Positions 1-64,000 of a stretch of DNA of 64,000 nt are shown here, piece by piece. Location of the stretch: positions 15,026 through 79,025 of the forward strand of contig CALWLY010000017.1 in NCBI GenBank assembly GCA_944381635.1, read 5' to 3'. How positions within the stretch are numbered: position 1 is the first letter of the stretch; each line of letters starts with the position of its first letter. The position numbers were made by a program, and so were the translations under genes. The notes under the pieces were generated by a model, which saw nothing but the letters and a program-made list of their open reading frames with translations, was not told the DNA's origin and ran no database searches. This DNA comes from an uncultured Lachnospiraceae bacterium. GTDB lineage: Bacteria > Bacillota > Clostridia > Lachnospirales > Lachnospiraceae.

Positions 1-1
1 T

Positions 2-562
2 GCACTCTGGTCAGCAGTGTTGTATTTCTTCTTCCAGCTGGCGTCGGTTTCCGTTATGTATCAGCATATGGAACCTGTTACAGATAAAAAACAGATCAAT
101 CGGGCGGCAGTGGGAATGTTTGTCTGCAATTTCCTCGCCATGGAACTTTCTATTATAGGTCTTTTGGCAGTTGCTTTTTTACCGGCTCTTGCCACTGCTT
201 CGGTTCCCATGCTGATTCTGGTGGAAAACGGAGTTGGTGCATCCATACTGACGCCGATCATTTCATTGCTTATCATATTAGGAGCAGTATCTACTGCGGT
301 AAATATGATTTCCGGTATTGTCACCCGTTGTGTTAACGCTGTGGAGCGCAGGATTGCATCTGCAGAAAAGAGAAAAAAAGGACATTTGGCCCGCAATGCG
401 GTATTTACGCTGATCTTTACGTTTCTTGCATTTGCCATCGCACAGTTTGGTCTGATGGCAGTGGTAAGCAAGGGGTATGCATACCTTGGATATGCAGCTT
501 TCATTACGCTGTTTATTCCGTTCGTTATTCATGCCATTGCCACAAAAGGAAAGGAAATCTAA
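2..562 (+). CDS. integral membrane protein, C-terminal part (5' end lies outside the window)
   Basis: The reading frame is open from base 2. The translation is hydrophobic with several predicted TM helices, and a hairpin terminator follows. No confident family assignment. Confidence 0.55.
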   Translation, partial: ALWSAVLYFFFQLASVSVMYQHMEPVTDKKQINRAAVGMFVCNFLAMELSIIGLLAVAFLPALATASVPMLILVENGVGASILTPIISLLIILGAVSTAVNMISGIVTRCVNAVERRIASAEKRKKGHLARNAVFTLIFTFLAFAIAQFGLMAVVSKGYAYLGYAAFITLFIPFVIHAIATKGKEI

Positions 563-630
563 TGATGCCGGAGCCAAAATTATTTGTCCCAAATATCGTC
601 TGATTCAAAAACATTGTACACTTTAAATTA

Positions 631-676
631 AAAAAAAGTGCTGCCTGGAATGTGAATTTCTGGCAGCACTTTTTTT
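631..676. terminator. bidirectional intrinsic terminator between the membrane protein gene and gltD
   Basis: A-run, stem AGTGCTGCC ... GGCAGCACT, then T-run. It lies between convergent genes. Confidence 0.75.
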
Positions 677-2159
677 AAAGATTGCTGTAGCCCATGAGGG
701 ATTCGTCTATAGCTTTGGCGGCAGCCATTCCTTCTGAAACAGCCCATACCACAAGAGACTGTCCCCGGTGTGTATCACCGGCAGCAAAGACAGGTTCCAC
801 GTTCGTCTGGTAGGAATCCGGGAAGGTAAAAATGTTGCCTCTTTCGTTAAGTTTTACGCCGAAACTGTCTGCAAGATAAGCTTCGCTTCCAAGAAAGCCT
901 GCGGCGATCAACACAAGATCTGCAGGAATTTCCCGTTCGCTTCCTTCTACAGGTTCCATCAGAAGTCTTCCGGTTTTTTCATCTTTTCGGGGACTTAGAT
1001 TTACAAGTACGGCAGCACAGACTTTTCCGGAAGCATCTTTTTTAAATTCCTTTACGGTGGTCTGATAGATTCGGGGGTCTTCTCCGAAAACAGCGGCAGC
1101 TTCTTCCTGTCCGTAGTCGGTTTTTAAGACTTTGGGCCATTCCGGCCAGGGATTGGATTCGCTTCTCTTAACGGGTGGTTTCGGCATCATTTCCAGCTGT
1201 GTAACGCTGGCGGCATGAAGGCGAAGTGTGGTTCCCACGCAGTCATTTCCCGTATCGCCGCCGCCTATGACTACCACATGCTTATCTTCCGCAAGCTCAT
1301 AGGGAACTTTGGAAAAATCGCTGTCAAGCAGTGTTTGTGTCACCTGAGACAGGAAATCTACGGCAAAGAAAATACCTTTTGCGTCCCGGCCGGGAACTGA
1401 AATGTCTCTTGGCCTGGATGCTCCTGCTGCGAGAAGAATCCGGTCGAAGTCAGAAAGAAGTTCTTGTCCGGAGATATCTTTCCCTATATTGACGCCGCAG
1501 CGAAACGTAATTCCGGATTCTTCCATGAGACGGATTCTTCTTGCCACAATGGATTTTTCCAGCTTCATGTTGGGGATTCCATAGAGGAGAAGTCCTCCGG
1601 GGCGGTCGCTTCGCTCGTATACCGTCACAAGATGGCCGCGTCTGTTTAAACAGATGGCAGCAGCCAGACCTGCCGGGCCGCTTCCGATGACGGCGACACG
1701 TTTTCCGGTGCGTATTTTTGGCTTATCAGCCTTAACAAGTTCGTTTGCAAAGGCGTATTCTATCACTTTTCTTTCGTTTTCCTTTGTGGATACCGCAGAT
1801 TCGTGAAGACCGCAGGTACAGGCTGCTTCGCAGAGGGCGGGGCAGACTCTTGAGGTAAATTCCGGCAGGCAATGGGTTTTGGAAAGGCGAAGATAGGCCT
1901 GTTCCCAGTTTCCATGCCAAACCAGATCGTTGATTTCCGGCACCAGATTGTGAAGAGGGCAGCCGGAAGCCATGCCTGCAAGAAGCAGGCCGGACTGACA
2001 GAAAGGAATTCCGCAGTCCATACATCTTGCTCCCTGAAGGCGCTGTTCTTCATCAGAGAGCGTTCCATGAAATTCCTGAAAATTTTTAATTCGCTGCAGG
2101 GGAGGGAGAACTTCCCCGTTTTTTCTCTCATATTCTAAAAAACCTGTGGATTTTCCCAT
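675..2159 (-). CDS. gltD: glutamate synthase (NADPH) small subunit
   Basis: The translation has the GltD N-terminal Fe-S region (CMDCGIPFC ... CPLHN) and two dinucleotide-binding motifs (VAVIGSGPAGLAAA, VVVIGGGDTGNDC). I chose the start MGKSTGF at 2159, which has GGAG 7 nt upstream, over the ORF-track start at 2195. Confidence 0.93.
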   Translation of the reverse strand: MGKSTGFLEYERKNGEVLPPLQRIKNFQEFHGTLSDEEQRLQGARCMDCGIPFCQSGLLLAGMASGCPLHNLVPEINDLVWHGNWEQAYLRLSKTHCLPEFTSRVCPALCEAACTCGLHESAVSTKENERKVIEYAFANELVKADKPKIRTGKRVAVIGSGPAGLAAAICLNRRGHLVTVYERSDRPGGLLLYGIPNMKLEKSIVARRIRLMEESGITFRCGVNIGKDISGQELLSDFDRILLAAGASRPRDISVPGRDAKGIFFAVDFLSQVTQTLLDSDFSKVPYELAEDKHVVVIGGGDTGNDCVGTTLRLHAASVTQLEMMPKPPVKRSESNPWPEWPKVLKTDYGQEEAAAVFGEDPRIYQTTVKEFKKDASGKVCAAVLVNLSPRKDEKTGRLLMEPVEGSEREIPADLVLIAAGFLGSEAYLADSFGVKLNERGNIFTFPDSYQTNVEPVFAAGDTHRGQSLVVWAVSEGMAAAKAIDESLMGYSNL

Positions 2160-2227
2160 ATTCATCTCCATTCCGCCGCCTTTGGCTGGCGGCACAAATA
2201 GTAATAAAAGTTCTGCTTCCTTTCAAA

Positions 2228-5200
2228 CTAGTCTTCCTGTTTATTTTGGATGCTGGCGTAGAAGGCTTCGATCTGTGCTTCCTCGGGGCTCATTCCCTGT
2301 TCTTCAAACTGAGAGGAAAGAACCGTCAGACGTCTGTAATCTTCCGGAATGATTTTTTTAAATTTAGGCAGATAGTTTTCAAAATCAGCCAGAATTCTTT
2401 TTCCTTTTTCAGAACCTGTGTGAGTCACATGAGCCTGAATGAGGCGGTACAGCTCCTCCTTGTCGCAGCGGTTTTCCACTTTTTCCATGGAAACCATTTC
2501 TTTGTTCAGACAACGGTAAAAATGATTGTCCTCATCAAGTACATAGGCGATTCCGCCGCTCATGCCTGCGGCAAAATTTTTTCCGCAGGGACCGAGAACC
2601 ACCACGCGTCCTCCGGTCATATATTCACAGCCATGTTCTCCCACACCTTCCACAACGGCGGTAACTCCGGAGTTGCGGACACAGAACCGCTCTCCGCATA
2701 TGCCGTTGATATAGGCTTCTCCGGAAGTGGCGCCGTAAAGAGCCACATTTCCCACAATGATGTTATCTTCGGCCGGAAATAAGGATTTCGGGGAAGGATA
2801 CACAATGAGTTTTCCTCCGGAAAGACCTTTGCCGAAGTAATCGTTGCTGTCACCGCAGAGTGTGAGAGTAAGGCCTTTGGGGATGAACGCACCGAAACTC
2901 TGACCGCCGGAACCCTGGCAGGAGACGGTTATGGTATCATCGGGCAGTCCTTTTGGATAGTTTCTTGTAATCTCTGAACCGAGCAAAGTGCCGAAAGTTC
3001 GGTCCGTATTCGTCAGCGTGACTGAAATCTGGGATTTGCTGCCGTTTGCAAGGGAAGCCTGTATTTTTCTGTTTTTGAGCAAAATGGACTCGTCTTTTGT
3101 TTTTTCCAGTTCAAAGTCGTAGGCAAGAGCAGGGTCAAAACATACATTGCCTGTCTTTTTGGAAAATTCTCCGTCAAGAATACGGCTTAAATCCAGTTTG
3201 GCATGATCTTCTTTTAAATTCTCTTTTTTCTTTAACAGTTCGGAGTGTCCCACCATTTCATCCACAGTTGCAAAACCTAATTTTGCCATGTATTCCCGCA
3301 GCTGACGGGCAATAAAGCGCATGAAATTTTCTACATATTCCGGTTTTCCGGCAAAGCGTTTTCTCAGCTCCGGATTTTGGGTGGCAATACCTACAGGACA
3401 GGTATCCTGACTGCAGACGCGCATCATCACACAGCCCAGAGCTACCAAAGGAGCGGTGGCAAAGCCGAATTCCTCCGCGCCTAAGAGAGCCGCAATGGCC
3501 ACATCCCTGCCGCTCATAAGTTTGCCGTCAGCCTCTAATACTACCCGGTTTCTGAGTCCGTTCTGTAAAAGCGTCTGGTGAGTTTCTGCAAGTCCAAGCT
3601 CCCAGGGAAGTCCTGCGTTGTGTATGGAACTTAACGGGGCCGCGCCGGTTCCGCCGTCATAACCGGAGATTAAAATAACCTGAGCTCCCGCCTTGGCAAC
3701 ACCTGCGGCCACTGTGCCTACGCCGGTCTCCGAAACCAGTTTCACGGATATGCGGGCGTATTTGTTGGCATTTTTCAGGTCGTAGATCAACTGGGCAAGA
3801 TCTTCGATAGAATAAATATCGTGATGAGGCGGGGGAGAGATCAGACTTACGCCCGGCGTGGAATGTCTTGTTTTGGCAATCCAGGGATAAACCTTTTTGG
3901 CGGGAAGATGACCGCCCTCCCCGGGTTTTGCCCCCTGGGCCATCTTGATCTGAATTTCTTTTGCGCTTACAAGATAGCGGCTGGTAACACCGAAACGTCC
4001 GCTGGCAACCTGTTTGATGGCGGAGCTTTTGTCAAGGGCAGTGCCTGCGCTCTCAAGCCGTTCTTCACTTTCGCCGCCTTCCCCGCTGTTGGATTTGCCG
4101 TGCAGACGGTTCATGGCAATGGCCAGTGTCTCGTGGGCTTCCTGGGAGATAGACCCGTAAGACATAGCGCCTGTTTTAAAACGTTTTACGATAGAATCCT
4201 CGCTTTCCACAAGGGATAAGTCAATTCCTTTCCCGGGATAGGCAAAATCCATAAGGCTGCGCAGATAACCGGTATCTTCCCCGTCGACAAGGCGGGTGTA
4301 TTCTTTAAATTTCTCATAGTCACCCTCACGCACGGATTGCTGGAGAAGATGGATGGTCTGAGGATTGTAACGGTGTTTTTCTCCCTGGCTTCTCAATTTA
4401 TGACGTCCCATGGAGGAAAGAGTCAGGTCGCTGTCAAGTCCCAGCGGATCAAAGGCTTTGGAGTGCTGTGCATCTGCGGCCGCACCGATATCTTTTAAGG
4501 TAATGCCTCCTACGCGGCTTACGGTTCCGGTAAAATAACGCTCTGTCACGTCGCTGGAAATGCCCACAGCTTCAAAAATCTGGCTTCCAAGATAAGATTG
4601 GATCGTAGAGATTCCCATTTTGGAAGCAATTTTTACAATGCCGGAGAGAATAGCGTGATCATAATCGGAAACAGCGGCATAATAATCTTTGGCAAGCAGG
4701 CCTTCCCTGCAAAGCTGAGCTATGGAGGCATGGGCCAGATAGGGATTTACGGCGCAGGCTCCGTAGCCTAACAGTGTGGCAAAGTCATGAACCTCTCTGG
4801 GTTCTGCGGATTCCAGCAAAATGGAAAGAGCGGTTCGTTTCTTTGTTTTTACCAGATGTTTATGGACGGCGGACACTGCAAGCAGAGAGGGAAGAGCCAC
4901 ATGATTCTCATCTACGCCTCGGTCAGAAAGAATCAGTATGTTGGCGCCGTCCCGGTAAGCTTTGTCCACCTCCACAAAAAGATGTTCCAGAACTCTTTGA
5001 ATAGGCGTGCTTTTGTAGTAGAGAATGGAAACGCAGGCCGCTTTCAGGCCGGGCCGGTTTACATGTTTGATCTTGAGCATATCAAGGTCTGTGAGAATCG
5101 GATGATTGATTTTCAGTACCCGGCAGTTTTCCGGATTTTCCTGTAAAAGATTGCCGTCCTTTCCTACATACACGGTAGTTGAGGTCACAATTTTCTCACG

Positions 5201-6781
5201 CACCGCATCAATGGGAGGATTGGTAACCTGTGCGAAAAGCTGTTTGAAATAATAAAACAGAGGCTGGTATTCTCCGGAGAGAGCGGCAATAGGTGTGTCT
5301 ACCCCCATGGCGCCAATCTGTTCAGAGCCGTTTAAAGCCATGGAATAGATGCTGTTTCGGTATTCTTCATAGGTGTACCCGAAAGCTTTCTGCAAACGGG
5401 AACGCTGCTCGTCGGTAAAAACAGGTATTTTTTCATTGGGTATCTTCAAATCAGTTAAAGAAACCAGGTTGGTATCCAGCCATTCTCCGTACGGGGATTT
5501 TCCGGAATAGGTTTCTTTTACTTTTTCATCGTCAAGAACTTCTCCCTTTACCATATCTACAAGAAGCATTTTTCCGGGATGCAGTCTTTCTTTTTTCAGG
5601 ATATGTTCTTCCGGAAGGTTCAAAACGCCTACCTCGGAAGCAAGAATAAGCCTGTCGTCATCCATCAGATAATAACGGGACGGACGCAGACCGTTGCGGT
5701 CAAGCACAGCGCCCATAACTTCACCATCCGAAAACAGGATGGAAGCAGGGCCGTCCCAGGGCTCCATCATGGTGGCATAATACTGGTAAAAGTCTTTTCT
5801 TTCCTGAGAGAGCGTGTCGTTATGGCTCCAGGGCTCCGGAATGGCAATCATAACGGCCAGAGGCAGAGGAAGACCGCTCATCACAAGAAATTCCAGGGTA
5901 TTATCAAGCATGGCAGAGTCGGAACCTTCTGTGTTTACAACGGGCAGGATTTTGGTCATGTCTTCCGCACTGAAGGCGGACGTTTTCATTGTTTCTTCTC
6001 TGGCAAGCATCTTGTCGGCATTGCCTTTTATCGTATTTATCTCTCCGTTATGTACAATAAAACGGTTTGGATGAGCCCGTTCCCAGCTTGGGTTGGTGTT
6101 TGTGGAAAAACGGGAATGCACCATAGCCACAGCCGATTTATAGTCAGGATCCTGCAGGTCGGCAAAAAAAGTGCGGAGCTGATCTACCAGAAACATACCT
6201 TTGTAGACGATGGTGCGGCTGGAAAGAGAAGGCACATAGGTGTTGTCGTTGCTTTGTTCGAAAACCCGGCGCACAAGGTAAAGCTTTCGGTCAAAATCAA
6301 GACCTTTTCCGGTTGTTTCCGGTCTCTTTACAAATCCCTGGCAGATAACAGGCATACAGTCCTTTGCCTTCTGGCCTAAAACTTCCGGATGAACGGGAAC
6401 TTTCCGCCAGCCCAGAAACTGCATTCCTTCTTTTTCCACGATGATCTCAAACATTTTTTTTGCCTGGCTTCGTTTGAGTTCATTGGCAGGAAAGAAAAAC
6501 ATACCGACTCCGTAGTCCCCTTCTTCTCCGATGGAAATGGAAGATAGGGGACAGATTTTTTTGAAGAAATCATGAGAGATCTGTGTGAGAATACCCACGC
6601 CGTCTCCGGTTTTTCCTTCCGCATCTTTTCCGGCGCGATGCTCCAGATTTTCCACAATCTTAAGCGCGTCATCCACCACAGAGTGGCTCTTTATTCCTTT
6701 TATATTCACAACGGCTCCGATACCGCAGTTATCGTGTTCAAATGAAGGACTGTAAAGTCCGGATACCTTTGGTTGGCTCAT
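2228..6781 (-). CDS. gltB: glutamate synthase large subunit
   Basis: About 1517 aa with the N-terminal amidotransferase Cys (HDNCGIGAV), an FMN/Fe-S central domain and a C-terminal GXGXG domain. The start MSQPK at 6781 is 8 nt after AGGAGG. Confidence 0.95.
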   Translation of the reverse strand: MSQPKVSGLYSPSFEHDNCGIGAVVNIKGIKSHSVVDDALKIVENLEHRAGKDAEGKTGDGVGILTQISHDFFKKICPLSSISIGEEGDYGVGMFFFPANELKRSQAKKMFEIIVEKEGMQFLGWRKVPVHPEVLGQKAKDCMPVICQGFVKRPETTGKGLDFDRKLYLVRRVFEQSNDNTYVPSLSSRTIVYKGMFLVDQLRTFFADLQDPDYKSAVAMVHSRFSTNTNPSWERAHPNRFIVHNGEINTIKGNADKMLAREETMKTSAFSAEDMTKILPVVNTEGSDSAMLDNTLEFLVMSGLPLPLAVMIAIPEPWSHNDTLSQERKDFYQYYATMMEPWDGPASILFSDGEVMGAVLDRNGLRPSRYYLMDDDRLILASEVGVLNLPEEHILKKERLHPGKMLLVDMVKGEVLDDEKVKETYSGKSPYGEWLDTNLVSLTDLKIPNEKIPVFTDEQRSRLQKAFGYTYEEYRNSIYSMALNGSEQIGAMGVDTPIAALSGEYQPLFYYFKQLFAQVTNPPIDAVREKIVTSTTVYVGKDGNLLQENPENCRVLKINHPILTDLDMLKIKHVNRPGLKAACVSILYYKSTPIQRVLEHLFVEVDKAYRDGANILILSDRGVDENHVALPSLLAVSAVHKHLVKTKKRTALSILLESAEPREVHDFATLLGYGACAVNPYLAHASIAQLCREGLLAKDYYAAVSDYDHAILSGIVKIASKMGISTIQSYLGSQIFEAVGISSDVTERYFTGTVSRVGGITLKDIGAAADAQHSKAFDPLGLDSDLTLSSMGRHKLRSQGEKHRYNPQTIHLLQQSVREGDYEKFKEYTRLVDGEDTGYLRSLMDFAYPGKGIDLSLVESEDSIVKRFKTGAMSYGSISQEAHETLAIAMNRLHGKSNSGEGGESEERLESAGTALDKSSAIKQVASGRFGVTSRYLVSAKEIQIKMAQGAKPGEGGHLPAKKVYPWIAKTRHSTPGVSLISPPPHHDIYSIEDLAQLIYDLKNANKYARISVKLVSETGVGTVAAGVAKAGAQVILISGYDGGTGAAPLSSIHNAGLPWELGLAETHQTLLQNGLRNRVVLEADGKLMSGRDVAIAALLGAEEFGFATAPLVALGCVMMRVCSQDTCPVGIATQNPELRKRFAGKPEYVENFMRFIARQLREYMAKLGFATVDEMVGHSELLKKKENLKEDHAKLDLSRILDGEFSKKTGNVCFDPALAYDFELEKTKDESILLKNRKIQASLANGSKSQISVTLTNTDRTFGTLLGSEITRNYPKGLPDDTITVSCQGSGGQSFGAFIPKGLTLTLCGDSNDYFGKGLSGGKLIVYPSPKSLFPAEDNIIVGNVALYGATSGEAYINGICGERFCVRNSGVTAVVEGVGEHGCEYMTGGRVVVLGPCGKNFAAGMSGGIAYVLDEDNHFYRCLNKEMVSMEKVENRCDKEELYRLIQAHVTHTGSEKGKRILADFENYLPKFKKIIPEDYRRLTVLSSQFEEQGMSPEEAQIEAFYASIQNKQED

Positions 6782-6797
6782 TTTCATTTCCTCCTTG

Positions 6798-8435
6798 TTA
6801 TGGCAGTTTCGTTTTGGCCGGTTCTTCCTGTGTGTGTTCATTTTTCAAGGCTGCGGCAATAAAGCCCTGAAACAGCGGATGCGCCCGGTTGGGTCGGGAC
6901 TTAAATTCCGGATGCGCCTGCGTGGCGATAAAGAAGGGGTGACCGGAAAGCTCGGCAATTTCAGCAATCTTTCCATCCGGAGAAAGGCCCGACAATAAAA
7001 GACCGTACTCTGAAAATAGGCTGCGATAGGCGTTGTTGACTTCATAACGGTGTCTGTGACGCTCAAAAATAAGGTCTTTATGATAAAGTTCGCTGGCAAG
7101 GCTTCCTTTTCTCAAAACGCAGGGATAAGATCCCAGCCGGAGCGTGCCGCCGATGTCTGTAACGTCGTTTTGGTCGGGCATAAGGGAAATCACAGGGTGA
7201 GGGGTTTCCGGGCAGAATTCCGTGCTGTCTGCTTCTTTTAAGCCAATTACATTTCTGGCAAATTCTATTACGGCAAGCTGCATGCCAAGGCAGATGCCCA
7301 GAAAAGGAACGCCGTGCGTTCTTGCATAGGTGACAGCCAGCATCTTTCCGGCACAGCCTCTTATGCCGAAACCTCCGGGAACTAAAATTCCGTTCACATC
7401 GTGAAGATAGCTTTCTGTGTTTTCCGGCGTCAGTTCTTCAGCATCCACCCATCGGATATTGACGATGGTATGGTTGGCAATTCCGCCGTGCTTTAAAGCT
7501 TCCACTACGCTTAAGTAAGCATCGTGAAGGCTTACATATTTTCCTACAAGAGCAATGGTAACGCTTGCTTTGGGAGAATGCATGGCGTTTACCATGGAAA
7601 TCCAGTCGGAAAGTTCCGGAGCGGGGCAGGGAAGATGCAGGCACTCACAGGCGGCCTGTGCAAGCTTTTCTTTTTCCATCATAAGAGGCACTTCATAAAG
7701 CGAGGAGGCATCCAGGTTCTGAAGCACATGTTCTTTTTTTACATTGCAGAACAGTGAGATTTTTTCCCTGATATCATCATCAAGTTCTTTATCGGAACGA
7801 CAGACAAGAATATCCGGCCAAAGGCCCATACCCTGAAGCTCTTTGACGCTCATCTGTGTTGGCTTTGTCTTCATCTCGCCGGAGGCTTTGATATAGGGAA
7901 TGAGAGTGACATGGATCAAAATAGCATTTTCCCGACCCATTTCGTGCTGAAACTGACGTATGGCCTCCAGAAAAGGCTGGCTTTCGATATCGCCCACCGT
8001 TCCGCCTACCTCAATAATGGAAATAGTCTGTTCATCCGGGCTTTTTTCCCGATAAAACAACGATTTGATTTCGTTGGTAATATGGGGAATTACCTGAACG
8101 GTTCCACCGCCGTAATCCCCTCTGCGTTCCTTTGACAGGACACTCCAGTATATTTTTCCGGTGGTCACATTGGAATTATGGTCCAGATTTTCATCGATAA
8201 ATCTTTCATAATGTCCAAGGTCTAAATCTGTTTCCGTGCCGTCGTCCGTGACAAAGACTTCTCCGTGCTGGATCGGATTCATAGTTCCCGGATCCACATT
8301 AATGTAGGGGTCCAGCTTCTGCATGGTTACATGATACCCTCTGGCCTTTAAGAGCCGCCCCAGGGAAGCTGCGGTGATGCCTTTTCCCAGTCCGGAAACA
8401 ACTCCTCCTGTTACAAAAATATACTTTACTGCCAT
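6798..8435 (-). CDS. pyrG: CTP synthase
   Basis: [21 protein letters not shown]-terminus and a C-terminal glutamine amidotransferase domain (GICLGMQ). RBS is AAAGGAGAA. The stop lies only 16 nt before the gltB start, so the two are probably co-transcribed. Confidence 0.96.
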
Positions 8436-8454
8436 AGTTTTTCTCCTTTTCCTG

Positions 8455-8504
8455 TCAAATAAAAAAGGCGTCAGAAAGACTCTGATAAGTCTTCTGACGC
8501 CTTT
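8455..8504 (-). terminator. intrinsic terminator inside the pyrG-gltBD leader (attenuator)
   Basis: Minus strand reads AAAGGCGTCAGAAGAC-loop-GTCTTTCTGACGCCTTT followed by TTTATTT. It ends about 20 nt before the pyrG RBS. Confidence 0.7.
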
Positions 8505-8509
8505 GTCAA
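8494..8509 (-). promoter_or_regulatory. putative antiterminator hairpin TTGAC-AAAGGC-GTCAG (AAMGGC hexaloop family)
   Basis: 5-bp stem (one U.G pair) with hexaloop AAAGGC. The loop and 3' arm are the first 11 nt of the terminator's 5' arm. Confidence 0.55.
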
Positions 8510-8564
8510 CCTTATAAATTTAATCAGCGGAATACAAAATATTCCAAAGTCAAATACTTTTGCC

Positions 8565-8586
8565 CAGGTCAAATATATTTGACCTG
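8565..8586. promoter_or_regulatory. perfect 22-bp palindrome CAGGTCAAATATATTTGACCTG in the pyrG / GSIII divergent region (candidate operator)
   Basis: Read directly from the sequence. An extra direct half-site GTCAAATA lies at 8549-8556, 19 bp upstream of the one at 8568-8575. Confidence 0.3.
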
Positions 8587-8718
8587 TGATGCCGCCGGTT
8601 TTTTCATGTTTGTATGAAACACATAACCTTAAAACCTCAGCCTTTTAATATGCGTTTTACTATAAACCATGATTTGGCGGTTGTAAAGGGGTTTTTACCA
8701 AAAATTTTGGAAAACGGG

Positions 8719-8746
8719 TTGACAGGAAGAAAAAAAGGAGTATACT
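8719..8746 (+). promoter_or_regulatory. sigma-A type promoter of the GSIII-glmS operon
   Basis: TTGACA, 16-nt spacer, TATACT. The hairpin at 8757 starts about 4 nt after the expected transcription start. Confidence 0.55.
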
Positions 8747-8756
8747 ACAAAACCAT

Positions 8757-8772
8757 AAAGCAACGGCGCTTT
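8757..8772 (+). promoter_or_regulatory. putative antiterminator hairpin AAAGC-AACGGC-GCTTT (AAMGGC hexaloop family)
   Basis: 5-bp stem with hexaloop AACGGC. The loop and 3' arm overlap the terminator's 5' arm AACGGCGCTTTGG. Confidence 0.55.
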
Positions 8773-8801
8773 GGAGAAATCCGAAGTGCCGTTTTTTATT
8801 T
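8762..8801 (+). terminator. intrinsic terminator in the GSIII-glmS leader (attenuator)
   Basis: 13-bp stem AACGGCGCTTTGG / CCGAAGTGCCGTT (two G.U pairs), loop AGAAAT, then TTTTTTATTT. It lies about 120 nt upstream of the start codon. Confidence 0.7.
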
Positions 8802-8922
8802 CATTGAAAAGCTATGCTGCATTAAAGTGCAAAAGAGCTGCCTTTTCTATGAAATAAAAACGCTCCGCTGTGGATGCGCACTTTTTATACAGCAGGCGGC
8901 GGATAAAGAAAGGAGAATGAAT

Positions 8923-11022
8923 ATGGCAGTAAAAATTCCTCAGATGTATGGAAGTCTTGTATTTAACGATAAGGTTATGCGGGATAAACTTCCGAAAGAT
9001 ATTTACAAAGCATTGAGAAAAACCATTGAAAATCATACGCATCTGGAGCTGGATGTGGCAAATTCCGTAGCGGTAGCCATGAAAGAATGGGCCGTGGAGA
9101 ATGGAGCGACTCATTATACGCACTGGTTCCAGCCTATGACAGGGTTTACCGCAGAGAAGCATGACAGTTTTATTACGCCTGTGGGAGATGGTCAGATCAT
9201 CATGGATTTTTCCGGCAAAGAGCTGGTGAAGGGGGAGCCGGATGCATCCAGTTTTCCTTCCGGAGGATTAAGAGCCACTTTTGAGGCCAGAGGCTATACT
9301 GCCTGGGATCCCACCTCTCCGGCCTTTATCAAGGACGGCACTCTTTATATTCCGACCGCTTTCTGTTCTTACAGCGGGGAAGCGCTGGATAAGAAGACGC
9401 CTCTTCTTCGTTCCATGGAAACGCTGGAAAAAGAAGCTGTAAAAATCCTTCACTTGCTGGGAAATACGCAGGTAAACGGAGTTTCTGCAACGATAGGAAG
9501 TGAACAGGAATATTTTCTTGTAGATAAAAAGCTTTTCGAACAGAGAAAAGACCTTATTTTTACAGGAAGGACGCTGCTTGGCGCCATGCCTCCCAAAGGG
9601 CAGGAAATGGAAGATCACTATTTTGGCACATTAAAACCAAGAGTTTCCGCATATATGCATGAGCTGGATGAAGAGCTGTGGAAGCTGGGAATTCCCGCCA
9701 AGACCAAACATAATGAAGTGGCGCCTGCACAGCATGAACTGGCGCCGGTATTTGATACGGCTAACATAGCGGCAGATCACAACCAGCTTACGATGGAAAT
9801 TATGAAAAAAGTTGCCGATAAGCATGGAATGGTATGTCTGCTGCACGAGAAGCCTTTTGAGGGTATTAACGGATCGGGAAAACATAATAACTGGTCACTG
9901 ATTACCAATACCGGTGTCAACCTGCTGGATCCCGGACGCACGCCTGCAGAGAATGCACAATTTCTTGTCTTTTTGATGGCAGTGATCAAAGCAGTGGATG
10001 AATATGCAGATCTGATGCGCATTTCCGTGGCAACGGCAGGAAATGACCATAGACTGGGAGCCAATGAAGCGCCTCCGGCCATTGTATCGATATTTTTGGG
10101 GGATGAACTGACAGCAGTTCTTCAGGCTATCGAAAATGACAGATTTTTTGACAGTCAGGAAAAAGTACAGATGGAAACCGGGGCCACAGTGCTTCCTCAC
10201 TTTTTTAAGGACAACACAGACAGAAACCGTACCTCACCTTTTGCTTTTACCGGAAACAAATTTGAGTTCCGTATGCCGGGTTCTTCTCTTTCCGTGGCAG
10301 GCCCCAACATTATTTTAAATACAGCAGTGGCGGAAGCACTCAGACAGTTTTATAAAGAACTGGAAGGAACCCCTCAGGATCAGATGCTGGACGCTGTGAA
10401 GGCTCTGGTAAAAAGAGCAGTGAAGAAACATAAAAAGGTGATTTTCAATGGAAACGGCTACACGGACGAATGGGTGAAAGAGGCGGAAAAGAGAGGCCTT
10501 TACAACTTAAAATCCACACCGGAAGCATTGCCTCATTTTGTGGATGAGAAAAACATCAGACTGTTTACGGATCATCATATTTTTACCAGAGAGGAAATTT
10601 TCTCCCGGTATGAGATTTGGCTGGAAAGTTACAGCAAGACTCTTCGCATTGAGGCTAAGACTTTGCAGTCCATGATAAGCGCACAGTTCCTTCCGACATT
10701 GACAGAATCTATGACAAAAATCTGCGCTTCCATCAAAGGAAAGAGGGAAACCATTGCCGGAATTTCCTGCGGTGCAGAAGAAAAACTGTTAAAAGATATG
10801 GCAGATTGCTATAACAAAATAACGGATGCAAAAGAAAAGCTGGCAGAGGATCTGCTTTCCGCCGGGAAGATCCAGGATAAAAAAGAGGAAGCTTTCTATT
10901 ATCACGATGTGATTTTGAAGGATATGGAGGATATTCGTAAAATTGCCGACAAAGCGGAGGAGAATATTCCGGAAAAACTGATGCCTTATCCGTCCTATGA
11001 AAAACTTCTGTTTTCTATCTGA
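8923..11022 (+). CDS. glnN: glutamine synthetase, type III
   Basis: About 699 aa. The N-terminus MAVKIPQMYGSLVFNDKVMRDKLPKD ... THYTHWFQPMTG matches the GSIII N-terminal domain, and a GS catalytic core follows (NGSGKHNNWS). The start at 8923 is 7 nt after AGGAG. I treat the ORF-track start at 8614 as leader read-through. Confidence 0.9.
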   Translation: MAVKIPQMYGSLVFNDKVMRDKLPKDIYKALRKTIENHTHLELDVANSVAVAMKEWAVENGATHYTHWFQPMTGFTAEKHDSFITPVGDGQIIMDFSGKELVKGEPDASSFPSGGLRATFEARGYTAWDPTSPAFIKDGTLYIPTAFCSYSGEALDKKTPLLRSMETLEKEAVKILHLLGNTQVNGVSATIGSEQEYFLVDKKLFEQRKDLIFTGRTLLGAMPPKGQEMEDHYFGTLKPRVSAYMHELDEELWKLGIPAKTKHNEVAPAQHELAPVFDTANIAADHNQLTMEIMKKVADKHGMVCLLHEKPFEGINGSGKHNNWSLITNTGVNLLDPGRTPAENAQFLVFLMAVIKAVDEYADLMRISVATAGNDHRLGANEAPPAIVSIFLGDELTAVLQAIENDRFFDSQEKVQMETGATVLPHFFKDNTDRNRTSPFAFTGNKFEFRMPGSSLSVAGPNIILNTAVAEALRQFYKELEGTPQDQMLDAVKALVKRAVKKHKKVIFNGNGYTDEWVKEAEKRGLYNLKSTPEALPHFVDEKNIRLFTDHHIFTREEIFSRYEIWLESYSKTLRIEAKTLQSMISAQFLPTLTESMTKICASIKGKRETIAGISCGAEEKLLKDMADCYNKITDAKEKLAEDLLSAGKIQDKKEEAFYYHDVILKDMEDIRKIADKAEENIPEKLMPYPSYEKLLFSI

Positions 11023-11058
11023 ACAGCCAGGGAAAATTGATCAGCAGGGAGGAAAATT

Positions 11059-12885
11059 ATGTGTGGAATCACAGGATACATTGGAAGTATGCAGGCCGCT
11101 CCGGTGATTTTAGAAGGGCTTTCCAGGCTGGAATACCGAGGGTATGACTCTGCCGGAATAGCCGTCTTTGACGGTGAAAAAATCCGGATGGAAAAGGCTG
11201 CAGGCAGGCTGAAAGTATTGGAGGAACTGACAGATCACGGCAAAAATATGCCGGGAACCTGCGGTATTGGGCATACCCGGTGGGCTACTCATGGATGCCC
11301 TTCGGATATAAACGCACATCCCCATATGAATGAGGAGAATACCATAGCGGTAGTTCACAACGGAATCATTGAAAATTATGACATTTTAAAACAACGGCTG
11401 CTCAAAAAGGGCTATCACTTTTCTTCCGATACAGACACAGAAGTGCTGGTACATATGCTGACCGAATATTATCGGGGAAATCCGGTGGAGGCAATTGAAA
11501 AGGTGATGCACCGTGTGGAGGGTTCCTATGCTCTTGGCATTATGTTTAAAAATCATCCCCATCATATATACGCAGCCAGAAAGGACAGTCCCCTTATTAT
11601 CGGATTCAGCGATACGGGAAAGTATATCGCTTCCGATGTTCCGGCTGTTTTAAATCAGACAAGAAATGTTTATTATATGGAAAATGAGGAAATAGCCTGC
11701 CTTTCCTATGAGCATATCCGCTTTTTTAATATGGACAGCGAGCCTGTGGAGAAAACACCGGTGACGGTGGATTGGGATATTGATGCAGCGGAAAAAGGCG
11801 GTTACGAGCATTTCATGTTAAAGGAGATTTATGAACAGCCAAAGGCTTTCAGAGATACCATTTCTCCTCGTATTAAAAATGGGGAAATTGTGCTTGATGA
11901 ACTTAACATGAGTGATGAAGAACTGAGAAAAATACGGAAAATCTTCCTTGTGGCCTGTGGTTCCGCTTACCATACCGGGGCAGCGGCAAAATATATCATA
12001 GAACGCTTGGCAGGAATCTCTGCAGAAGCCGATCTGGCCAGCGAATTCCGCTATCGGGAGCCTGTCTATGAAGAAGACTCCATGGTTGTTATTGTCAGTC
12101 AGTCCGGGGAAACTGCAGATTCTTTGGCAGCGTTAAGGGATGCGAAGGCTCATGGATGCAGGGTGATAGCTATCGTGAACGTGGTGGGCAGTTCCATTGC
12201 AAGAGAAGCGGATGCGGTTCTTTACACATGGGCAGGGCCGGAGATTTCCGTGGCAACTACCAAAGCTTACAGCTGCCAGTTGGGCGTACTGTATCTGCTT
12301 GCTTTAAAGCTTGCCGGTGTAAGAGGCCGTCTTGCAAAGGAGCAGGAGAAAAAAATGCTGGATGCTCTGTGCAGGCTGCCTGAACAGATGGAGGAAATCT
12401 TAAAAAATAAAGAAAAGATTCAATACTTTGCCAATCATTACCTGGCTACAGAACACATTTTTTTCATGGGAAGAGGTATCGATTATGCCATTTCCATGGA
12501 AGCTTCTCTGAAACTGAAAGAGATTTCCTATATCCATTCCGAAGCGTATGCCGCCGGGGAACTGAAGCATGGGACAATTTCCCTGGTGGAACCGGGAACC
12601 CTGGTGGCAGCAGTGGCCACACAGGATAGACTTTATGCCAAAACGGTCAGCAATATTGTGGAAGTAAAGACACGAGGGGCTTTTGTGCTGGCACTCACAA
12701 CATGGAAACATAAGGAAATGGAAAAAGAGGCGGATTATGTAATCTTTATTCCGGAAACAGAGGATGTGTTTATGGCGTCTTTGGCAATTCTTCCTCTGCA
12801 GCTGTTTGCCTACTACGTATCGGTCGGAAGAGGACTGGACGTAGATAAACCGAGGAATCTGGCAAAATCTGTGACTGTGGAGTAA
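11059..12885 (+). CDS. glmS: glutamine--fructose-6-phosphate aminotransferase
   Basis: MCGITGYIG N-terminal nucleophile, two SIS domains and C-terminal KSVTVE. It starts only 36 nt after the GSIII stop. Confidence 0.96.
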   Translation: MCGITGYIGSMQAAPVILEGLSRLEYRGYDSAGIAVFDGEKIRMEKAAGRLKVLEELTDHGKNMPGTCGIGHTRWATHGCPSDINAHPHMNEENTIAVVHNGIIENYDILKQRLLKKGYHFSSDTDTEVLVHMLTEYYRGNPVEAIEKVMHRVEGSYALGIMFKNHPHHIYAARKDSPLIIGFSDTGKYIASDVPAVLNQTRNVYYMENEEIACLSYEHIRFFNMDSEPVEKTPVTVDWDIDAAEKGGYEHFMLKEIYEQPKAFRDTISPRIKNGEIVLDELNMSDEELRKIRKIFLVACGSAYHTGAAAKYIIERLAGISAEADLASEFRYREPVYEEDSMVVIVSQSGETADSLAALRDAKAHGCRVIAIVNVVGSSIAREADAVLYTWAGPEISVATTKAYSCQLGVLYLLALKLAGVRGRLAKEQEKKMLDALCRLPEQMEEILKNKEKIQYFANHYLATEHIFFMGRGIDYAISMEASLKLKEISYIHSEAYAAGELKHGTISLVEPGTLVAAVATQDRLYAKTVSNIVEVKTRGAFVLALTTWKHKEMEKEADYVIFIPETEDVFMASLAILPLQLFAYYVSVGRGLDVDKPRNLAKSVTVE

Positions 12886-12918
12886 TCCTGCATTGAAACG
12901 GCTTTTCAGAGACAGAGA

Positions 12919-12954
12919 TTGTCACGTTTTAAGGTTTTGTTTAAAATGTGACAA
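12919..12954. promoter_or_regulatory. inverted repeat TTGTCACGTTTTAA-N8-TTAAAATGTGACAA upstream of hcp (candidate operator)
   Basis: The 14-nt arms match at 13 of 14 positions. It sits about 125 nt upstream of the hcp start. An extended -10 (TGtTAGAAT) lies about 30 nt downstream. Confidence 0.3.
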
Positions 12955-13079
12955 ATGCAACAAAACGAAACATTCATCCATGTTAGAATCCTTTCATGTA
13001 AAGCACTTCGGCATGAAAAATGCCGCAGGAAAAAGTGAAATCCACCGGGTACGGTGGGAAAAATGAAAGGAGATTTCAG

Positions 13080-14738
13080 ATGGAAAATAAAATTCAGAAT
13101 CAGCCGGAAATGTTTTGCTTTCAGTGTCAGGAGACTGCAGGCTGCCGCGGCTGCACTCACGCAGGTGTATGCGGCAAAACTGCGCGCACTGCCAGGCTTC
13201 AGGATATGCTTCTTTATGTGACAAAAGGACTTTCACAGATTACTGCATCTATGAGAGAGGAAGGAAAAGAAATTCCCGACAGCATTAACGACAGAGTGAC
13301 AGAGAATTTGTTTGTCACGATTACCAATGCAAATTTTGACGACGAAAAGATTACAGAGCTTATTTTCCGGACTATGGATGAAGCAGTTTGGTTGAAAACT
13401 CAGTGCGGATGTGGAAAAGTTTTCGGCCCGGCGGCGGAGTATGTGGAAAAGGACCCTGAGAAATTGCTTGAAAAGGCAGGAGAGATAGGAATATTGTCCA
13501 CGGAAAATGAAGACATCAGAAGTTTGCGGGAGCTGATTACCTATGGTCTTAAAGGAATGGCCGCCTATCTAAAGCATGCTAACGCTCTTGGAAAGGACAG
13601 CAAAGAGATTCATGCCTTTTTACAGTCTGCACTTGCGGCAACTCTTGACGATACGCTTGGTGCGGATCAGCTTGTGGCATTGGCATTGGAAACCGGAAAA
13701 TACGGAGTAGATGTCATGGCGCTTTTGGATGAGGCCAATACTTCGCGCTTTGGAAATCCTGAGATCACAAAGGTAAACATCGGTGTGCGCAAAAATCCGG
13801 GTATTCTTATTTCCGGACATGACTTAAACGATTTGGAAATGCTTTTAAAACAGACAGAAGGAACGGGCGTGGATGTGTACACTCATTCGGAAATGCTTCC
13901 CGCACACTATTATCCGGCATTTAAAAAGTACAGTCATTTTGCAGGAAATTATGGAAATGCATGGTGGAAGCAAACAGAAGAATTTGAATCCTTCAACGGT
14001 CCCGTGCTTCTTACCACCAATTGTCTGGTGCCTCCGAAAGCGTCCTATAAAGACCGCGTATACACGACCGGAGCCGCAGGTTTTCCGGGCTGTAAGCACA
14101 TTTCGGCGGGAATCGGGGAAGAGAAAGATTTCAGTGAATTGATTGCCCATGCAAAAAGATGTCAGCCGCCTAAAGAAATTGAAACAGGAGAAATCATAGG
14201 CGGATTTGCGCATAATCAGGTTCTGGCTTTGGCAGACAAGATTGTGGAAGCCGTCAAGAGCGGGGCGATCCGTCGGTTCGTAGTGATGGCCGGCTGCGAC
14301 GGAAGAAGCAAATCCAGAGATTATTACACAGAATTCGCGAAAGCTTTGCCGAAAGATACGGTCATCCTGACAGCAGGCTGTGCAAAGTATAAATATAACA
14401 AACTTAATCTGGGTGATATCGGAGGAATTCCCAGAGTGCTGGATGCGGGACAGTGCAACGATTCCTATTCTCTGGCAGTGATTGCGCTGAAACTAAAGGA
14501 AGTATTCGGTCTTTCTGATATCAATGAGCTTCCGATAGTTTATAACATTGCCTGGTATGAGCAGAAGGCGGTTATTGTTCTGCTTGCCCTTTTGCATCTG
14601 GGTGTGAAAAACATTCACCTTGGCCCTACGCTCCCTGCCTTTTTATCCCCCAATGTGGCAAAAGTGCTGACAGAAAACTTTGGAATTTCCGGCATTACCA
14701 CGGTAGAAAAAGATATGGAACTATTTTTTCAGTCATGA
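13080..14738 (+). CDS. hcp: hydroxylamine reductase / hybrid-cluster protein
   Basis: N-terminal [21 protein letters not shown] cysteine motif and about 552 aa. The start MENKIQ at 13080 follows AAAGGAGA. Confidence 0.92.
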
Positions 14739-15706
14739 ATTTCTGCTTCCCGATGCAGAAATTCGGAAGGGGTACAGGCGGTAAACTGTCGGAAAACCGA
14801 GGTGAAATAGCTGCTGGTATTAAAGGACAGTTCCATGGCCGTATCGGTGATGGAGCTGCCGGAGAGCAGCAGTCGCTTGGCTTCCTCAATTTTTTGCTGG
14901 TTGATATAAAGGCGCGGCGATATGCCAAGCTGTTTCTTAAATTTCTGCTTGAACTGAGAGAGAGAAAGGCCGCTGAATGAGGCGATTTTTTCCAGCTCAA
15001 GCTCCTCGCGTATATGAAAATGAATATAGGAAAGGGCCGCTTCCATATCGGCAGTTATGGGAGCGGTTCTTTTTTCGTCGGAATCCGCAATCTGATAGAG
15101 AAGAGCGGACAGAAGGCTGGCAGCCATGCAGCGTCCCGAAGGGGTATCCTGGAGAATTGCCTGAAAAGCTCTGTTCAGGAAAAGAAAGCTTTTCTCGGAA
15201 TCAAAAGAAACGATACGAGTTCCGTTTTCGGTAAGCATGGAAAAAAGTATTTTTGCAGATTCCGAAGTCAGATAAAGGGGATTCTCACAGCAGGTTTCCA
15301 ACTGCAGCCAGTAAATTTTTCCGATGGAAAAAGGAAGCTTGTTGGTACTGTGTATCTCCCCGGGCGATGTGATAAGAATTTCGCCGGGACGCAGGGAATA
15401 GGAGCCTTTTTCGGTTTCAAAATGAAAGGAGCCTTCCAATATAAAGACAAACTCCGCCGCTTCTCTGTGAAAATGCTTCGGAATATCCGGAAAGGCGTGT
15501 ATATTGGTCTGAAAACCGAAGGTCCTAAGACCCGGAATCTGAATCTGTTTTTCTGTAAGCAGGATGCGGTGTCTTGTAAATTCATATTCATCCACGCAGT
15601 CTATGACGGTTTCCGGGAAAGCCGGGCCGTCACTTTTTTCTTTTTCAGGATAGCTTGGAATATGTCCCGGTATGATATAATAAGGTAAATCCTTTTTTTT
15701 CTCCAT
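14729..15706 (-). CDS. AraC family transcriptional regulator with cupin-like sensor domain
   Basis: Cupin-like N-terminal region ([15 protein letters not shown]) and a C-terminal AraC HTH ([34 protein letters not shown]). The start at MEKKKD is uncertain because the RBS is weak. The gene is divergent from the GH38 gene. Confidence 0.8.
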
Positions 15707-15858
15707 AAATAAATGGCTTGCTTTCAGGGTGAGACTATCAATTTTGTACGGGATACATAATTGATAGCAAATGAAATTGCTATATTGTAGGATACCAGAA
15801 GAAAAAGGAAAATGAAAGAATGACATAAAAATATTTCAAAAAACAAGGAGGAAACAAA

Positions 15859-18249
15859 ATGGGAAAACAGATCAAAGATGTGTACATCGTTCATCACTCC
15901 CATACAGACGTAGGATATACCGATTTGCAGGAGACGGTAATCTACAGTCAGATCCACAACATTAAGGCAGCAGTCAAAATCATCACAGAAGGAATCAAGA
16001 ACGGCACACCGGAAAAAGATTTCCGTTGGAACTGTGAGACTTACTATTGTGTAGAACGTTTCCTGGAAGCAGCCACAGAGGAAGAAAAAGAGCAGTTCTT
16101 TGAACTGGTGAAAAACGGAAACATCGGTATTTCCGCTACTTACTTAAACTTTAACGATCTGGCGGACTGCGAAGTGCTCGATGCCAGAACAAAAGAAATG
16201 AAAGAAATTTTTGCGGCTCACGGAATTGATATGAAGACGGCAATGAATGCGGACATCAACGGTATTTCTTTGGGACAGAGAGACGTTCTTATCCGCAACG
16301 GCATTGAATTTTTATACACAAATATCCACTGCCACCATGGCATGTATCCTCTCTATCAGAATCAGAAACCTTATTTCTGGGAGTCTGAGGACGGAAAACG
16401 CCTTCTGGTATGGAGCGGCGAACATTACAACCTGGGAAATGCACTGGGTATCGTATTTTCCAAGAATGTAAATTATGACATGGAAAATTACTTTGACCTG
16501 GATGCGTACAAAGAACCCCTGGAAAATCTTCATAAAAATTTGACCGAAAGCATTGAAGAATATGAGACAAGCGGTTATCCGTATGATTTCTATATTACCA
16601 GCGTATCCGGCGTTTTCAGTGATAATGCACCGGCAAACCCGGCAATTATTGCCACGGTAAATGCTTTCAACGAAGCTTACGGAGACGAAGTGAAGCTTCA
16701 TATGGTTTCCCTTCAGGAACTTTATGCAAATATCAAAGACAAAGTGCAGGATGCACCGGTATACCAGGGTGATCTGAATGACTGGTGGGCAAACGGTGTG
16801 GGAAGCACCCCCTATGTGGTAAAACACTACAAAGAGGCGCAGCGTTATAACCGTATCAGCGATAAACTGGAAAAGAAAACAGGCGTATCCAACCCGGCTT
16901 TAAAGAGAGTTGCCGAGGATAATCTGCTTTTGTACGCAGAACATACCTGGGGACATTCTTCTACAATCACAAACCCTTACGATACGATGGTAGTAAATCT
17001 GGATATCAGAAAAAACAGCTATGCTTCCAAAGCCCATGAAGCCGGAGCTATGAGAAAAAATGAGCAGTGCCATGCGATGGGTGATATTCTGCGCTATTAT
17101 AACTTAAGCGGAGAGGTAAAAGCAGTTTCCTTAAGCAGCCAAAAAGGTGTATATCCGGTAGAATTTTACGTGGAGACAATTTCTCTTCCCGGTGTAAAAA
17201 TTACAGATAAAAAGACAGGAGAGGAATGTAAAGTACAGCTTTCTCCTCATCCCAGAGGAGTACTGGTAAGCTTCCTGGCGGAGTTTGAGCCGGAAGAGGA
17301 AAAAACTTTCCTCTATGAACAGCAGCCTGCTCCTTCCGCAAAACCGTATACAAGAGCGGCTTATGTGGGAGTTGACAGAGTACGCGATATTGTCAACACT
17401 TACGACAGCGAAACCTATAAGCTTCCTTATCAGCTGGAAAATGAGTGGTTCTGCATCCGTTACGAAGTGGGAAAAGGCGTGGTTTCTTTCTACAATAAAA
17501 AATCCGGAACAGAAATGCTTCAGGACGGTGTTTCCACATTCTTTACACCGGTCTATGAAAGAACAGCCGCACGTGGCAATGTTTACGAAGAACGCCGCCT
17601 GCTGGGAAGAAATATCCGCGGTCTGCACGCAGAACAGTACCAGGCAGAATTAAAAGATGTGAAAATCTTAGAGCATGGTCCTGTTTTTGACAGCGTGGAA
17701 CTTATGTTTTCTCTGGAAGGAACTTACCACAGCAGCGTTGTGATTAAGATGTATCACAAACTGCCTAAGATTCTGTTTAAATATAAAGTGGCAAAAACGT
17801 TAAGCGAGGATATTGAAAGTCTGTTCCTGCCTCTGTGCTTAAATGTACCGGATTCTCAGATGTACATCCGCAAAGGCGGAGTAGCTATGCGTCCCGGTAT
17901 TGACCAGCTTCCCGGAACAAACATGGAATACTACATTGCCGATGAAGGTATCGTTTACCACAATGAAAAAGAAAGCATCCTGATCAACACGCTGGACACC
18001 TCTCTGATCTATCAGGGCGAAATGAAACATCATCCTGTTTTACTGTGTGACAACAAAGAGGAAAACAACAGCCGTCCGGTTTACAGCTGGATTATGAACA
18101 ATACCTGGGAAACAAACTTTAAAATGGATCTTTCCGGATTCTGTGAATTCTGCTACGAACTGGAATTGCAGGAAGGAAAAACGGTGGAAGAGGATTTTGT
18201 CCGCATGCAGGAAAATGACCTGGGTATGGTTACTTTCATGACAAAATAA
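15859..18249 (+). CDS. glycoside hydrolase family 38-like protein (alpha-mannosidase-like)
   Basis: N-terminal VHHSHTDVGYT motif typical of the GH38 catalytic domain. About 796 aa with no signal peptide. RBS is AAGGAGGAA. Confidence 0.7.
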   Translation: MGKQIKDVYIVHHSHTDVGYTDLQETVIYSQIHNIKAAVKIITEGIKNGTPEKDFRWNCETYYCVERFLEAATEEEKEQFFELVKNGNIGISATYLNFNDLADCEVLDARTKEMKEIFAAHGIDMKTAMNADINGISLGQRDVLIRNGIEFLYTNIHCHHGMYPLYQNQKPYFWESEDGKRLLVWSGEHYNLGNALGIVFSKNVNYDMENYFDLDAYKEPLENLHKNLTESIEEYETSGYPYDFYITSVSGVFSDNAPANPAIIATVNAFNEAYGDEVKLHMVSLQELYANIKDKVQDAPVYQGDLNDWWANGVGSTPYVVKHYKEAQRYNRISDKLEKKTGVSNPALKRVAEDNLLLYAEHTWGHSSTITNPYDTMVVNLDIRKNSYASKAHEAGAMRKNEQCHAMGDILRYYNLSGEVKAVSLSSQKGVYPVEFYVETISLPGVKITDKKTGEECKVQLSPHPRGVLVSFLAEFEPEEEKTFLYEQQPAPSAKPYTRAAYVGVDRVRDIVNTYDSETYKLPYQLENEWFCIRYEVGKGVVSFYNKKSGTEMLQDGVSTFFTPVYERTAARGNVYEERRLLGRNIRGLHAEQYQAELKDVKILEHGPVFDSVELMFSLEGTYHSSVVIKMYHKLPKILFKYKVAKTLSEDIESLFLPLCLNVPDSQMYIRKGGVAMRPGIDQLPGTNMEYYIADEGIVYHNEKESILINTLDTSLIYQGEMKHHPVLLCDNKEENNSRPVYSWIMNNTWETNFKMDLSGFCEFCYELELQEGKTVEEDFVRMQENDLGMVTFMTK

Positions 18250-18312
18250 ATCAACAGCACCATTTTATGGGGCGTCAGATGAGCGTTAGGGGAAACAGAG
18301 ATTTTTTCTGAC

Positions 18313-18366
18313 AAAAAAGTCGGGACACTGCGAAAATCAGCAAGATTCGCAGTGTCCCGTTTTTTA
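18313..18366. terminator. bidirectional intrinsic terminator
   Basis: 14-bp stem CGGGACACTGCGAA / TTCGCAGTGTCCCG flanked by an A-run and a T-run. It lies between convergent genes. Confidence 0.85.
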
Positions 18367-18430
18367 TGCTTTGTGCACAAAAAAGAGATTGGCTTCTGCG
18401 CACAGAGTATGAAAATGGTTTTGCTTATAT

Positions 18431-19300
18431 TTACTCTACAATCGTAAAGGTGCCGTCCGCATGCATGTCATAAGTAGTATCTCCGATTGTTACAAGACCT
18501 GTCTGCACGGCGCCGGTTTCTAAATCAAGGAAGAAAATCTGGTCACCGGTCTGAATGAATCCTTTTACAAGAGTGCCGTCCTGATTGCGGAAATAAATGC
18601 TGCCGTTTTCCTCGAACCAACCGTAGGAGACAGGAACCTTTTCCGTCTCATTTTCAGGACCAGAGACTGCAGTGTTGTCTGAAGTCTGGCTTTCTTCATC
18701 TGCATCGGGAGCAAAGAGAACGATTCTGTTTGCTACAGAAGCAGCGTCAGACCATACAAGGCAGGTGCGGCCTTCTGTGAGATTCTCCAGATATACCATG
18801 TTTCTGGTCAGATAAGGGATAATAATACAGTCTTTGGGAACCGTAAACTCCAGACCGTCCACGCTTGTCAGCAGATAGTTTTCGCCCTGATCTTCCAAAG
18901 ATTTTACGGTAATGTAATCAGGAACCTTATAGTCTGCAGGAATGTCTGTAAGAACCATGGGAGAAGTAGTCTGCGGAGGAAGACTCATTGTCATGATCGG
19001 ACCTACGTATGCGTAAGCAATTTCGCCGGGAGTGATGCTGTCCATACTTACAGGAAAACCATTTACAGCGTCCAGAATTTTTGTATCCTCAGACACATGA
19101 ATAATGATTTCGCCCGGAGTGCACTGGGGGCTTAAGTTGTTGTAAAGAAGAGTATCCTCATCCATCATGGCAATATTTCCCCAGGTTTTGTAAGGGGAAA
19201 GAGTAGTTTCCGGAGCAGCCTGCGCGGCCAGAGAACTTCCGGTAAAGACAATAGCAGCAGCGCACGCTGCCACTGCGGTTTTCTGAAACATTTTTTTCAT
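18431..19300 (-). CDS. secreted protein with C-terminal cell-wall-binding-like repeats
   Basis: Signal peptide MKKMFQKTAVAACAAAIVFTGSSLAAQA. The C-terminus GWFEENGSIYFRNQDGTLVKGFIQTGDQIFFLDLETGAVQTG resembles CW_binding_1 repeats. The start at 19300 follows AGGAGG. Confidence 0.6.
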   Translation of the reverse strand: MKKMFQKTAVAACAAAIVFTGSSLAAQAAPETTLSPYKTWGNIAMMDEDTLLYNNLSPQCTPGEIIIHVSEDTKILDAVNGFPVSMDSITPGEIAYAYVGPIMTMSLPPQTTSPMVLTDIPADYKVPDYITVKSLEDQGENYLLTSVDGLEFTVPKDCIIIPYLTRNMVYLENLTEGRTCLVWSDAASVANRIVLFAPDADEESQTSDNTAVSGPENETEKVPVSYGWFEENGSIYFRNQDGTLVKGFIQTGDQIFFLDLETGAVQTGLVTIGDTTYDMHADGTFTIVE

Positions 19301-19590
19301 TAGAAATACCTCCTGATAAAAATAAATCACGATGCAAAAAAGTCCGGTGCAGAATCATGATGTCCGCATCAGACGGACTTTTACTCTAAATTTACTATAA
19401 CAAAAAATATTAAAAATGAACAGAAACAGAAAATAAATCTTTTCTTAATTTTTTTTCGTATCCTTTTTTAACGAAGAATGAGCAGGGCAAATTCCTTTTT
19501 GAAAGAACTGTCCCTGCTCATTTTTTATCCTCTAAGTTTATCTTTTAACTTTTAATTTATAAGAGAGATTTTGTGACCCGTTTGAATCTG

Positions 19591-20577
19591 TCAGTCGTCA
19601 ATATCGTCAGCATCGTCATAGATATCGTCAGCGTCGTCGTAGATATCATCGGCATCGTCGTAGATATCGTCAGCATCGTCGTAGATATCATCAGCGTCGT
19701 CGTAGATATCATCGGCATCGTCGTAGATATCGTCAGCGTCGTCATAGACATCGTCAGCATCGTCGTAGATATCATCAGCATCATCATAGATATCATCGGC
19801 ATCGTCACGGATGTCGTCAGCATCATCAGCTCCGTCAACTTCTGCTTCCAGAACTTTTCCGCTGAATGCGTCTACTTCATATTCATATTCTTTATTGTCC
19901 AGAGTAAATTCGATTTCATAAACTCCATCGTCAATATCGTAATCTTTTTCCACGAACTGCAGGTCATCGGATTCCAGCTGTGCTTTCAGAATTTCTTCTG
20001 CGGTCTGAGCATTGATGTAGCCTTTTGCACGGTAGTTGTCGTCGTAATCATCAGAATCAATGGCAATAGGTTCAGAATCCATCTGACGTTCGGAAACAAG
20101 AGTGCGGACATCATCTGCAATATCTGTCAGAAAGTGGTCGTTAGGTAAAGCAGAGTCGGGATCCAGTTTCAGAATAATGTTTTTCTCATGGCCATCTACA
20201 GTTGCGTCGAAATAACCTGCCTCGTCAATGTCCGTCACGAGAGAGCGAACGGTTTCCTGAACCGGCTGGCCTTTGTAAGCCTGTGCATCCTGAATAATTT
20301 TTTTACCGTCATCGTTAAGACCTTCGATTTCCGTCACGTTTCCTGCGGAATCGTATTCGATTTCAATCTCCGGATTGACACTTAAAAGAAGAGAGCCGAT
20401 ACTTTCGGAATGATTGTCAGCGGTTGATGTTGTCTCCGGCTGTGTGGTTTCCACCGGAGCGCTGGTGGAGATGTTTGCTGTTTCCTGATTCTGGCATCCT
20501 GTCATGAGAGTCATTCCCATAAGAGCAGCTCCTGCAAAACTGATTGAAAATAATTTTCTGCCTAAGTTTTTTTTCAT
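19591..20577 (-). CDS. lipoprotein with RsgI-ectodomain-like region, PepSY domain and C-terminal (DDADDIY)n acidic repeat
   Basis: Lipobox LMTGC. The segment VNPEIEIEYDSAGNVTEIEGLNDDGKKII aligns by eye to RsgI INPSVQLDVSRSHRVVGITALNEDGASLI. PepSY-like segment DDGVYEIEFTLDNKEYEYEVDAFSGKVLEAEVD. About 11 heptads at the C-terminus. Confidence 0.75.
   Translation of the reverse strand: MKKNLGRKLFSISFAGAALMGMTLMTGCQNQETANISTSAPVETTQPETTSTADNHSESIGSLLLSVNPEIEIEYDSAGNVTEIEGLNDDGKKIIQDAQAYKGQPVQETVRSLVTDIDEAGYFDATVDGHEKNIILKLDPDSALPNDHFLTDIADDVRTLVSERQMDSEPIAIDSDDYDDNYRAKGYINAQTAEEILKAQLESDDLQFVEKDYDIDDGVYEIEFTLDNKEYEYEVDAFSGKVLEAEVDGADDADDIRDDADDIYDDADDIYDDADDVYDDADDIYDDADDIYDDADDIYDDADDIYDDADDIYDDADDIYDDADDIDD
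19594..19830 (-). repeat. 21-bp tandem coding repeat (about 11 units) encoding DDADDIY
   Basis: Period-21 units of the form GTCGTAGATATC(A/G)TC(A/G)GC(A/G)TC. Units differ mostly at synonymous third positions. Confidence 0.9.
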
Positions 20578-20634
20578 AAAATAGTATCCTCCTTTATCTT
20601 TGCCTGAAGAAATGATTTTGTTTTTCTGTTAACA

Positions 20635-20665
20635 GTATACGAAGCATTTTTTCTAAAAAGGGGGT
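20635..20665 (-). promoter_or_regulatory. sigma-I-like promoter ACCCC-N19-CGTATACT upstream of the acidic PepSY lipoprotein gene
   Basis: Minus strand reads CAACCCCCTTTTTAGAAAAAATGCTTCGTATACTG. It has the same spacing and the same CGTATACT element as the site upstream of sigI. Confidence 0.5.
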
Positions 20666-20685
20666 TGCGGAAAAAAATTTTAAAA

Positions 20686-21744
20686 TTAATCGTCGTCATC
20701 ATCCCCATCATCATCGTCTCCCTCATCATCATCATCGTCATCGTCGTCGTCATTATCATCATCGTCATCATCATCGGAATCTGCCGGGGGAGAAACCACA
20801 CTGCCGCCTGCAGCCGGAGCGGAGGGAAGTGTACTGTCATTTGGAGCCGGAAGCGATGAGGGGGCAGGAGTGCTGCCCGTATTGTCCGCAGGCACATTTA
20901 CACTGCTGCCTGCGGCAGGAATATCATCGTCATCCCTATCATCGATGTCGTCTTCTATATCATCCACGTCATCGTCCGTATCATCGTCATCTATATCACT
21001 GACGTCATCATCCATGTCATCACTGTCATCATCTGCATCATCATCGTCCTCATAGATATCATCCATATCGTCCGCATCCTCATAAGAATCGGCCGGCAAA
21101 GGAGCTGAGGGAGTATTGACGGCAGGCTGTGAAGAAGGATTCCGTGTTTCCGAAGAAGAATCCTCAGAGCTGCCGGGGGATACAACAATTACAATCGTGT
21201 AATCTTTTAAATGTTCTTCCAGGTTTTGAGACAACTGTTTTTCGGATTGTTCCTTCCACTGGCTGCTTCCTCCGGAAACGGAAATAACAATCTCTCCGCT
21301 GGGAGCAAGGAAGCCCATGGAAATAGCACGGTCCGCAAGCTCATCAGCTACGGTAGTGTAGTCTTTTCCGTGGTAGTCATAGTCGTCGATCAAAGAAGCT
21401 CCGTCTTCATTCAGAGCGGTAATGCCGACTACGCGGTGGGATCTGCTCACATCGAGTTGTACGCTGGGATTGATCTGCATTTGAATCTGTGCGTAGGAGG
21501 CAAAAACATAAAAGTACCGTTCTGTACCAATAAGCGCAAGAAATAAGCAGGCAGCGGCTGCGAGAACGGTTATGGATTTCGGAATCCGAAGTCCTTTTTT
21601 TCCGGAAGGAGTATCTTTCAGCAAAATTACGTCAGTTACGGTTTGACCTGTCTGATATCCACGGTTTGCAGCTTTCAGAAAGCAGCCTTTTTCATCCAAC
21701 ACGATCACATAGGCAGGATGTACTTCCATTACAAGATATTTCAT
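20686..21744 (-). CDS. rsgI: anti-sigma-I factor RsgI family, with highly acidic C-terminal ectodomain
   Basis: RsgI_N-like N-terminus (MKYLVMEVHPAYVIVLDEKGCFLKAANRGYQTGQTV), one TM helix, an extracytoplasmic domain, then two aspartate-rich blocks that end in a 31-aa near-pure Asp tail. Its ATGA start overlaps the sigI stop. Confidence 0.8.
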   Translation of the reverse strand: MKYLVMEVHPAYVIVLDEKGCFLKAANRGYQTGQTVTDVILLKDTPSGKKGLRIPKSITVLAAAACLFLALIGTERYFYVFASYAQIQMQINPSVQLDVSRSHRVVGITALNEDGASLIDDYDYHGKDYTTVADELADRAISMGFLAPSGEIVISVSGGSSQWKEQSEKQLSQNLEEHLKDYTIVIVVSPGSSEDSSSETRNPSSQPAVNTPSAPLPADSYEDADDMDDIYEDDDDADDDSDDMDDDVSDIDDDDTDDDVDDIEDDIDDRDDDDIPAAGSSVNVPADNTGSTPAPSSLPAPNDSTLPSAPAAGGSVVSPPADSDDDDDDDNDDDDDDDDDEGDDDDGDDDDD

Positions 21745-22481
21745 TGACTGTCACCGCCTTTCCTGTCCGGAGAAATTTTACATAAATGTCCCCGAATGAT
21801 TTCATAGCCGTTTGTATAAGCTATAAGAATGGCAACCAGATATTTTCTGTGTCGCTCAAGCGTCTTTTTTTCGACACCGGTATTATCGGATAATTCTGCA
21901 ATGGGAAGTTTTCCTGTCTGAGCAACGGCAGACAGAACAGCGGAATGCGACTTTGCATAAGCCAGAATTTTTCCGCAGGCCTGAAGGGTGCGTTCCTGTT
22001 TGGGACAGTTATCTGCTACATCGGAAAAAGAGATGCCAAAATTTTGAAGCTGTTTCCCGTATTCCTCAATTTCTTCTGCGGCAGCAGTTCTGTGATGAAA
22101 GGTTTCCACGTCGTTGTGTGTGTCCTCGATTTTATCAAGAAGCGTTGTATGGCCGTCGTCGTCTCCGGCAGGTTCATACAGAGAAATCGAGGAAGAATGT
22201 CGTTTTTCTTTCCGATAGTGGTCAATCAGACGATTTTTGATGTTCCTGGCAGCAAGGGAAAGAAAGTTTCCCTTTTTCACGTCATAGCCTAAAATAGACT
22301 CGTAAAAGGCAAACATGGCAATGCTCAGTTCATCATCCATTCCGTCCTGAGGAAAACGATGAATGAATTTGGCTGTTTCGGAACGGATAAATCCCATATA
22401 TTTTTCTATCAAAGCGTCTGCGGCCTGGGTATCCGTTTTTGCAGCATGAATTAAATTGACAATTTCATGTTGTTCATGCAT
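21741..22481 (-). CDS. sigI: RNA polymerase sigma factor SigI
   Basis: By-eye similarity to B. subtilis SigI along the full length (FGISFSDVADNCPKQERTLQACGKILA; VEKKTLERHRKYLVAILIAYTNGYEIIRGHL). It is translationally coupled to rsgI. Confidence 0.85.
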   Translation of the reverse strand: MHEQHEIVNLIHAAKTDTQAADALIEKYMGFIRSETAKFIHRFPQDGMDDELSIAMFAFYESILGYDVKKGNFLSLAARNIKNRLIDHYRKEKRHSSSISLYEPAGDDDGHTTLLDKIEDTHNDVETFHHRTAAAEEIEEYGKQLQNFGISFSDVADNCPKQERTLQACGKILAYAKSHSAVLSAVAQTGKLPIAELSDNTGVEKKTLERHRKYLVAILIAYTNGYEIIRGHLCKISPDRKGGDSQ

Positions 22482-22515
22482 GACAGAATAATCCTTTCTT
22501 TACATTCCTGTTAAA

Positions 22516-22546
22516 GTATACGCAGGAAAAAAATTTTTTTTGGGGT
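22516..22546 (-). promoter_or_regulatory. sigma-I-like autoregulatory promoter ACCCC-N19-CGTATACT upstream of sigI
   Basis: Minus strand reads TGACCCCAAAAAAAATTTTTTTCCTGCGTATACTTT, about 35 nt upstream of the sigI ATG. Confidence 0.5.
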
Positions 22547-22732
22547 CATACGTAAGTTTCCCGTAAAATGTATCATAAAAGAAGGAAAGATGGATAAAGG
22601 AGAGGTTATATATGTGTTAAATGTATGTTAAATATCGGATCATAAGGGTAAAGATGTGAAAGAACGGAAAATTGTGGACGGTAATACGAAAGTTTAATAA
22701 AAATCAGGGAAGAAAAAGGGAAAAGAAAATAA

Positions 22733-22896
22733 GTAATAGTTCAGCCCGCGCCATTCGAAAAACCGCACTGACGTGCTTACTGCGGCTGCGCCGCTGTTTT
22801 CCTCATTGACTGGCGTTTAGTTCATCTGCGCATCGGCGGCAGGATTTTTATGCGAGCATAAATCCAGCCACCGATGACAGATGGCTGAACTGTTAC
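22733..22896 (+). mobile_element. MITE-like structured repeat, copy A (164 bp)
   Basis: Terminal inverted repeats GTAATAGTTCAGCC / GGCTGAACTGTTAC. It is flanked on both sides by the direct repeat GAAAATAA (22725-22732 and 22897-22904). It is near-identical over half its length to copy C in inverted orientation. Confidence 0.7.
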
Positions 22897-22925
22897 GAAA
22901 ATAATAATAAAAATGGAAGAAATGA

Positions 22926-23248
22926 TTGACAAAAAAAAATCGAGAGACTATGATGTAAGCATATTTATAAAAAAAGCGTTGACAGGAAGAGTATGGCATT
23001 GGAAGCGGACAGAGAGAAAGGCATATGGTGGAAGCCTTTTGCGCAGGAAAATGCAGGAAGACCACCCTGGAGCGTCCCTTAATCGGGAACGGTGATTCCG
23101 TTATCATCACAGATGAGAGGCATGCAGGTCAGGATTTTGTTTCCGTTGATTTCATAGGTCTGAAAGCTATGCATGCAAGCAGGGTGGAACCGCGTGAACA
23201 GACGTCCCTTCAGAAAGCATTTAACCATGTTTTCTGGAGGGTTTTTTT
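22926..23248 (+). promoter_or_regulatory. T-box riboswitch (Thr, specifier ACC) with its promoter and terminator, controlling thrS
   Basis: Promoter TTGACA-17-TATGAT (22926-22954). AGAGAG box, specifier-loop context GAAG-ACC-A at 23061-23063, T-box sequence AGCAGGGTGGAACCGCG at about 23179-23195, and terminator CCCTTCAGAAA ... TTTTCTGGAGGG plus T7 (23206-23248). Confidence 0.85.
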
Positions 23249-23311
23249 ATACGGTAGGCTGCCGTATAAAAAAGAAGAACCGGACAAGCAGAAAAAGGAG
23301 GAAAACAGCAC

Positions 23312-25240
23312 ATGAACATCATATTAAAAGATGGAAGTCATAAGGAGTACAGCCAGCCAATGACAATTTTGGAAGTGGCAAAAGATATCAGCGAAGGTTT
23401 GGCAAGAGCAGCCTGTGCAGGAGAAGTGAATGGAGAGGTGCAGGATTTGCGGACAGTACTTTCCGAGGACTGCCACCTGAATATTTTGACAGCAAAGGAT
23501 GAGAGCGGTCTGGCAGCTCTGCGTCACACAGCCAGCCATGTGATGGCACAGGCAATCAAACGCCTTTATCCGGAAACAAAGCTTGCAATTGGACCGTCCA
23601 TTGCAGATGGTTTTTATTATGATTTTGAATTTGCATCTCCGCTTACCAGCGATGACTTTGGAAAAATCGAAGCAGAAATGAAAAAGATTATCAAAGAAAA
23701 TCTTCCGATTGAACGCTTTGTACTTCCCAGAGAAGAAGCAATCAAACTGATGCAGGAAAGAAACGAACCTTACAAAGTGGAACTGATTGAAGACCTGGAG
23801 GAAGGCGAAGAGATCAGTTTTTATAAACAGGGTGAATTTGTGGATCTGTGCGCAGGCCCTCATCTGATGAGCACCAAATACGTAGGAAAGGCATTTAAGT
23901 TAATGAGCCTTGCAGGCGCTTACTGGAGAGGCGATGAGCACAATAAGATGCTGACTCGTATCTATGCAACAGCTTTTGGCACAAAAGAAGAGCTGGAAGC
24001 TTATGAAACTATGATGGAGGAAGCAAAAAAGAGAGACCACAGAAAACTGGGAAAAGAACTGGGACTGTTCATGATGCATGAAGCAGGACCGGGATTCCCG
24101 TTCTTCCTTCCTAAAGGAATGGTATTAAAAAACGTTTTGCTGGATTACTGGAGAGAAGTCCACAGAAAAGCCGGCTATGTGGAAATTTCCACACCTGTTA
24201 TATTAAACCGCAGTCTCTGGGAGACATCTGGTCACTGGGCTCACTATAAAGACAATATGTATACTACGGTAATCGACGGAGAAGATTATGCAGTCAAACC
24301 GATGAACTGCCCGGGCGGCGTGCTTGTGTATGCTTCAGAGCCCCGTTCGTATCGTGATCTGCCGCTGAGAATGGGAGAACTGGGACTGGTTCACAGACAT
24401 GAGAAATCCGGACAGATGCACGGACTGATGCGTGTTCGCTGCTTTACACAGGACGATGCTCATATTTTCATGACACCGGAGCAGATCAAAGAGGAAATTA
24501 AAAATGTGGCAAAGCTTATCGATGAAGTATATTCCCTGTTTGGTTTCCGTTATCATGTAGAACTTTCTACAAGACCGGAAGACAGCATGGGAAGTGATGA
24601 AGATTGGGAACTGGCAACAGATGCGCTCAGAAACGCCCTGGATGAGCTGAACCTTCCTTATGTAGTCAACGAGGGAGACGGAGCTTTCTATGGACCTAAG
24701 ATTGATTTCCATCTGCAGGACTCCATCGGACGTACCTGGCAGTGCGGAACGATCCAGCTTGATTTCCAGCTTCCTCAGCGTTTTGAACTGGAATACACAG
24801 GCGCAGACGGAGAAAAACATCGCCCGATTATGATCCACCGTGTAGTATTCGGTTCTATCGAGCGTTTCATCGGAATTTTAATCGAGCATTTTGCAGGAGC
24901 ATTTCCGACATGGCTTGCGCCCGTTCAGGTAAAAGTTCTTCCAATCTCCGACAAGTATGCGGATTATGCTGAAAAAGTATGCTGCGAGCTTTGCGATACA
25001 GGAATCCGTGCGGAGACAGATATGCGCTCCGAGAAAATCGGCTACAAGATCCGTGAAGCACAGACTTCTAAAATTCCGTACATGCTGATCGTCGGTCAGA
25101 AGGAAGAGGAAGAAGGCAGTGTATCCGTAAGAAGCCGTTTTGCCGGTGATGAAGGAAGCATGGAACTTCAGGAGTTTGTCGGCAGAATAAAGGAAGAAAT
25201 AGACGGCAAAATCCAACGCCAGACAGAGAAAAAAGATTGA
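23312..25240 (+). CDS. thrS: threonine--tRNA ligase
   Basis: 642 aa with a TGS N-terminus (MNIILKDGSHKEY), a class II core and an anticodon-binding domain. It lies directly downstream of a Thr T-box. Confidence 0.96.
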   Translation: MNIILKDGSHKEYSQPMTILEVAKDISEGLARAACAGEVNGEVQDLRTVLSEDCHLNILTAKDESGLAALRHTASHVMAQAIKRLYPETKLAIGPSIADGFYYDFEFASPLTSDDFGKIEAEMKKIIKENLPIERFVLPREEAIKLMQERNEPYKVELIEDLEEGEEISFYKQGEFVDLCAGPHLMSTKYVGKAFKLMSLAGAYWRGDEHNKMLTRIYATAFGTKEELEAYETMMEEAKKRDHRKLGKELGLFMMHEAGPGFPFFLPKGMVLKNVLLDYWREVHRKAGYVEISTPVILNRSLWETSGHWAHYKDNMYTTVIDGEDYAVKPMNCPGGVLVYASEPRSYRDLPLRMGELGLVHRHEKSGQMHGLMRVRCFTQDDAHIFMTPEQIKEEIKNVAKLIDEVYSLFGFRYHVELSTRPEDSMGSDEDWELATDALRNALDELNLPYVVNEGDGAFYGPKIDFHLQDSIGRTWQCGTIQLDFQLPQRFELEYTGADGEKHRPIMIHRVVFGSIERFIGILIEHFAGAFPTWLAPVQVKVLPISDKYADYAEKVCCELCDTGIRAETDMRSEKIGYKIREAQTSKIPYMLIVGQKEEEEGSVSVRSRFAGDEGSMELQEFVGRIKEEIDGKIQRQTEKKD

Positions 25241-25264
25241 CAGACATTTTAGGACTGTTATAAT
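25237..25264 (+). promoter_or_regulatory. sigma-A promoter of the glnA leader
   Basis: TTGACA (overlapping the thrS stop codon), 16-nt spacer, extended -10 TGtTATAAT. Confidence 0.6.
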
Positions 25265-25374
25265 AAAAGCAGATTTCAAAACAGCAGTGCCTCTGGTATG
25301 GGCATAGATGCTGCATACAGGCAGACCGTATGGTTCGGGATGTTTTTCCTGTATACCTACACTGGCATGAAGTA

Positions 25375-25390
25375 AGAACAAAGGCGTTCT
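25375..25390 (+). promoter_or_regulatory. putative antiterminator hairpin AGAAC-AAAGGC-GTTCT (AAMGGC hexaloop family)
   Basis: 5-bp stem with hexaloop AAAGGC. GGCGTTCT is also the start of the terminator's 5' arm. Confidence 0.55.
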
Positions 25391-25427
25391 AAACTGAGGT
25401 ACCTCAGTTTAGAGCGCCCTTTTTTTA
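25383..25427 (+). terminator. intrinsic terminator in the glnA leader (attenuator)
   Basis: 17-bp arms GGCGTTCTAAACTGAGG / CCTCAGTTTAGAGCGCC (one G.U pair) followed by CTTTTTTT. Confidence 0.8.
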
Positions 25428-25509
25428 CTCAATATGAGTAAAAAAGGGCATAAATGCACATGATGCGCGAGAAGAAAATGCTGCCAAAAGCAGCTGCGCT
25501 TCGGCGCGA

Positions 25510-25534
25510 TAGTCCGCAAGCGGACTATTATTTT
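25510..25534 (+). terminator. second, weaker terminator-like hairpin in the glnA leader
   Basis: TAGTCCG-CAAG-CGGACTA followed by TTATTTT, about 30 nt before the glnA start. Confidence 0.35.
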
Positions 25535-25562
25535 AATACCGATACGAAAAGGAGAGGATGGA

Positions 25563-26843
25563 ATGTATACAAAACAGGAAATACTGAGAATGGTGGAAGA
25601 GGAGGATGTGGAATTTATAAGACTTCAGTTTACGGATGCGTTCGGAACACTGCGGAATATAGCCGTGCCGGCAGGGCAGTTGGATAGGGCTCTTTCCAGG
25701 CAATTTCGCATCGAAGGTTCTTCCATCCGTGAATTTTTGTGGAATGAGGATGAGGATGTGTATCTTTATCCGGATCCGGATACTTTTACGATTCTTCCCT
25801 GGAGACCCCAGCAGGGGAAAGTGGCAAGACTTTTGTGTGATATCTACCGTTCGGACGATACGCCTTTAAGCGAAAGCCCCAGATCGATTTTAAAGAAGGT
25901 ATTATGCCGGGCAGACAAACTTGGTTATACCTTTCAGGTAAAACCGGAATGTGAATTTTTCCTGTTTCATACGGATGAAAACGGGATTCCCACCACATTG
26001 ACCCATGAACAGGCGGGATATCTGGATATCAGCCCTTTGGATCTGGGAGAAAACGCCAGACGGGATATGATCCAGACACTGGAGGAAATGGGATTTGAGA
26101 TAGAATCTTCCCACCACGAACTGGCTCCGGCTCAGCATGAGATTGATTTTCATTACGCAGACGGGATCAGCACCGCAGACCGGATTGTTACCTTTAAATC
26201 GGCGGTGCGTTCCATTGCCAAAAGGCATGGGCTGCACGCCACCTTTATGCCGAAGCCGAAAGCAGGGACGGCAGGTTCCGGCATGCATATTCATATGAGC
26301 CTTTGGAAAGACGGAAGAAATATTTTTGAAGATGCCGACAGGGAAAACGGACTGAGTGTGGAGGCGGAATATTTCATCGGAGGAATCTTAAAGCATATCA
26401 AAGGAATGACAGTGATTGCCAATCCTCTTGTAAATTCCTATAAACGGCTGATATCGGGTTTTGAGGCGCCGGGAGAGATAAACTGGTCTGTGAAAAGTTC
26501 CAATGTGCTGATCCGGGCGGTAAGGCGAAGAGAGGAGACGGTGATTGAGCTTCGCTCTCCGGATCCTTCTGCCAACCCTTATCTGCTGCTCGCTTTGTGC
26601 TTAGAGGCAGGACTTTGGGGAATGGAGAAAAAAATACTGCCCTCAGAAGCCGTAAATGGAAGAGATTTCCTACCTCAGACGCTCAAAGAGGCTGTAGCTG
26701 CATGCAGAGAGGATGAGTTTATAAAAGACGTGCTGGGCGAAAAATTTCTGGAGCCTTATCTTGCTGCCAAGGAAAAAGAATGGCTGGAATATATGACACA
26801 GGTTACAGACTGGGAAATTCAGGAATATCTTTACCGCACTTGA
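25563..26843 (+). CDS. glnA: glutamine synthetase, type I
   Basis: 426 aa with a GS beta-grasp N-terminus (VEFIRLQFTDAFGTLRNIAV) and a catalytic domain (HHELAPAQHEIDF, GSGMHIHMSL). RBS is AAAGGAGAGG. Confidence 0.93.
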   Translation: MYTKQEILRMVEEEDVEFIRLQFTDAFGTLRNIAVPAGQLDRALSRQFRIEGSSIREFLWNEDEDVYLYPDPDTFTILPWRPQQGKVARLLCDIYRSDDTPLSESPRSILKKVLCRADKLGYTFQVKPECEFFLFHTDENGIPTTLTHEQAGYLDISPLDLGENARRDMIQTLEEMGFEIESSHHELAPAQHEIDFHYADGISTADRIVTFKSAVRSIAKRHGLHATFMPKPKAGTAGSGMHIHMSLWKDGRNIFEDADRENGLSVEAEYFIGGILKHIKGMTVIANPLVNSYKRLISGFEAPGEINWSVKSSNVLIRAVRRREETVIELRSPDPSANPYLLLALCLEAGLWGMEKKILPSEAVNGRDFLPQTLKEAVAACREDEFIKDVLGEKFLEPYLAAKEKEWLEYMTQVTDWEIQEYLYRT

Positions 26844-26879
26844 GAAAACGCGCCGTTTGCCGCGTGGAAGGGAGGTGCT

Positions 26880-27431
26880 ATGAGCAGCATTGTCATTACA
26901 TTGCCCAAAATTGAAAATGCCAGACAGATTCGGGATATTCTGGTTCGCCATGGTTTCACCGTGGATGCTCTCTGCACCACCGGAGCCGGTGCACTGATTG
27001 AAATGAACCGTCTGGACTGTGGAATTGTGATCTGCGGCTATCGCTTTTCGGATATGTATTACACACAGCTTGCGGAAAGTATGCCGGAAAGCTTTGAAAT
27101 ACTGTTGATTGGCTCTGCGCAGGCAGTTGCGGATTGTCCCTCCGGGCTGGTTTCTCTCACAATGCCTTTAAAATCCTATGAACTGATAAACACGGTGCAG
27201 ATGATGCTGGTTCAGAATGCCCGCCGTTATAAAAAACGCAAAGCGCGGCCAAAAGTTCGGGATGAAAAGGAAAAAAACTATATTCAGAACGCAAAGAGGC
27301 TGCTTATGGAAAGAAATCATATGAGTGAGGAAGATGCATACCGGTATATTCAAAAATGCAGTATGGATTCCGGCACCAATATGGTGGAGACCGCCCAGAT
27401 GATTTTGATGCTTATCTATGAAGAACTTTAA
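26880..27431 (+). CDS. ANTAR-domain RNA-binding antiterminator with pseudo-receiver domain (NitR/AmiR-like)
   Basis: C-terminal ANTAR signature (IQNAKRLLMERNHMSEEDAYRYIQKCSMDSGTNMVETAQMIL). The N-terminal receiver-like fold lacks the acidic pocket: IVITLPK replaces the DD pair, and GIVICG replaces the phospho-Asp strand. Confidence 0.8.
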   Translation: MSSIVITLPKIENARQIRDILVRHGFTVDALCTTGAGALIEMNRLDCGIVICGYRFSDMYYTQLAESMPESFEILLIGSAQAVADCPSGLVSLTMPLKSYELINTVQMMLVQNARRYKKRKARPKVRDEKEKNYIQNAKRLLMERNHMSEEDAYRYIQKCSMDSGTNMVETAQMILMLIYEEL

Positions 27432-27446
27432 AAGGAGAAAAACGAA

Positions 27447-28664
27447 ATGGTGACTGTAAATGAAAATTATCTTAAACTGCCCGGAAACTATCTGTTTTCC
27501 GAAATTGCTCACAGAGTGGAGGCTTTCCGGGAAAAAAATCCGGGAGCGGCCATTATCCGCCTGGGAATCGGCGATGTGACACAGCCTATTGCACCTGCCA
27601 TTTTAAAAGCGATGCACAAAGCAGTGGATGAGATGGGAGACAGCCGTACATTTCACGGTTATGGACCGGAGCAGGGGTACGAATTTCTGAGAAATGTGAT
27701 CGCAAAGGAAGATTTTTTGAGCAGAGGATGTCAGATTGAGGCAGATGAAATTTTTGTTTCCGACGGTGCGAAATGTGATGTGGGAAATATACAGGAAATT
27801 TTCAGTCTTGGCAATAAGGTGGCTGTCTGCGATCCGGTTTATCCGGTTTATGTTGATACCAATGTTATGGCGGGAAGAAGCGGAAACTACAACGAGAAGA
27901 CAGGAAGATTTGAAGGTATCCTCTATATGCCATGCACAAAGGAAAACGGATTTGTGCCGGAAATACCGAAAGAAACGGCAGACTTGATTTATCTTTGCTT
28001 CCCAAATAACCCTACCGGTGCTGCTGTGACAAAAGAGCAGCTTCAGGCGTGGGTGGATTATGCCAACAAAAACGGTTCGGTGATCCTTTACGATGCGGCC
28101 TATGAGGCCTATATTGAAGGGGATGAAATTCCTCACAGTATTTTTGAGTGTGAAGGGGCAAGAACCTGTGCCGTGGAAATGCGCAGCTTTTCCAAGAACG
28201 CCGGATTTACCGGGGTACGGCTTGGATATACAGTCATTCCCAAAGAGCTGGTGCGAGGCAAAGTTTCTCTTCATGCTTTGTGGAATCGCCGTCACGGAAC
28301 CAAATACAACGGGGCACCCTATATTGTTCAGAGAGCCGGCGAGGCCGTATACAGCCCGGAAGGAAAGGCACAGCTGAGGGAGCAGATTCAGTATTATAAA
28401 AGCAATGCAGCCATGATCTTAAACGGACTTACCCAGGCGGGATTTGAAGTTTACGGCGGAGTGCATGCTCCTTATATCTGGATGAAAACACCGGATGGCA
28501 TGTCATCCTGGAAGTTTTTTGACTATCTTCTCTCAGAAGCACACCTGGTAGGAACGCCGGGCTCCGGTTTTGGTGCCTGCGGAGAGGGCTATTTCAGACT
28601 CACTGCTTTTGGCAGTCATGAAAATACACTGGAGGCAGTGGAGAGACTGAAAGAACTGCGCTGA
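27447..28664 (+). CDS. dapL: LL-diaminopimelate aminotransferase
   Basis: N-terminus [23 protein letters not shown] ... [12 protein letters not shown], a class I aminotransferase fold and the [10 protein letters not shown] lysine motif. It starts 15 nt after the ANTAR gene. Confidence 0.85.
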
Positions 28665-28680
28665 CAAAAATAAGGTAAAG

Positions 28681-28738
28681 AAAAAGGAGCAGACGGTTGA
28701 GGAATCCATATTTCCTCGATCGTCTGCTCCTGTTTTTT
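28681..28738. terminator. bidirectional intrinsic terminator between dapL and carB
   Basis: AGGAGCAGACG ... CGTCTGCTCCT flanked by an A-run and a T-run. Confidence 0.8.
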
Positions 28739-28745
28739 GTTGTTA

Positions 28746-31700
28746 TCATACCCTTGCTTTTGAGGAAAGGCGGCATATATCTACCAGTTCCACGTTGTTC
28801 AGATGATAATCCTGTGAAAGAATATCCGCAAGGGCGTCTGCTGTGTCTAAGGATGTCAGGCAGGGGATGCCGTGTTCTACGGCAATACGGCGGATTTTAA
28901 CGCTGTCCCTGGCGGGAGTGCGTCCTTTGGCGGAGGTGGAAATAATATATTGAATCTTTCCGCTTTCCAGCATTGTCTTGGTGTTTTCCCCTTCTTCTGC
29001 CATTTTGTTGATGGCAGTCACGGAAAGTCCCAGCTGTCTGAGTATACGGGCAGTTCCCTTTGTGGCGTAGAGGGAAAATCCCAGTTCTGCGTATTTGGAG
29101 GCGATGGAATCGATTTCCGCCTTGTCAGAATCTCTTACCGTAATGAGAACTCCGCCTTTTTTGGCCATAGTATAACCGGCGGATACCAGTCCTTTGAAAA
29201 GAGCTTCTTTTCTGTCGCGGGCAATACCCAGGACTTCGCCGGTAGATTTCATTTCCGGACCAAGCTGTGTATCCAGGCCTGACAGCTTTTCAAAAGAAAA
29301 CACAGGAACCTTTACGGCATAATAGCCCGGGGCAGGGAAAAGACCCGGCAAAAAGCCCATCTGCGAAAGAGACTCTCCCAACATAATGCGGGTTGCCAGA
29401 TCTACCATGGGAATTCCGGTTACTTTGCTGATGTAGGGAACTGTGCGGGAAGCGCGGGGATTGACTTCGATCACATAAAGTTCACCCTGATGGATCACAT
29501 ACTGAATATTGATAAGGCCTTTTGTGTGAAGGGAGAGAGCCAGCAGCCGGGAACAGGAAACAATTCGGTCGGTCTGTTCCCTGGTCAGGTTCCAGGCGGG
29601 ATAGACAGCGATGGAATCCCCGGAGTGAACGCCTGCCCGCTCAATATGTTCCATAATACCGGGAATGAGCACGTCCTTTCCATCACAGATGGCATCCACC
29701 TCAAGTTCCGTGCCCATCAGATATTTGTCGATCAGCACCAGATTGTTCTTTTCGTGGGAAAGGATAATTTTCATATATTCCCGGATATCGTCATCGGAAA
29801 AAGCAATGATCATATTCTGGCCGCCAAGAACATAACTTGGCCGCATGAGAACCGGGTAACCAAGGCGGCGGGCGATGCAGAGAGCTTCCTGTGTATTTGT
29901 GGCTGTGTCACCGGAAGGTCTTTTGATATTCAGCTTTTCCAACAGAGCTTCAAAACGACCCCGGTCCTCTGCAGCATCGATGCTGTCGGCACAGGTTCCA
30001 AGAAGCGGAACTCCCTTTTGAGTCAGGAAGGAAGCCAGACGGATGGCAGTCTGCCCTCCGAATGCGGTCACTACGCCCATGGGCTTTTCAATACGGATAA
30101 CATCCATCACATCATCCGGAGTCAAAGGTTCGAAATAAAGACGGTCGGCAGTATTAAAGTCTGTGGATACGGTTTCCGGGTTGTTGTTGATAATGACAAC
30201 TTCACAGCCTGCCTTTTTCAGGGACCATACACAGTGAACACAGGCGTAATCAAATTCGATGCCCTGACCGATACGGATCGGGCCGGATCCAAGTACGATA
30301 ACGACAGGTTTTTTGGACCGATGAGTGTCAATGAAGGAAGAAGCTTCGTCCTCTTTGTCATAAGCTGCATAAAAATAAGGAGTCTCCGCTTCGAACTCAG
30401 CGCCGCAGGTATCCACCATTTTGTAGGAGGCCGGAATATGAGGAATTTCCTCCTTGCCGCAAAGACGGCGGATTGCGCTGTCTGGAAAACCGTATTTTTT
30501 GGCCTCCAGAAGAAGTTCATGATCCAGAGAGGAGGTTTTCAGTTTTTCCTCTATGCGGCAGATATTTTTCAGTTTGTACAAAAACCACTCGTCCACCATT
30601 GTCATGGAATGGAGAGTTTCCACACTTACGCCTCTGCGAAGCGCTTCATAAAGAGCGAAAATACGCTCATCGTCCTCGGCCAGTATTTTATCGGTAAGTT
30701 CCTGATCGCTTTTTTCTTCCATTTCCGGCATGGAAAGGCTGTCCAGAGACAGTTCTGCTCCCCGCACAGCTTTTAAGAGAGCCTGTTCGAAATTCTGGCC
30801 GATTGCCATCACTTCTCCGGTGGCTTTCATTTGAGTTCCCAGTTTTCGCTTTGCATACACAAATTTGTCAAAAGGCCATTTGGGGAATTTTACGACCACA
30901 TAGTCAAGGGCAGGTTCAAAGCAGGCTCTGGTCTTTCCGGTGATTTCATTTTTGATTTCATCCAGACGATATCCAATGGCAATCTTGGCAGCCACTCTTG
31001 CAATGGGATAGCCGGTGGCTTTGGAAGCCAGGGCGGAAGAGCGGGATACGCGGGGATTTACTTCAATAACCGCATATTCAAAGCTTTCCGGATTCAGGGC
31101 AAACTGACAGTTGCACCCGCCCTCAATACCCATGGCATTTATAATATTTAAAGCCGCACTGCGCAGCATCTGGTATTCTCTGTCTGCAAGCGTTACCGCC
31201 GGAGCAATGACGATGGAATCTCCGGTGTGAATGCCTACGGGATCAAAATTTTCCATAGAGCAGACCGTAATACAGTTTCCGGCTCCGTCCCGAATTACTT
31301 CAAATTCAATTTCTTTCCATCCGGCAATACATTTTTCTACAAGAATCTGTGTGATGGGAGACTGCCGGAGACCGTTTTCTGCAATCTCTTCCAGTTCTTT
31401 TTCGTCTGACGCAATACCGCCGCCGGATCCGCCCAGAGTAAAGGCAGGACGGACAATGACAGGATAACCGCATTCCTTTGCAAAAGAGAGAGCTCCCTGT
31501 ACCGTTTCCGTTACCGAAGAGGGGATGACAGGCTCTCCGATCGCTTCCATAGTGTCTTTAAAAAGCTGCCTGTCCTCCGCTTTGTCAATGGTCTCGGGAT
31601 CTGCGCCAAGGAGAGTGACGCCATGTTCCTTTAAAAAGCCTTCCCTGGCCAGTTCCATAGAGAGCGTCAGTCCGGTTTGCCCTCCCAGAGTGGAAAGAAT

Positions 31701-31955
31701 GCTGTCCGGTTTTTCTTTCAAAATGATGCGCTTTAACACATCGGTGTTAAGGGGCTCTAAATAAACACTGTCAGCCATGGCGGAATCTGTCATGATGGTT
31801 GCAGGGTTGGAATTTACCAAAACTACAGAAAGACCTTCTTCTTTCAGGGCGCGGCAGGCCTGGGTACCGGCGTAGTCAAATTCTGCGGCCTGGCCGATGA
31901 CAATAGGGCCGGAGCCGATTACCATAATTTTTTTCAGGCTTTTGTTCAAAGGCAT
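28746..31955 (-). CDS. carB: carbamoyl-phosphate synthase large subunit
   Basis: 1069 aa with duplicated ATP-grasp modules and an MGS-like C-terminus. N-terminus is KKIMVIGSGPIVIGQAAEFDYAG. Confidence 0.96.
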   Translation of the reverse strand: MPLNKSLKKIMVIGSGPIVIGQAAEFDYAGTQACRALKEEGLSVVLVNSNPATIMTDSAMADSVYLEPLNTDVLKRIILKEKPDSILSTLGGQTGLTLSMELAREGFLKEHGVTLLGADPETIDKAEDRQLFKDTMEAIGEPVIPSSVTETVQGALSFAKECGYPVIVRPAFTLGGSGGGIASDEKELEEIAENGLRQSPITQILVEKCIAGWKEIEFEVIRDGAGNCITVCSMENFDPVGIHTGDSIVIAPAVTLADREYQMLRSAALNIINAMGIEGGCNCQFALNPESFEYAVIEVNPRVSRSSALASKATGYPIARVAAKIAIGYRLDEIKNEITGKTRACFEPALDYVVVKFPKWPFDKFVYAKRKLGTQMKATGEVMAIGQNFEQALLKAVRGAELSLDSLSMPEMEEKSDQELTDKILAEDDERIFALYEALRRGVSVETLHSMTMVDEWFLYKLKNICRIEEKLKTSSLDHELLLEAKKYGFPDSAIRRLCGKEEIPHIPASYKMVDTCGAEFEAETPYFYAAYDKEDEASSFIDTHRSKKPVVIVLGSGPIRIGQGIEFDYACVHCVWSLKKAGCEVVIINNNPETVSTDFNTADRLYFEPLTPDDVMDVIRIEKPMGVVTAFGGQTAIRLASFLTQKGVPLLGTCADSIDAAEDRGRFEALLEKLNIKRPSGDTATNTQEALCIARRLGYPVLMRPSYVLGGQNMIIAFSDDDIREYMKIILSHEKNNLVLIDKYLMGTELEVDAICDGKDVLIPGIMEHIERAGVHSGDSIAVYPAWNLTREQTDRIVSCSRLLALSLHTKGLINIQYVIHQGELYVIEVNPRASRTVPYISKVTGIPMVDLATRIMLGESLSQMGFLPGLFPAPGYYAVKVPVFSFEKLSGLDTQLGPEMKSTGEVLGIARDRKEALFKGLVSAGYTMAKKGGVLITVRDSDKAEIDSIASKYAELGFSLYATKGTARILRQLGLSVTAINKMAEEGENTKTMLESGKIQYIISTSAKGRTPARDSVKIRRIAVEHGIPCLTSLDTADALADILSQDYHLNNVELVDICRLSSKARV

Positions 31956-33100
31956 ACAGTTTCCTCCTTTTGTTTCTGGCGATTGTCGTGCATCAGTTTT
32001 AAGAATCGGTCAAAAAGAAATTCGGTATCCTTCGGTCCTGCGCAGGCTTCCGGGTGAAACTGCACGGAAAAGGCAGGGATATGAGTATAGGAAATTCCCT
32101 CGCAGGTCAAGTCATTGAGATTTAAGAAGTTTACCTGTGCATTTTCAGGAAGAGAGGCGCTTTTTACAGCATAACCGTGATTCTGGCTGGTCATATAGAT
32201 TTGTCCGGTTTCAAGGTCTTTCACCGGCTGGTTTGCTCCACGGTGACCGTATTTTAATTTTTCCGTCTCGCCGCCCTGAGAAAGAGCCAGAAGCTGGTGG
32301 CCTAAGCAGATTCCGAAAGTGGGAATGGAGCAGGATACAAGTTTTTTAAGCTGGCGGATGATTTCCGTATTTTCCTTTGGATCGCCGGGACCGTTGGAAA
32401 GAAGGATTCCGTCAGGGGAAAGAGAAAGAATTTCTTCTGCGTCTGCAAAAGCAGGAACTTCTGTCACCACACAGCCTCTTTTTAAAAGTTCTCTTACAAT
32501 ATTCTGCTTTGCTCCAAAGTCCCACACGGCTACATGAAATTTCTCATCCCAATACAGGGAGGACGATGAATTTTTGCTGGCTTCGCAGGGCTCGTATCGG
32601 GTCACCTTGCTGCAGGTGGAGGCGGATACGGCGTTTTGAATGCGAAAGCTTTGGATTTCTTTCCGTTCTCTGTCAGAGTAGGGAGGCGCCTTTCGGGTAA
32701 GTCTTGCATTCATGGTACCGTACTGACGGATCTGCTTGGTCAGGCTTCGGGTATCCACACCGCAGATTCCGGGAATGTTTTGTCGTTTCAAGAAAAAATC
32801 CAGTGTTCCGGCGCTGCGGAAATTGGAAGGATTCTGACACCACTCCCTGCAGATCAGCGCAGAAAGATGAATTTCCCTGCTTTCAAAATCCGAAGGAATC
32901 ATGCCGTAATTGCCGGCAAGAGGGAAAGTCTGGATGACCATCTGTCCATAATAGCTTGGGTCGGTAAGCATCTCAAGATAACCGGTCATGGCAGTGGTAA
33001 ATACCATTTCGGCGTCCACATCCTCTTTAAGAGGAGCGCCGAAGGGAATTCCTTCCATATACTCGCCGTTTTCCAGCACTAAATATACTTTTTCGTCCAT
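31946..33100 (-). CDS. carA: carbamoyl-phosphate synthase small (glutamine amidotransferase) subunit
   Basis: CPSase small-chain N-terminal domain plus a class I GATase (GICLGHQLL). It overlaps the carB start by 10 nt. Confidence 0.95.
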   Translation of the reverse strand: MDEKVYLVLENGEYMEGIPFGAPLKEDVDAEMVFTTAMTGYLEMLTDPSYYGQMVIQTFPLAGNYGMIPSDFESREIHLSALICREWCQNPSNFRSAGTLDFFLKRQNIPGICGVDTRSLTKQIRQYGTMNARLTRKAPPYSDRERKEIQSFRIQNAVSASTCSKVTRYEPCEASKNSSSSLYWDEKFHVAVWDFGAKQNIVRELLKRGCVVTEVPAFADAEEILSLSPDGILLSNGPGDPKENTEIIRQLKKLVSCSIPTFGICLGHQLLALSQGGETEKLKYGHRGANQPVKDLETGQIYMTSQNHGYAVKSASLPENAQVNFLNLNDLTCEGISYTHIPAFSVQFHPEACAGPKDTEFLFDRFLKLMHDNRQKQKEETVCL

Positions 33101-33135
33101 TTTTACCTCACTTTCGCCCGGATAAAAGGGCTGTC

Positions 33136-33167
33136 GTATAAAATAGAATCTCGCTTTGCGAGATTCT
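33136..33167 (-). terminator. second terminator-like hairpin in the carAB leader
   Basis: Minus strand reads AGAATCTCGC-AAA-GCGAGATTCT followed by ATTTTAT, about 35 nt before the carA start. A 9-bp hairpin CTGCGGCGG ... CCGCCGCAG (33172-33213) precedes it. Confidence 0.45.
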
Positions 33168-33264
33168 CCGCCTGCGGCGGGTCGCTCTGCGATTTATTTC
33201 CTTTCCGCCGCAGTGCGATTTATCATCTTTTTTATACGGCAGGGAATAAAATTTCCTGCCGTAT

Positions 33265-33338
33265 AAAAAAGGCGTTCATGAGAAAAACGATTTCAGGGAA
33301 TAGTATTCCTTAAATCAGTCTTTCTCATGAACGCCTTT
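33265..33338 (-). terminator. intrinsic terminator in the carAB leader (attenuator)
   Basis: Minus strand reads AAAGGCGTTCATGAGAAA ... TTTCTCATGAACGCCTTT (18-bp arms) followed by TTTATAC. Confidence 0.7.
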
Positions 33339-33344
33339 GTTCAT
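33327..33344 (-). promoter_or_regulatory. putative antiterminator hairpin ATGAAC-AAAGGC-GTTCAT (AAMGGC hexaloop family)
   Basis: 6-bp stem with hexaloop AAAGGC. The loop and 3' arm are the first 12 nt of the terminator's 5' arm. Confidence 0.6.
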
Positions 33345-33351
33345 CCGCATA

Positions 33352-33380
33352 AGTATAGCAAAAAGAAAAAAGGCGGTCAA
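33352..33380 (-). promoter_or_regulatory. sigma-A promoter of carAB
   Basis: TTGACC, 17-nt spacer, TATACT. The predicted start site is about 0-2 nt from the base of the hairpin. Confidence 0.6.
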
Positions 33381-33480
33381 GAAGAAAATCCCTCTTTTGC
33401 CCGTTTTCACAGAAAACATCGTCCGGGCGGCGATACAGACACCTTCCCTTAGCCTCTCCCTACACGGATGCTATATTTCG

Positions 33481-33509
33481 TTGACGAACAAAGCCCTTTC
33501 CTGTACAAT
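33481..33509 (+). promoter_or_regulatory. sigma-A promoter upstream of the exonuclease gene
   Basis: TTGACG, 17-nt spacer, TACAAT. Confidence 0.45.
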
Positions 33510-33562
33510 TTATTTGAAAAGTGCGACAGAAGTGAGCAGGGAAGAGAAGAAGCGAGAATATC

Positions 33563-34516
33563 ATGAATTGTATTATTTTAGATCTGGAATGGAACCAGGC
33601 CGGAGACAGCCGGGATGAACGGCTTCGGCAGCTTCCGTTCGAGATTATCGAAATAGGAGCTGTAAAACTGAATGAAGAGCGGGAAATCTGCGACACATTT
33701 CACGAGCTGGTACATCCTCAGATTTATCTGGAAATGCATCATATTACAGAAGATCTGATCCATCTGTCTATGGAGGAGCTGGATCATGCAAGACCTTTTG
33801 AGGAAGTAGCAGCTGATTTTTTGAAATGGTGCGGAAAAGATCCCATGTTTGGAACCTGGGGGCCTCTTGATCTGACGGAGCTGCAGAGGAATCTGAGCTT
33901 TTTTGGTTTGCCGGCGCTGGCGGATAAGCCGATAGCCTTTTACGATATCCAGAAGCTGTTTTCCATTGCCTTTGAAGATTCCAAAGTGAGAAGAAGTCTG
34001 GAATATGCGGTTGATTTTTTAAAGATTTCCAAAGACATTCCTTTTCACAGGGCATTGAGCGACGCGGTATATACTGCCAAAGTTTTTCAGTGTATTAAGG
34101 AACAAAGGGTGCTTGAAAAAGTTTCTTTTGACACTTACCATCTGCCGGGGACGAGAAAAGAGGAAATTCATATTGTTTTTGACAACTATGCCAAATTTAT
34201 TTCCAGGGGTTACGAGGATAAGGCTGCACTTTTTTCGGACAGGGAAGTCATTTCCACAAAATGCTATATCTGCCGCCGCAACGTGAAAAAAAAGATTCGA
34301 TGGTTTACGCCAAACGGCAAACATTATTACAGTGTTTCTTACTGCGAAAAGCATGGTTACATGAAAGGGAAGATTCGAGTAAGAAAATCGGAAAACGACC
34401 GGGTATATGCGGTAAAAACGCTGAAGTTTATCCGGGAAGAGGAAGTGCAGGACATTCTGCAGAAGAAAGAAAAAGCCAGGGAGTTAAGAAGAATCCGGCG
34501 CCATAAGGAAAAATAA
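33563..34516 (+). CDS. 3'-5' exonuclease domain protein (DEDDh / KapD-ERI-like)
   Basis: Exo I motif ILDLEWN ... EIIEIGAV and Exo III motif HRALSDA. The C-terminal region is Cys-rich and basic. Confidence 0.7.
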   Translation: MNCIILDLEWNQAGDSRDERLRQLPFEIIEIGAVKLNEEREICDTFHELVHPQIYLEMHHITEDLIHLSMEELDHARPFEEVAADFLKWCGKDPMFGTWGPLDLTELQRNLSFFGLPALADKPIAFYDIQKLFSIAFEDSKVRRSLEYAVDFLKISKDIPFHRALSDAVYTAKVFQCIKEQRVLEKVSFDTYHLPGTRKEEIHIVFDNYAKFISRGYEDKAALFSDREVISTKCYICRRNVKKKIRWFTPNGKHYYSVSYCEKHGYMKGKIRVRKSENDRVYAVKTLKFIREEEVQDILQKKEKARELRRIRRHKEK

Positions 34517-34541
34517 AGGAAGGTTTCCCAGGGGGAGTATC

Positions 34542-36959
34542 ATGAAAAAGAAGACAATCGTAAATATCTACAATTTTGTGCGCATGGCTCATGAAGAGCC
34601 CAGCCGGTTTATCAAGGATGATTTTGATACGGTAAAAAACCAGCTGATCACGGTAAAACAATACGGGCTTCCTGCCACATGGGCATTAAAGTATGACGCT
34701 TTGATGAACCCGCAGTACCAGGAACTTTTTTTAGATTATACGGATGACTCCGATGAGATTGGGGCCTGGTGGGAAATTACCGGCGAATTGTGCCGGAAAG
34801 CCGGGGTGAAATTCAGAGGGGCCTGTTCGGAAGAATTTGACGAGAGAGTAGACAGTGCCTACAGCATCGGCTATGAGCCGGAGGAGAGAAAAAGACTGGT
34901 GGACGCCTATATGGAGGACTTTTACGGCGTTTTCGGTTTTTATCCCAAAACCATAGGCTCCTGGGTGCTTGATACTGTTACGCTTTCCTATGCACAGGAA
35001 AAATATAAGATTTTGGCAGGGGCAATCTGCAGAGACCAGATCGGAACCGACGGATTCACCCTTTGGGGCGGTTTTCCCGGCATTTATTATCCGGCAAAAA
35101 AGAATGAAAATATGCCGGCTCAGACGCTGGAAGAACAACTTCCGGTGACGATGTTCCGTCTGCTTTCCCCGGATCCTGTCTATAGTTTTGAGCAGGAAGT
35201 AAGATCGGGGCTGTATGGCGTCTATACGTTGGAGCCCTGTTGTGAGAACGGAAGAGATAAAAACAGAATTTCCTGGTATTTTGACTGCCTGACCAAAGAG
35301 GATTCTCATGGCATCGGTTATGCCCAGGTAGGCCAGGAAAACAACTTTTTATGGGAAAATATAAGACCCGGATTTGCTCCGCAGCTGGCTGAGATCCGCA
35401 CCCGATGGGAAAAGGGAGAGCTTTTGATCGAAACGATGGAAGAAACGGCGCGCCGTTTTCAGAAAAACTACCGGCTGACGCCGCCCCTTGGCTGGCAGGC
35501 TTCCAAAGACTGGGATACAAAAAAAAATCTGTCCGCTCAGTGGTATGCCGGAAGACATTACAGGCTTGGACTTTTAGGGGAAGCAGGCAAGCTTCGCATC
35601 CGGGATTTCTTTGTATACCGCCAGGAGTATGCATCCCGGTATTTACAGGCCGGAATGAAAAACAACAAAAGTAACTTTGATGCGCTGCCGCTTTTATTTG
35701 CACAGCTTTGGAAAGAAGCGTTCGGAAAAAGACCGTTTATCCGATTTCTGGATGAGAACGGGGAGGAAGTGCAGGGAAAAATCACTTTTTATTCCCCGGA
35801 TGCGTTTACATCCGCTGCGTCTTTAAAAGAAAAAACTCCGGAGGAAAAAGAACTCTTAACCTGTCTGATGAGCGAAGAACGTCTTGTGATTCGCGGCGGT
35901 GTGTCCATGCATTTTGATTTTCTGCCCGTATGGAAAAAGACGGAGGAGAATCGTATTGTGATGGAACATGAAAACTTTTCCTATTCCGTTCTCGTGGAAA
36001 AAGGACTCTTCAGGAAATTATCCGATACAGAATTTCAAATCCAGCCGGAACAGGGAGAGATCAGCATTCTGCTGGCAGACGAAGAAGTGTACGGGCAGGA
36101 ATGCCAAAAGGACAGAGAGGAATTGCTGTATACTTCCACGTATTTCAAGGAGGGAAAAACGTGGGATAAGGCAGGAAACTGCCGCAAAGATCAGGAAACG
36201 GAAATTGCGGGAAAACGGAAAGGAAGAAAGTTTCAGATTCCTCTTCCCCAGCCGTATTTTGAGCCTGCGGAAAGTGTGTTTGAGGTGGGGCAGACGCGGG
36301 AAATTTCTATTTTCTCTCCTGCCGGAGGAACCATTTATTATACTCTTGACGGCAGCGAGCCGGATACATCGTCCCTGCGTTACGAAAAGCCGCTGCCAAT
36401 CTGCAAAGATACCTGCATTAAGGCAAAAGTCTTTGACGAAACCGGCAAAAGCAGCCTCTTATCTGCCGCCAGCTACTTGTTTGGAAGAAAAGATGTGCAG
36501 CTTTTCAGTGACACCGTGTGGGATCCCCGCCCCGTATTTTACAGAAACGGAGTGAGTGATCTGTTAAAAGAAGAAAGGGGAAGTCTGGATTATCAGGACG
36601 GAAAATGGCTGGGCACGCTGGATGATTTCAAAGTGACGGCAGTATTTGAGAAAGAAGAATTCATATCGGAGGTCTCTGTGGGATTCCTGTCCCATCACCG
36701 CTCCGGTATTGTCTATCCTGACTATGTGGAACTGTTTGGGGGAGAAGATAAGGAACATATGCAGCTTCTGGATATCTGCCGGCTGCCCTGCGAACCTGCG
36801 GAAAGAGAAATTGCCAAAAAAGACGTCACGTTCCATCCCAATCAGAACATGAAATGTTTAAAAATAATAGCGCACCGTTATAAAAAAATGCCGGCCTGGT
36901 GCTGCTATAAAGGTGTGGAAGCAGTCTTCACCATGGCCGACAACCTGATCATAAAATGA
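34542..36959 (+). CDS. large uncharacterised protein, putative carbohydrate-active enzyme with C-terminal chitobiase/Fn3-associated and discoidin-like modules
   Basis: 805 aa with no signal peptide. The segment GGTIYYTLDGSEPDTSSLRYEKPLPI ... IKAKVFD resembles the CHB_HEX_C_1 motif. The catalytic family was not recognised. Confidence 0.5.
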   Translation: MKKKTIVNIYNFVRMAHEEPSRFIKDDFDTVKNQLITVKQYGLPATWALKYDALMNPQYQELFLDYTDDSDEIGAWWEITGELCRKAGVKFRGACSEEFDERVDSAYSIGYEPEERKRLVDAYMEDFYGVFGFYPKTIGSWVLDTVTLSYAQEKYKILAGAICRDQIGTDGFTLWGGFPGIYYPAKKNENMPAQTLEEQLPVTMFRLLSPDPVYSFEQEVRSGLYGVYTLEPCCENGRDKNRISWYFDCLTKEDSHGIGYAQVGQENNFLWENIRPGFAPQLAEIRTRWEKGELLIETMEETARRFQKNYRLTPPLGWQASKDWDTKKNLSAQWYAGRHYRLGLLGEAGKLRIRDFFVYRQEYASRYLQAGMKNNKSNFDALPLLFAQLWKEAFGKRPFIRFLDENGEEVQGKITFYSPDAFTSAASLKEKTPEEKELLTCLMSEERLVIRGGVSMHFDFLPVWKKTEENRIVMEHENFSYSVLVEKGLFRKLSDTEFQIQPEQGEISILLADEEVYGQECQKDREELLYTSTYFKEGKTWDKAGNCRKDQETEIAGKRKGRKFQIPLPQPYFEPAESVFEVGQTREISIFSPAGGTIYYTLDGSEPDTSSLRYEKPLPICKDTCIKAKVFDETGKSSLLSAASYLFGRKDVQLFSDTVWDPRPVFYRNGVSDLLKEERGSLDYQDGKWLGTLDDFKVTAVFEKEEFISEVSVGFLSHHRSGIVYPDYVELFGGEDKEHMQLLDICRLPCEPAEREIAKKDVTFHPNQNMKCLKIIAHRYKKMPAWCCYKGVEAVFTMADNLIIK

Positions 36960-36996
36960 GCTAAGGGACAAATGGACATAAAATGATGCCAATGTT

Positions 36997-37041
36997 AAAA
37001 GGTCATAACCCACATACGTGTTATGTGAGTTATGACCTTTT
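36997..37041. terminator. bidirectional terminator between convergent genes
   Basis: AAAAGGTCATAAC ... GTTATGACCTTTT. Confidence 0.75.
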
Positions 37042-37065
37042 GATTCTGGCATTTTTGTATAATGA

Positions 37066-38610
37066 TTAAAGTTCAGGTCCGTCGTCGTAGCGGTCAAAGT
37101 TGATTTCATCATCTCTGCGGCTTCGGCGGCGTTTCATGATTTCCTTGCGGTGTTTCGCCTTCGTATAGTCTGTGATGGCAGACCGCACGAATAGAAGAAT
37201 GATGAGCAGAACGGCAATTCCAAGAATAGCCAGGACTACGTTTTTCACATTTACAAAGATAACAGATTCTTCAGAAGTGCTCTCCGCATCCGCATCTGCA
37301 GGTGCTTCAGTCGTAATGTCTTTCATCTCTCCGGATTCAGTCTCAGCCACAGCGGGCGCTTCCGCATTTTCAGAAGCATTTTCCGCAGGAGCGGCGGTTT
37401 CCTCTTCAAAAGCAAAGGCGGAAGAATTGGAGGAAAGCCGGATGGAGGCGGTTCCCACATCCGTACCGTTGTAGGTGTAATGGACTAACGCAGCTTCATC
37501 GGCATTTTCGGTATCATAGGTCATAGAAGATTCTGTGTCCGCGTAATCGGCATCAGCGGGAAGAATAATATAGTCATCCTCATCTATGGAGAGGATTGGT
37601 TCCGAACTTCCGAAAATGTCGGTATTGGTCTTAAAGAATGTGTTGTTTCCCACCTGATAACGGTCATCCACGCTAGATACGTTTACTGCCTTAAAATTAT
37701 TAAAACCGTAATCAAACAGCTCAATGGTATCTGTAAACTGATTAGGGGTCTCTTCCTTCATAATGACACAGACCAGCTTCATACCGTCTTTCTGGGCGCA
37801 GGATACAAGGGTCTGTCTTGCTTCGGAGGTGTAACCGGTCTTGCTTCCCACCAGGTAATCATAGCCGTAAGTGCCTCCCAGAACCAGCTTGTTTTTGGTG
37901 TGAAGGATCAGCTCATCCGGCTGGGTACTGCTGGGCGGAATCGTATAGGTGGATGTATTTGCTATTTTGCAGAGCGTGTCATTTTTGAAATATTCACAGG
38001 CAATCAGGGCAAGGTCATAAGGTGTGGTGTAGTGCTCCTCATCAAAGAGTCCGTTGGTCGTCACAAAATGAGAATTTTCACATCCGAGCTCCTTAGCCCG
38101 CTCATTCATTAGATTCACAAATTCTTCGGTGCTGCCGCTGATATGCTCGGCGATGGCATTTCCCGCCTCATTGGCGGACTGTACCATGAGTCCGTAAAGA
38201 CTTTGTTCCATGGAAATAACGCTTTCGGGTTTGATTCCCATGTTGGAATCTTCCCTCCAGTTGATACTCGTCACTGCCTCGTTGGAATAGTAGACTTCCT
38301 CATCCATGGAGGAATTTTCTGCGGCAATTAAAGCAGTCAGTATTTTTGTGGTACTTGCAGGGTAGAGTTTTTCATGGATATTTTTCGCATACAGAATGGT
38401 TCCTGTATTGACTTCCATTAAAATGGCGCCTTCCGCTCCGATAGCGGGACCCTGAGGCCAGTTTTCAATGGAATTGGTTTCCACGGGCAGAGATTTCCGA
38501 GTCTCCGCCTGTGCATGATAGTCGATAGTTTCGGCTTTTACAGTTGTGGAAAATGTGGCAAGAGAGGTGGAAACCAAAATGACGGAAAGAAGTATTTTAA
38601 ACAGTTTCAT
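37066..38610 (-). CDS. D-alanyl-D-alanine carboxypeptidase (PBP5 family) with C-terminal membrane anchor
   Basis: Signal peptide. SxxK motif (ASTTK), SxN motif (SAN) and KTG motif (KTGYT). C-terminal TM helix followed by a basic tail. Confidence 0.88.
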   Translation of the reverse strand: MKLFKILLSVILVSTSLATFSTTVKAETIDYHAQAETRKSLPVETNSIENWPQGPAIGAEGAILMEVNTGTILYAKNIHEKLYPASTTKILTALIAAENSSMDEEVYYSNEAVTSINWREDSNMGIKPESVISMEQSLYGLMVQSANEAGNAIAEHISGSTEEFVNLMNERAKELGCENSHFVTTNGLFDEEHYTTPYDLALIACEYFKNDTLCKIANTSTYTIPPSSTQPDELILHTKNKLVLGGTYGYDYLVGSKTGYTSEARQTLVSCAQKDGMKLVCVIMKEETPNQFTDTIELFDYGFNNFKAVNVSSVDDRYQVGNNTFFKTNTDIFGSSEPILSIDEDDYIILPADADYADTESSMTYDTENADEAALVHYTYNGTDVGTASIRLSSNSSAFAFEEETAAPAENASENAEAPAVAETESGEMKDITTEAPADADAESTSEESVIFVNVKNVVLAILGIAVLLIILLFVRSAITDYTKAKHRKEIMKRRRSRRDDEINFDRYDDGPEL

Positions 38611-38970
38611 GGTAATCATCCTTATCTGGTAATTTTATATGGCAGCATGGACTCTGCCTGAATTTATTCTGAAAGGAACCGGAATCAGGGGCCTGCATAT
38701 TTTCCCCTAAAACCCGGCATTGGACAGTTAGATTCAAAGTAAATTAGAACTAATTATATATCATACACTATTTCGATGCAAAACTTAAGACCTGAGATAA
38801 AAAATTCATATTTTCTTAAGAGAAACGGACCGGACAGCCCTTAGCGGGGCCGGGGAAACGGCAGGCACGATAAAACCTTGGTTTTACGGGTTCCTTTTTT
38901 GCGGCAGCTATTGTAAAATACGGGATAGACATAAAACCAGAGAGAAAACAGATAGAAAAAGGAGAATGTT

Positions 38971-39609
38971 ATGAGACTGCGCAACATTGCGGGAAGCAGA
39001 GAAGTGATTAAGGAAAGCCCTTTTGTGGTACAGGATGCGGAGACAAAAAAAGGAATGTGGAATCATGTTTTCGGAAACGATCATCCCATTCAGGCAGAGA
39101 TAGGTATGGGAAAGGGCCGGTTTTTGATGGAACTGGCGGCGAGAAATCCCCAGATCAATTATATCGGAATTGAAAAATACAGCAGCGTGCTGCTGCGTGC
39201 TATCCAGAAGATGGAAGAGTTAAACCTTCCCAACGTGCGTTTTATCCGCATGGATGCCGAGGATATTACGGAGTTTTTTGCCCAGGGAGAGCTGGATAAA
39301 ATTTATCTCAATTTTTCCGATCCATGGCCCAAGGACCGCCATGCGAAACGTCGTCTTCCTTCCAGACAGTTTCTGGAAAGATACGATAAAATTCTGAAAA
39401 GGGATGGAAGACTGGAGTTTAAAACAGATAACAGGGATCTGTTTGATTTTGCACTGGAGGAACTGGAACCCGCGGGCTGGAAGGCGGAAGCGGTTACTTT
39501 CGATCTTCATCACGATGAAAAAATGTGTGAAGGAAATATCATGACAGAGTATGAGGAACGTTTTTCCTCTCAGGGCAATCCCATCTGCAAATATATTATT
39601 TATCGTTAG
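38971..39609 (+). CDS. trmB: tRNA (guanine-N7)-methyltransferase
   Basis: 212 aa. Contains EIGMGKGRFL ... YIGIEK ... NFSDPWPK motifs. Confidence 0.9.
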   Translation: MRLRNIAGSREVIKESPFVVQDAETKKGMWNHVFGNDHPIQAEIGMGKGRFLMELAARNPQINYIGIEKYSSVLLRAIQKMEELNLPNVRFIRMDAEDITEFFAQGELDKIYLNFSDPWPKDRHAKRRLPSRQFLERYDKILKRDGRLEFKTDNRDLFDFALEELEPAGWKAEAVTFDLHHDEKMCEGNIMTEYEERFSSQGNPICKYIIYR

Positions 39610-39633
39610 AAATTTACGGAAACGGCGGTTTTT

Positions 39634-40731
39634 ATGAAAGAAAATCAGATACTGATGATTTACGGACTTAACTATAAGGAAATGACGAAGAAACTTCTGA
39701 CAGAGGCTGCTCTTGAAGAGCGCATTGCGGATAAGAGTATGCGTATCGGGATCAAGCCGAATCTGGTTTCTCCTTCGGAAGCTTCTCAGGGGGCGACTAC
39801 CCATCCGGAGGTGGTGGCGGGAATCATCGAATATTTAAAGGAGCATGGCTATTTTAATCTGGTCATGCTGGAGGGCTCCTGGGTGGGAGACAACACCCGG
39901 GAGGCTTATCATGTGTGCGGTTATGATAAAATCTCCGAACAGTACCAGGTACCGTTTTTGGATATGCAAAAGGACAGTTTTCATGAGCATGACTGCGGCG
40001 GTCTTTCTCTGAAAATCTGCGATGAGGCAAAAAAGCTGGATTTCCTCATCAATGTGCCTGTGATGAAAGGACATTGTCAGACTAAGATTACCTGTGCGCT
40101 GAAAAATATGAAAGGGCTTATTCCCAATGGAGAAAAAAGACATTTTCATGCTATGGGTCTGCATCGTCCCATCGCTCACCTTGCGCTTGGTTTGAAGCAG
40201 GATTTTATTGTGGTGGACAATATATGCGGTGATTGGGATTTTGAGGACGGCGGAAATCCGGTTGTTCTAAATCGCATTATGGCAGCGGCGGATCCTGTGC
40301 TCTGCGACGCCTGGGTGGCTCATCTTATGGGGTATGAGATTTCGGAAATTCCTTATATCGGCATGGCGGAGGAACTTGGGGCCGGCTGCGGAGATTACCG
40401 AAAGGCCGAAGTCAGAGAGCTGAATCAGCCGGATGGCGAATTGGAACTGCCCAAAGTCAGAAAGGTTGTAGAACTTCAGGACGCTGTGGAGGAGGTGGAA
40501 TCCTGCTCTGCCTGCTACGGTTACCTGCTTCCGGCGCTGGATCGGCTGAAAGAAGAGGGGCTTTTTGAAAAGCTTGACTGCAAAATCTGTATCGGACAGG
40601 GATATCGGGGAAAGAGCGGCAAGCTTGGCGTGGGCGCCTGCACATCACAGTTTGTTCATTCCTTAAAGGGCTGTCCTCCTACGGAAACGGAAATTTATGA
40701 GTTTTTAAAAGAATACTTGGAAACATGTTAA
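39634..40731 (+). CDS. DUF362 domain-containing protein
   Basis: GIKPNLVSP ... THPEVVAGIIEYL ... MKGHCQT pattern typical of DUF362. Confidence 0.65.
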   Translation: MKENQILMIYGLNYKEMTKKLLTEAALEERIADKSMRIGIKPNLVSPSEASQGATTHPEVVAGIIEYLKEHGYFNLVMLEGSWVGDNTREAYHVCGYDKISEQYQVPFLDMQKDSFHEHDCGGLSLKICDEAKKLDFLINVPVMKGHCQTKITCALKNMKGLIPNGEKRHFHAMGLHRPIAHLALGLKQDFIVVDNICGDWDFEDGGNPVVLNRIMAAADPVLCDAWVAHLMGYEISEIPYIGMAEELGAGCGDYRKAEVRELNQPDGELELPKVRKVVELQDAVEEVESCSACYGYLLPALDRLKEEGLFEKLDCKICIGQGYRGKSGKLGVGACTSQFVHSLKGCPPTETEIYEFLKEYLETC

Positions 40732-40789
40732 ACCGCATGGCGGCGAAAGATAACGATTGCTTTCAGCCGGGAAAGAGAGGTATCAGGGA

Positions 40790-42523
40790 ATGAGTATAGA
40801 AATAGTAAACCCGCTTCTTCCGGGATTTTATCCCGATCCGTCGATTGTCCGAGTGGAGGATGACTTCTATATGGTTACATCTTCCTTTTCCTATTTTCCG
40901 GGAGTGCCTGTTTTTCACAGCAGGAATCTGGCACACTGGGAACAGATCGGTCATGTGCTGGACCGGCCGTCGCAGCTTCCCCTTGGAGCGGATAATATTT
41001 CAGGGGAAATTTTTGCGCCCACCATTCGTTATCATGAGGGAATTTTTTATATGATTACCACAAATGTGGACCATGGCGGCAATTTTATTGTGACAGCCAA
41101 AGATCCTGCGGGCCCCTGGTCGGATCCCCACTGGTTGGAGGATGCGCAGGGAATTGATCCGTCGCTTTTCTGGGATGATGACGGGAAGGCTTACTACACG
41201 GGAACAGCCCCCGGTAAGGACGGCAGACATCAGCATATCTGGATTTGTGAAATCAATCTGGAAACCTTCCGATTTGTGGGAGAAAGAAAGCTGATCTGGG
41301 CGGGAGCTATGACTGGCGCCTGGTGTCCGGAGGCGCCGCATCTTTACAAGAAGGACGGCTGGTATTATCTGATGATCGCCGAAGGGGGAACCGAGTATTA
41401 TCATGCGGTGACGATAGCCAGAAGCAAATCGGTCATGGGAGAATACACAGGCTTTGACGGAAATCCTATACTGACTCACAGACACCTGGGAATGTGCGCG
41501 GATATCTGCAATACCGGTCATGGTGATTTGGTGGAGTGCAGGGACGGGAGCTGGTATATGGTGCTGCTGGCATCCAGGCCTTACGGCGGGTATCACAAAA
41601 ATATGGGAAGGGAAACCTTTATTGTCCCTGTAATATGGGAAAACGGCTGGCCTGTGGCGGCGCCCGGTACAGGAAGGATTCCCTGGAAATTTCAGGGACC
41701 CGATCTTCCGGAATTTCCGGTAAAAAAGGATGCTTCTCTGACAGGATTTAAAGAAGGAAAGCTGCCATTGTGCTTTAATTTTCTTGGCACTCCCGGAGAA
41801 GAAGATTTTCAGCTGGCAGATGGGAAACTGAAAATACGAGCTGTAGAGAGACCTTTCATGGCAGGATGGAAACAGGAAAAACAGCCGGATTCAAGAGAAG
41901 AAGAAAAGAAAGAGGCGCATATGGGCAAAAAAGACCCGGAGGAGAGAGCATATACACAGATTTCTCCGGTAAATTGCGCCGGTTTTGTGGGAAGGCGACA
42001 GCAGCATAAAAGTTATCAGGCAAGAATTTCCTTTACTTTCGCGCCGGAGAAAAAAGAAGCGGCAGGGCTGATAGTCCTGCAGCATAATTATCACTCGTTC
42101 AGAATGGAAAAAATTCTTGTGGACGGCAAAGAAGTGGTGAGAGTGGCAAAAGGGTATGTGACCCTGGAACCCTCTTTGATGCTCCGGGGAGTCGACGGTC
42201 CCTGGCAGCAGGAAATCTGCGGACAGATTCCCTGCCCGGAAGGCGAACTGACTTTTGAACTGACTGCAGAAGAGCAGAAAAATACGTTTGCGGTCCTTTT
42301 GCAGGACGGAAAACGAATTGTCGTAGCAGAAAATCTGGACGGCGGATTTTTAGGCTCCGAAACCGCGGAAGGATTTGTGGGAGCCTACGTGGGAATGTTT
42401 GCCACGGCAAATGGAGACAAAAGCGGCAATTTCGCAGAATTTTCCTCTTTCTTCTACGAAGGAAAGGAAGAAGGATTCCCTGAATCCAGCCAGGAAAGCA
42501 TGTTTTTGAAAATTTCCACGTGA
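40790..42523 (+). CDS. glycoside hydrolase family 43 (beta-xylosidase / alpha-L-arabinofuranosidase type)
   Basis: NPLLPGFYPDPSIVRVEDDFYMVTSSF ... HSRNLAHWE N-terminal propeller and a C-terminal beta-sandwich. I chose the start MSIEIV at 40790. Confidence 0.88.
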   Translation: MSIEIVNPLLPGFYPDPSIVRVEDDFYMVTSSFSYFPGVPVFHSRNLAHWEQIGHVLDRPSQLPLGADNISGEIFAPTIRYHEGIFYMITTNVDHGGNFIVTAKDPAGPWSDPHWLEDAQGIDPSLFWDDDGKAYYTGTAPGKDGRHQHIWICEINLETFRFVGERKLIWAGAMTGAWCPEAPHLYKKDGWYYLMIAEGGTEYYHAVTIARSKSVMGEYTGFDGNPILTHRHLGMCADICNTGHGDLVECRDGSWYMVLLASRPYGGYHKNMGRETFIVPVIWENGWPVAAPGTGRIPWKFQGPDLPEFPVKKDASLTGFKEGKLPLCFNFLGTPGEEDFQLADGKLKIRAVERPFMAGWKQEKQPDSREEEKKEAHMGKKDPEERAYTQISPVNCAGFVGRRQQHKSYQARISFTFAPEKKEAAGLIVLQHNYHSFRMEKILVDGKEVVRVAKGYVTLEPSLMLRGVDGPWQQEICGQIPCPEGELTFELTAEEQKNTFAVLLQDGKRIVVAENLDGGFLGSETAEGFVGAYVGMFATANGDKSGNFAEFSSFFYEGKEEGFPESSQESMFLKIST

Positions 42524-42996
42524 ATTTCCTCATCCAGAATAATGCGTCTTAGCACATCGCAGATATGACAATCCTGGATCAGAGACATCTGCCTTTTGTA
42601 TTTGCGGATGGTATCCTCCTCTCCCCGAAGAGCATTTAAGATCAGGTCCCGGATTTTCTGAGAATAATGGTTGCAGGAGGGAGACCAATAACCAAGACCG
42701 TTCCTTCCATAACTCCAAAGTCTCGGGTCTGCGCCCAGAAGACAGGCAAGTTCGGAAAAAATGTCCAGATGCTGCATTTCTACCATACTGATTTTATGAA
42801 AACACTGCGCAAAGGCAGGGAAGTCTCTTTTTAAAATCTGATTGTTGTAGATATAGAGACTGACGGCCGACATTTCGGAATTGCAGGAGCCGATATTGCT
42901 CAGCATCTCCGCGGCATACGTGCGGCTTATTCCCTGCACGCGCACAGGAGGATAAGGAGAGGAATCCGCAAATTTTTGTGGTGGAAAAAAATCCAT
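42454..42996 (-). CDS. ferritin-like / manganese-catalase (CotJC-like) family protein
   Basis: SAVSLYIYNNQIL ... VEMQHLDIFSELACLLG ... GEEDTIRKYKRQ ... DEEIHVEIF helix motifs. Confidence 0.6.
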   Translation of the reverse strand: MDFFPPQKFADSSPYPPVRVQGISRTYAAEMLSNIGSCNSEMSAVSLYIYNNQILKRDFPAFAQCFHKISMVEMQHLDIFSELACLLGADPRLWSYGRNGLGYWSPSCNHYSQKIRDLILNALRGEEDTIRKYKRQMSLIQDCHICDVLRRIILDEEIHVEIFKNMLSWLDSGNPSSFPS

Positions 42997-43065
42997 AAAA
43001 AAACCCTTTCATATCTTCTTAGAAAATTATATGCAGACAGAAAAGGGCTATGCCTGTCTGGCAGT

Positions 43066-43108
43066 TTCAAAAAAGAAAAAGCGATTAAATCTCAAAGGAT
43101 TTAATCGC
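43066..43108 (-). terminator. intrinsic terminator after tRNA-Pro
   Basis: Minus strand reads GCGATTAAATC-loop-GATTTAATCGC followed by TTTTTCTTTTTT. Confidence 0.8.
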
Positions 43109-43120
43109 TTTTATAGTTAG

Positions 43121-43194
43121 TCGAAGCGACAGGATTTGAACCTGCGACCTCTGCGTCCCGAACGCAGCGCTCTACCAAGCTGAGCCACGCTTCG
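43121..43194 (-). tRNA. tRNA-Pro (anticodon CGG)
   Basis: I folded the cloverleaf by hand: acceptor CGAAGCG/CGCTTCG, anticodon arm CTGCG-TTCGGGA-CGCAG and T-loop GGTTCAAATCC. CCA is not encoded. Confidence 0.9.
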
Positions 43195-43217
43195 ATATTG
43201 TGCCTGTCAGCTTTATT

Positions 43218-43246
43218 ATAATACTAAAAAATCGAAAAGAAGTCAA
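43218..43246 (-). promoter_or_regulatory. sigma-A promoter of tRNA-Pro
   Basis: TTGACT, 17-nt spacer, TATTAT, about 20 nt upstream of the tRNA 5' end. Confidence 0.55.
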
Positions 43247-43266
43247 TCCCTATTTAAAATTTTTTT

Positions 43267-43430
43267 GTAACGGTTCAGCTCGCGCCATTCGTAAAACCGC
43301 ACTTTGTGCTTATTGTGGCTTTCGCCACTGTTTTACTCATTGACAGGCGCTCAACGCATAGGTCTGCCTGGTCAAAAAATCATGCAAGCATGATTTTCTC
43401 TCCCGGGCAGTCCTATGGCTGAACTGTTAC
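43267..43430 (+). mobile_element. MITE-like structured repeat, copy B (164 bp, diverged)
   Basis: Ends GTAACGGTTCAGCT / GGCTGAACTGTTAC. The left half is collinear with copy A. The right-half hairpin has a different sequence but the same nested-stem architecture. Confidence 0.65.
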
Positions 43431-43440
43431 AACATTAGTA

Positions 43441-43480
43441 TTGACAGAAGTGAGTATACTGTATATACTGAGTATATACA
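43441..43480 (+). promoter_or_regulatory. promoter of the GntR-ABC operon overlapped by GTATA(TA)C repeats (candidate YtrA-type operator)
   Basis: TTGACA, 17-nt spacer, TATACT. GAGTATAC (43452-59), GTATATAC (43461-68) and GAGTATATAC (43470-79) tile the spacer, the -10 and the start region. Confidence 0.45.
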
Positions 43481-43522
43481 GATGAAACACATATAACAGA
43501 AAAGAAAGATTATGGATAAGAG

Positions 43523-43906
43523 GTGAGAGAACTGGAAATTTTCATTGCCAATAACGGAAACCAGCCCATCTATGAACAGATTTATACGCAGATTAAAAAC
43601 CAGATTATCTCAGGATCAGTAAAAGAAGGGGAGGCTCTTCCTTCCATAAGGACACTTGCCAAGGACCTGCGCATCAGTGTCATAACTACCAAAAGAGCTT
43701 ACGAAGAACTGGAGCGGGAAGGCTATATCTACACGGTAGCCGGTAAAGGCTGCTTTGTGGCAGAGAAGAATTTGGAGATTATCCGGGAAGAAAATCTAAA
43801 GAAGATGGAAGAACACATGAAGCAGGCCTGGGAGCTGGCTTCCAGCTGCGGAATCAAAGAGCAAGAGCTTATCGAAATGTTTATATTTTTAGGAAAAGGG
43901 GAGTAG
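43523..43906 (+). CDS. GntR family transcriptional regulator (YtrA subfamily)
   Basis: 127 aa. Winged HTH PIYEQIYTQIKNQIISGSVKEGEALPSIRTLAKDLRISVITTKRAYEELEREGYI. GTG start. Confidence 0.85.
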   Translation: MRELEIFIANNGNQPIYEQIYTQIKNQIISGSVKEGEALPSIRTLAKDLRISVITTKRAYEELEREGYIYTVAGKGCFVAEKNLEIIREENLKKMEEHMKQAWELASSCGIKEQELIEMFIFLGKGE

Positions 43907-43908
43907 TT

Positions 43909-44772
43909 ATGACAGGGGAAAATGCACTGGAATTAAACAATGTGACAAAAAAATACGAAGGTTTCTGCCTGCAGAATATTGATCTTAAACTTCCAGCCGG
44001 CTGTATTATGGGGCTGATCGGTGAAAACGGCGCCGGGAAAAGTACAACTATGAAACTGCTTACCGGTGCAGCCAGACCGGATGAAGGGCAGATTTGTGTA
44101 CTCGGCGTTGACAATCGCACCAGAGAATTTGATGCAGTCAAAAATCAAATCGGAGTTGTGCTGGATGAAGCCCGCTATTCGGATTATCTGACGCCAAAAC
44201 AGGTCAACAGGATGATGAAGGGGATTTATGAAAACTGGGATGAAAAACAGTTTGTCGAGTACCTGAAAAAATTTGATCTGCCTGTGGATAAAAAGCTGAA
44301 GGATTTTTCCAGAGGAATGAAAATGAAATTCGGAATTGCAGCGGCCTTATCCCATGAAGCAAAGCTGCTTCTTCTGGATGAGGCTACCAGCGGACTGGAC
44401 CCGGTGGCCAGGGATGAAATCGTAGATATCTTCTACGAATTTACAAGAGAGGAAGACCATAGTATTTTAATCTCCTCACATATCGTCAGTGACCTGGAGA
44501 AGCTTTGTGATTATATTGCCTTTCTTCACAAAGGAAAACTGTATTTCTGTGAGGAAAAAGATGCTTTGAAAGAAAAATACGGAATTCTCTCATGCACAAA
44601 AGAAATGTTTGAAAGTCTGGACAGGGAGGCAGTAGCCGGATACCGGACGTCGCCCTATGGCATGGAAGTTCTGGTGGAAAGAGAAAAGGTACCTTCTTCT
44701 TTTTCACTTTCACCGGCAGGAATTGAAGATATTATGGTGTATATGGTAAGAGGAGAGCAGACACAGGCGTAA
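43909..44772 (+). CDS. ABC transporter ATP-binding protein
   Basis: Walker A GENGAGKST, signature SRGMKMK, Walker B LLLLDE. Confidence 0.9.
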   Translation: MTGENALELNNVTKKYEGFCLQNIDLKLPAGCIMGLIGENGAGKSTTMKLLTGAARPDEGQICVLGVDNRTREFDAVKNQIGVVLDEARYSDYLTPKQVNRMMKGIYENWDEKQFVEYLKKFDLPVDKKLKDFSRGMKMKFGIAAALSHEAKLLLLDEATSGLDPVARDEIVDIFYEFTREEDHSILISSHIVSDLEKLCDYIAFLHKGKLYFCEEKDALKEKYGILSCTKEMFESLDREAVAGYRTSPYGMEVLVEREKVPSSFSLSPAGIEDIMVYMVRGEQTQA

Positions 44773-44801
44773 GCGTTTCTCCCACAGAAAGCGAGGATAA
44801 T

Positions 44802-45449
44802 ATGAAAGGTTTGTTGTATAAAGACGGTTATCTGACATGGAAGTATGGAAAATCAATTCTTTTATTTACTCTGATCTGGATGGTAATGATGGTTTGGACG
44901 GACAGTCTGTTCTGGGGAATTTTTCCGTTTCTGTTTGCAGTCATGAACACGAGGATGACGTTCTCCTACGATGAACAGACAAAATGGAACAGTTTTCTTG
45001 TCACCATGCCGGTATCCAGAAAACAGATGGCAGAGGAAAAATATCTGCTTGTGTTTCTGAATATTGCTGCGATTGCAGTGTTGGAAATTATGATTGGATT
45101 AGCGGCAGCGCTGTTTTCAAAAGAAGTCTGGCTGACTGCAGATACGCTGTTGATTTTGGGAACAGGAATCGGCGCGGCTTTTCTCTACAGTGCCATTGAA
45201 CTTCCCATGATTTTTCGTCTGGGCGTAGAAAGAAGCAGAATTTGGCTGTTTGGTATGACCATTCTGGTCTTTGCACTGGTAGGCGGGGGAGCAGCCATTA
45301 CACAATCTGCATTTCTTTCTGAAAGCGGAATGGTGCAGAACGAAGGTGCTTTTTATACAGCTATCGTGTCTGTTCTGGCAGTGGGGATTGCAGCTTATGT
45401 GATTTCCCTTTTCATCAGTGCCCGCATTATGGAGAGCAAAGAATTTTAG
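44802..45449 (+). CDS. ABC-2 type transporter permease
   Basis: 215 aa with about six hydrophobic helices. It is in an operon with the ATPase and the YtrA-like regulator. Confidence 0.7.
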   Translation: MKGLLYKDGYLTWKYGKSILLFTLIWMVMMVWTDSLFWGIFPFLFAVMNTRMTFSYDEQTKWNSFLVTMPVSRKQMAEEKYLLVFLNIAAIAVLEIMIGLAAALFSKEVWLTADTLLILGTGIGAAFLYSAIELPMIFRLGVERSRIWLFGMTILVFALVGGGAAITQSAFLSESGMVQNEGAFYTAIVSVLAVGIAAYVISLFISARIMESKEF

Positions 45450-45687
45450 ACATGTGGATGTGAGGACAGAATTCGTCCAGATATTCATCCCCCTGCGCAG
45501 TATATCCGTTTTTCTCATAAAACAGTTTGACTCTTTTCTGGGCGGATAAAGTGATCTTAGTCCCGCCGTCGGCTAAGATCATCTGCTCGGCGGTTTCTAA
45601 AATTTCTTTTCCAAGGTGCTTTCCCCGGTATGGGGGAAAGCACTGCTTCTTTATACGGTTCGGGTGGTCCATCTGGTGCAGTCCCAC
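45427..45687 (-). pseudogene. GNAT acetyltransferase C-terminal remnant (N-terminal half missing)
   Basis: The translation contains motif A (YRGKHLGKEIL) and the C-terminal YEKNGY. The frame is closed upstream, and the ORF overlaps the ABC-F 3' end (37 nt) and the permease 3' end (23 nt). Confidence 0.45.
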
Positions 45688-47207
45688 ACATCTGTGGCAA
45701 GCCCTTCGTAAAATTCCGGTTCATGGCATACCATCAGAATACTTCCCTTATAAGCTTTCAGAGCGCGTTTCAGTTCGTCTTTGGCGTCCACATCCAGATG
45801 GTTGGTTGGCTCGTCCAGAACCAGGATATTGGATTCTTTGTTGATCAGTTTGCAGAGACGGACTTTTGCCTGTTCTCCTCCGCTTAATACTTTTACAAGG
45901 CTTTCGATGTGCTTTGTAGTCAGACCGCATTTTGCAAGGGCGGAGCGTACCTCGTATTGGGTGAATCCGGGAAATTCCTTCCAGATTTCTTCAATACAGG
46001 TAGTGGAAATATTCTGATCCATTTCCTGCTCAAAATAACCGATATGCAGGTAATCTCCCTGCTCCACGCTTCCGGAGAGAGGCGGAATCAATCCCAGAAT
46101 ACTTTTTAAAAGAGTGGTCTTACCGATACCGTTGGCTCCGGTAAGGACGATTTTACTTCCCCGCTCCATTTCAAGATTTAAAGGAGAGGAGAGCGGTTCG
46201 TCATAGCCGATGACAAGATCGTGGGTCTGGAAAATATAACGGCCAGGCGTTCTTGCTTCTTTGAAATGAAATTCCGGTTTCGGTCTCTCGGCTGCCAGCT
46301 CGATCACATCCATTTTGTCCAGTTTTTTCTGACGTGACATTGCCATGTTTCTCGTGGAGACACGGGATTTATTTCTTGCCACAAAATCCTTCAGATCTGC
46401 GATTTCTTTCTGCTGACGGTTGTAAGCGGCTTCAAGCTGAGCTTTCTTCATGGCATAAACTTCCTGGAACTTATCATAATCCCCTACATAGCGGTTTAAT
46501 TCCTGATTCTCCATATGATAGATCAGATTGATGACACTGTTCAAAAAGGGAATATCGTGGGAAATCAGAATAAAAGCGTTTTCGTAATCGTTCAGATACC
46601 GTTTCAGCCATTCGATATGTTCTTTGTCCAGGTAGTTGGTAGGCTCGTCCAAAAGCAGAATATCCGGTTTTTCCAAAAGCAGTTTTCCCAGAAGGACCTT
46701 GGTTCTCTGACCGCCGGAAAGCTCTGTCACATCTTTATCCAGGCCTATTTCCACAAGGCCCAAAGCACGTCCTACTTCCTCCACCTTGGCGTCGATCATA
46801 TAGAAATCGTGCATGGTCAGAAGATCCTGCAAAGTTCCGGATTCCTCTAAAAGTGCATCCAGCTCCTCCGGGGAAGCTTCCCCCATTTTTTCGTAAAGCG
46901 CATTCATCTGCGCTTCCATCTCCAGAAGGAAGTCAAAAGCTGAGGTGAGTACCTGACGGATGGTCATTCCCTTTTCAAGTACGGTGTGCTGGTCCAGATA
47001 TCCTACACGGACATTTTTTGCCCATTCAACCTTTCCCTCATCCGGCATCAGCTTTCCGGTTATGATATTCATAAAAGTGGATTTTCCTTCGCCGTTAGCC
47101 CCGATCAGACCGATATGCTCGCCCTTTAACAACCGGAAAGAAACGTCATGAAAAATGGCTCTGTCTCCGAATCCGTGAGAAAGATGTTCTACATTTAAAA
47201 TACTCAT
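45651..47207 (-). CDS. ABC-F family ATPase (translation-factor type, two ABC domains)
   Basis: Two Walker A motifs (GANGEGKST, GANGIGKTT), two signature motifs (LSGGQ, LSGGE) and an inter-domain linker. The start MSILNVEHL at 47207 follows GGGAG. Confidence 0.9.
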   Translation of the reverse strand: MSILNVEHLSHGFGDRAIFHDVSFRLLKGEHIGLIGANGEGKSTFMNIITGKLMPDEGKVEWAKNVRVGYLDQHTVLEKGMTIRQVLTSAFDFLLEMEAQMNALYEKMGEASPEELDALLEESGTLQDLLTMHDFYMIDAKVEEVGRALGLVEIGLDKDVTELSGGQRTKVLLGKLLLEKPDILLLDEPTNYLDKEHIEWLKRYLNDYENAFILISHDIPFLNSVINLIYHMENQELNRYVGDYDKFQEVYAMKKAQLEAAYNRQQKEIADLKDFVARNKSRVSTRNMAMSRQKKLDKMDVIELAAERPKPEFHFKEARTPGRYIFQTHDLVIGYDEPLSSPLNLEMERGSKIVLTGANGIGKTTLLKSILGLIPPLSGSVEQGDYLHIGYFEQEMDQNISTTCIEEIWKEFPGFTQYEVRSALAKCGLTTKHIESLVKVLSGGEQAKVRLCKLINKESNILVLDEPTNHLDVDAKDELKRALKAYKGSILMVCHEPEFYEGLATDVWDCTRWTTRTV

Positions 47208-47302
47208 AAATAACTCCCTTGAAAATAAAAGTGAACTTGTGTTTTTGTCAGGTATCAAAGGCTGAAAGGTCCGGCATATCCGGCACAAACAGCCTGTCTC
47301 TG

Positions 47303-47331
47303 ATTATAGCCGAGAATATTTTTTTCGGCAA
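47303..47331 (-). promoter_or_regulatory. sigma-A promoter of the ABC-F gene
   Basis: TTGCCG, 17-nt spacer, TATAAT. An approximately 95-nt structured leader follows, with no obvious terminator. Confidence 0.5.
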
Positions 47332-47483
47332 CCGGTTTTGCTTTTGTCAGGATATTTTCCGAAACTATTTGGAAATGGAAGAAACAAAGTTCACGTTGAC
47401 ATGCAGAATGAATTTATATATAAACAAAAGAAGACGCAGGACATGCTGTTTTGGGACAAATTCATGAATAAAGAGGAAAACTT

Positions 47484-48257
47484 ATGGAGAGAAAACATAC
47501 CTTTGAAAATAAAGCCGATATCCGACGTCATCTGGAAGAGCTTGCAGAGCCGGACTATCAGAAATTTGCAGTGGGACTTTTGAAAAAGCCGGATTCGGCA
47601 ATTTGGAAGCAGGAAGAACAAGATGTACCAGACACAGAAGAACCCCCCGAGCTTTTGGGAGTACGTCTTCCCATGCTCCGTGACCTGGCCAAAAAACTGG
47701 CAAAGGAAGATCTGAATTTTTACCTGGAGATTTCAGGGGGTGACAGCTTTGAAGAAATCATGCTTCAGGGATTTCTTTTAGCGCTGCGCCCGGTAAAAAA
47801 GAAAGAAGATTTTCAGCTTCTTTTGCAGGACATAACGGAGCATGTGCCCAAAATCAGCAACTGGTCTTTATGTGACAGTTTCTGCACTTCCCTGAAATCC
47901 GTGTCCAAATACCCGGATGAATTTTTTGCCTTTCTGAAAAACTATCTCACATCAGAAAAGGAGTATGAGGTTCGGTTTGCCGTAGTCTGCCTTTTGGATT
48001 TTTATATCAAAGAAGAATATATTGACAGGCTGTTTCCCATATGGGATCAAATCAGCCATCCGGGCTATTATGTAAAAATGGCCATTGCCTGGGCAGTTTC
48101 CATGTGCTTTGTAAAATTTCCGGAGAAAACATGGAACTACCTTTCAGACAATAGGCTGGATGATTTTACTTATCAGAAAGCCCTGCAGAAGATTACAGAG
48201 TCAAACCGGGTGGATGGGGAGACAAAAAAACGGATACGCGCTATGCGTACCCGTTGA
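47484..48257 (+). CDS. DNA alkylation repair protein (AlkD-like HEAT-repeat family)
   Basis: 257 aa. LGVRLPMLRDLAKKL and repeated helical motifs typical of PF08713-like proteins. Confidence 0.7.
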   Translation: MERKHTFENKADIRRHLEELAEPDYQKFAVGLLKKPDSAIWKQEEQDVPDTEEPPELLGVRLPMLRDLAKKLAKEDLNFYLEISGGDSFEEIMLQGFLLALRPVKKKEDFQLLLQDITEHVPKISNWSLCDSFCTSLKSVSKYPDEFFAFLKNYLTSEKEYEVRFAVVCLLDFYIKEEYIDRLFPIWDQISHPGYYVKMAIAWAVSMCFVKFPEKTWNYLSDNRLDDFTYQKALQKITESNRVDGETKKRIRAMRTR

Positions 48258-48276
48258 CGGTGATCTATCTGAGAGT

Positions 48277-49479
48277 TTACAGTTCCTCGCACACCTGGAA
48301 AATGTAAAATTTCAGGTAATAGGACTCGTCGGCAGCCCAGAGAATAGGATGGTCGCTTGCCTGGGTGCGGAATTCCACCTGCCGAAGTCGTTTATGGGCT
48401 CCTTTTGCCGCCTCGCGGATGGTTTTGGCAAAAAGATCAGGATCCATAAAATGAGAGCAGGAACAGGTGACGAGGAAACCGCCGTCATGTACCAGCTTTA
48501 ATCCTCGAAGGTTGATTTCCCGGTATCCCTTCACCGCGTTTTTGATGGAACTTCTGGATTTTGTGAAGGCCGGGGGATCCAGGATAACCACATCAAAAGT
48601 TTCCCCGGCAGCTTCCAGTTCCGGAAGCAGATCAAAAACATCCGCACACTTAAATGTTACCCGGTCGGACAGATTGTTTAAGCGGGCGTTTTCTTCTGCC
48701 TGCAGCACGCCGGTCATGGAAGCGTCCACGCCAAGCACAGAGGCTGCTCCTGCAATACCCGCATTCAGGGCAAAAGAGCCGGTATGGGTGAAGCAGTCCA
48801 GCACCTTTTTGCCGGGACAGAGCTTATGGATAGCCGCGCGGTTGTATTTCTGATCCAGGAAAAATCCGGTCTTCTGTCCATCCTGCACATCCACGATATA
48901 TTTTACTCCGTTTTCGCAGATTTCAACCTTGGTATCAAAGGGTTCCCCCAGGAAGCCCTTGAATCGCTCCATGCCTTCCTGAAGGCGGACTTTGGCGTCA
49001 CTTCTTTCATAGATGCCGCGGATGTGAATGCCGTCTTTGGCCAGCACTTTTTTTACCTTGTCAAGAATCACGGGCTTTAAGCGGTCAATGCCAAGTGCCA
49101 GAGATTCCACTACCAGCACATCGGAAAATTTATCCACGACAAGACCGGGAAGCCAGTCTGCCTCCCCGAAAATCAGACGGCAGCTGTCGGTATCCACGGT
49201 GCTTTTGCGGTATTCCCATGCATTCTGTACTCTTTTTTCCAGAAAATCTTCTGTAATTTCGTGTTCTTTTTTTCGCGCCATAAGTCTGACGCTGATTTTG
49301 GAGTTGGTGTTTAAAAAACCGTACCCCATAAAAAAGCCGTCAAAATCCTCCACATTCACAAGGTCTCCGTTGGTGAAATCTCCCTGGATTTTGTCGATTT
49401 CATTGTCAAATACCCACATACCTCCGGCTTTTAAAGTGCGTCCTTCCCCTTTTTTCAGAACTACTGTTGTCTGATACAT
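48277..49479 (-). CDS. class I SAM-dependent rRNA (cytosine-C5) methyltransferase, RlmI-like
   Basis: PUA-like N-terminus and a SAM-binding fold (VLDCFTHTGSFAL ... ILDPPAF). Confidence 0.8.
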   Translation of the reverse strand: MYQTTVVLKKGEGRTLKAGGMWVFDNEIDKIQGDFTNGDLVNVEDFDGFFMGYGFLNTNSKISVRLMARKKEHEITEDFLEKRVQNAWEYRKSTVDTDSCRLIFGEADWLPGLVVDKFSDVLVVESLALGIDRLKPVILDKVKKVLAKDGIHIRGIYERSDAKVRLQEGMERFKGFLGEPFDTKVEICENGVKYIVDVQDGQKTGFFLDQKYNRAAIHKLCPGKKVLDCFTHTGSFALNAGIAGAASVLGVDASMTGVLQAEENARLNNLSDRVTFKCADVFDLLPELEAAGETFDVVILDPPAFTKSRSSIKNAVKGYREINLRGLKLVHDGGFLVTCSCSHFMDPDLFAKTIREAAKGAHKRLRQVEFRTQASDHPILWAADESYYLKFYIFQVCEEL

Positions 49480-49523
49480 AAATTCCTCCGTTACTTTTTC
49501 TGATAGCCTGTTCCGATTGTTTG

Positions 49524-50558
49524 TCAGAACAGGTAAGCTTTCAACAATTCAAACGTGTTTTCCATGCCTTTGATATGGCTTCTCTCGTAGCCGTGGGAAG
49601 CATAGACTCCCGCGCCGATCAGACCGTGTTTTACATCATGGCCGGAACGAAGGGCAGCCTCCGCATCAGATCCGTAATGAGGATAAACATCGATGGCAAA
49701 GTCAACATTGGCTTTTTTTGCAGCTGCGATCAGTCCGCTGACTACATCATAGTGATAAGGACCTCCGCTGTCTTTGGCGCAGATCGATACCTGATGTTCC
49801 TTGCAGCCAAGTCCGTTTCCCACACAGCCCATATCCACCGCCAGAACTTCCTTTACATCAGAAGGGATGGATGAGGAGCCGCCGTGACCCACTTCTTCAA
49901 ACACAGTGATGTGCTGATAAATTCTGCGGGAAGGTTTCACATCGCTTTCCTTCACATATTTTGCAAATCCCAAAAGGATTCCCACACTTAATTTATCATC
50001 CAGAAACCGGCTTTTGATATAACCGGATTCGGTAATCACCGTGCGGGGATCAAAGCACACAATATCTCCGGGAAGAATGCCCAGAGCCAGCACATCTTCT
50101 CTGGAGGAAACCATTTCATCGATCACAACTTCCATGCTGTCATAGGAACGTTTTGTTTCGTTGTAATCCCCGTTTACATGGATGGAAGCATTTTGAAGCT
50201 GAAAAGTACCGGTATAGATTTTACCTTCTCTTGTGATGATCCGCACATTTTCTGCTTCTCCGTTGTTGGGATTCATACCGCCTAAAGGGGTGAGAGAAAG
50301 ACGACCGTCAGCCCTGATTTCTGTGACCATTCCTCCCAGTGTGTCCAGATGAGCCTCCAAAAGAATCGGCTCTTCCTCTTCTTTTCCTTCGTTGATGCAG
50401 ACAAAAACACCGCCTTTGGTGGTAAGGCAGGCTTCATAGCCAAGAGCCTGATACTGTGACAGTACGTATTCCGCCGCTTTTTTTGTGTAGCCGGTAGGGC
50501 TGTCAATTCCCAGAACGGCGGTAGTCTGGGAAAGCATATATTCGCTGTATGGATTCAT
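49524..50558 (-). CDS. M42 family metallopeptidase
   Basis: 344 aa. Contains LGIDSPTGY, EAHLDTLG and FEEVGHGG metal-ligand motifs. Confidence 0.75.
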   Translation of the reverse strand: MNPYSEYMLSQTTAVLGIDSPTGYTKKAAEYVLSQYQALGYEACLTTKGGVFVCINEGKEEEEPILLEAHLDTLGGMVTEIRADGRLSLTPLGGMNPNNGEAENVRIITREGKIYTGTFQLQNASIHVNGDYNETKRSYDSMEVVIDEMVSSREDVLALGILPGDIVCFDPRTVITESGYIKSRFLDDKLSVGILLGFAKYVKESDVKPSRRIYQHITVFEEVGHGGSSSIPSDVKEVLAVDMGCVGNGLGCKEHQVSICAKDSGGPYHYDVVSGLIAAAKKANVDFAIDVYPHYGSDAEAALRSGHDVKHGLIGAGVYASHGYERSHIKGMENTFELLKAYLF

Positions 50559-50596
50559 CTTTGTTACCTCCTGAAAAGTGATTGGTTTATTCGCTT

Positions 50597-51421
50597 TTAT
50601 TTTTCCATAAGCTCTTTGGTAATGGTTCCTACATTTTCAAAAATCCAGGTAGGCTTTACATTTCCGTTTTCTATATCAGAAAGAGTTGCTTCTCCGGAGA
50701 GAACACAGATGGTGTCCACACCGGCGTTCTCTCCAGTTTTTATATCGGTATAGAGACGATCCCCCACAATGACCGTTTCTTCTCTGGAAAAGCCTGTATT
50801 TTTCAGGCAGCAGTTTACCATGATGGGCTCCGGTTTTCCGATAAAGAAAGGCTCTTTGCCTGTGGCATTTTTGAGCATAATACTCATAGAGCCGCAGTCC
50901 GGAATGTAGCCAAAGCTCACAGGACAGACAAGATCCGGATTGGTGGCAAGATAGGTTACATCCCGTCCAAGCATGATACAGGTATTGCGTACTTTTTCCG
51001 ATGTGTTTTCTGTGTCAAAGCCAATCAGCACTACGGAGGCTTCATCTTCCGGCTTAACAGTAACCCGGATATCATTCTCGGCAAGTTCTTTTATCAGGGA
51101 AGCGGTTCCCATACAATAGACAAGTTCTCCCGGATGGTGTTCTTTCAAGTACATGGCAGTGGCCTGGCTGGATGTGTAAAAGTGGGAGACGTCTGCATCG
51201 ATTCCCATATTTTTTACTTTTTCCACATAGTCGGTTACGGATTTAGAGGAATTGTTGGTAATGAAAATATAAGTGCCTCCGTTTCTTTTTATGTAATCAA
51301 GAAAAGAAAGAGTGCCGTCAAAAATTTTATTTTCGTTGTAAATCGTACCGTCCATGTCCAGAAGCCACAGCTTTTTTTCTTTCAGACTATCTGCGGGCTT
51401 TCCCATATAATCTACAGCCAT
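50597..51421 (-). CDS. HAD-IIA family hydrolase (NagD-like)
   Basis: LLDMDGTIY motif I, ITNNSS motif II and GDRLYTDI motif IV. Confidence 0.8.
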   Translation of the reverse strand: MAVDYMGKPADSLKEKKLWLLDMDGTIYNENKIFDGTLSFLDYIKRNGGTYIFITNNSSKSVTDYVEKVKNMGIDADVSHFYTSSQATAMYLKEHHPGELVYCMGTASLIKELAENDIRVTVKPEDEASVVLIGFDTENTSEKVRNTCIMLGRDVTYLATNPDLVCPVSFGYIPDCGSMSIMLKNATGKEPFFIGKPEPIMVNCCLKNTGFSREETVIVGDRLYTDIKTGENAGVDTICVLSGEATLSDIENGNVKPTWIFENVGTITKELMEK

Positions 51422-51459
51422 AAAGGTATCTCCTTGTTTTTATTTGCAGTCCGCCGGTT

Positions 51460-52596
51460 TTATTTTTGGCCGAGCAGAATGTTGTCCACCCGTTTTAATT
51501 CTTCGCGGATGTTCAGATGCTGGGGACATTTTTTTTCACACATACCGCAGTTCAGACAGTCGTGAATGGTTTTCTTTCCATCTTCTGTAAGCTTTTTGTA
51601 TGCGTTTCTGGAATGTTCTTTCAGCCCGTAAACGTTGTACTGGGTGTAAAGATTAAAAATATCCGGAATTTCAATGCCCGCCGGACAGGGCTGGCAGTAT
51701 TTGCAGCCGGTGCAGTAAAGTTCGCTGAATTTTTTCAGCTGTTCCATGGCATCGCCCAGATTTTTCCATTCCTCTTCACTCATAGCGGCGTCGTCTGCGA
51801 TAGCGGTGTTGCTTTTTACCATTTCAAGAGTCTGCATACCGGAGAGGGCACAGTTTAAAGAAGGATTTCCCAGGACAAATTTAAAGGCCAGTTCGTAAGT
51901 GGCAATGGGTGGCTTGCCGGTGAGTCTGCTGTACAGATCCGTAGGCGCAGCCAGACGTCCGCCTCCCACCGGACCCATAGCGACAGTGCCCAGACCGTTT
52001 TCATGGGCGTAAGCCAGCATTTCTTCGTTGCTTCGATCGATGAGATTGTACTGAACCAGCATACTTTCCATGGGAACGCCGTGTTCCTTAGCCGTCTCGA
52101 TAATATAGCGGATCACGGAAGGGTCATCGTGGAAAGAGAAGGAAATGTGACGGATCAGCCCTTCCTCCTTGGCTTTTGCCGCTTCTTCAAGAAGATCATA
52201 TTTCAAAATATAGTTGTCGAATTTATCCCGGTTGGTTGCCCAGAAATGATAAAAATCGATGTATTCCGTATCCAGTTTTTTCAGGCTGCCTTCCAGAAAA
52301 CGGCGGAAATCCCCTCTTTCATGGCAGTTTTCGGAAGGAAGCTTGGTAGAAAGCAGAATTTTATCACGAAAAGGTTTTACAGCCTTTCCGAGTGCAGCTT
52401 CACTGTTGTGATTGCAATAGTAAGGTGCGGTGTCAAAGTAGTTGACTCCCAGTTCGTAGGCAGTACACAGCATATCCTGCGCTTTGTCTTCGTCAATGTA
52501 CCAGGTTTCATTTTCCTGATATTCGGGCAGACGCATGCAGCCGAATCCAAGAGCGGAGATTTTTTCTCCGGTTGCTCCAAAATCACGATATTTCAT
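51460..52596 (-). CDS. aldo/keto reductase with C-terminal 4Fe-4S cluster domain
   Basis: AKR N-terminus MKYRDFGATGEKISALGFGCMRLP. C-terminal CTGCKYCQPCP and CLNCGMCEKKCP motifs. Confidence 0.8.
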   Translation of the reverse strand: MKYRDFGATGEKISALGFGCMRLPEYQENETWYIDEDKAQDMLCTAYELGVNYFDTAPYYCNHNSEAALGKAVKPFRDKILLSTKLPSENCHERGDFRRFLEGSLKKLDTEYIDFYHFWATNRDKFDNYILKYDLLEEAAKAKEEGLIRHISFSFHDDPSVIRYIIETAKEHGVPMESMLVQYNLIDRSNEEMLAYAHENGLGTVAMGPVGGGRLAAPTDLYSRLTGKPPIATYELAFKFVLGNPSLNCALSGMQTLEMVKSNTAIADDAAMSEEEWKNLGDAMEQLKKFSELYCTGCKYCQPCPAGIEIPDIFNLYTQYNVYGLKEHSRNAYKKLTEDGKKTIHDCLNCGMCEKKCPQHLNIREELKRVDNILLGQK

Positions 52597-52643
52597 ATCC
52601 AATCCCCTTATCTGTTTTAACTTTTTCTCCTGCACAGCTCTGT

Positions 52644-52657
52644 GGCTGAACTGTTGC
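52644..52657 (+). repeat. solo end remnant GGCTGAACTGTTGC of the MITE-like family
   Basis: 13 of 14 positions match the right terminal repeat. It lies in the 68-bp spacer between the two AKR genes. Confidence 0.45.
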
Positions 52658-52664
52658 ATGTGGG

Positions 52665-53585
52665 TTAAGGCAGCATATGTCCGGCGGAGAGGTAAATTTC
52701 ATACCATTCTTCCCGTGTTAAAGTAATATCTGCAGCTGCACATACTTCTTCCAGACGTTTCTCGTTCATAGTTCCTGCGATCAGCTGCATATGGGCAGGG
52801 TGACGCAGAATCCAGGCGGAAGCGATAGTGGTGTTTGTAACGCCGTATTTTTCGGCAATCTCATCAATCTTCTGATTCAGTTTCGGAAATTTTTCGCTGC
52901 CCAGGAACACGCCTTCAAAAAATCCGTACTGGAACGGAGACCAGGTCTGGATAGTGATATCATGGATGCGGCAGTAGTCCAGAACGCTTCCGTCCCGGTC
53001 AACAGCTCCCGGAGTGGTCATGTTTACTTCCATTCCGCTTTCTATCATGGAAGAATTGGTAACGGAAAACTGAAGCTGATCTGTCACAAGGGGATATTCC
53101 ACATATTTTTGAAGAAGCTCAATCTGAGAAGGTTTGTGGTTGGAAACGCCGAAATGGCGGACTTTTCCGCTTTCTCTCAGCTGAGTAAAAGCTTCCGCCA
53201 CTTCTTCAGGCTCCATGAGAGCGTCCGGGCGGTGGAGTACCAGCACATCCAGATATTCGGTCTGAAGACGTTTTAAAATACCGTCCACACTTTTTAAAAT
53301 GTGTTCTTTTGAAAAATCATACATTTTTCCGGAAACAATGCCGCATTTGGACTGTAAAATAATCTTTTCACGGACAGAAGGATTCATGCCGATGGCTTTG
53401 GAGAAAATTTTTTCACATTCCCCTCCTCCGTAAATATCCGCGTGTTCAAAAAAATTAACGCCAAGAGATAAAGCCTTATCCACAAAGGAAGCGGCCTGTT
53501 TTTCGTCCAGGTTATTGATGCGCATGCAGCCGGATGCAATGACAGGCACCTGCATGCCGCTTTTTCCAAGTTCAATAGTTCTCAT
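52665..53585 (-). CDS. aldo/keto reductase
   Basis: MRTIELGKSGMQVPVIASGCMRI N-terminus and an AKR fold. The start at 53585 follows AAGGAG. Confidence 0.85.
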   Translation of the reverse strand: MRTIELGKSGMQVPVIASGCMRINNLDEKQAASFVDKALSLGVNFFEHADIYGGGECEKIFSKAIGMNPSVREKIILQSKCGIVSGKMYDFSKEHILKSVDGILKRLQTEYLDVLVLHRPDALMEPEEVAEAFTQLRESGKVRHFGVSNHKPSQIELLQKYVEYPLVTDQLQFSVTNSSMIESGMEVNMTTPGAVDRDGSVLDYCRIHDITIQTWSPFQYGFFEGVFLGSEKFPKLNQKIDEIAEKYGVTNTTIASAWILRHPAHMQLIAGTMNEKRLEEVCAAADITLTREEWYEIYLSAGHMLP

Positions 53586-53873
53586 AGTAATCTCCTTTCC
53601 CTGTATCTTAAAATCGGGGGCTGCTTTCTTTTTCATTTTTCCAAATAAAAGAGAATCAAAAAAAGCAGCCTGACAGCTGAAAAATATTTACAGCTAAAAA
53701 CAGTATCCGCTTGCGGGAATCTTTTCGTCAAGCAATTTTGAAAAAAATATGTAACAAAAAATCGTTGCTTTTTTTGGCTCTCTGTATAATTGACGGTATA
53801 TCGTTATAAGTCTATACTGGAAAAGTAACGAATAACCGGAAATAAACTATCTTTTTCAAACAAGGAGGACACT

Positions 53874-56648
53874 ATGAGAAAGACAGGAAAAAAGATGATG
53901 GCGGCAGCTCTGATGGCAGCTCTCACACTTGGCTGCGCAGTGCCGGTATCTGCCAGTGACACCCTTCCCTATCTGGGAGAAAGCGCAAGAGGAGAAAATC
54001 AGCCTTATCAGCATGGCTACAGAGCGGAAGATTTTCTCAGCTGGAACCCGGCAAAGGACCCTTATGCAGAATATCTGAGAGCGAAGGTTCCGCTTCAGGA
54101 AAGGAATGAAGCTTTTGCCCCTACCCAGGCAAATCCCAATTTAAGCCCTGAGACGCAGTGGTTTACATTGGCAGGGGATTATGGAAACGCGTTCTTTGAC
54201 AGCTATCCTTACACCAATGAATTCAGCCAGTATGTTTTTAACTTCTGGCAGTATACAGATTTTTACGGTTCCTGGCACGGAATGCCCACAGAGGAAGTTC
54301 CTTATGAAATGTATCAGAGTGAGAGAGGCGTGACAGATGCGTGGAAGAACCGCAAATTTGAGTTCGGTCTGGTAAACATGCCCAATCCCGGCTATACCAA
54401 TGCGGCTCATAAAAACGGAGTTCTCTCCATCGGCTGTATTTTCCTTCCCCGTACCGGTTTAAAACATACAGTACTTCTTACACAGGATGAAAACGGAAAC
54501 TTCCCTTATGCACAGAAGCTTATCGAAGTATGCCGTTATTTTGGATTTGACGGCTGGTTTATCAATCAGGAAGAGGATATACCCGCATCCGATATTCCTC
54601 TTTACAAGGAATTTATGAAGCAGTTAAGAGATGCCGGTCTCTACGTGCAGTGGTATGACTCTGTGGTGGATACTACCGGAGAAGTAGATTATCAGAATGA
54701 ATTCAATGAATTGAATTCTTCTTTTGTATCTGATGGAACAACACAGTATTCCGACTCTATTTTCTTAAACTACTGGTGGGATAATTCCATGCTTGTAGAT
54801 TCCGGAGAACATGCCAAAGAACTGGGGCTGGATCCTTTGGAAACCGTATTTGCCGGAATTGAGGCAGGCGGTGACCGCTGGGGACAGAAATATGACCTTC
54901 GGTTCAACCTGGGACTCGACGGAAAACCGATAAACTCCATAGCGTCTCTTGGAAGTGAGTTTGTCCATGACGGACTGGATGAAGACTTAGACGGCGGAGC
55001 AAACAATAATGTTGCTATGCGCCGGGAAAAGGATGAATTCCAGTGGATGACTTTTGAGCGTGAGAGAAGATGGTGGTCAGGTCCTTTTGAAGATCCTTCC
55101 ATGGCAAGCTATATTATGGATCGTTCTCTTTATCCGCAGGCAGAAGAAATCGGTATTGGAACCAATGAAAACCAGAACTTTGACGGTGTGGCTGCCTATA
55201 TCACAGAGAGATCTGTTATCAACGGAGATACATTTGTTACGGACTTTAATACAGGACACGGTCTGGAATACAGAGTTGACGGTGCCGTATCCAATGAACA
55301 TGAGTGGTCTAACATAAATATTCAGGATATTCTTCCCAGCTGGCAGTGGTGGGTTGAAACAGAAGGAAGCAAAAAGCTGAATGTGGACTTTGACTACGGC
55401 CAGAACTATAAGAAAAACTATGACAACGGTCAGGAAGACGTGCTGGGAAATCCGGGAAGCTTTGACTTTAACCTGGTGGGCGCTTACAACGGCGGTTCTT
55501 CTCTTGTAGTATACGGCGATCTGGATGCAGAAAACTTTCTGCATTTATATAAGACAGATCTGGATGTGACTAAGGAAAGCAAAATGCAGATAACTTTTAA
55601 AAAGACGTCTGCAGACGATGTGAACATGAAGCTGGGTCTGATTTTTGAAGGTGCGCCGGATCAGACAGTGAAGGTGGAGATCTCTGATCTGCAGGATGCA
55701 GGAAACGGATGGGTTACCGGTGTGGCAGACTTTTCTGAACATGCAGGAGAGCAGATTGTAGCAATTGGTCTGGTATTTGAGGGAAATGCAGAAAACTATC
55801 AGATAAATATCGGACGTATGGCTTACACATCAGGAGAAGCGCAAAAACCCGCAGCGCCTTCGGGACTGACTATCGACAGTGTATTTGACACCGGAGAAAT
55901 GTATCTTTCCTGGAATCTGGACGATTACAGTGAAGTAAAACAGTACAATGTCTATGCCGAGATCAACGGCAGAGAAATGTATATGGGCGGCGTATACGAT
56001 GATGTATTTTATATCAAAGATCTGTATGATGCAGCCGGAACTGTAACCATCAAAGTCAGAGCAGTATCCGAGGACGGCACAGAGAGCGAAGCGGCAAGCG
56101 TATCCTGTGATCTTTCTAAAGCAGTTTCCAATGTGACGGTACAGGAAGAAGCAGGAAAGCTGCTTGTATCCTGGACGCCGGCAGCAGGAAATACAGGTAA
56201 AACGTATGTGAAAGTGACAGAAAAATATACAGGAGAAAAGAATCCTGCCAAGTATACGGCTGAAGCACAGGAAGGACAGAACAGCTGTGTTGTAGAAATT
56301 CCGGTACAGGAAAAAGATTATGGATATTACACCATGAAAATAACTTCCGAAAATGGGGAAACCATCACTCATGACGGACGTCTGGCAGATACGTTCTGCA
56401 GCGCTTACACACCTGCCCTGGATGCAGGCATTGACTCAAAACGTCTTGCTGTTCCCGCTGCAAAAGACTGGTATCGTATGCTGGTGGCAACCTCAGACGG
56501 CAAAGAAGAGATTATCACAAGATACAGTGACGAAATGCCGGAAATCACATCTGCCACCAATGCTGTTTACACAGTAGTTCTTCAGGACTACAGCGGCAAC
56601 AGTTCCGAGCCGGTTGTGTTCACAGTTGAAAACGGGGAAATAAAATAA
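53874..56648 (+). CDS. secreted endo-beta-N-acetylglucosaminidase (GH85) with C-terminal Ig/Fn3-like modules
   Basis: Signal peptide. GH85 motifs FNFWQYTDFYGSWHG and GFDGWFINQE. 924 aa. Confidence 0.8.
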   Translation: MRKTGKKMMAAALMAALTLGCAVPVSASDTLPYLGESARGENQPYQHGYRAEDFLSWNPAKDPYAEYLRAKVPLQERNEAFAPTQANPNLSPETQWFTLAGDYGNAFFDSYPYTNEFSQYVFNFWQYTDFYGSWHGMPTEEVPYEMYQSERGVTDAWKNRKFEFGLVNMPNPGYTNAAHKNGVLSIGCIFLPRTGLKHTVLLTQDENGNFPYAQKLIEVCRYFGFDGWFINQEEDIPASDIPLYKEFMKQLRDAGLYVQWYDSVVDTTGEVDYQNEFNELNSSFVSDGTTQYSDSIFLNYWWDNSMLVDSGEHAKELGLDPLETVFAGIEAGGDRWGQKYDLRFNLGLDGKPINSIASLGSEFVHDGLDEDLDGGANNNVAMRREKDEFQWMTFERERRWWSGPFEDPSMASYIMDRSLYPQAEEIGIGTNENQNFDGVAAYITERSVINGDTFVTDFNTGHGLEYRVDGAVSNEHEWSNINIQDILPSWQWWVETEGSKKLNVDFDYGQNYKKNYDNGQEDVLGNPGSFDFNLVGAYNGGSSLVVYGDLDAENFLHLYKTDLDVTKESKMQITFKKTSADDVNMKLGLIFEGAPDQTVKVEISDLQDAGNGWVTGVADFSEHAGEQIVAIGLVFEGNAENYQINIGRMAYTSGEAQKPAAPSGLTIDSVFDTGEMYLSWNLDDYSEVKQYNVYAEINGREMYMGGVYDDVFYIKDLYDAAGTVTIKVRAVSEDGTESEAASVSCDLSKAVSNVTVQEEAGKLLVSWTPAAGNTGKTYVKVTEKYTGEKNPAKYTAEAQEGQNSCVVEIPVQEKDYGYYTMKITSENGETITHDGRLADTFCSAYTPALDAGIDSKRLAVPAAKDWYRMLVATSDGKEEIITRYSDEMPEITSATNAVYTVVLQDYSGNSSEPVVFTVENGEIK

Positions 56649-56695
56649 TGAAGAATTGAATCCGTAAATTGAATTGGTAAACTAAAGAAATGTAG

Positions 56696-56739
56696 GTCGG
56701 TGTACAGGGCTGAGGCGTATTGTTCCCCTGTACACCGAC
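56696..56739 (+). terminator. 14-bp perfect stem hairpin after the GH85 gene (no U-tract)
   Basis: GTCGGTGTACAGGG ... CCCTGTACACCGAC, about 48 nt after the stop codon. Confidence 0.4.
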
Positions 56740-56800
56740 GCTGTAAGAAAAGGATATCCGAAAAGTATCATAAGGCATCTGCCGAATCTTTCCGGGTATC

Positions 56801-56842
56801 TTTTTACATGATAGGAAACTTCATTTCCTATCATGTAAAAAA
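56801..56842. terminator. bidirectional terminator-like hairpin
   Basis: TTTTTACATGATAGGAAA-CTTC-ATTTCCTATCATGTAAAAAA. Confidence 0.55.
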
Positions 56843-57061
56843 GAATAAAAAATCGCACTTCGCGCTTGAGGAAAATAGTTGCTGATGCAACCGCGCTCCG
56901 GCGCGAGTGTGCGTCCGGACGCACACTTGTTATACGATAAGAAACTTCCTTTTTTCGTGTAAAAATAGACACTTTGTTGTGGGTGCTTTTATTAAAAAAG
57001 GATTTTGAGCAATAAAAAACACCGTCCCCAAGGATCCAAGTCCTCAAAAACAGTGCTTTCA

Positions 57062-57134
57062 TGCGCCTTCAGGGGCTCGAACCCTGGACACCCTGATTAA
57101 GAGTCAGGTGCTCTACCAACTGAGCTAAAGGCGC
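57062..57134 (-). tRNA. tRNA-Lys (anticodon CUU)
   Basis: I folded the cloverleaf by hand: acceptor GCGCCTT/AAGGCGC, anticodon arm CCTGA-CTCTTAA-TCAGG and T-loop GGTTCGAGCCC. Confidence 0.9.
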
Positions 57135-57224
57135 TTATTTATTGATTTGCCTTAACGCAAAAATTATTATATTATAGACCCTAAAAAAAAGCAATACTTT
57201 TTTTTATAAAATTTTCAGATTTGT

Positions 57225-57389
57225 ATAACAGTTCAGCCATCTGCGTATCGGCGGCAGGATTTATGCCCGCATAAAAATTCTGCCGCTGACACGCAGATGA
57301 GTTAAGCGCCAGTCAATGAGGAAAACAGCGGCGCAGCCGCAGTAAGCACGTCAGTGCGGTTTTCCGAATGGCGCGGGCTGAACTGTTAT
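57225..57389 (-). mobile_element. MITE-like structured repeat, copy C (165 bp; inverted relative to A and B)
   Basis: Ends ATAACAGTTCAGCC / GGCTGAACTGTTAT. The inverted repeat extends to 23 bp (57216-57238 and 57376-57398). About 80 bp are near-identical to the reverse complement of copy A. Confidence 0.7.
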
Positions 57390-57397
57390 ACAAATCT

Positions 57398-57443
57398 GTA
57401 ACAGTTCAGCCATCTGCCATCAGGAGACGGATTTATGCGGGCT
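57398..57443 (+). repeat. truncated copy C' of the same element, abutting copy C
   Basis: GTAACAGTTCAGCCATCTGCCATCAGGAGACGGATTTATGCGGGC matches the first 45 nt or so of the element. Similarity is then lost. Confidence 0.6.
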
Positions 57444-57514
57444 CAATTTACTTCCAAAGGAATTATCTTCTGTGCTATAATACTTCCAGAGAAAACAAAG
57501 GAGGAAAGAATCCT

Positions 57515-58300
57515 GTGATATTTGAAAGCCATGCCCATTATGATGATGAGGCGTTTGATGAAGACAGACGGGTTTTACTTACGGCTATCCATGAAAGTGG
57601 AGTTTCTCGTATTATCAATGTTGGTTCCAGTCTGGAGAGCTGCAAGACTACGATAGAACTGACTAAGGAGTATCCGTTTATCTACGGTGCTCTGGGAGTA
57701 CATCCCAGCGAGACTGCACAGTTAACGGAAGAAAGCTTCGCCTGGCTAAAAGAACAGCTTTCTCTTCCCAAGATTGTGGCGGTAGGAGAAATCGGTCTGG
57801 ATTATTACTGGGATGAACCGGAGAGAGAGATACAGAAAAAGTGGTTTGCAAGACAGCTGGAGCTGGCAAGAGAAGTGCGAAAGTCTGTCATTATACATTC
57901 CAGGGAGGCGGCAAAAGATACGATTGATCTGATGAGGGCAGAAAAAGCCCATGAGCTTTCGGGCGTGATTCACTGCTATTCTTATTCCAAAGAAAGCGCC
58001 AGAGACTATCTGAACATGGGGTATTATTTTGGAATCGGCGGTGTTGTAACTTTTAAAAATGCCAGAAAACTGGCAGAAGCGGTGGAATATATTCCGCTTT
58101 CCCATATTTTGTTGGAAACAGACAGCCCCTATCTTGCACCGGTGCCGAATCGTGGAAAAAGAAATTCTTCCCTGAATTTGCCGGATATTGCAAGAGCGAT
58201 TGCGGACATTAAAAAGGTCAGCTTCGAAGAGGTTGTGAAAGTCACCTATGAAAATGCGGAAAAGCTGTTTGGAACAGATGAAACGCAGGATAAATTTTAA
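57515..58300 (+). CDS. tatD: TatD family metal-dependent hydrolase
   Basis: VIFESHAHYDDEAF (HxH motif), then the GEIGLDYYW and HCYS motifs and the final D motif. The GTG start at 57515 is 5 nt after AAGGAGGAAAG. I reject the ORF-track start at 57368 because it lies inside the repeat. Confidence 0.88.
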   Translation: MIFESHAHYDDEAFDEDRRVLLTAIHESGVSRIINVGSSLESCKTTIELTKEYPFIYGALGVHPSETAQLTEESFAWLKEQLSLPKIVAVGEIGLDYYWDEPEREIQKKWFARQLELAREVRKSVIIHSREAAKDTIDLMRAEKAHELSGVIHCYSYSKESARDYLNMGYYFGIGGVVTFKNARKLAEAVEYIPLSHILLETDSPYLAPVPNRGKRNSSLNLPDIARAIADIKKVSFEEVVKVTYENAEKLFGTDETQDKF

Positions 58301-58315
58301 ACGGAAAGGAAATTT

Positions 58316-59182
58316 ATGGCGACATTAGGCATACCCGCAAATACCATTGCAGTATTACAAAAATATAATTTTACATTTCAGAAAAAATTCGGTCAGAATT
58401 TTCTCATCGATACACATGTTCTTGACCGTATTATCAGTGCAGCCGAAATAACAAAAGAAGACTGTGTCATTGAAATCGGCCCCGGAATCGGAACTATGAC
58501 ACAGTATCTGGCAGAAAATGCCAGGGAAGTCATTGCTGTGGAGATCGATAAGGCGCTGATTCCTATTTTGCAGGATACTCTGTCTTCCTATGACAATGTG
58601 ACAGTCATCAACGAAGACATTTTAAAAGTGGATATTCAGAAACTGGCAGAGGAACATAATGGGGGGAAACCGATCAAGGTGGTGGCAAATCTTCCCTATT
58701 ATATTACGACACCTATCATCATGGGACTGTTCGAAAGTCATGTGCCCCTTGCCAGCATTACCATCATGGTACAGAAAGAAGTGGCAGACCGCATGCAGGT
58801 AGGCCCCGGAACCAAGGATTACGGCGCTCTTTCTCTGGCTGTTCAGTATTATGCAAAACCGGAGATTGTGGCTAACGTTCCTCCCAACTGTTTTATTCCG
58901 AGACCGAATGTGGGAAGTGCGGTAATCAGACTGACACGCTATCAGAACCCTCCGGTACAGGTAGCAGATGAAAAATTTATGTTTGCCCTGATTCGAGCAT
59001 CGTTTAACCAGAGACGTAAAACGCTTGTCAATGGCCTTTCAAATGCCACAAATATATCCGTAGGAAAAGAGCAGGTAAAAAAAGTTCTTGCGGATATGGG
59101 GCTTTCGGAAACGATACGCGGAGAAGCGCTTACGCTGGAGCAGTTTGCGGATTTGGCTGACCGCCTGTCCGGGAAAAAATAA
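58316..59182 (+). CDS. rsmA: 16S rRNA (adenine1518/1519-N6)-dimethyltransferase
   Basis: KKFGQNFLID ... EIGPGIGTMT ... ANLPYYITTPI motifs. Confidence 0.95.
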   Translation: MATLGIPANTIAVLQKYNFTFQKKFGQNFLIDTHVLDRIISAAEITKEDCVIEIGPGIGTMTQYLAENAREVIAVEIDKALIPILQDTLSSYDNVTVINEDILKVDIQKLAEEHNGGKPIKVVANLPYYITTPIIMGLFESHVPLASITIMVQKEVADRMQVGPGTKDYGALSLAVQYYAKPEIVANVPPNCFIPRPNVGSAVIRLTRYQNPPVQVADEKFMFALIRASFNQRRKTLVNGLSNATNISVGKEQVKKVLADMGLSETIRGEALTLEQFADLADRLSGKK

Positions 59183-59217
59183 GAGAAAGCTGCGGGAGAG
59201 AAAGGGGATTATTGGAA

Positions 59218-60324
59218 ATGGGAAAATCTAAGGTTTATTACACAGACATGCACACATCGTTCAGCGAAAATCTGCCTCAGAAGCTGGAACGTCTCATAAA
59301 AACAGCCGGAATCGGACAAATTGACTTTGATAAAAAATACGCGGCAATAAAGATTCATTTCGGAGAACCCGGAAATCTTGCCTATTTAAGGCCTAATTAT
59401 GCGGCTGTAGTTGTAAAGGTCATCAAAGAACTGGGAGGAAAAGCTTTTCTTACCGACTGCAATACATTGTATGTGGGAGGGAGAAAGAATGCGCTGGATC
59501 ACCTGGATGCCGCTTATCAGAATGGCTTTTCACCTTTTTCCACGGGCTGTCATGTTCTGATCGCAGACGGGTTAAAAGGCACAGATGAGGCCCTTGTTCC
59601 CGTTTCCGGCGGAGAGTATGTAAAAGAAGCAAAGATTGGACGTGCCATTATGGATGCGGATATTTTCATATCTTTGAATCATTTTAAAGGCCATGAAGCA
59701 ACCGGTTTCGGAGGCGCTTTGAAAAATATAGGAATGGGCTGCGGTTCCCGTGCCGGAAAAATGGAAATGCACAGTGCGGGAAAACCTCACGTTGACCAGA
59801 AAAACTGTATCGGATGCGGACGTTGTATAAAAATCTGTGCTCACGATGCTCCATCCATCACAGATGGAAAGGCTTTCATTGATCACGATAAGTGTGTAGG
59901 CTGCGGCAGATGTATCGGCGTTTGCCCCATGGACGCGGTTTGCGCGGCGGGAGACGAAAGCAACGACATTTTAAACCGCAAGATTGCAGAATATTCCAAG
60001 GCAGTATTGGACGGCAGACCGCATTTCCACATCAGCCTGGTCATTGATGTTTCTCCTAACTGCGACTGCCATTCGGAAAACGATATTCCTATTGTGCCGG
60101 ATGTGGGAATGTTTGCTTCCTTTGATCCGGTAGCACTGGACGTAGCATGTGCAGATGCCGTTAACCGTCAGCCTGTCATTGCGGACAGCCAGTTAGACCA
60201 TATGCCGCATATCCATAATGACCACTTTACAGACTCTGCTCCGGCCACAAACTGGAAATCCTGTGTAGAGCATGCGGTAAAGTTAGGACTTGGAAATGCA
60301 GAATATGAACTGATTAAAATCTGA
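59218..60324 (+). CDS. DUF362 domain protein with 2x[4Fe-4S] ferredoxin insert
   Basis: CIGCGRCIKICAHDA and CVGCGRCIGVCPMDA motifs within a DUF362 scaffold. Confidence 0.7.
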   Translation: MGKSKVYYTDMHTSFSENLPQKLERLIKTAGIGQIDFDKKYAAIKIHFGEPGNLAYLRPNYAAVVVKVIKELGGKAFLTDCNTLYVGGRKNALDHLDAAYQNGFSPFSTGCHVLIADGLKGTDEALVPVSGGEYVKEAKIGRAIMDADIFISLNHFKGHEATGFGGALKNIGMGCGSRAGKMEMHSAGKPHVDQKNCIGCGRCIKICAHDAPSITDGKAFIDHDKCVGCGRCIGVCPMDAVCAAGDESNDILNRKIAEYSKAVLDGRPHFHISLVIDVSPNCDCHSENDIPIVPDVGMFASFDPVALDVACADAVNRQPVIADSQLDHMPHIHNDHFTDSAPATNWKSCVEHAVKLGLGNAEYELIKI

Positions 60325-60412
60325 TAAGATACCGGCATATTGGCTGTTCGAGCTAATACAGAGCGCTGTGGATACCTTCCGGACTTTGTTCATAAAGTTT
60401 TTAGAAATGGAA

Positions 60413-60455
60413 TTAGCACTCACCTCTTGACAGTGCTAATAAAACGTTATATAAC
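60413..60455 (+). promoter_or_regulatory. CIRCE operator (HrcA site) overlapping the hsp20 promoter
   Basis: TTAGCACTC-N9-CAGTGCTAA matches the consensus TTAGCACTC-N9-GAGTGCTAA at 17 of 18 positions. TTGACA (60427-32), 17-nt spacer, TATAAC (60450-55). Confidence 0.7.
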
Positions 60456-60508
60456 GTATATAACAGATAAATCAAAGCGAAATGATTTGGTTTGAGGAGG
60501 TAATCAAT

Positions 60509-60946
60509 ATGGCATTCAGAAAGAGCAGATACGATATGTTTGATGATTTTTTTTACGATATGTTTGACGATCCGTTTTTTACAAGGCAGACAGAAAGGAA
60601 TATTCCCCAGCTGATGAGGACGGATATTCTGGAAAAAGACGGCCATTATCTTCTGGAGATTGAGCTGCCTGGTTATACGAGGGATGACATAAAAGCAGAA
60701 TTAAAGGACGGTTATCTGACGATTCTGGTTCAAAAACAGGAGGCTCTGGAAGAAAAAGAAGAGAAAACACGTTTTGTCCGCAAAGAAAGATATACGGGAA
60801 GCATGAAGAGAAGCTTCTATGTGGGAGAAAAAGTTACAGAACATGATATTCAGGCCGGATTTCAGAACGGTATTTTAAAAGTTATAGTCAATAAACCGAA
60901 GCCGAGAGAACTGGAAGACGGCAGAAAACTGATACCGATCTTGTAA
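60509..60946 (+). CDS. Hsp20 / alpha-crystallin family small heat-shock protein
   Basis: Alpha-crystallin domain (DILEKDGHYLLEIELPGYTRDDIKAELKDGYLTI ... GILKVIV). The start at 60509 follows GAGGAGG. Confidence 0.9.
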   Translation: MAFRKSRYDMFDDFFYDMFDDPFFTRQTERNIPQLMRTDILEKDGHYLLEIELPGYTRDDIKAELKDGYLTILVQKQEALEEKEEKTRFVRKERYTGSMKRSFYVGEKVTEHDIQAGFQNGILKVIVNKPKPRELEDGRKLIPIL

Positions 60947-61180
60947 AATCTTTGTATTTCATGCGGGTCATGCAGGCATGAAACGCAGAGCCTGTGAATT
61001 TTGGTATCTTTTCCATAAATAAAACAACGGGACGCTGCAAAAATCAGAGAGATCAAATTTGTAACATTACATTTATTTGTAAGCATCAAGTACTTACGAA
61101 ACAGGATGTTGCAAACAGAGGATTAAAGATTTTGCCAGTGCCCCGTTTTTCATGCTCGGAAATGAAAAAGGCTCGAGAAA

Positions 61181-62050
61181 TCAGAGACTTACTTTATGCT
61201 GTACCAGCGGAGACATTTTGCCATCGGGTATCGATGCGGTACTGTTTTGGGGGAGAAATCCCTCAAAAATAAAAAGGGCAAATTTTTTTCTCAGTTTTTT
61301 TTGCTGTTCCGGTCGACGCAATACCCATCCTACGGATAGCGCGCCGAAGAGACTGCAGCAGATACGCCGGGAAAGATCTCTGTGAAACCTTACATTAAAA
61401 GAGATAAAATCCGGACGGCTGACCACATTGAAGATCATTTTGCCCATCAGATAATAAAAGGGATTTACCGTCTGGTTTTCAATATTGAAATTGGTGGAAA
61501 GCTGACCGCGCACGATTTGAGGGCGGTAACGGCGAAACCACCAAAGGGCAGCAGGATGAAAGGACTCTACAAAATAATGTCCTTGGTAAGAGTCCAGCAT
61601 GGTTCCTATTTTTTCAGGAATCATCATACGGAACCGATCCATTTTGATTTCAATCAGCAGAGGGACCCTTCCATCCACCAGGCGGAGCACTTCCTGCAAA
61701 GAAGGGATGGTTTCTTTTGTATTTAACAGTGTCAGCTGCTTTAACTCCTCGTAAGTCAGTTCCCAGACAGGACGGTCAATAGAGCACATTCGACTTAAGG
61801 TGGCATCATGAAATACCACGGGAATACCGTCAGAGGACAGCTGAACATCCAGCTCAATTCCATAACCGTGGCGCACTGCCTCTGCAAAAGCAGGCAGAGA
61901 GTTTTCGGGGATGCCTTTTTCTATATTATGAAGACCCCTGTGTGCGTAAAAGTAGGAGAGAAAGGGAGAAAAATCCGGTCGCTTCATTCGCGGATGTATC
62001 AGATAAAGATAAAGCAGGGCGATGCCGGCTGCCAGCAAAATCCATTTCAT
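61181..62050 (-). CDS. membrane-anchored glycerophosphodiester phosphodiesterase family protein
   Basis: N-terminal TM helix, then the GDPD motif HRGLH ... ENSLPAFAEAV ... GIELDVQLSSDGIPVVFHD. I prefer the ATG at 62050 (AGGAAG RBS) to the GTG at 62101. Confidence 0.8.
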   Translation of the reverse strand: MKWILLAAGIALLYLYLIHPRMKRPDFSPFLSYFYAHRGLHNIEKGIPENSLPAFAEAVRHGYGIELDVQLSSDGIPVVFHDATLSRMCSIDRPVWELTYEELKQLTLLNTKETIPSLQEVLRLVDGRVPLLIEIKMDRFRMMIPEKIGTMLDSYQGHYFVESFHPAALWWFRRYRPQIVRGQLSTNFNIENQTVNPFYYLMGKMIFNVVSRPDFISFNVRFHRDLSRRICCSLFGALSVGWVLRRPEQQKKLRKKFALFIFEGFLPQNSTASIPDGKMSPLVQHKVSL

Positions 62051-62365
62051 AACGATCTTCCTTTTTGATATCTGTTTGTTCTTTCTATGATCCGCATTCA
62101 CTATATAGATAGCAAAAGGTGCACAATGACCAAATCCATATGGAAAACGGGAGATTTTGTCACAATAGATATTTTTTCATTCTGTTCTCAGTATAGGACT
62201 TTTTTGACGGAAAGTCATGAGTTTTATAGAAAAAGAAAAGTAAAATTTTCTTAAGTACACAGAGAACCGGTTCGGTGCAGTACTGGACTTTGTTTAAAAT
62301 ACGATGTAAAATAAAAAGCAGTGAGATTATCCCTGACGAAAAGAAAAAGAAGGAAAATTTGAGCC

Positions 62366-63208
62366 ATGAGGACGATAAAAACAGATGAAATTACACAAAA
62401 TATAAAGGAAATGTGTATACAGGCAAACCATTTCCTTACAGAAGACATGTGCCAGGTTATGAAAGAAGCGGAAGAAAAAGAAGCTTCTCCGCTTGGGAAA
62501 CAGATTTTGGGACAGCTTCTGGAAAATCTGGATATTGCTGCAGAAGATACAATTCCAATCTGTCAGGACACAGGAATGGCAGTTGTATTTCTGGAAATAG
62601 GCCAGGATGTACACCTGGAAGGACAGCCTTTGGAGGATGCAGTAAACGAAGGAATCAGACAGGGCTACGTACAGGGGTATTTAAGAAAATCTGTAGTAGA
62701 AGATCCCCTTCAGAGAAAAAACACCAACGATAATACACCTGGTGTTATCCATACATCCATTGTGCCGGGAGATCATGTAAAAATTACAGTGGCGCCAAAA
62801 GGATTCGGAAGCGAAAATATGAGCCGGATCTTTATGCTCAAACCTGCCGACGGAATGGAAGGAGTGAAAAAAGCGGTTCTGACAGCGGTAAAAGATGCGG
62901 GGCCAAACGCCTGCCCGCCTATGGTGGTAGGTGTGGGAATAGGAGGAACTTTTGAGAAATGTGCGGTTATGGCGAAACAGGCTCTGACCCGTCCTGTGGA
63001 TCAGCGTTCCCACATTCCCTATGTAAAGGAGCTGGAAGAAGAACTGTTGGAAAAAATAAATAAAAGCGGCATAGGTCCCGGAGGCCTTGGCGGAACAACA
63101 ACAGCTCTCGCTGTCAATATAAACACTTATCCCACTCATATCGCAGGACTTCCGGTAGCAGTAAATATATGCTGCCATGTTAACAGACACGCAGTAAGAG
63201 TTCTGTGA
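62366..63208 (+). CDS. class I (Fe-S) fumarate hydratase / tartrate dehydratase family, alpha subunit
   Basis: IPICQDTGMAVVFLEIG and the downstream Cys ligands. 280 aa. Confidence 0.85.
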   Translation: MRTIKTDEITQNIKEMCIQANHFLTEDMCQVMKEAEEKEASPLGKQILGQLLENLDIAAEDTIPICQDTGMAVVFLEIGQDVHLEGQPLEDAVNEGIRQGYVQGYLRKSVVEDPLQRKNTNDNTPGVIHTSIVPGDHVKITVAPKGFGSENMSRIFMLKPADGMEGVKKAVLTAVKDAGPNACPPMVVGVGIGGTFEKCAVMAKQALTRPVDQRSHIPYVKELEEELLEKINKSGIGPGGLGGTTTALAVNINTYPTHIAGLPVAVNICCHVNRHAVRVL

Positions 63209-63311
63209 TTTATTTGACAATCAGTGCGCAGAGGAAAGCCATACATCCTGTACTCGCACGGAAAAGTATGCGTTTTTTGGCAAAGTGGAAATTAAAACCA
63301 GGAGAACTACT

Positions 63312-63872
63312 ATGGAATACAGAATGCAGGTTCCTTTTTCAAAGGAAGACAGAGAAAAATTAAGATCCGGAGATTATGTGTATCTTACCGGAACTATTTA
63401 TACGGCAAGAGATGCCGCCCACAAACGGATGCAGGAAACCTTGGAAAGAAAGGAAGCGCTTCCTATTGACATAGAAGAACAGGTGATTTACTATATGGGA
63501 CCTTCACCCGCCAGGGAAGGAAGACCCATCGGCTCAGCAGGACCGACTACAGCCAGCAGAATGGATAAATATACACCGGCTCTTCTGGATTTGGGGCTGG
63601 GAGCCATGATAGGAAAAGGAAAGAGAACGGAAGAAGTAAAAGAGGCTATTGTCCGCAACCATGCAGTTTACCTGGCAGCAGTGGGAGGTGCAGGAGCACT
63701 TCTGTCAAAAGCGATAAAGCATGCAGAAGTAGTCGCCTATGATGATTTGGGAACAGAAGCGATTCGGAAACTGGAAGTGGAAAATTTCCCGGCTATCGTA
63801 GTCATTGACAGCGAAGGACATGACCTTTACCAGACCGCGATAAAAGAATATTGTACTGAGGAGAAAAAATAA
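63312..63872 (+). CDS. class I (Fe-S) fumarate hydratase / tartrate dehydratase family, beta subunit
   Basis: GDYVYLTGTIYTARDAAHKR ... GPTTASRMD ... MIGKGKR motifs. The start at 63312 follows AGGAG. Confidence 0.85.
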   Translation: MEYRMQVPFSKEDREKLRSGDYVYLTGTIYTARDAAHKRMQETLERKEALPIDIEEQVIYYMGPSPAREGRPIGSAGPTTASRMDKYTPALLDLGLGAMIGKGKRTEEVKEAIVRNHAVYLAAVGGAGALLSKAIKHAEVVAYDDLGTEAIRKLEVENFPAIVVIDSEGHDLYQTAIKEYCTEEKK

Positions 63873-63873
63873 A

Positions 63874-64000
63874 ATGCACAGAATTGTTTATATGGTATTA
63901 TCCCACCCTTTGAAAGCAGCCTATCTGTTTTCCAGAATTTGGTGGTGCAGCGTACAGAAAAAGAAAGACTATGCGGAAAGCTTCAAATGGGCCAAAAAGA
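63874..64000 (+). CDS. 5' end of an uncharacterised ORF running out of the window
   Basis: The ATG is 2 nt after the preceding stop, and the frame is open to the window end (MHRIVYMVLSHPLKAAYLFSRIWW...). No family call is possible. Confidence 0.3.
   Translation, partial: MHRIVYMVLSHPLKAAYLFSRIWWCSVQKKKDYAESFKWAKK

Follow-up and report, generated by a model that had tools for sequence, protein, structure and literature searches.

ANTAR proteins are among the most widespread bacterial RNA-binding regulators, and for ten years both the definition of their targets and the searches for them have been built on dual hairpins. These targets carry hexaloops that begin with A (A1) and have G as the fourth base (G4) (PMC3369931, PMC3369936), and in the eut leaders the tandem stem-loops P1 and P2 are joined by a linker of 5-12 nt (Ramesh 2012, PMC3369931). 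In one study, EutV bound a single stem-loop much worse than the pair (PMC3369931), and a changed P1-P2 spacing abolished EutV antitermination (PMC8934654); a one-hairpin attenuator would therefore go against the sole systems in which this was tested. The EutV-RNA structure 6WW6 (Walshe et al. 2022) gave one hexaloop as the minimal ANTAR binding motif: the EutV dimer never touches more than one hexaloop at once, and its affinity is similar for the P1 and P2 hexaloops taken separately (PMC8934654). The same authors asked explicitly how widely single-hexaloop sites serve; they expected such sites to be confined to settings other than co-transcriptional control, in which there is no polymerase clock (PMC8934654).

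Geobacter sulfurreducens GnfR binds RNA with CAGGCAANGGCGCC, which overlaps nif terminators, in nif, glnK, and amtB leaders; the paper does not describe this site as a hexaloop hairpin and does not mention a second one either way (Ueki and Lovley 2010, PMC2995071). A review describes antitermination by NitR as the route by which Clostridium saccharobutylicum turns on its GS/GOGAT genes when nitrogen is limiting (PMC6316151, citing Stutz 2007). In the entries of Table S2 of the dual-hairpin covariance search considered here, glutamine synthetase matches come from other Clostridia, and the three from Lachnospiraceae (Butyrivibrio, Eubacterium eligens, Roseburia) list only hypothetical-protein neighbours. 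This gap, as far as these entries go, may be explained by the single hexaloop of the element described below.

We analysed the leader of the glutamine synthetase type III (GSIII) and glmS genes in the window, that is, the whole 64,000-nucleotide stretch of Lachnospiraceae DNA. This leader is probably an ANTAR (NitR-type), protein-dependent transcription attenuator of single-hexaloop, 5'-terminal design, in which one hairpin is the proposed binding element. The element was not described in the literature compared on ANTAR proteins in Lachnospiraceae and Clostridia with glutamine synthetase and on single-hairpin ANTAR sites, a comparison that left the primary NitR paper outside.

The GSIII-glmS leader

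The leader and the genes behind it contain the following features.
8719..8724, + strand: -35 hexamer TTGACA (promoter match 11/12 over both hexamers)
8741..8746, + strand: -10 hexamer TATACT, after a 16-nt spacer from TTGACA
8752..8755, + strand: predicted transcription start, from the distance of 6-9 nt after the -10 hexamer
8756..8773, + strand: antiterminator hairpin, candidate ANTAR binding site (covariance model 26.6 bits, E = 2e-5)
8762..8801, + strand: predicted intrinsic terminator (stem 8762-8793, 14 bp, GAAA loop, tail T6ATTT)
8923..11022, + strand: glutamine synthetase type III, putatively the first regulated gene (Pfam GSIII_N, Gln-synt_C, Gln-synt_C-ter)
11059..12885, + strand: glmS, glutamine-fructose-6-phosphate amidotransferase, 36 nt past the GSIII gene (Pfam GATase_6/7 and two SIS)

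The promoter is the sole promoter-like site on the + strand within 8000-9500. Its 11/12 consensus match, a spacing within the 16-18 nt of sigma-70-type promoters, and a conserved placement make it a probable member of that type, with the start predicted from sequence. Transcription usually starts 6-9 nt past the -10 hexamer. The distance from this hexamer to A8757 is 10 nt, and the predicted start places the stem at about +2 to +6. The hairpin consists of AAAGC (8757-8761), the loop AACGGC (8762-8767) closed by a C-G pair, and GCTTT (8768-8772), and a sixth pair, U-G, joins T8756 with G8773.

The 5' arm of the terminator is built from all six loop nucleotides and the hairpin's 3' arm, and the two folds are mutually exclusive. 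The terminator stem has 14 pairs, of which 7 are G-C, and its tail TTTTTTATTT runs to 8801, as expected of an intrinsic terminator. The RNA 8752-8802 folds as the terminator (-25.5 kcal/mol, z = -7.1), and 0/200 shuffles were equally stable; the small hairpin alone (-5.2 kcal/mol, z = -1.2) is not thermodynamically significant. No significant structure was found in the 120 nt from the terminator to the GSIII start codon (z = -0.8).

An earlier note on this DNA had proposed this promoter, the hairpin from 8757, and the identities of both genes. The promoter was placed correctly, as its position in the orthologous leaders also indicates (see below), the hairpin is present with the addition of the U-G pair, and Pfam agrees on the genes. 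The terminator end at 8801 and the T6ATTT tail likewise hold, whereas we counted 14 stem pairs instead of 13. That note was made without the window's ANTAR gene, the pyrG-gltBD and glnA copies, the GnfR core match, and the 2022 EutV-RNA structure.

At Rfam gathering thresholds, the leader site gave no match to families including PyrG_leader (RF02371), the glutamine riboswitch, and T-box. Sub-threshold matches to PyrG_leader and rliE, obtained at permissive E-values in 8430-8930, were judged to be chance, and PyrR, T-box, and riboswitch readings were ruled out by the conservation pattern and the absent matches.

Copies in the window and conservation across Lachnospiraceae

A hairpin covariance model applied to 128 kb without filters gave exactly four matches above noise (26.6, 23.3, 22.0, and 20.7 bits), these four being among its training sequences; the next match reached 13.8 bits. 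Each of the four lies in a nitrogen-gene leader. The copies other than that of GSIII-glmS are as follows.
8461..8509, - strand: second copy, TTGAC-AAAGGC-GTCAG with terminator, 70 nt 5' of pyrG (20.7 bits)
25375..25426, + strand: third copy, AGAAC-AAAGGC-GTTCT with 16-bp terminator, in the leader of glnA (GS type I)-ANTAR-aminotransferase (23.3 bits)
33265..33380, - strand: fourth copy with promoter, carAB leader (22.0 bits)

The genes pyrG, gltB, and gltD were called by Pfam, and pyrG-gltB-gltD is divergent from the GSIII gene. In the carAB leader, the promoter TTGACC-17-TATACT (33380-33352, - strand) is followed after 7 nt by the hairpin ATGAAC-AAAGGC-GTTCAT (33344-33327, - strand) and then by a long terminator with a T-run (-37.5 kcal/mol, z = -9.4), in agreement with the earlier claim that it shares the layout and the -10 hexamer TATACT of the GSIII-glmS leader.

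The comparison with other Lachnospiraceae used loci of 8 kb each. A promoter matching at least 10/12 positions and ending 8-12 nt (mode 9) 5' of the stem was present in 62/68 orthologous GSIII leaders, compared with 0.16% at random positions. TTGACA was invariant in the promoter-bearing leaders (62/62), and the -10 hexamer was TAnnnT, most commonly TATACT (26/62). The promoter is likewise placed in the glnA leaders of Blautia and Faecalicatena.

Among 90 distinct copies the consensus was (G/A)C-AANGG(C/U)-G(C/U), with the loop AANGG[C/U]; A1, A2, G4, and G5 never varied, nor did the G that opens the 3' arm. The stem pairs changed in a compensatory manner (AAAGC/GCTTT, CTGAC/GTCAG, AACGC/GCGTT, GCGAC/GTCGC, ATGAAC/GTTCAT). 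In the same copies, covariation amounted to 122 double-change cells versus 42.7 ± 5 in shuffles and 15-42 with the partners slid; because the set was selected for at least 4 flanking pairs, pairing at the four inner positions was in part built into it. Judged from this sequence pattern, a fixed loop with a compensatory stem, the element's signature is that of RNA rather than DNA.

In 118 copies, the terminator form had a median of -23.2 kcal/mol and the hairpin alone a median of -3.65 kcal/mol, and loop nucleotides 4-6 were paired in the terminator form in 116-117 of them. The variable loop position 3 and its terminator partner were A:U in 86 cases, G:C in 6, G:U in 6, C:G in 3, and U:A in 1. 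A scan for the loop with a loosely defined terminator, in which no stem was required, returned 381 matches, mostly false (coding regions and antisense strands of terminators); their stem lengths were bimodal, with 120 matches having at least 4 bp versus 1.3% in slid controls. The element stands before four operons within 64 kb and recurs in dozens of Lachnospiraceae from gut and rumen. In relatives it lies 5' of amtB-glnK, asnB, glmS, and gatCAB, as well as of pyrG in 17 related loci; some copies directly follow the GSIII stop codon, and the distance to a promoter can exceed 100 nt.

The candidate regulator and the proposed mechanism

The window encodes one proposed trans-acting factor.
26880..27431, + strand: 183-aa ANTAR protein with a pseudo-receiver (NitR/AmiR-like), proposed antiterminator (Pfam PF03861, E = 2e-15)

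The best PDB sequence match of this protein was EutV (6WSH). Its AF2 model (pLDDT 87) shows a receiver-like fold, a long helix, and a three-helix ANTAR domain, and the top Foldseek matches were the EutV-RNA structure 6WW6 (first), Rv1626, and AmiR. In 12 homologues the acidic pocket is missing, LPK replacing the acidic pair and G, S, or C the phospho-Asp after beta-3, and the Lys before the conserved Pro after beta-5 is absent, with the residue equivalences judged by eye from motifs without structural superposition. The EutV residues that hold the flipped G4, namely R142, K149, E160, and Y164 (PMC8934654), align to K, K, E, and Y, so that K149, E160, and Y164 are kept as in 6WW6 and R142 is changed to K. 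The window, Blautia, Faecalicatena, and other loci have the gene order glnA-ANTAR(-aminotransferase), and the ANTAR gene is predicted to share a transcript with glnA, both in the window and in relatives.

We propose that transcription begins about 6-9 nt past TATACT and that the first structured RNA element, at about +2 to +20, would be a weak hairpin of 5-6 bp with the C-G-closed hexaloop AACGGC. If this hairpin is unbound, the downstream CCGAAGUGCCGUU would invade it, the resulting 14-bp terminator would use up the entire loop together with the 3' arm, and RNA polymerase would halt at the U-run about 50 nt into the transcript. The active glnA-linked ANTAR protein (26880-27431) would bind the hexaloop and clamp the hairpin, contacting A1, G4, and the closing pair by analogy with other ANTAR sites. 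With the 5' arm of the terminator thus occupied, polymerase would continue into the GSIII gene and glmS. The ANTAR protein is presumed to be more active under a shortage of glutamine or nitrogen. A single hexaloop hairpin for each terminator would suffice, with no P1 "recruitment" hairpin. The same device may serve pyrG-gltBD and carAB in the window and amtB-glnK, asnB, glmS, and gatCAB in relatives. It may also serve glnA-ANTAR; because the element is carried by its own glnA leader, the ANTAR protein would be autoregulated. The putative targets are glutamine synthetases, ammonium uptake, and glutamine amidotransferases.

The attenuator may be real and yet be read by something other than the glnA-linked ANTAR protein, either a different RNA-binding protein or no factor at all, the terminator being constitutive or kinetically tuned. 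The ANTAR assignment was made from co-location, the A1/G4 signature, and the analogy with GnfR, and the pseudo-receiver protein is just 22% identical to EutV, which leaves this explanation some room. However, the loop is conserved far beyond the need of terminator pairing, the leader of the ANTAR gene itself bears the element, and the genes form a coherent regulon with glutamine as the shared theme. In addition, an ANTAR site for which binding was shown by experiment contains the GC-AANGGC-GC core (PMC2995071), and the G4-contact residues are conserved. We consider this explanation, with another factor or none, unlikely.

A canonical dual-hairpin ANTAR site would require that the true start lies further upstream and that a P1 hairpin is transcribed from the promoter-like region. 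The start of the GSIII transcript is a predicted position, and all experimentally dissected ANTAR attenuators, namely eut, nasF, amiE, and Pseudomonas putida NalA, carry two hexaloops (PMC3369931, PMC10783516). Nevertheless, the 40 nt 5' of the hairpin comprise an invariant TTGACA, a non-conserved spacer, and TAnnnT in 62/68 species, which is the pattern of a promoter. An upstream AxxGxx hexaloop hairpin (at least 3 bp, within 20 nt) was found in 6.0% of 117 copies versus 7.1% of shuffles, that is, at background frequency. The frequency of a second hexaloop hairpin downstream (11% versus 7.5% in shuffles) was also judged to be background, and none was found where space allows, in the copies past the GSIII stop codon, the pyrG leaders, and the window's glnA leader. 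The covariance model gave one match per leader, and 8000-9500 holds no other + strand promoter.

In a metagenome scan for tandem loops of the form CAAAGGCG-N6-30-CAANGGCG, just 7 of the 123 matches listed (from at least 120 loci) had both loops on stems of 3 bp or more, and a terminator was absent from all of the matches listed; this result carries no weight for or against a tandem form of the loop elsewhere. The promoter occupies the P1 position in 62/68 GSIII leaders, and since this conserved promoter ends 8-12 nt before the stem, an upstream P1 would not be transcribed. The earlier view that a second hairpin has no room upstream, and that this is therefore no canonical dual-hairpin site, depended on the promoter call, which its conserved placement in these leaders now strongly supports. 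A dual-hairpin site is very improbable here.

The inverted repeat AAAGC-N6-GCTTT at +3 to +20 could instead be a DNA operator for a dimeric repressor, with an unrelated terminator, and its position just 3' of the -10 hexamer is a frequent one for repressor operators. We regard this as highly doubtful: the spacer (the loop) is fixed and the arms vary by compensatory changes, the reverse of an operator, the element also turns up right behind the GSIII stop codon and at distances of over 100 nt from promoters, and it is always joined to a terminator that reuses the loop. In the Bacillus subtilis pyrG leader, nucleotide-sensitive reiterative transcription at the start makes the antiterminator; such a factor-free 5'-end mechanism has in its favour the element's extreme 5' position, the pyrimidine-pathway genes pyrG and carAB, and a weak PyrG_leader match at 8729-8802 (23.4 bits against a gathering threshold of 65, E = 0.84), but is scarcely credible, as the match is far under threshold and on the GSIII leader rather than the pyrG leader, the antiterminator arm is templated rather than added, and the element also stands at non-5' positions with a conserved hexaloop that would have no role there.

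Comparison with known systems

With the ANTAR attenuator as the preferred reading, the same design across the glutamine-centred regulon of Lachnospiraceae suggests that ANTAR antiterminator proteins are able to act without a second "recruitment" hairpin. We lean slightly towards the broader proposal of a Lachnospiraceae class of ANTAR attenuators in which co-transcriptional antitermination needs no more than a single hexaloop, usually placed first in the transcript, with the glnA-linked pseudo-receiver ANTAR protein as the regulator. If so, the P1 "recruitment" hairpin would be no general requirement for ANTAR action, and tighter loop recognition (AANGG[C/U] with the C-G closing pair) together with the 5'-terminal position may make up for the missing P1. 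Under this proposal, the two glutamine synthetases, AmtB-GlnK, and the majority of glutamine amidotransferases would be coordinated by a pseudo-receiver ANTAR protein that shares a transcript with GS type I, and this protein may read glutamine status via a protein partner, for example GS. In this way, abundant gut Firmicutes may coordinate glutamine synthesis and ammonium uptake with glutamine-consuming biosynthesis of hexosamine, CTP, carbamoyl phosphate, asparagine, and Gln/Asn-tRNA.

Compared with the dual-hexaloop ANTAR RNAs (EutV/eutP, NasR/nasF, AmiR/amiE, NasT/NalA; PMC3369931), the element has a short stem, a hexaloop with A at 1 and G at 4 (AACGGC, 8762-8767) as specified by Ramesh 2012, and a closing pair that matters. 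As in those systems, the hairpin's 3' half doubles as the 5' half of the terminator, and the mutual exclusion between the terminator-proximal hairpin and an intrinsic terminator that Ramesh 2012 describe was seen in 116-117/118 copies; an ANTAR gene (26880-27431), also part of that description, is nearby, and the genes belong to nitrogen metabolism. In contrast, the two tandem stem-loops of Ramesh 2012 are replaced here by a single hairpin equivalent to P2, with no P1 and no linker, for which most leaders have no room because the promoter abuts the hairpin. The loop is also much tighter than the A1/G4 rule. Walshe et al. 2022 kept P1 as a needed recruitment hairpin for co-transcriptional antitermination (PMC8934654), whereas here single hexaloops sit in attenuators. 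With its lone hexaloop fused to a terminator, the element offers a concrete and highly conserved counter-example that is well suited to experiment.

The GnfR site shares the GC-AANGGC-GC core over the 5' side of the terminator in nitrogen-gene leaders, and there binding by the ANTAR regulator was shown by experiment (PMC2995071). GnfR is a true phosphorylated response regulator of a deltaproteobacterium with sigma-54 promoters (PMC2995071); unlike it, the system here has a pseudo-receiver in place of a phosphorylatable REC-ANTAR protein, predicted sigma-70-type promoters, and a hairpin at the predicted 5' end.

The regulator resembles NitR, as the review presents it, in being a small ANTAR protein beside glnA, linked to GS/GOGAT antitermination (PMC6316151), and AmiR of Pseudomonas aeruginosa in its receiver-like domain without a phospho-acceptor site; it is small, its receiver-like domain is non-phosphorylatable, it lies beside glnA, and the glnA leader carries the element, as for a NitR/AmiR-like protein. 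Relative to NitR as covered by that review, the Lachnospiraceae regulon is wider, adding glutamine amidotransferases, amtB-glnK, and the GSIII gene, and in contrast to AmiR, an AmiC-like partner is not evident here. The RAT elements of BglG, SacY, and LicT are similar in that one protein-stabilised hairpin overlaps the terminator, but their CAT domain is unrelated and reads internal stem loops, whereas the feature proposed to be read here is a terminal hexaloop.

Anatomy of the GSIII-glmS leader and placement of its promoter

The promoter, hairpin and terminator sequences of the GSIII-glmS leader were all found where an earlier note, made from the sequence alone, had placed them, and the gene identities GSIII and GlmS were confirmed by Pfam. 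The leader and its genes are arranged as follows.

8719-8724 (+), -35 hexamer TTGACA of the promoter match
8741-8746 (+), -10 hexamer TATACT, after a 16-nt spacer
8757-8772 (+), small hairpin starting ten nt past TATACT: AAAGC (8757-8761), loop AACGGC (8762-8767), GCTTT (8768-8772)
8762-8793 (+), terminator stem of 14 pairs with a GAAA loop, followed by the tail TTTTTTATTT, which ends at 8801
8923-11022 (+), GSIII gene
11059-12885 (+), glmS

The promoter is an 11/12 match and the sole promoter-like site on the plus strand within 8000-9500. A U-G pair (T8756/G8773) forms the sixth pair of the small hairpin, and the entire hexaloop together with the 3' arm makes up the 5' arm of the terminator. 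On folding, RNA 8752-8802 adopted the terminator (-25.5 kcal/mol, z = -7.1), whereas the small hairpin by itself reached only -5.2 kcal/mol, which is the energy relation expected for a protein-dependent antiterminator. Downstream of glmS lie a hybrid-cluster (prismane) protein gene (13020-14738, +), with no attenuator motif upstream of it, and a converging AraC-family regulator gene (14729-15826, -).

The earlier note had argued that no second hairpin fits in this leader if the promoter call is right. Eighty loci with GSIII orthologues (66-81% identity, almost all Lachnospiraceae) were compared with the hexaloop as anchor. In the upstream regions, an A/T-rich tract led into an invariant TTGACA, a spacer of 16-18 nt without conservation, TAnnnT and about 9 nt, followed by (T)AAAGC-AANGG[C/U]-GCTTT(G) and the terminator. 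A promoter matching at least 10/12 positions and ending 8-12 nt (mode 9) 5' of the 5-bp stem was present in 62/68 motif-bearing GSIII leaders, compared with an equivalent configuration at 0.16% of random positions, indicating that the promoter call, with its predicted start site, is well supported. TTGACA was invariant in these 62 leaders, and TATACT was the commonest -10 hexamer (26/62). An abutting promoter was also seen in the glnA leaders of Blautia and Faecalicatena and in several glmS, asnB, amtB and pyrG leaders.

Room for a transcribed upstream hairpin exists in the copies directly after a GSIII stop codon, in many pyrG leaders and in the glnA leader of the window, which has a 12/12 promoter about 110 nt upstream. 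Across 117 copies, the 20 nt upstream held an AxxGxx hexaloop on a stem of 3 bp or more in 6.0%, compared with 7.1% in shuffles; downstream of the hairpin, a second AxxGxx hexaloop was found in 11% versus 7.5%. The apical part of the terminator varied freely in length and sequence. Two GSIII leaders of relatives (L060, 2873-2990; L061, 300-430) carry two complete attenuators in tandem, for example AGAGC-AAAGGT-GCTTT plus terminator and then ATGC-AAAGGC-GCAT plus terminator. Each unit has its own terminator, and these are serial attenuators rather than a pair of the upstream (P1) and terminator-proximal (P2) hairpins of the canonical dual-hexaloop ANTAR motif. The conserved promoter placement and the absence of a second hexaloop thus support the conclusion of the earlier note that this is not a canonical dual-hairpin site.

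Conservation of the element and its copies in the window

The element, a small hexaloop hairpin overlapping an intrinsic terminator, is a genuine, non-random feature with wide conservation. The loop reads AANGG[C/U] across 90 distinct copies, in which A1, A2, G4, G5 and the G that opens the 3' arm are invariant; 84 copies close the loop with C-G and 6 with U-G. Between gene classes the stem varies by compensatory changes, with 122 double-change cells versus 42.7 ± 5 in shuffles and 15-42 with slid partners. Since copies were chosen for at least four flanking pairs, the pairing percentage is partly circular, a caveat that does not extend to the variety of pair types seen under a fixed loop. In full-length folds of 118 copies, the terminator had a median of -23.2 kcal/mol, compared with -3.65 kcal/mol for the hairpin alone, and took up loop nucleotides 4-6 in 116-117 of them; at the sole variable loop position, the terminator partner base matches it. 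Counting from the first hairpin base, the terminator stem ended after a median of 41 nt, and about 20-25 nt would be transcribed between completion of the two structures.

A pattern scan and a covariance model with filters off located four copies in the window, with no further match rising above noise. The model scored them at 26.6, 23.3, 22.0 and 20.7 bits, with the next match at 13.8, all four being sequences of its training set.

8757-8772 (+), GSIII-glmS leader
8509-8494 (-), divergent pyrG-gltB-gltD leader, TTGAC-AAAGGC-GTCAG (element and terminator, 8461-8509)
25375-25390 (+), glnA (GS type I) leader, AGAAC-AAAGGC-GTTCT
33344-33327 (-), carAB leader, ATGAAC-AAAGGC-GTTCAT (promoter TTGACC-17-TATACT, 33380-33352)

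The carAB leader has the layout of the GSIII-glmS leader, as the earlier note had stated: seven nt past TATACT comes ATGAAC-AAAGGC-GTTCAT and then a terminator of -37.5 kcal/mol. This leader is about 240 nt long. Within it, a G+C-rich inverted repeat, CTGCGGCGG...CCGCCGCAGG, precedes a second terminator-like hairpin, AGAATCTCGCAAAGCGAGATTCT and then ATTTTAT (the two features lie at 33145-33167 and 33170-33230 on the minus strand); this may be an independent second attenuator, e.g., for arginine or pyrimidines.

The CTP synthase gene pyrG (6798-8435) is the first gene of an apparent minus-strand operon with gltB (2228-6841) and gltD (675-2195), and its leader carries an ANTAR-type hairpin and terminator instead of a CTP-sensing leader. 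The strongest promoter match on the minus strand, TTTACA-17-TATAGT (8687-8659), stands back-to-back with the GSIII promoter and would give a leader of about 140 nt that includes the palindrome GTCAAATATATTTGAC (8569-8584).

The terminator T-run of the glnA attenuator is part of a near-perfect palindrome, CCCTTTTTTTACTCA..TGAGTAAAAAAGGG (25417-25448, +), directly downstream of the attenuator. The U-tract could thereby pair with a downstream A-tract, and the palindrome may act as a terminator in both directions or as an additional control layer. Another terminator-like hairpin (25508-25529) lies just 5' of the glnA ribosome-binding site. The window also holds a T-box leader (22970-23212, +; 98.6 bits, above the gathering score) upstream of a threonyl-tRNA synthetase gene (23312-25240).

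The glnA-linked ANTAR protein and the putative regulon

The next gene after glnA encodes an ANTAR-domain protein.

26880-27431 (+), gene for the 183-aa ANTAR protein

Its AlphaFold model (mean pLDDT 87) combines a receiver-like (beta-alpha)5 domain with a long helix and a three-helix ANTAR bundle, and the best structural matches were RNA-bound EutV (6WW6), Rv1626 and RNA-free EutV (6WSH), with AmiR lower down. By motif equivalences assigned by eye, the receiver acidic pocket is absent in 12 homologues, which have LPK at the acidic pair, G/S/C at the phospho-acceptor after beta-3 and no Lys preceding the conserved Pro after beta-5, which marks the domain as a pseudo-receiver like that of AmiR. 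In EutV, the flipped hexaloop base G4 is held by R142, K149, E160 and Y164 (PMC8934654); these residues align with K, K, E and Y. Third in the operon is a gene (27447-28664, +) matching LL-diaminopimelate aminotransferase (TIGR03542, 614 bits versus a cut-off of 365); a comparably long Aminotran_1_2-family gene lies downstream of the ANTAR gene in Blautia and at one other locus.

ANTAR-dependent attenuation is the best explanation of the element, with predicted binding and a predicted direction of regulation. The glnA-linked protein would clamp the nascent 5'-terminal hairpin and so withhold the 5' arm of the terminator; without the protein, the far more stable terminator would form. This protein was assigned because of the A1/G4 hexaloop rule of ANTAR targets (PMC3369931, PMC3369936), a core, GC-AANGGC-GC, shared with part of the RNA site CAGGCAANGGCGCC that Geobacter GnfR binds in vitro (PMC2995071), the autoregulatory placement of the element in the leader of the glnA-ANTAR operon, the conserved G4-contact residues, and the reported role of Clostridium saccharobutylicum NitR (PMC6316151).

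Targets in the window are GSIII-glmS, glnA with the ANTAR and LL-diaminopimelate-type aminotransferase genes, pyrG-gltBD and carAB. Relatives add an AmtB-GlnK fusion, asparagine synthetase, glmS alone, and an operon in which gatCAB comes after a class-II aminoacyl-tRNA synthetase gene (Asp/Asn type). All are glutamine synthetase, ammonium channel or glutamine amidotransferase targets, from which we infer that the sensed signal is glutamine or nitrogen status. In many relatives (L002, L010, L014 and L023 among them), the gene downstream of GSIII is not glmS; its place is taken by the AmtB-GlnK fusion gene (575-600 aa), which has its own hairpin and terminator about 20-100 nt past the GSIII stop codon; asnB genes carry the element too (among loci L072, L080, L058 and L048, listed with the AmtB-GlnK cases). 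In two Faecalicatena loci (L084/L085, 4565-4640), the copy GGTTAC-AA(G/A)GGC-GTAACC lies directly past the ANTAR gene stop codon and precedes the synthetase gene and gatCAB, suggesting that tRNA-dependent amidation belongs to the regulon.

Relation to known ANTAR systems

Both the regulatory class and the link to nitrogen are already established. No description of the element was found in Rfam 15 or in the searchable literature, a scope outside which the primary NitR paper falls, so a single NitR hairpin in Clostridium may have been described previously. In Table S2 of the 2012 covariance search for dual hairpins, the matches given under the three Lachnospiraceae entries looked up (Butyrivibrio, Eubacterium eligens and Roseburia) adjoin hypothetical proteins, and glutamine synthetase matches are given for other Clostridia. 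The 2022 EutV-RNA structure showed a dimer contacting one hexaloop at a time and made the single hexaloop the minimal binding unit, and its authors asked that single-hexaloop sites be studied by bioinformatics (PMC8934654). The element, known here from sequence, runs against the presumed need for a second hairpin, which becomes directly testable with a 22-nt RNA and the 183-aa protein. The canonical ANTAR RNA motif is defined by two tandem hexaloop hairpins; the element lacks this pair but shares the other features that can be read from sequence. It is probably an ANTAR attenuator with one hexaloop, usually at the 5' end, working like the P2 half of the canonical motif.

Follow-up and report, generated by a model that had tools for sequence, protein, structure and literature searches.

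Three genes make up a conserved sigma-I signalling module here: the sigma factor gene sigI, the anti-sigma factor gene rsgI and a lipoprotein gene follow one another on the reverse strand (Table 1) of the 64,000 nucleotides that were analysed (hereafter, the window). The stop codon of sigI and the start codon of rsgI share the tetranucleotide ATGA (...CAATGAAATAT...), as the preliminary description of this DNA had noted. A search for terminator-like sites in the gap between rsgI and the lipoprotein gene found none. The stem-loop on the 3' side of the lipoprotein gene has a folding energy of -27.6 kcal/mol (z-score -6.1 relative to shuffled sequences), is followed by UUCUUCGUU, and probably ends the lipoprotein transcript. 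A gene resembling GH38 glycoside hydrolases lies near the module (15859-18249).

Table 1. Features of the sigI-rsgI-lipoprotein module (positions in the window)
Feature	Position	Strand	Description or basis
sigI	21741..22481	-	sigma-I family RNA polymerase sigma factor, 246 aa
rsgI	20686..21744	-	anti-sigma-I factor, 352 aa
SEAL-PepSY lipoprotein gene	19591..20577	-	328 aa
Candidate autoregulatory sigma-I promoter of sigI-rsgI	22519..22546	-	ACCCC-N19-CGTA pattern match
Candidate sigma-I promoter of the lipoprotein gene	20638..20665	-	pattern match and conservation across loci
RsgI Asn92-Pro93, predicted self-cleavage (site-1) bond	21466..21471	-	invariance and structure alignment
Lipoprotein Asn68-Pro69, predicted self-cleavage bond	20371..20376	-	invariance and model geometry
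RsgI extracytoplasmic acidic tail, 162 aa	20689..21174	-	composition
Lipoprotein acidic tail, 81 aa	19594..19836	-	composition and Tandem Repeats Finder
Stem-loop 3' of the lipoprotein gene	19478..19521	-	RNA fold

The sigma factor matched the NCBIfam SigI models over residues 3-232 (E-value 6.8e-52), with a score below the equivalog cut-offs. At full length it matched structures of SigI1 and SigI6, e.g., SigI1 of Clostridium (Acetivibrio) thermocellum (8i23_F, E-value 2.3e-19, residues 17-233), and also the isolated C-domain of SigI1 (6ivu_B, residues 134-230). RsgI consists of an N-terminal anti-sigma domain (residues 1-50 approximately), which would bind SigI in the cytoplasm, a transmembrane segment (around 57-75, positions 21576-21520), a SEAL domain (84-190, positions 21495-21175) and an acidic tail (191-352). 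The profile searches proposed in the preliminary description matched the RsgI middle domain and PepSY, and RsgI_N fell just short of its Pfam cut-off (24.5 bits for a cut-off of 25, E-value 2.4e-5). Judged by these scores, SigI and RsgI are members of a divergent subfamily. A profile of 15 orthologous RsgI proteins matched five solved RsgI periplasmic domains, among them 8hep_B (5e-12) and 8t9n_A (6e-11).

The lipoprotein starts with a signal peptide and the lipobox LMTG-C28 (20577-20494), whose Cys28 was invariant in the family alignments. A disordered linker (29-58), a SEAL domain (59-167, positions 20403-20077), a PepSY domain (188-246, positions 20016-19840, Pfam E-value 8.8e-10) and an acidic tail of heptads follow. 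The AlphaFold2 model had pLDDT values above 85 across most of residues 56-247, and its best matches in the PDB (Foldseek) were the SEAL domain of Bacillus subtilis RsgI (8t9n, TM-score 0.74 on the target) and RsgI2 of C. thermocellum (8hdj). The profile of the lipoprotein family matched 8t9n_A (1.8e-7) and the PepSY structure 9vy3_A (1.1e-6). The wider SEAL-PepSY family comprised 246 clusters at E ≤ 1e-30, and many of these relatives had no tail at all.

The domain common to RsgI and the lipoprotein is SEAL, or RsgI_M, which is known to cleave itself. The Pfam profile (PF23750) matched RsgI at residues 84-190 (E-value 2.9e-24) and the lipoprotein at residues 65-167 (8.3e-16). Pairwise BLASTP of the two proteins gave no match, and the comparison of profiles built from ortholog alignments aligned RsgI 83-180 with lipoprotein 59-165 (probability 98.2%, E-value 4.8e-14), reproducing the alignment proposed earlier. 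Their homology is thus real, as judged by profile methods, which alone detect it. The preliminary description had missed the key mechanistic feature common to both proteins, i.e., the Asn-Pro self-cleavage site. In RsgI, I91, N92 and P93 were invariant in the 15 orthologs, as were the neighbouring N112 and D114, and P93 aligned with the residue at which three crystallised C-terminal cleavage products (8hep_B, 8her_B and 8u9o_B) begin. In the lipoprotein, the motif LLSVNPEI was invariant throughout the family; V67-N68-P69 formed in the model a three-residue turn between strands 61-66 and 70-75 (pLDDT above 90), which is the geometry described for RsgI; and N88 and D90, counterparts of the conserved Asn117 and Asp119 of RsgI2, were also invariant. 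Self-cleavage between Asn and Pro was demonstrated for clostridial RsgI proteins (PMC10328401), for B. subtilis RsgI and for the SEAL-PepSY protein EIO64_09220 of Dysosmobacter welbionis (bioRxiv 10.1101/2023.06.27.546760). From the conserved sites we infer that RsgI and the lipoprotein cleave themselves as well. Since SEAL is a known self-cleaving domain and its Asn-Pro hairpin is kept, RsgI is of the already published B. subtilis type (anti-sigma domain, membrane helix, SEAL, disordered tail).

The same promoter form, ACCCC-N19-CGTA, precedes sigI and the lipoprotein gene. The first copy consists of ACCCC (22546-22542), an A/T tract, CGTA (22522-22519) and TACT; the second of ACCCC(C), a T/A tract, CGTA (20638-20641) and TACT. 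Both agree with the Bacillales consensus ACCCCC--AA-N15-CGAA and the clostridial CGWA -10 element (PMC4711584; PMC10575876). In related loci, CCC[CT]-N18-20-CG[TC]A was found upstream of sigI in 67 out of 69 cases, and the 70 intergenic regions between rsgI and the lipoprotein gene contained 123 sites (background 0.059 per 320 nt); the spacer was almost always of 19 nt. Hence, the sigma-I-type promoter that had been expected for the lipoprotein gene is present as a copy of its own, conserved across dozens of species, and its similarity to the one before sigI suggests that SigI transcribes this gene. A strict motif, scanned over 80 loci (the longest about 12.7 kb), occurred outside the usual sites only in front of two lipoprotein genes, with another gene inserted between each of them and rsgI. 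The unlinked lipoprotein genes of loci L064 and L068 retained the promoter; the exception was L028, where the lipoprotein gene had neither a promoter nor sigI-rsgI nearby. The ACCCC-type form had only two matches in the 64 kb of the window, and the motif preceded no glycoside hydrolase gene in the window or in the related loci. With two matches in the window and no further sites in the related loci, nothing points to a large enzyme regulon in the DNA scanned. A single sigma-I-type promoter form before both sigI and the lipoprotein gene, kept even when the latter is unlinked from rsgI, appears to be new.

A relative is encoded in at least 166 species genomes of Lachnospiraceae, Oscillospiraceae and Olsenella, and the record titles place the hosts of the module, which include Olsenella and other Atopobiaceae, among gut bacteria. 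The order sigI, rsgI, lipoprotein gene was kept in about 70 of the 72 informative loci (those with enough upstream DNA among the 80 fetched; two lacked it). This conserved order also appears to be new.

The RsgI tail contains 65 Asp (40%), 6 Glu, 2 Arg and no Lys, for a net charge of -69. It runs from an acidic block through a spacer of Pro, Ala and Ser to a poly-Asp block at its end, in agreement with the acidic ending already described: the motif ADDMDDIYEDDDD is present in the acidic region, and the last 31 codons (20689-20781), DSDDDDDDDNDDDDDDDDDEGDDDDGDDDDD, encode 26 Asp. It matched no Pfam domain, carbohydrate-binding domains included. The lipoprotein tail contains 47 Asp (net charge -46) in 11 heptads DDADD(I/V)Y, encoded by 11.0 copies of a 21-bp unit (19594-19824, 84% matches, Tandem Repeats Finder), close to the number estimated before. 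The full-length model predicts it to be disordered, with a pLDDT near 48 and without secondary structure. Pairs of heptad units differed by 133 synonymous and 29 nonsynonymous codon changes, when only 10 of the 63 possible single-base changes (16%) are synonymous. The heptads of the window thus show purifying selection, despite the differences in length between strains.

The preliminary description had linked the two tails by the motif DD-x-DDIY. The only 4-mer they share in the window, poly-Asp aside, is DDIY, and the motif is weak on its own, but the sharing of tail types across the family is strong. Among 61 distinct loci, the DYGP-type repeat was found in both tails in 29, in neither in 27, only in the lipoprotein in five and only in RsgI in none (Fisher p 2e-12, uncorrected for phylogeny). 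The fractions of Tyr, Trp and Gly correlated between the two tails (rho 0.44-0.60, confounded by common ancestry). One Gemmiger locus (L060) had tails of different types, i.e., DDDW repeats in RsgI and D(I/V/L/M)Y repeats in the lipoprotein. Median fractions in the 61 loci were 0.31 for Asp and 0.018 for Lys plus Arg in RsgI tails, and 0.42 and 0.006 in lipoprotein tails. Two tails that are always polyanionic, often of one repeat type and under purifying selection in the window, appear not to have been reported before.

[quoted passage not shown] The RsgI tail would bind divalent metals, cationic antimicrobial peptides or polyamines, which we regard as unlikely, and the SigI-induced lipoprotein, with its matching tail, would act on that ligand as a decoy, sink or co-receptor, which we find similarly doubtful; it might then be shed once the SEAL fragments separate. 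The net charges, the near absence of Lys and Arg and the conservation of acidity in at least 61 distinct loci would suit such ligands, but no known family of metal-binding proteins in Pfam matched the tails, and their regular punctuation by Trp, Tyr or Ile suggests more than electrostatics. Selection on the heptad unit and the conserved promoter of the lipoprotein gene fit this reading, as do the Asn-Pro site, by which the lipoprotein ectodomain is releasable in principle, and the gut habitat of the hosts, where such cations are plentiful. However, the tails of a few orthologs (L014 and L017) are rich in Gly, Ser and Tyr and contain only some 11% Asp, and in B. subtilis the tail needs no specific ligand and still functions with a scrambled sequence (PMC9732909).

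It is very unlikely that the tails are neutral low-complexity sequence, i.e., slippage-prone repeats or spacers, with SEAL and PepSY alone doing the work. Strains with identical SigI had from 8 to 12 lipoprotein heptads, so exact length is not critical, and one RsgI allele had an in-frame deletion of 69 residues that took the spacer and part of each flanking acidic run. Yet this deletion joined the remains of the two acidic blocks directly and left the tail strongly acidic. Part of this variation could be an artefact of short-read assembly. Similarly, the repeat unit and its period differ widely between species and many SEAL-PepSY relatives are tail-less, but in the sigI-linked subfamily (Clostridia and Atopobiaceae) every RsgI and nearly every lipoprotein kept an Asp-rich tail poor in Lys and Arg, including 67 out of 67 orthologous RsgI tails. 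The excess of synonymous changes in the heptads, the correlation of tail types between RsgI and lipoprotein within genomes, and the requirement of the disordered RsgI tail for signalling in B. subtilis (PMC9732909) also argue against neutrality. The preliminary description would have been undermined by a lack of homology between the two proteins, a lipoprotein gene independent of sigma-I or tails varying or absent in close orthologs. Homology was found, the promoter is present and acidic composition was conserved in all orthologs examined, so none of these refutes it.

To our knowledge, Olsenella and other Atopobiaceae do not form spores. We give hardly any credence to a carbohydrate or biomass sensor like those of C. 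thermocellum, or to a sporulation or germination lipoprotein akin to YhcN/YlaJ or YpeB in place of a vegetative envelope function: characterised clostridial RsgIs do sense polysaccharides, and a GH38-like gene is nearby, but the tail has no carbohydrate-binding or other Pfam domain and the promoter motif precedes no glycoside hydrolase, while the NCBIfam match to YhcN/YlaJ (E-value 0.006) reached 16.9 bits for a cut-off of 99.75 and the PepSY resemblance to YpeB (5boi) is set against the presence of the module in Atopobiaceae.

The claim that this RsgI architecture was undescribed does not hold, since this layout is already published for the SigI-RsgI cell-wall stress pathway of B. subtilis (PMC9732909; bioRxiv 10.1101/2023.06.27.546760): the same domain order with no appended folded domain, a self-cleaving SEAL with an Asn-Pro hairpin and an extracytoplasmic disordered tail. 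The B. subtilis operon likewise controls its own expression through an ACCCC(C)...CGWA promoter, and its system offers the precedent of a sensor and an effector, PBP1, with interchangeable disordered tails (PMC9732909). The B. subtilis tail is of mixed charged and polar residues, whereas here it is an extreme polyanion; SigI and RsgI_N score here under the cut-offs of their curated families; the bacteria that carry the module are anaerobic, gut-dwelling Clostridia and Atopobiaceae; and the neighbour with a SigI-type promoter is a conserved SEAL-PepSY lipoprotein. We know of no gene for such a lipoprotein at the sigI-rsgI locus of B. subtilis. The biomass sensors SigI/RsgI1-9 of C. thermocellum share the SigI fold and C-terminal domain, periplasmic Asn-Pro self-cleavage and a CGWA -10 element with an A-tract (PMC10328401; PMC4711584). 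In contrast to these, RsgI carries at its C-terminus neither a carbohydrate-binding module nor any other folded sensor domain here, and the -35 element follows the ACCCC form of Bacillales. The lipoprotein belongs to the wider family of SEAL-PepSY fusions noted in 2023 by Brogan et al., which are secreted or lipid-anchored SEAL domains with the conserved hairpin followed by PepSY, some of them, like the lipoprotein, without an anti-sigma domain or transmembrane segment; EIO64_09220, for example, has a signal peptide, SEAL and three putative PepSY domains (bioRxiv 10.1101/2023.06.27.546760). The fusions are stated in this preprint to lack a disordered region, whereas the lipoprotein has one PepSY and a long Asp-rich disordered tail, and the available text of the preprint makes no mention of linkage to sigI-rsgI or of a sigma-I promoter.

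As a whole, the module is probably best explained as a B. subtilis-type RsgI sensor with a SigI-driven SEAL-PepSY lipoprotein as its output and feedback arm. RsgI would be cut between Asn92 and Pro93 and its halves held together by their common beta-sheet. On the model of its homologues, the two SEAL fragments would come apart under a force that pulls or unfolds the tail, a site-2 protease would then cut the membrane stub, and SigI would be freed to transcribe its own operon and the lipoprotein gene from the two near-identical promoters. In B. subtilis, the composition of the disordered tail matters for sensing and its sequence order does not (PMC9732909). The self-cleaved lipoprotein would carry SEAL, PepSY and a polyanionic tail with aromatic punctuation, held non-covalently on a lipid-anchored stub from which force could release them. 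Because the two tails of a genome are alike in composition, and often in repeat type, both may engage one envelope feature.

Accessory envelope proteins are known to modulate sigma/anti-sigma signalling, e.g., RseB (with RseA) in Escherichia coli and the lipoprotein CseA (sigE-cseABC operon) in Streptomyces. They are likewise extracytoplasmic, co-regulated with a sigma/anti-sigma pair and placed to feed back on the sensor, but share no sequence or fold kinship with the lipoprotein, which duplicates the self-cleaving domain and the tail of its sensor. The lipoprotein may be either a feedback competitor or an effector. As the probable output and feedback arm of the pathway, the lipoprotein would be sent to the sites probed by the sensor tail, where it may bring its protein-binding PepSY module, compete with the RsgI tail and so dampen signalling, or do both.

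The three ORFs of the unit all lie on the minus strand, at the positions assigned to them in the preliminary description, and the stop codon of sigI overlaps the start codon of rsgI in an ATGA (see table). We found no terminator-like site in the interval between rsgI and the lipoprotein gene, and RNA folding indicated a strong hairpin 3' of the latter. The next gene, beyond this hairpin and without a sigma-I-type promoter, codes for a secreted protein whose C-terminal cell-wall repeats resemble choline-binding ones (weak matches to the PspA/PspC repeat regions). The threonyl-tRNA synthetase gene is divergent from sigI and has an ordinary T-box leader at its 5' side (Rfam RF00230, 98.6 bits). 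Four other ORFs were rejected as mirror artefacts of the Asp repeats: they read, e.g., 'VVDIVSIVV...' or 'MMMTMM...' in other frames or on the opposite strand.

Coordinates of the features of the unit and of the other elements considered in the window
Feature	Position	Strand	Type
sigI	22481..21741	minus	ORF
rsgI	21744..20686	minus	ORF
lipoprotein gene	20577..19591	minus	ORF
C-terminal end of RsgI, DSDDDDDDDNDDDDDDDDDEGDDDDGDDDDD	20689-20781		
Heptad-encoding tandem repeat	19594-19824		
Strong hairpin 3' of the lipoprotein gene	19478-19521		
Secreted protein with choline-binding-like repeats	18431-19330	minus	
T-box leader	22970-23212	plus	
Threonyl-tRNA synthetase gene	23312-25240		
Third match of the promoter pattern	1053-1078	minus	
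Mirror artefact	19573-20148	plus	ORF
Mirror artefact	19557-19838	minus	ORF
Mirror artefact	20574-20897	minus	ORF
Mirror artefact	20870-21055	plus	ORF

SigI was matched by the NCBIfam SigI models (E 6.8e-52, residues 3-232 of a 236-position model), with scores under the equivalog cut-offs (176 vs 306 bits, and 160 vs 185 for TIGR02895). Among solved structures, it matched SigI1 of Clostridium thermocellum (8i23_F, E 2.3e-19, residues 17-233), the C-terminal domain of SigI1 (6ivu_B, E 2.5e-10, residues 134-230), and C. thermocellum SigI6. Judging by sequence, the similarity extends over the full length and includes sigma-2 and the SigI-specific C-terminal domain found in place of sigma-4, as in members of the SigI family. 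The overlap of sigI with rsgI and a candidate sigma-I-type promoter upstream would fit the co-transcription and autoregulation typical of this family.

The profile RsgI_M of Pfam, which corresponds to the self-cleaving juxtamembrane domain also named SEAL, matched RsgI at residues 84-190 (E 2.9e-24). The RsgI_N profile matched just under its cut-off (E 2.4e-5, 24.5 bits vs 25), and the 35 N-terminal residues are strongly conserved among 15 orthologs. A hydrophobic stretch can be read off the sequence at around residues 57-75. RsgI is therefore predicted to have a single transmembrane helix followed by a juxtamembrane SEAL domain, and its profile matched the structures 8hep_B, 8t9n_A, 8her_B, and 8u9o_B. 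Residues 191-352 gave no Pfam match even at E ≤ 1, so this region has no folded sensor domain resembling carbohydrate-binding modules or glycoside hydrolases. This sets the protein apart from the clostridial RsgI biomass sensors of the CBM type, which have a folded sensor domain at the C-terminus, and contradicts a role in carbohydrate sensing.

The lipoprotein has an RsgI_M domain (residues 65-167, E 8.3e-16) and a PepSY domain (residues 188-246, E 8.8e-10), and its lipobox Cys28 is invariant in our alignments. The homology between its N-terminal region and the RsgI ectodomain, previously proposed from an alignment by eye, could only be recovered by profile and structure methods, in the same alignment register. 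Pairwise BLASTP of the two proteins detected no similarity, whereas the profile-profile comparison of 15 RsgI with 13 lipoprotein orthologs gave a probability of 98.2% (E 4.8e-14). An AlphaFold2 model of the lipoprotein is confident over residues 56-247, and its best matches among solved structures were the juxtamembrane domain of Bacillus subtilis RsgI (8t9n, TM-score 0.74 on the target) and the periplasmic domain of C. thermocellum RsgI2 (8hdj). The family profile also found 8t9n by sequence (E 1.8e-7), along with a PepSY structure. With a signal peptide, a SEAL domain with its hairpin, and a PepSY domain, the protein has the features of a SEAL-PepSY fusion. Two other family assignments were discarded: the Lpp/alanine-zipper lipoproteins (NCBIfam, 16.1 bits vs a cut-off of 43) and the YhcN/YlaJ sporulation lipoproteins (16.9 bits vs 99.75). 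The latter score, far under the cut-off, and the presence of the module in Olsenella contradict a role in sporulation.

SEAL, the central domain of RsgI (Brogan et al. 2023, bioRxiv 10.1101/2023.06.27.546760), is known to cleave itself between a conserved Asn and Pro in a three-residue turn joining beta1 and beta2, and the resulting fragments are held together by an uninterrupted sheet. Force on the extracytoplasmic part has been proposed to separate the fragments, permitting intramembrane cleavage, which RasP/RseP carries out in RsgI pathways, and release of SigI. In RsgI, I91, N92, and P93 are invariant among the 15 aligned orthologs, and P93 coincides in the alignment with the residue at which four crystallised C-terminal cleavage fragments begin. 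In the lipoprotein family the stretch LLSVNPEI is invariant, and in the model V67-N68-P69 forms the turn linking strand 61-66 to strand 70-75. Both proteins also have an invariant Asn-x-Asp (N112/D114 in RsgI, N88/D90 in the lipoprotein), the counterpart of the conserved Asn117 and Asp119 of RsgI2. Since the Asn-Pro site and the Asn-x-Asp are invariant in both, we infer that RsgI and the lipoprotein both self-cleave. Cleavage of the lipoprotein would leave a lipid-anchored stub of 41 residues (Cys28-Asn68) holding the remainder of the protein non-covalently.

The preliminary description assumed that the lipoprotein gene is driven by sigma-I, and the promoter regions argue for this. The motif ACCCC-N19-CGTATACT occurs twice in the window, 37 nt 5' of sigI and 60 nt 5' of the lipoprotein gene. 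Among related loci, CCC[CT]-N18-20-CG[TC]A was found 5' of sigI in 67 out of 69 (with a 19-nt spacer in 64) and at 123 sites in 70 rsgI-lipoprotein intergenic regions, against a background of 0.059 per 320 nt. The consensus is GaCCCCGAAAat...TcCGTATtCT before sigI and GaCCCCGgTTTT...ctcCGTAttCT before the lipoprotein gene, and Olsenella has CGCA in place of CGTA. Published sigma-I elements comprise the Bacillales consensus ACCCCC--AA-N15-CGAA, a clostridial CGWA -10 element, and a -35 element that is either ACCCCC or an A-tract, the recognition of which was seen in open-complex structures of SigI (PMC4711584, PMC10575876). Our motif agrees with the Bacillales consensus, the clostridial -10 element, and A-tract recognition.

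A search of both strands of the 80 related loci with the strict motif gave no further sites, except directly 5' of two lipoprotein genes displaced by insertions. In L032:5020-5992 and L054:4776-5977, insertions of unrelated opposite-strand genes separate the lipoprotein gene from rsgI, and it is the lipoprotein gene that keeps the promoter. In L064 and L068, which have no sigI-rsgI in the available upstream DNA (only around 1.2 kb for L064), the lipoprotein gene is unlinked and likewise retains the promoter. On comparative grounds, these data strongly suggest that the lipoprotein gene is a direct target of SigI. A third match of the pattern ACCCC-N17-21-CGTA in the window, with a 17-nt spacer and lacking the TACT extension, was treated as probably due to chance because three matches were reached by 3 out of 100 shuffles. 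In 43 of the 70 intergenic regions we observed the sigma-I-type promoter twice in tandem, with the copies around 72 nt apart, apparently mostly in Oscillospiraceae (e.g., L003:5820-5990, L009, and L023); the window has one copy. The duplication could have a dosage effect, or the first copy could give rise to a short transcript.

The module is widespread. We found 889 homologs of the lipoprotein in the clustered protein database, of which the best 120 have an identical layout, 255-461 residues, and Asp-rich tails. A HMMER search of 1.84 billion representatives yielded 246 clusters at E ≤ 1e-30, with two architectures: SEAL-PepSY followed by an acidic tail, and SEAL with several PepSY domains and no tail. 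Asp makes up at least 35% of the last 40 residues in 46 out of 150 family representatives. At least 166 species-representative genomes encode a relative, including Lachnospiraceae, many Oscillospiraceae (Flavonifractor, Pseudoflavonifractor, Intestinimonas, Gemmiger), and the actinobacterial genus Olsenella; none of the species-level genomes exceeds 58% for the lipoprotein. The order sigI-rsgI-lipoprotein gene on one strand was found in essentially every one of the 80 loci with enough upstream sequence. The exceptions are L068 and L028, the latter with a lipoprotein gene devoid of both promoter and sigI-rsgI. Clustering of the upstream and downstream genes revealed no fourth gene kept across clades. 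A multi-pass membrane protein of around 229 residues is encoded downstream in 32 loci (e.g., L027:7843-8532), apparently mainly in Oscillospiraceae, and a second, tail-less PepSY lipoprotein is encoded upstream and divergently in 11 loci (e.g., L048:3213-3914). Both are absent from the window.

Both acidic tails were present as previously described, including the block ADDMDDIYEDDDD and the nearly pure Asp end of RsgI. The RsgI tail, from SEAL to the end of the protein, has 65 Asp, 6 Glu, 2 Arg, and no Lys in 162 residues (net charge -69), and that of the lipoprotein has 47 Asp in 81 residues (net charge -46). The reported heptads correspond to 11.0 copies of a 21-bp unit (Tandem Repeats Finder) encoding DDADDIR, nine DDADD(I/V)Y, and DDADDID-D. 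The RsgI tails are Asp-rich in 67 out of 67 orthologs (median fractions of 0.31 for Asp and 0.018 for Lys+Arg), and the lipoprotein tails are even more acidic (0.42 and 0.006). In a few lineages, the tails are instead rich in Gly, Ser, and Tyr and contain around 11% Asp. Trp, Tyr, or aliphatic residues break the acidic runs at regular intervals, and the repeat unit differs between orthologs: DDADDIY, DDDW, DDRYDDDW, ADDVADDWDD, or TDYGPNADGVTDYDD. The tails matched no carbohydrate-binding or other Pfam domain at E ≤ 1, and that of the lipoprotein is predicted to be disordered (AlphaFold2, pLDDT around 48, no helix). A coiled coil or alanine zipper made of the DDADDIY heptads was rejected because the matches were sub-threshold (Alanine_zipper, E 0.01), the model had low pLDDT and no helix, and the repeats of orthologs have quite different periods.

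The two tails of a genome tend to be of the same type. Repeats of the DYGP type occurred in both tails at 29 distinct loci and were absent from both at 27; at 5 loci they were confined to the lipoprotein, and at no locus (0) to RsgI. The fractions of Tyr, Trp, Gly, and Asp correlate between the two tails (rho 0.44-0.60); these counts and correlations ignore shared ancestry. Gemmiger is a counter-example to the sharing of tail types. Neutral drift of low-complexity sequence is an unlikely explanation for the tails. Pairwise comparisons of the 11 heptads showed 133 synonymous vs 29 nonsynonymous codon differences, when only 10 of the 63 possible single-base changes are synonymous. Hence, the peptide unit is maintained rather than drifting.

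The number of repeats varies between strains. Metagenome contigs with an identical SigI (L081-L088) encode RsgI in two lengths, 352 or 283 residues; the shorter allele results from an in-frame loss of 69 residues that directly joins the remnants of the two acidic blocks. Their lipoproteins have 307, 314, 321, or 335 residues, i.e., 8, 9, 10, or 12 heptads, for 328 residues and 11 heptads in the window. Part of this variation may result from assembly errors over the repeats or from their collapse in short-read data. Several database entries (P0128, P0159, P0166, P0211, and others) have long 'MTTMT...' endings that arise when the GAT/GAC repeat is read out of frame, and many contigs of related loci break exactly at the acidic tail. 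The repeats evidently compromise both assembly and gene prediction, and tail lengths in public databases should be used with care.

The preliminary description stated that no RsgI of this architecture had been described. Yet, B. subtilis RsgI has exactly this layout (PMC9732909). Sensing there requires the tail, an intrinsically disordered region in which composition rather than sequence order counts, and the disordered tails of the sensor RsgI and the effector PBP1 can be exchanged and presumably locate the same sites in the wall (PMC9732909). This pair is the closest precedent for the matched tails observed here. The best-supported reading of the module is a mechanosensory pathway of the B. 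subtilis SigI/RsgI type. The polyanionic tail of RsgI would be the sensor tail of this pathway, and the conserved local output of the pathway would be another SEAL protein that cleaves itself and that carries PepSY, a protein-binding module, as well as a matching tail. The match between the tails suggests that they share one envelope target. The lipoprotein might mainly damp signalling by competition, deliver PepSY to a target enzyme, or be shed as a sink.

Two more specific readings were given lower probabilities. The polycationic ligand suggested earlier for a sensor and decoy pair is compatible with the data, and we regard it as a rather unlikely sub-hypothesis. We would also give a low probability to a mechanosensor that is tuned by charge and comes with its own releasable competitor. 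In this scenario, the aromatic-studded polyanionic tail of RsgI would collapse on, or stick to, a cationic component of the envelope or the host (e.g., divalent cations, N-deacetylated peptidoglycan, or cationic peptides), generating the force that opens the cleaved SEAL domain. SigI would then induce the lipoprotein, whose self-cleaved SEAL-PepSY-polyAsp ectodomain would bind the same component and could be shed, closing a negative feedback loop and acting as a sacrificial sink. Co-evolution of the two tails would follow from the need of both to recognise one target. Our analysis confirms the initial observation and partly supports its interpretation, with the B. subtilis-type pathway as the favoured reading.

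The SEAL preprint reports SEAL-PepSY fusions that can lack an anti-sigma domain or a transmembrane segment, describes them as lacking a disordered region, and demonstrates self-cleavage for a signal-peptide-SEAL-PepSY protein of Dysosmobacter welbionis (bioRxiv 10.1101/2023.06.27.546760). The lipoprotein studied here differs from the fusions described there by its Asp-rich tail. In a full-text literature search, PepSY and RsgI were found together only in Brogan et al. 2023. A further literature search returned nothing on acidic-tailed SEAL or PepSY lipoproteins. The sigma factor, the anti-sigma factor, and the self-cleaving domain are already known, and the domain combination is in print. To our knowledge, there is no earlier description of the regulatory wiring, of the three-gene unit as a conserved one, or of its matched polyanionic tails.

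A question in the study of SigI/RsgI is how a disordered RsgI tail produces the force that parts the self-cleaved domain. The module is a natural system to address it because its tail has an extreme and simple composition (poly-Asp in which aromatic or aliphatic residues recur at regular intervals), it has a single local target (beyond sigI, promoter matches in the window and related loci occur only before the adjacent lipoprotein gene), and this target duplicates the self-cleaving domain and the tail of the sensor. SEAL-PepSY proteins, so far just a listed domain combination, would be wired into SigI regulation. The module extends SigI signalling to abundant and poorly studied gut commensals among Lachnospiraceae, Oscillospiraceae, and Olsenella.

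Follow-up and report, generated by a model that had tools for sequence, protein, structure and literature searches.

Four operon leaders in the window analysed here, a stretch of 64,000 nucleotides from an uncultured Lachnospiraceae bacterium, appear to be cis-elements of a nitrogen/glutamine regulon. They are most likely controlled by antitermination through a NitR-like ANTAR protein encoded at 26880-27431 (+), a reading to which we assign a probability of about 0.7. It draws on several features established by sequence analysis: mutual exclusivity of hairpin and terminator, conservation, covariation, regulon content, identity with known ANTAR hairpins, lack of a second hairpin, and the architecture of the protein. 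An earlier note, made from the letters of this DNA alone, had proposed such a glutamine antitermination circuit, and every element of it that sequence analysis can address held up.

Leader structures, genes and promoters

The four leaders share one device: a hairpin of 5-6 bp with the loop AA(A/C)GGC and a C-G closing pair, whose 3' arm, together with the 3' half of the hexaloop, also serves as the base of a strong intrinsic terminator. In the pyrG-gltBD leader (minus strand), the putative antiterminator hairpin is TTGAC-AAAGGC-GTCAG (8494-8509, -3.7 kcal/mol), and the terminator (8461-8504, U-tract 8461-8466; -27 kcal/mol, z = -5.8) shares sequence with its hexaloop and 3' arm. The putative GSIII hairpin (plus strand) has the core AAAGC-AACGGC-GCTTT at 8757-8772, extending to TAAAGC-AACGGC-GCTTTG at 8756-8773 (-4.5 kcal/mol), with a terminator at 8762-8799 (stem 8762-8793, then the U-tract; -25.5 kcal/mol, z = -7.5). 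Upstream of glnA (plus strand), AGAAC-AAAGGC-GTTCT (25375-25390, -4.2 kcal/mol) is a putative antiterminator with an ANTAR-type hexaloop and C-G closing pair; the 5' arm of the terminator (25380-25426, stem 25383-25418, U-tract 25420-25426; -30.6 kcal/mol, z = -8.7) starts inside this hexaloop, so that the two structures are mutually exclusive. The candidate carAB hairpin (minus strand) is ATGAAC-AAAGGC-GTTCAT (33327-33344, -5.5 kcal/mol), and its terminator (33265-33338, U-tract 33265-33270; -42.3 kcal/mol, z = -11.7) is a long stem carrying an internal branch.

All four sites read letter for letter as first described, and the folds bear out the claimed overlap: the terminator 5' arm starts in the hexaloop in each leader, and when the hairpin is folded together with the sequence downstream of it, the minimum-energy structure is in each case the long terminator, with the U-tract behind it. 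The hairpins and their overlapping terminators are real. The balance between them is energetically one-sided (-3.7 to -5.5 versus -25.5 to -42.3 kcal/mol), and a stabilising factor would therefore be needed for the hairpin to prevail.

Pfam and NCBIfam identified pyrG, gltB, gltD, GSIII, glmS, glnA, the ANTAR gene, the LL-DAP aminotransferase gene, carA and carB, in agreement with the claim that the four operons make or use glutamine. The genes pyrG (CTP synthase, 6798-8435), gltB and gltD (glutamate synthase large and small subunits, 2228-6841 and 675-2195), assigned by Pfam, together span 675-8435 (-). GSIII, a type III glutamine synthetase, and glmS (11059-12885) occupy 8923-12885 (+; Pfam, NCBIfam); the likely GSIII start is the ATG at 8923, and a mechanical open reading frame from 8614 runs through the leader. 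The glnA gene (glutamine synthetase type I, 25563-26843 (+); Gln-synt_C, 2e-112) and the ANTAR gene are followed by dapL, the last gene of that operon, which encodes LL-diaminopimelate aminotransferase (27447-28664 (+); TIGR03542, 7.9e-185), starts 15 nucleotides past the stop codon of the ANTAR gene, behind a ribosome-binding site of its own. The glutamine-hydrolysing carbamoyl-phosphate synthase genes carA (31946-33100) and carB (28746-31955) cover 28746-33100 (-; Pfam, NCBIfam).

The glnA-ANTAR-dapL operon has a predicted sigma-70-type promoter at 25237-25264 (+), TTGACA-16-TATAAT, TG-extended and matching the consensus at 12 of 12 positions. Transcription would start at about 25271, leaving a structured RNA of about 100 nucleotides (25271-25374) between promoter and hairpin. 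In relatives, the same promoter type ends 7-11 nucleotides before the hairpin in 29 of 33 glnA leaders. The predicted GSIII-glmS promoter (8719-8746 (+), TTGACA-16-TATACT) ends 9 nucleotides before the hairpin, and 10 of 11 GSIII leaders in relatives share both this promoter and its spacing; for carAB, the predicted promoter (33352-33380 (-), TTGACC-17-TATACT, TG-extended) ends 7 nucleotides before it. Most glnA and GSIII leaders have a consensus promoter that ends 7-11 nucleotides upstream of the hairpin, and so the hairpin probably forms the 5' end of the RNA in them.

Conservation in Lachnospiraceae

For comparison, we used the ANTAR protein to find 80 loci in Lachnospiraceae. A generic scan of these loci for hairpin-terminator units returned 106 hits, 87 of them of the form C-AANGGY-G. 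The genes directly downstream were pyrG (34), glnA (33), GSIII (11), carA (6) and gltB (3), a specificity of 100% for five gene families (87/87 units, 80 loci), as the proposal of a glutamine regulon would predict. Internal genes served as negative controls, and the motif was found upstream of none of them (gltD 0/54, carB 0/8, dapL 0/65). For the earlier note, the circuit stood or fell with the presence of the motif in orthologous leaders, and 51 of 76 glnA leaders have a copy of their own. In the remaining 25, glnA directly follows gltD or pyrG, as would be expected if a motif heads the whole operon; in the pooled results, the motif was indeed picked up ahead of pyrG or gltB at some such loci.

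The ANTAR gene lies about 1.3 kb downstream of the glnA N-terminus in 78 of 80 loci (those in which tblastn found this N-terminus), and most of these 78 have a leader in which the motif was detected. This synteny persists down to 36-42% identity. Among the distant loci, the same hairpin-terminator, again single and 5'-proximal, precedes glnA (L084, L085) or gdhA (L090); no recognisable motif was found in three others (L087, L092, L093). In some relatives, we also observed a copy of the motif upstream of aspartate--tRNA(Asn) ligase, where the terminator overlap is not of the simple kind. Sequence comparison thus confirms that the observation extends well beyond the window, and synteny together with motif identity supports the ANTAR gene as part of the circuit.

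The stems vary as claimed under a constant loop and closing pair, and they covary. In the 59 aligned hairpins, the closing pair is always C-G, while the second pair is AU in 49, GC in 8 and GU in 2, the third GC in 33, AU in 20, GU in 4 and CG in 2, and the fourth UA in 31, GC in 16, AU in 10, CG in 1 and GU in 1. The covariation score of 0.629, versus 0.241 in shuffles, was matched by 0 of 500 shuffles, which supports selection on the hairpin at the RNA level.

The motif is also far from a random occurrence. CAAMGGCG is present 11 times in the window versus 3.6 +/- 1.9 in shuffles, and only the four leader copies combine a stem of at least 5 bp with an overlapping terminator. A covariance model of the hairpin, whose training alignment included the four window sites that it scores, gave them 21.8-27.2 bits (GSIII 21.8, pyrG 23.0, carAB 26.6, glnA 27.2); the next best site in the 64 kb scored 13.3 bits (E 1.1). 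Of the CAANGGYG copies present in 1.47 Mb of related sequence, 28% sit in a stem of at least 4 bp, versus 1.5-5% for six control octamers. Among arrangements of a hexaloop hairpin plus terminator, C-AAAGGC-G occurs 45 times; of the hexaloops that depart from C-AANGGY-G, the most frequent occurs 7 times. A scan of other loop lengths found no motif of their own: the top entries (up to 22 occurrences) are the same hairpin with a shifted loop boundary, and the rest occur at most 7 times.

The ANTAR protein and its likely targets

The fit to the ANTAR hexaloop rule, as first claimed, proves to be an identity. In loop and closing pairs, the leader hairpins equal validated ANTAR hairpins (Ramesh 2012, Fig. 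S1): eutA P2 (UUAAGC-AAAGGC-GCUUAA), L. monocytogenes eutG P1 (AC-AAAGGC-GU), eutS P1 (AC-AACGGC-GU) and nasF P1 (C-AAUGGC-G). EutV function requires A1, G4 and the closing pairs of its target. According to the account in PMC6316151, which cites Stutz 2007, the C. saccharobutylicum ANTAR protein NitR is a reported inducer of GS/GOGAT genes on nitrogen limitation and is encoded downstream of glnA, just as the ANTAR gene follows glnA here. Loci of this glnA-ANTAR type appear in the tables of Ramesh 2012.

The protein, of 183 amino acids, is encoded directly downstream of glnA, and its ANTAR domain is confirmed by PF03861 (2e-15); it matches EutV (2.4e-7) and also Rv1626 and NasR. Its AF2 model (pLDDT 88.8) comprises a REC-like N-terminal fold, a coiled coil and an ANTAR three-helix bundle, with the EutV-RNA complex 6ww6_B as best fold match (TM 0.72). 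The REC-like domain seems to lack phospho-acceptor residues, i.e. to be a pseudo-receiver. The G4-recognition residues of EutV are kept (Lys149 = K139, Glu160 = E150, Tyr164 = Y/F/H154, Met172 = M162), but seven RNA-contact positions are altered (R142->K/Q, K143->N, K147->N, R168->Q, N173->D, R175->G, R177->N), so that homology alone is insufficient to assume RNA binding.

Is a single hairpin compatible with ANTAR control? The caveat that each leader has one hairpin was correct and describes a real feature: a second ANTAR-type hairpin was found neither in the window nor in related loci. The EutV, NasR and AmiR systems use an upstream P1 hairpin, whereas the leaders here have one hexaloop and no P1. 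EutV antitermination is lost on P1 deletion or altered P1-P2 spacing; in no system tested so far has one hairpin been enough. Walshe 2022 found both ANTAR domains of the dimer in contact with one hexaloop and redefined the minimal target as a single hexaloop, expecting such sites only without kinetic constraint from the transcribing polymerase. Under the dual-hairpin model, Ramesh 2012 reported no sensible targets in Lachnospiraceae genomes encoding this ANTAR type, which fits single-hairpin targets.

The seven replaced residues and the two-hairpin requirement of characterised systems leave room for real attenuators whose hairpin is bound by another trans-acting factor (a small RNA or a different RNA-binding protein), with the ANTAR protein acting elsewhere or not at all. 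We consider this unlikely: the hexaloop and two closing pairs are those of validated ANTAR hairpins, the residues recognising G4 and plugging the hexaloop are invariant or still aromatic among relatives, the ANTAR gene immediately follows glnA in 78 loci, most of them with a motif leader, and ANTAR is the only conserved RNA-binding regulator among the loci, with no dual-hairpin targets there or in the window to occupy it instead.

Other explanations and proposed mechanism

A regulon defined by metabolism, with a hairpin at or near +1, also calls to mind protein-independent control, in which glutamine, another metabolite or NTP pools act directly on RNA polymerase or the growing transcript, as a riboswitch-like or kinetic attenuator; pyrG of B. 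subtilis is controlled by reiterative transcription, a mechanism linked to initiation. This seems improbable here. The conserved part, a 4-6 bp stem and hexaloop, leaves no room for a ligand pocket of a known kind, and an Rfam search that included glutamine riboswitches matched no family at gathering or E-value thresholds. Promoter-hairpin spacing, from 7 to over 100 nucleotides, argues against a start-site-tied mechanism, and the terminator exceeds the hairpin in stability by 20-35 kcal/mol.

Still less probable is that a dimeric transcription factor binds the inverted repeat as its DNA operator, the terminator overlap being incidental. The repeat does lie at about +1 to +20 from consensus promoters, a typical repressor position, but its arms covary to stay complementary, including G-U pairs that work only in RNA, its asymmetric 6-nucleotide centre and flanking C and G are invariant, the opposite of what an operator would show, and on the coding strand it is always joined to a terminator. 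That the leaders merely contain four unremarkable terminators, each with its A-tract and GC-rich base and alike by chance, is effectively refuted by enrichment over shuffles and control octamers, specificity for five gene families in 80 loci and stem covariation, although many terminators have AAAGGCG...CGCCTTTTTT as their base and the A-rich 5' arm can pair with the U-tract; moreover, a terminator between promoter and first gene of an essential biosynthetic operon requires a read-through mechanism.

We therefore favour antitermination by the ANTAR protein, which may work as follows. Strong, constitutive-looking promoters, found just upstream of the hairpin in most relatives and in the GSIII and carAB leaders of the window, would start the RNA presumably right at a 4-6 bp hairpin with hexaloop AANGGY and C-G closure. 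By default, the 3' half of the loop and the 3' arm would go into the far stabler terminator, and RNA synthesis would end before the first gene. Nitrogen or glutamine limitation would activate the ANTAR protein, the signal probably entering through a partner protein or ligand and not by phosphorylation. The active protein would bind and clamp the hexaloop hairpin, denying the terminator its G+C-rich base beside the U-tract and thereby causing read-through by RNA polymerase; a single hexaloop would suffice, with no upstream P1 hairpin. Expression of pyrG-gltBD, GSIII-glmS, glnA-ANTAR-dapL and carAB would follow, and the regulator would control its own gene, since read-through expresses glnA-ANTAR-dapL. 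The sequence evidence supports the view that these leaders and the ANTAR protein constitute a NitR-like ANTAR nitrogen regulon with a single-hexaloop antiterminator.

A shared hairpin-terminator device in four glutamine leaders

Four leaders in the window carry the same element, a small hexaloop hairpin fused to an intrinsic terminator. The hairpins were re-read from the sequence exactly as the earlier note gave them: TTGAC-AAAGGC-GTCAG upstream of pyrG (8494-8509, minus strand), AAAGC-AACGGC-GCTTT upstream of the type III glutamine synthetase gene, GSIII (8757-8772, extendable to 8756-8773, plus strand), AGAAC-AAAGGC-GTTCT upstream of glnA (25375-25390, plus strand) and ATGAAC-AAAGGC-GTTCAT upstream of carAB (33327-33344, minus strand). 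Pfam and NCBIfam assignments confirm that, as claimed, the controlled operons contain genes that make or use glutamine. On the minus strand lie pyrG (CTP synthase, 6798-8435) with gltB and gltD (glutamate synthase large and small subunits, 2228-6841 and 675-2195), as well as carA (31946-33100) with carB (28746-31955). On the plus strand, GSIII (likely start 8923, end 11022) precedes glmS (11059-12885), and 36 nucleotides separate glnA, encoding a type I glutamine synthetase (25563-26843), from the gene for an ANTAR protein of 183 amino acids (26880-27431), itself succeeded after 15 nucleotides by an LL-diaminopimelate aminotransferase gene (27447-28664).

Folded alone, the four hairpins, with stems of 5-6 bp, reach only -3.7 to -5.5 kcal/mol, whereas the hairpin together with its downstream sequence folds as a terminator of -25.5 to -42.3 kcal/mol (z -5.8 to -11.7). 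In each leader, the terminator 5' arm begins inside the hexaloop and consumes the entire 3' arm of the hairpin, and a U-tract comes next. The minimum-energy folds place loop positions 2-6 and the hairpin 3' arm in the terminator stem, bearing out the proposal that the two structures exclude each other. Because the terminator is far more stable, termination should be the default state, and with energies so unequal the small hairpin would need a stabilising factor to win.

The window contains 11 copies of the octamer CAAMGGCG, where shuffles lead one to expect 3.6 +/- 1.9, and only the four leader copies combine a stem of at least 5 bp with an overlapping terminator. A hairpin covariance model scored these four sites, which were in its training set, at 21.8-27.2 bits and the rest of the 64 kb at no more than 13.3 bits.

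Several other features of the window were seen. The mechanical open reading frame of GSIII (8614-11022, 802 amino acids) spans promoter, hairpin and terminator; its likeliest start is the ATG at 8923, 7 nucleotides past an AAGGAG ribosome-binding site, and automatic annotation could over-extend the gene and mask the leader (8614-8922, plus strand). Directly 3' of glmS is a gene for a hybrid-cluster (prismane) protein (13020-14738, plus strand), which may concern nitrogen-oxide or hydroxylamine metabolism; the covariance model found no ANTAR-type hairpin upstream of it. A T-box leader (RF00230, 98.6 bits, 22970-23212, plus strand) precedes the threonine--tRNA ligase gene (23312-25240), whose stop codon adjoins the glnA promoter. 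On the minus strand, the window also contains a sigma-70-family factor gene and, after it, a pair of genes for RsgI-like anti-sigma factors, of which one carries a PepSY domain (19591-22481), as well as two tRNA genes (43121-43194 and 57062-57134, Rfam RF00005).

Conservation of the motif in Lachnospiraceae

With the ANTAR protein as query we collected 80 loci, nearly all from Lachnospiraceae or related Clostridia and with identities of at most 64%, including Blautia, Dorea, Fusicatenibacter, Eisenbergiella, Faecalicatena and "Ruminococcus". Together with the window, these loci amount to 1.47 Mb, which we scanned generically for a stem of at least 4 bp with any ANNGNN hexaloop, in which loop positions 4-6 and the 3' arm start a terminator. 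The scan returned 106 matches, 87 of them with the loop C-AANG(G/A)N-G; the commonest loops were AAAGGC (45), AAGGGC (17) and AAGGGT (8). The same scan with loops of 4, 5, 7 or 8 nucleotides gave about 410-450 background matches each, and no motif of their own stood out: the top 4- and 8-nucleotide entries (up to 22 times) were the same hairpin with its loop boundary shifted, and otherwise no sequence occurred more than seven times. When no terminator was required, 28% of CAANGGYG copies had a stem of at least 4 bp, compared with 1.5-5% for six control octamers.

The 87 units have stems of 4-8 bp, and their overlap with a terminator follows from the way the scan selected them. Every one immediately precedes pyrG (34), glnA (33), GSIII (11), carA (6) or gltB (3). 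Copies failing the strict terminator rule again fell mainly in the leaders of glnA, pyrG and carA. Among 76 glnA leaders, 51 have their own copy of the motif; in the remaining 25, the gene immediately 5' of glnA is gltD or pyrG, which fits a distal position of glnA in a pyrG-(gltBD)-glnA-ANTAR operon, and in some of these loci the motif was detected upstream of pyrG or gltB. The leaders of internal genes have none (gltD 0/54, carB 0/8, dapL 0/65). Since orthologous leaders carry the motif and internal-gene leaders are clean, the absence from relatives that the earlier note had named as evidence against its proposal is not what we observe.

After each ANTAR-type terminator of the window, the U-tract and the last C/G of the stem form the 5' arm of a further hairpin closed by an A-tract (25415-25446 and 8791-8862, plus strand; 33241-33285 and, for pyrG, 8440-8466, minus strand). 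Its arms are CCCUUUUUUUACUCA / UGAGUAAAAAAGGG after the glnA terminator and UUUUUUAUACGGCAGG / CCUGCCGUAUAAAAAA after that of carAB, and in the pyrG leader the partner of the U-tract is the AAAAGG of the ribosome-binding site. By a crude test, at least six of eight U-tract nucleotides can pair downstream in 53 of 74 related leaders, whereas shuffling the downstream sequence leaves about 10.

Covariation of the stems around a fixed loop

We evaluated covariation on 59 distinct hairpins, selected for at least 4 pairs. The closing pair is C-G in all 59. The second pair from the loop is A-U in 49, G-C in 8 and G-U in 2; the third is G-C in 33, A-U in 20, G-U in 4 and C-G in 2; and the fourth is U-A in 31, G-C in 16, A-U in 10, and C-G and G-U in one each. 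Because of this selection, the fraction of paired positions among the inner four is partly predetermined, but the diversity of compensatory pair types is not. The covariation score of 0.629 compares with 0.241 +/- 0.024 in shuffles, none of 500 reaching it, and sliding the partner column brings it down to at most 0.26. In the loop, A1, A2 and G4 are invariant in the 59 hairpins and G5 is at least 90% conserved. The claims that stems vary while the loop and closing C-G pair are kept, and that the loop has A at position 1 and G at position 4, thus hold well beyond the window. Complementary but variable arms, G-U pairs included, around an invariant asymmetric centre argue for an RNA hairpin read via its loop.

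A single hairpin, probably at the transcript 5' end

Among the relatives, 29 of 33 glnA leaders have a perfect TTGACA-17-TATAAT promoter that ends 7-11 nucleotides upstream of the hairpin 5' arm, and in 10 of 11 GSIII leaders TTGACA-16/17-TAT(A/C/G)(C/A)T ends 8-9 nucleotides before it; the GSIII and carAB leaders of the window share this promoter-abutting layout. Taking the start site as about 7 nucleotides past the -10 box, the hairpin begins at approximately +1 to +5, which leaves no room for P1, the first of the two tandem hexaloop hairpins (P1 and the terminator-proximal P2) of canonical ANTAR targets. Any ANNGNN hexaloop hairpin within 25 nucleotides upstream was found in only 6 of the 87 leaders, whereas shuffles gave 7.8 +/- 2.8; all six are non-canonical. 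There was no systematic partner hairpin on either side of the 87. The caveat that only one hairpin could be found per leader therefore stands, whether P1 was sought by eye, from promoter positions, by scanning against shuffles or on both sides, and these leaders differ in this from the dual-hairpin (P1 + P2) definition of ANTAR substrates.

The glnA leader of the window is atypical, with its perfect promoter (25237-25264) about 100 nucleotides upstream of the hairpin. It is also unusually long (about 290 nucleotides). Between promoter and hairpin lies a stable structured insert of about 100 nucleotides (25271-25374, plus strand), absent from most relatives; it has no match to a known family, and the covariance model found no second ANTAR-type hairpin in it. 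Just upstream of the glnA ribosome-binding site is a second terminator-like hairpin, GATAGTCCGCAAGCGGACTATT then ATTTTAAT (25508-25529, plus strand), with no Rfam match.

Likeness to ANTAR targets and ANTAR proteins

ANTAR substrates were defined as hexaloop hairpins with A1 and G4 and a stem of at least 3 bp, arranged as tandem P1 and P2 with a linker of about 5-12 nucleotides, P2 sharing nucleotides with the 5' base of an intrinsic terminator (Ramesh 2012, PMC3369931). According to that work, eutP P1 requires both of its closing pairs (A-U, then C-G) in a sequence-specific way, and the eut and nas seed hairpins close with AC...GU or GC...GC (PMC3369931, Fig. S1). The same figure gives UUAAGC-AAAGGC-GCUUAA for E. 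faecalis eutA P2, GGUAC-AAAGGC-GUACU for L. monocytogenes eutG P1, GCAC-AACGGC-GUGC for eutS P1, AC-AAUGGC-GU for eutG and eutP P1, and C-AAUGGC-G (P1) and U-AAAGGC-G (P2) for K. oxytoca nasF. Our leaders display the short hexaloop hairpin, A1 and G4, the closing pairs and the terminator overlap; as judged by sequence, the leader hairpin is an ANTAR hairpin, its loops and closing pairs matching the Ramesh seed alignment.

The regulator candidate has an ANTAR domain (Pfam PF03861, E 2.1e-15, amino acids 133-176), and a search of solved structures by sequence returned EutV (2.4e-7), Rv1626 and NasR over residues 89-177. An AlphaFold (AF2) model on 32 family members (pLDDT 88.8) predicts a five-stranded receiver-like domain, a long helix and a three-helix ANTAR bundle, with helices at 99-122, 129-146, 150-164 and 168-182. 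Its best Foldseek match is RNA-bound EutV (6ww6_B, E 6e-10, TM 0.72), and AmiR also matches. We transferred the EutV-RNA contacts (Walshe 2022, PMC8934654) through the EutV sequence alignment. The residues holding G4 and plugging the hexaloop are kept and invariant in the 32 family members (Lys149=K139, Glu160=E150, Met172=M162), and at position 154, the counterpart of EutV Tyr164, the family has Y, F or H. Seven mostly backbone-contacting EutV residues are replaced, the substitutes (N133, N137, Q158, D163, G165, N167, K/Q132) being invariant or nearly so; among the EutV residues not conserved in the family are the backbone contacts R168, R175, R177, K143 and K147.

When mapped via predicted secondary structure rather than a residue-level structural alignment, the positions of a receiver's acidic pocket (DD after beta-1), phospho-acceptor Asp (after beta-3) and conserved Lys (after beta-5) are L8-P9, G53 (G/S in the family) and M95 (M/T/Y). 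With these residues apparently replaced in the model, no Pfam match to a Response_reg domain in the protein and no kinase gene near its own, the N-terminal domain is probably a pseudo-receiver. The family is large: 2,567 homologues at E <=1e-5 (90% clusters), or 118 representatives at E <=1e-30 (50% clusters), with full-length members down to about 35% identity.

Comparison with known systems

The eut leaders controlled by EutV in E. faecalis, Listeria and Clostridium (PMC3369931, PMC8934654) share with ours the A1/G4 hexaloop, the AC...GU or GC...GC closing pairs and the overlap with the 5' base of a terminator; the eutA P2 hairpin is essentially that of GSIII. EutV shares with the window protein the succession of REC fold, coiled coil and ANTAR domain, and its RNA complex is the top structural match. 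Unlike the eut leaders, ours have neither a P1 hairpin nor a linker constraint, and the hairpin lies at the inferred transcript 5' end. The protein also differs: its receiver appears, in the model, to lack phospho-acceptor residues, no kinase gene is adjacent, and several basic residues that contact the RNA backbone in EutV are replaced. The regulon concerns glutamine metabolism instead of ethanolamine use.

In C. saccharobutylicum, nitR lies directly 3' of glnA, and the system includes an antisense-RNA layer. The ANTAR gene of the window is likewise in the glnA locus, and pyrG-gltBD (GOGAT) carries the same leader device. NitR of strain NCP262 is also an ANTAR protein and, in the passages of two papers that cite Stutz 2007, is proposed to antiterminate GS/GOGAT genes under nitrogen limitation (PMC6316151, PMC4676874). 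Beyond the GS/GOGAT genes named in those passages, the regulon described here adds pyrG, GSIII-glmS and carAB, and in relatives gdhA and aspartate--tRNA(Asn) ligase. Nitrogen regulons were also predicted in Desulfotomaculum acetoxidans, in Alkaliphilus metalliredigens (glnA-ANTAR) and in Candidatus Desulforudis (Ramesh 2012, Tables S1/S2, PMC3369931). As in the window, ANTAR hairpins there precede genes for glutamine synthetase, glutamate synthase and amidotransferases, often with an ANTAR gene in the same locus; however, the search model is built to return dual hairpins only, and the target tables list neither CTP synthase nor carbamoyl-phosphate synthase, both among the targets here. In C. 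phytofermentans, Roseburia hominis, B. proteoclasticus and C. saccharolyticum, the same model gave only low-scoring or irrelevant matches, although C. phytofermentans has a 181-amino-acid ANTAR protein in the Ramesh list (PMC3369931). A dual-hairpin model without sensible Lachnospiraceae targets is what single-hairpin targets predict.

AmiR is not known to be phosphorylated and is controlled by its partner protein AmiC. AmiR/amiE of Pseudomonas aeruginosa and NasR/nasF of Klebsiella oxytoca resemble our system in their ANTAR output domain and nitrogen metabolism, and AmiR (1qo0, among the fold matches) also has a receiver-like domain. Each of these systems, however, has two hairpins and a single operon, against one hairpin and a multi-operon regulon here, and their sensor modules differ from that of the window protein (a NIT domain in NasR, AmiC sequestration for AmiR). 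In BglG, SacY and LicT (CAT domain), one protein-stabilised RAT hairpin excludes an overlapping terminator (Ramesh 2012, PMC3369931), as would be the case here; this is a functional analogy only, since the fold is unrelated, the RAT has 29-30 nucleotides and the system governs sugar use via PTS phosphorylation.

Known RNA elements offer no alternative identity for the leaders. An Rfam scan of the whole window gave no match at gathering score in any of them, and at E <=10 over 25200-25600 only chance-level matches to unrelated families were obtained; glutamine riboswitches (glnA RNA, Downstream-peptide) and other known leaders are ruled out on this basis. The binding loop of PyrR is ARUCCAGAGAGGYU. 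By sequence, our hairpin has no resemblance to it and also controls glnA and GSIII, which speaks against PyrR-type attenuation of pyrG and carAB.

Proposed mechanism and alternatives

We propose that each leader terminates by default, and that an active ANTAR dimer would grip the single hexaloop hairpin as it emerges from the polymerase. A median of 30 nucleotides (range 17-56) is transcribed before the terminator 3' arm exists; with the G+C-rich terminator base withheld meanwhile, the polymerase would read through. From the regulon content and the NitR precedent, the signal may be nitrogen or glutamine limitation. As the receiver seems unable to be phosphorylated, the signal would probably enter via a partner protein or a ligand, as in AmiR-AmiC. 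An ANTAR dimer uses both of its ANTAR domains on a single hexaloop, and the minimal target was redefined accordingly, yet EutV antitermination still needs P1 and a fixed linker, and single-hexaloop sites were expected only where no polymerase clock is running (Walshe 2022, PMC8934654). The missing P1 "landing pad" is the mechanistic novelty. From the comparative evidence, we put the probability that the four leaders are controlled by ANTAR antitermination through one hairpin at roughly 0.7.

Another trans-acting factor might bind the hairpin instead; this is unlikely, for the identity with ANTAR hairpins and the conserved synteny both speak against it. Still less probable is a protein-free riboswitch or an initiation-coupled mechanism, against which stand the tiny conserved core, the variable distance between promoter and hairpin and the lack of an Rfam match. 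We find it very hard to credit a DNA operator, which would show the reverse of what the statistics and covariation pattern reveal, namely arms that covary around a fixed, asymmetric centre. Chance resemblance, or a generic A-tract terminator, is practically eliminated by the covariation, the enrichment over shuffles and control octamers, and the gene specificity.

Extension of the single-hairpin ANTAR reading to the whole family, in which this large pseudo-receiver subfamily would be the main nitrogen/glutamine regulator of Lachnospiraceae, antiterminating via one extreme-5' hexaloop hairpin with a signal from a partner or ligand and not from a kinase, strikes us as evenly balanced between true and false.

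Distant homologues and related sites

The glnA-ANTAR arrangement is kept in distant homologues with 36-42% identity. In two of them (L084 and L085, 38%), TTGCCA-17-TATAAT is followed after 7 nucleotides by AGAGC-AAGGGC-GTTCT, fused to a terminator upstream of glnA. The hairpin-only covariance model scored these leaders at just 15 bits (E 0.33) and is thus too small for use alone. In L090 (37%), a single 5'-proximal AGAC-AACGGC-GTCT hairpin-terminator of the same layout (5540-5632) precedes a glutamate dehydrogenase gene, itself located after the ANTAR gene, and glnA of this locus has no motif. L088 and L089 (42%) present a weaker variant, GGC-AAAGAT-GTC, within the terminator arm. No recognisable motif was found in L087, L092 and L093 (34-37% identity), and four loci (L081-L083 and L086) are too short to inform.

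Some relatives have a strong C-AA(A/T/G)GGC-G hairpin just 3' of the ANTAR gene (10585-10606 in L010; about 10570-10600 in L059, L064, L069 and L079). Its stem of 6-7 bp (TGATCAC/GTGATCA) lies upstream of the gene for a 443-amino-acid aspartate--tRNA(Asn) ligase (NF003483). The hairpin has no nucleotides in common with the terminator base, and its 5' arm complements GUGAUUA in the terminator loop. Such an arrangement hints at another switching geometry and at a tie to the glutamine-dependent Asn-tRNA pathway.

Significance

That an ANTAR protein beside glnA antiterminates nitrogen-assimilation genes is known already, from NitR and the predictions of Ramesh 2012. In the literature on ANTAR with Lachnospiraceae, Blautia or pyrG, and on clostridial ANTAR nitrogen regulons, our searches found nothing past Ramesh 2012. 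Relative to the literature searched, three aspects appear new: the conserved single-hexaloop architecture at the inferred transcript 5' end, its placement with a large Lachnospiraceae subfamily of ANTAR proteins that probably have a pseudo-receiver, and a regulon that joins GS I, GS III and GOGAT (plus GDH in a single distant relative) with the glutamine amidotransferases CTP synthase, GlmS and CPSase.

At present, a dual-hexaloop substrate is what defines ANTAR antitermination, and searches so designed found nothing sensible in Lachnospiraceae despite the ANTAR protein beside glnA. If our reading is true, the rule of a dual-hairpin substrate for ANTAR antitermination would be overturned. Single-hexaloop sites were foreseen, though not for co-transcriptional antitermination (Walshe 2022, PMC8934654); if one 5' hairpin suffices, both the target definition and the search models need widening. 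The hairpin of 22 nucleotides with its terminator would also make a very small portable regulatory part. Dominant genera of the human gut, among them Blautia, Dorea, Fusicatenibacter and Ruminococcus, belong to the Lachnospiraceae. For such commensals, a sufficient single hairpin would provide a compact model, with kinase-independent sensing via a pseudo-receiver, of how ammonium assimilation (GS I, GS III, GOGAT and, in some, GDH) may be co-regulated with the glutamine-consuming branch points of CTP synthase, GlmS, CPSase and the Asp-tRNA(Asn) route.
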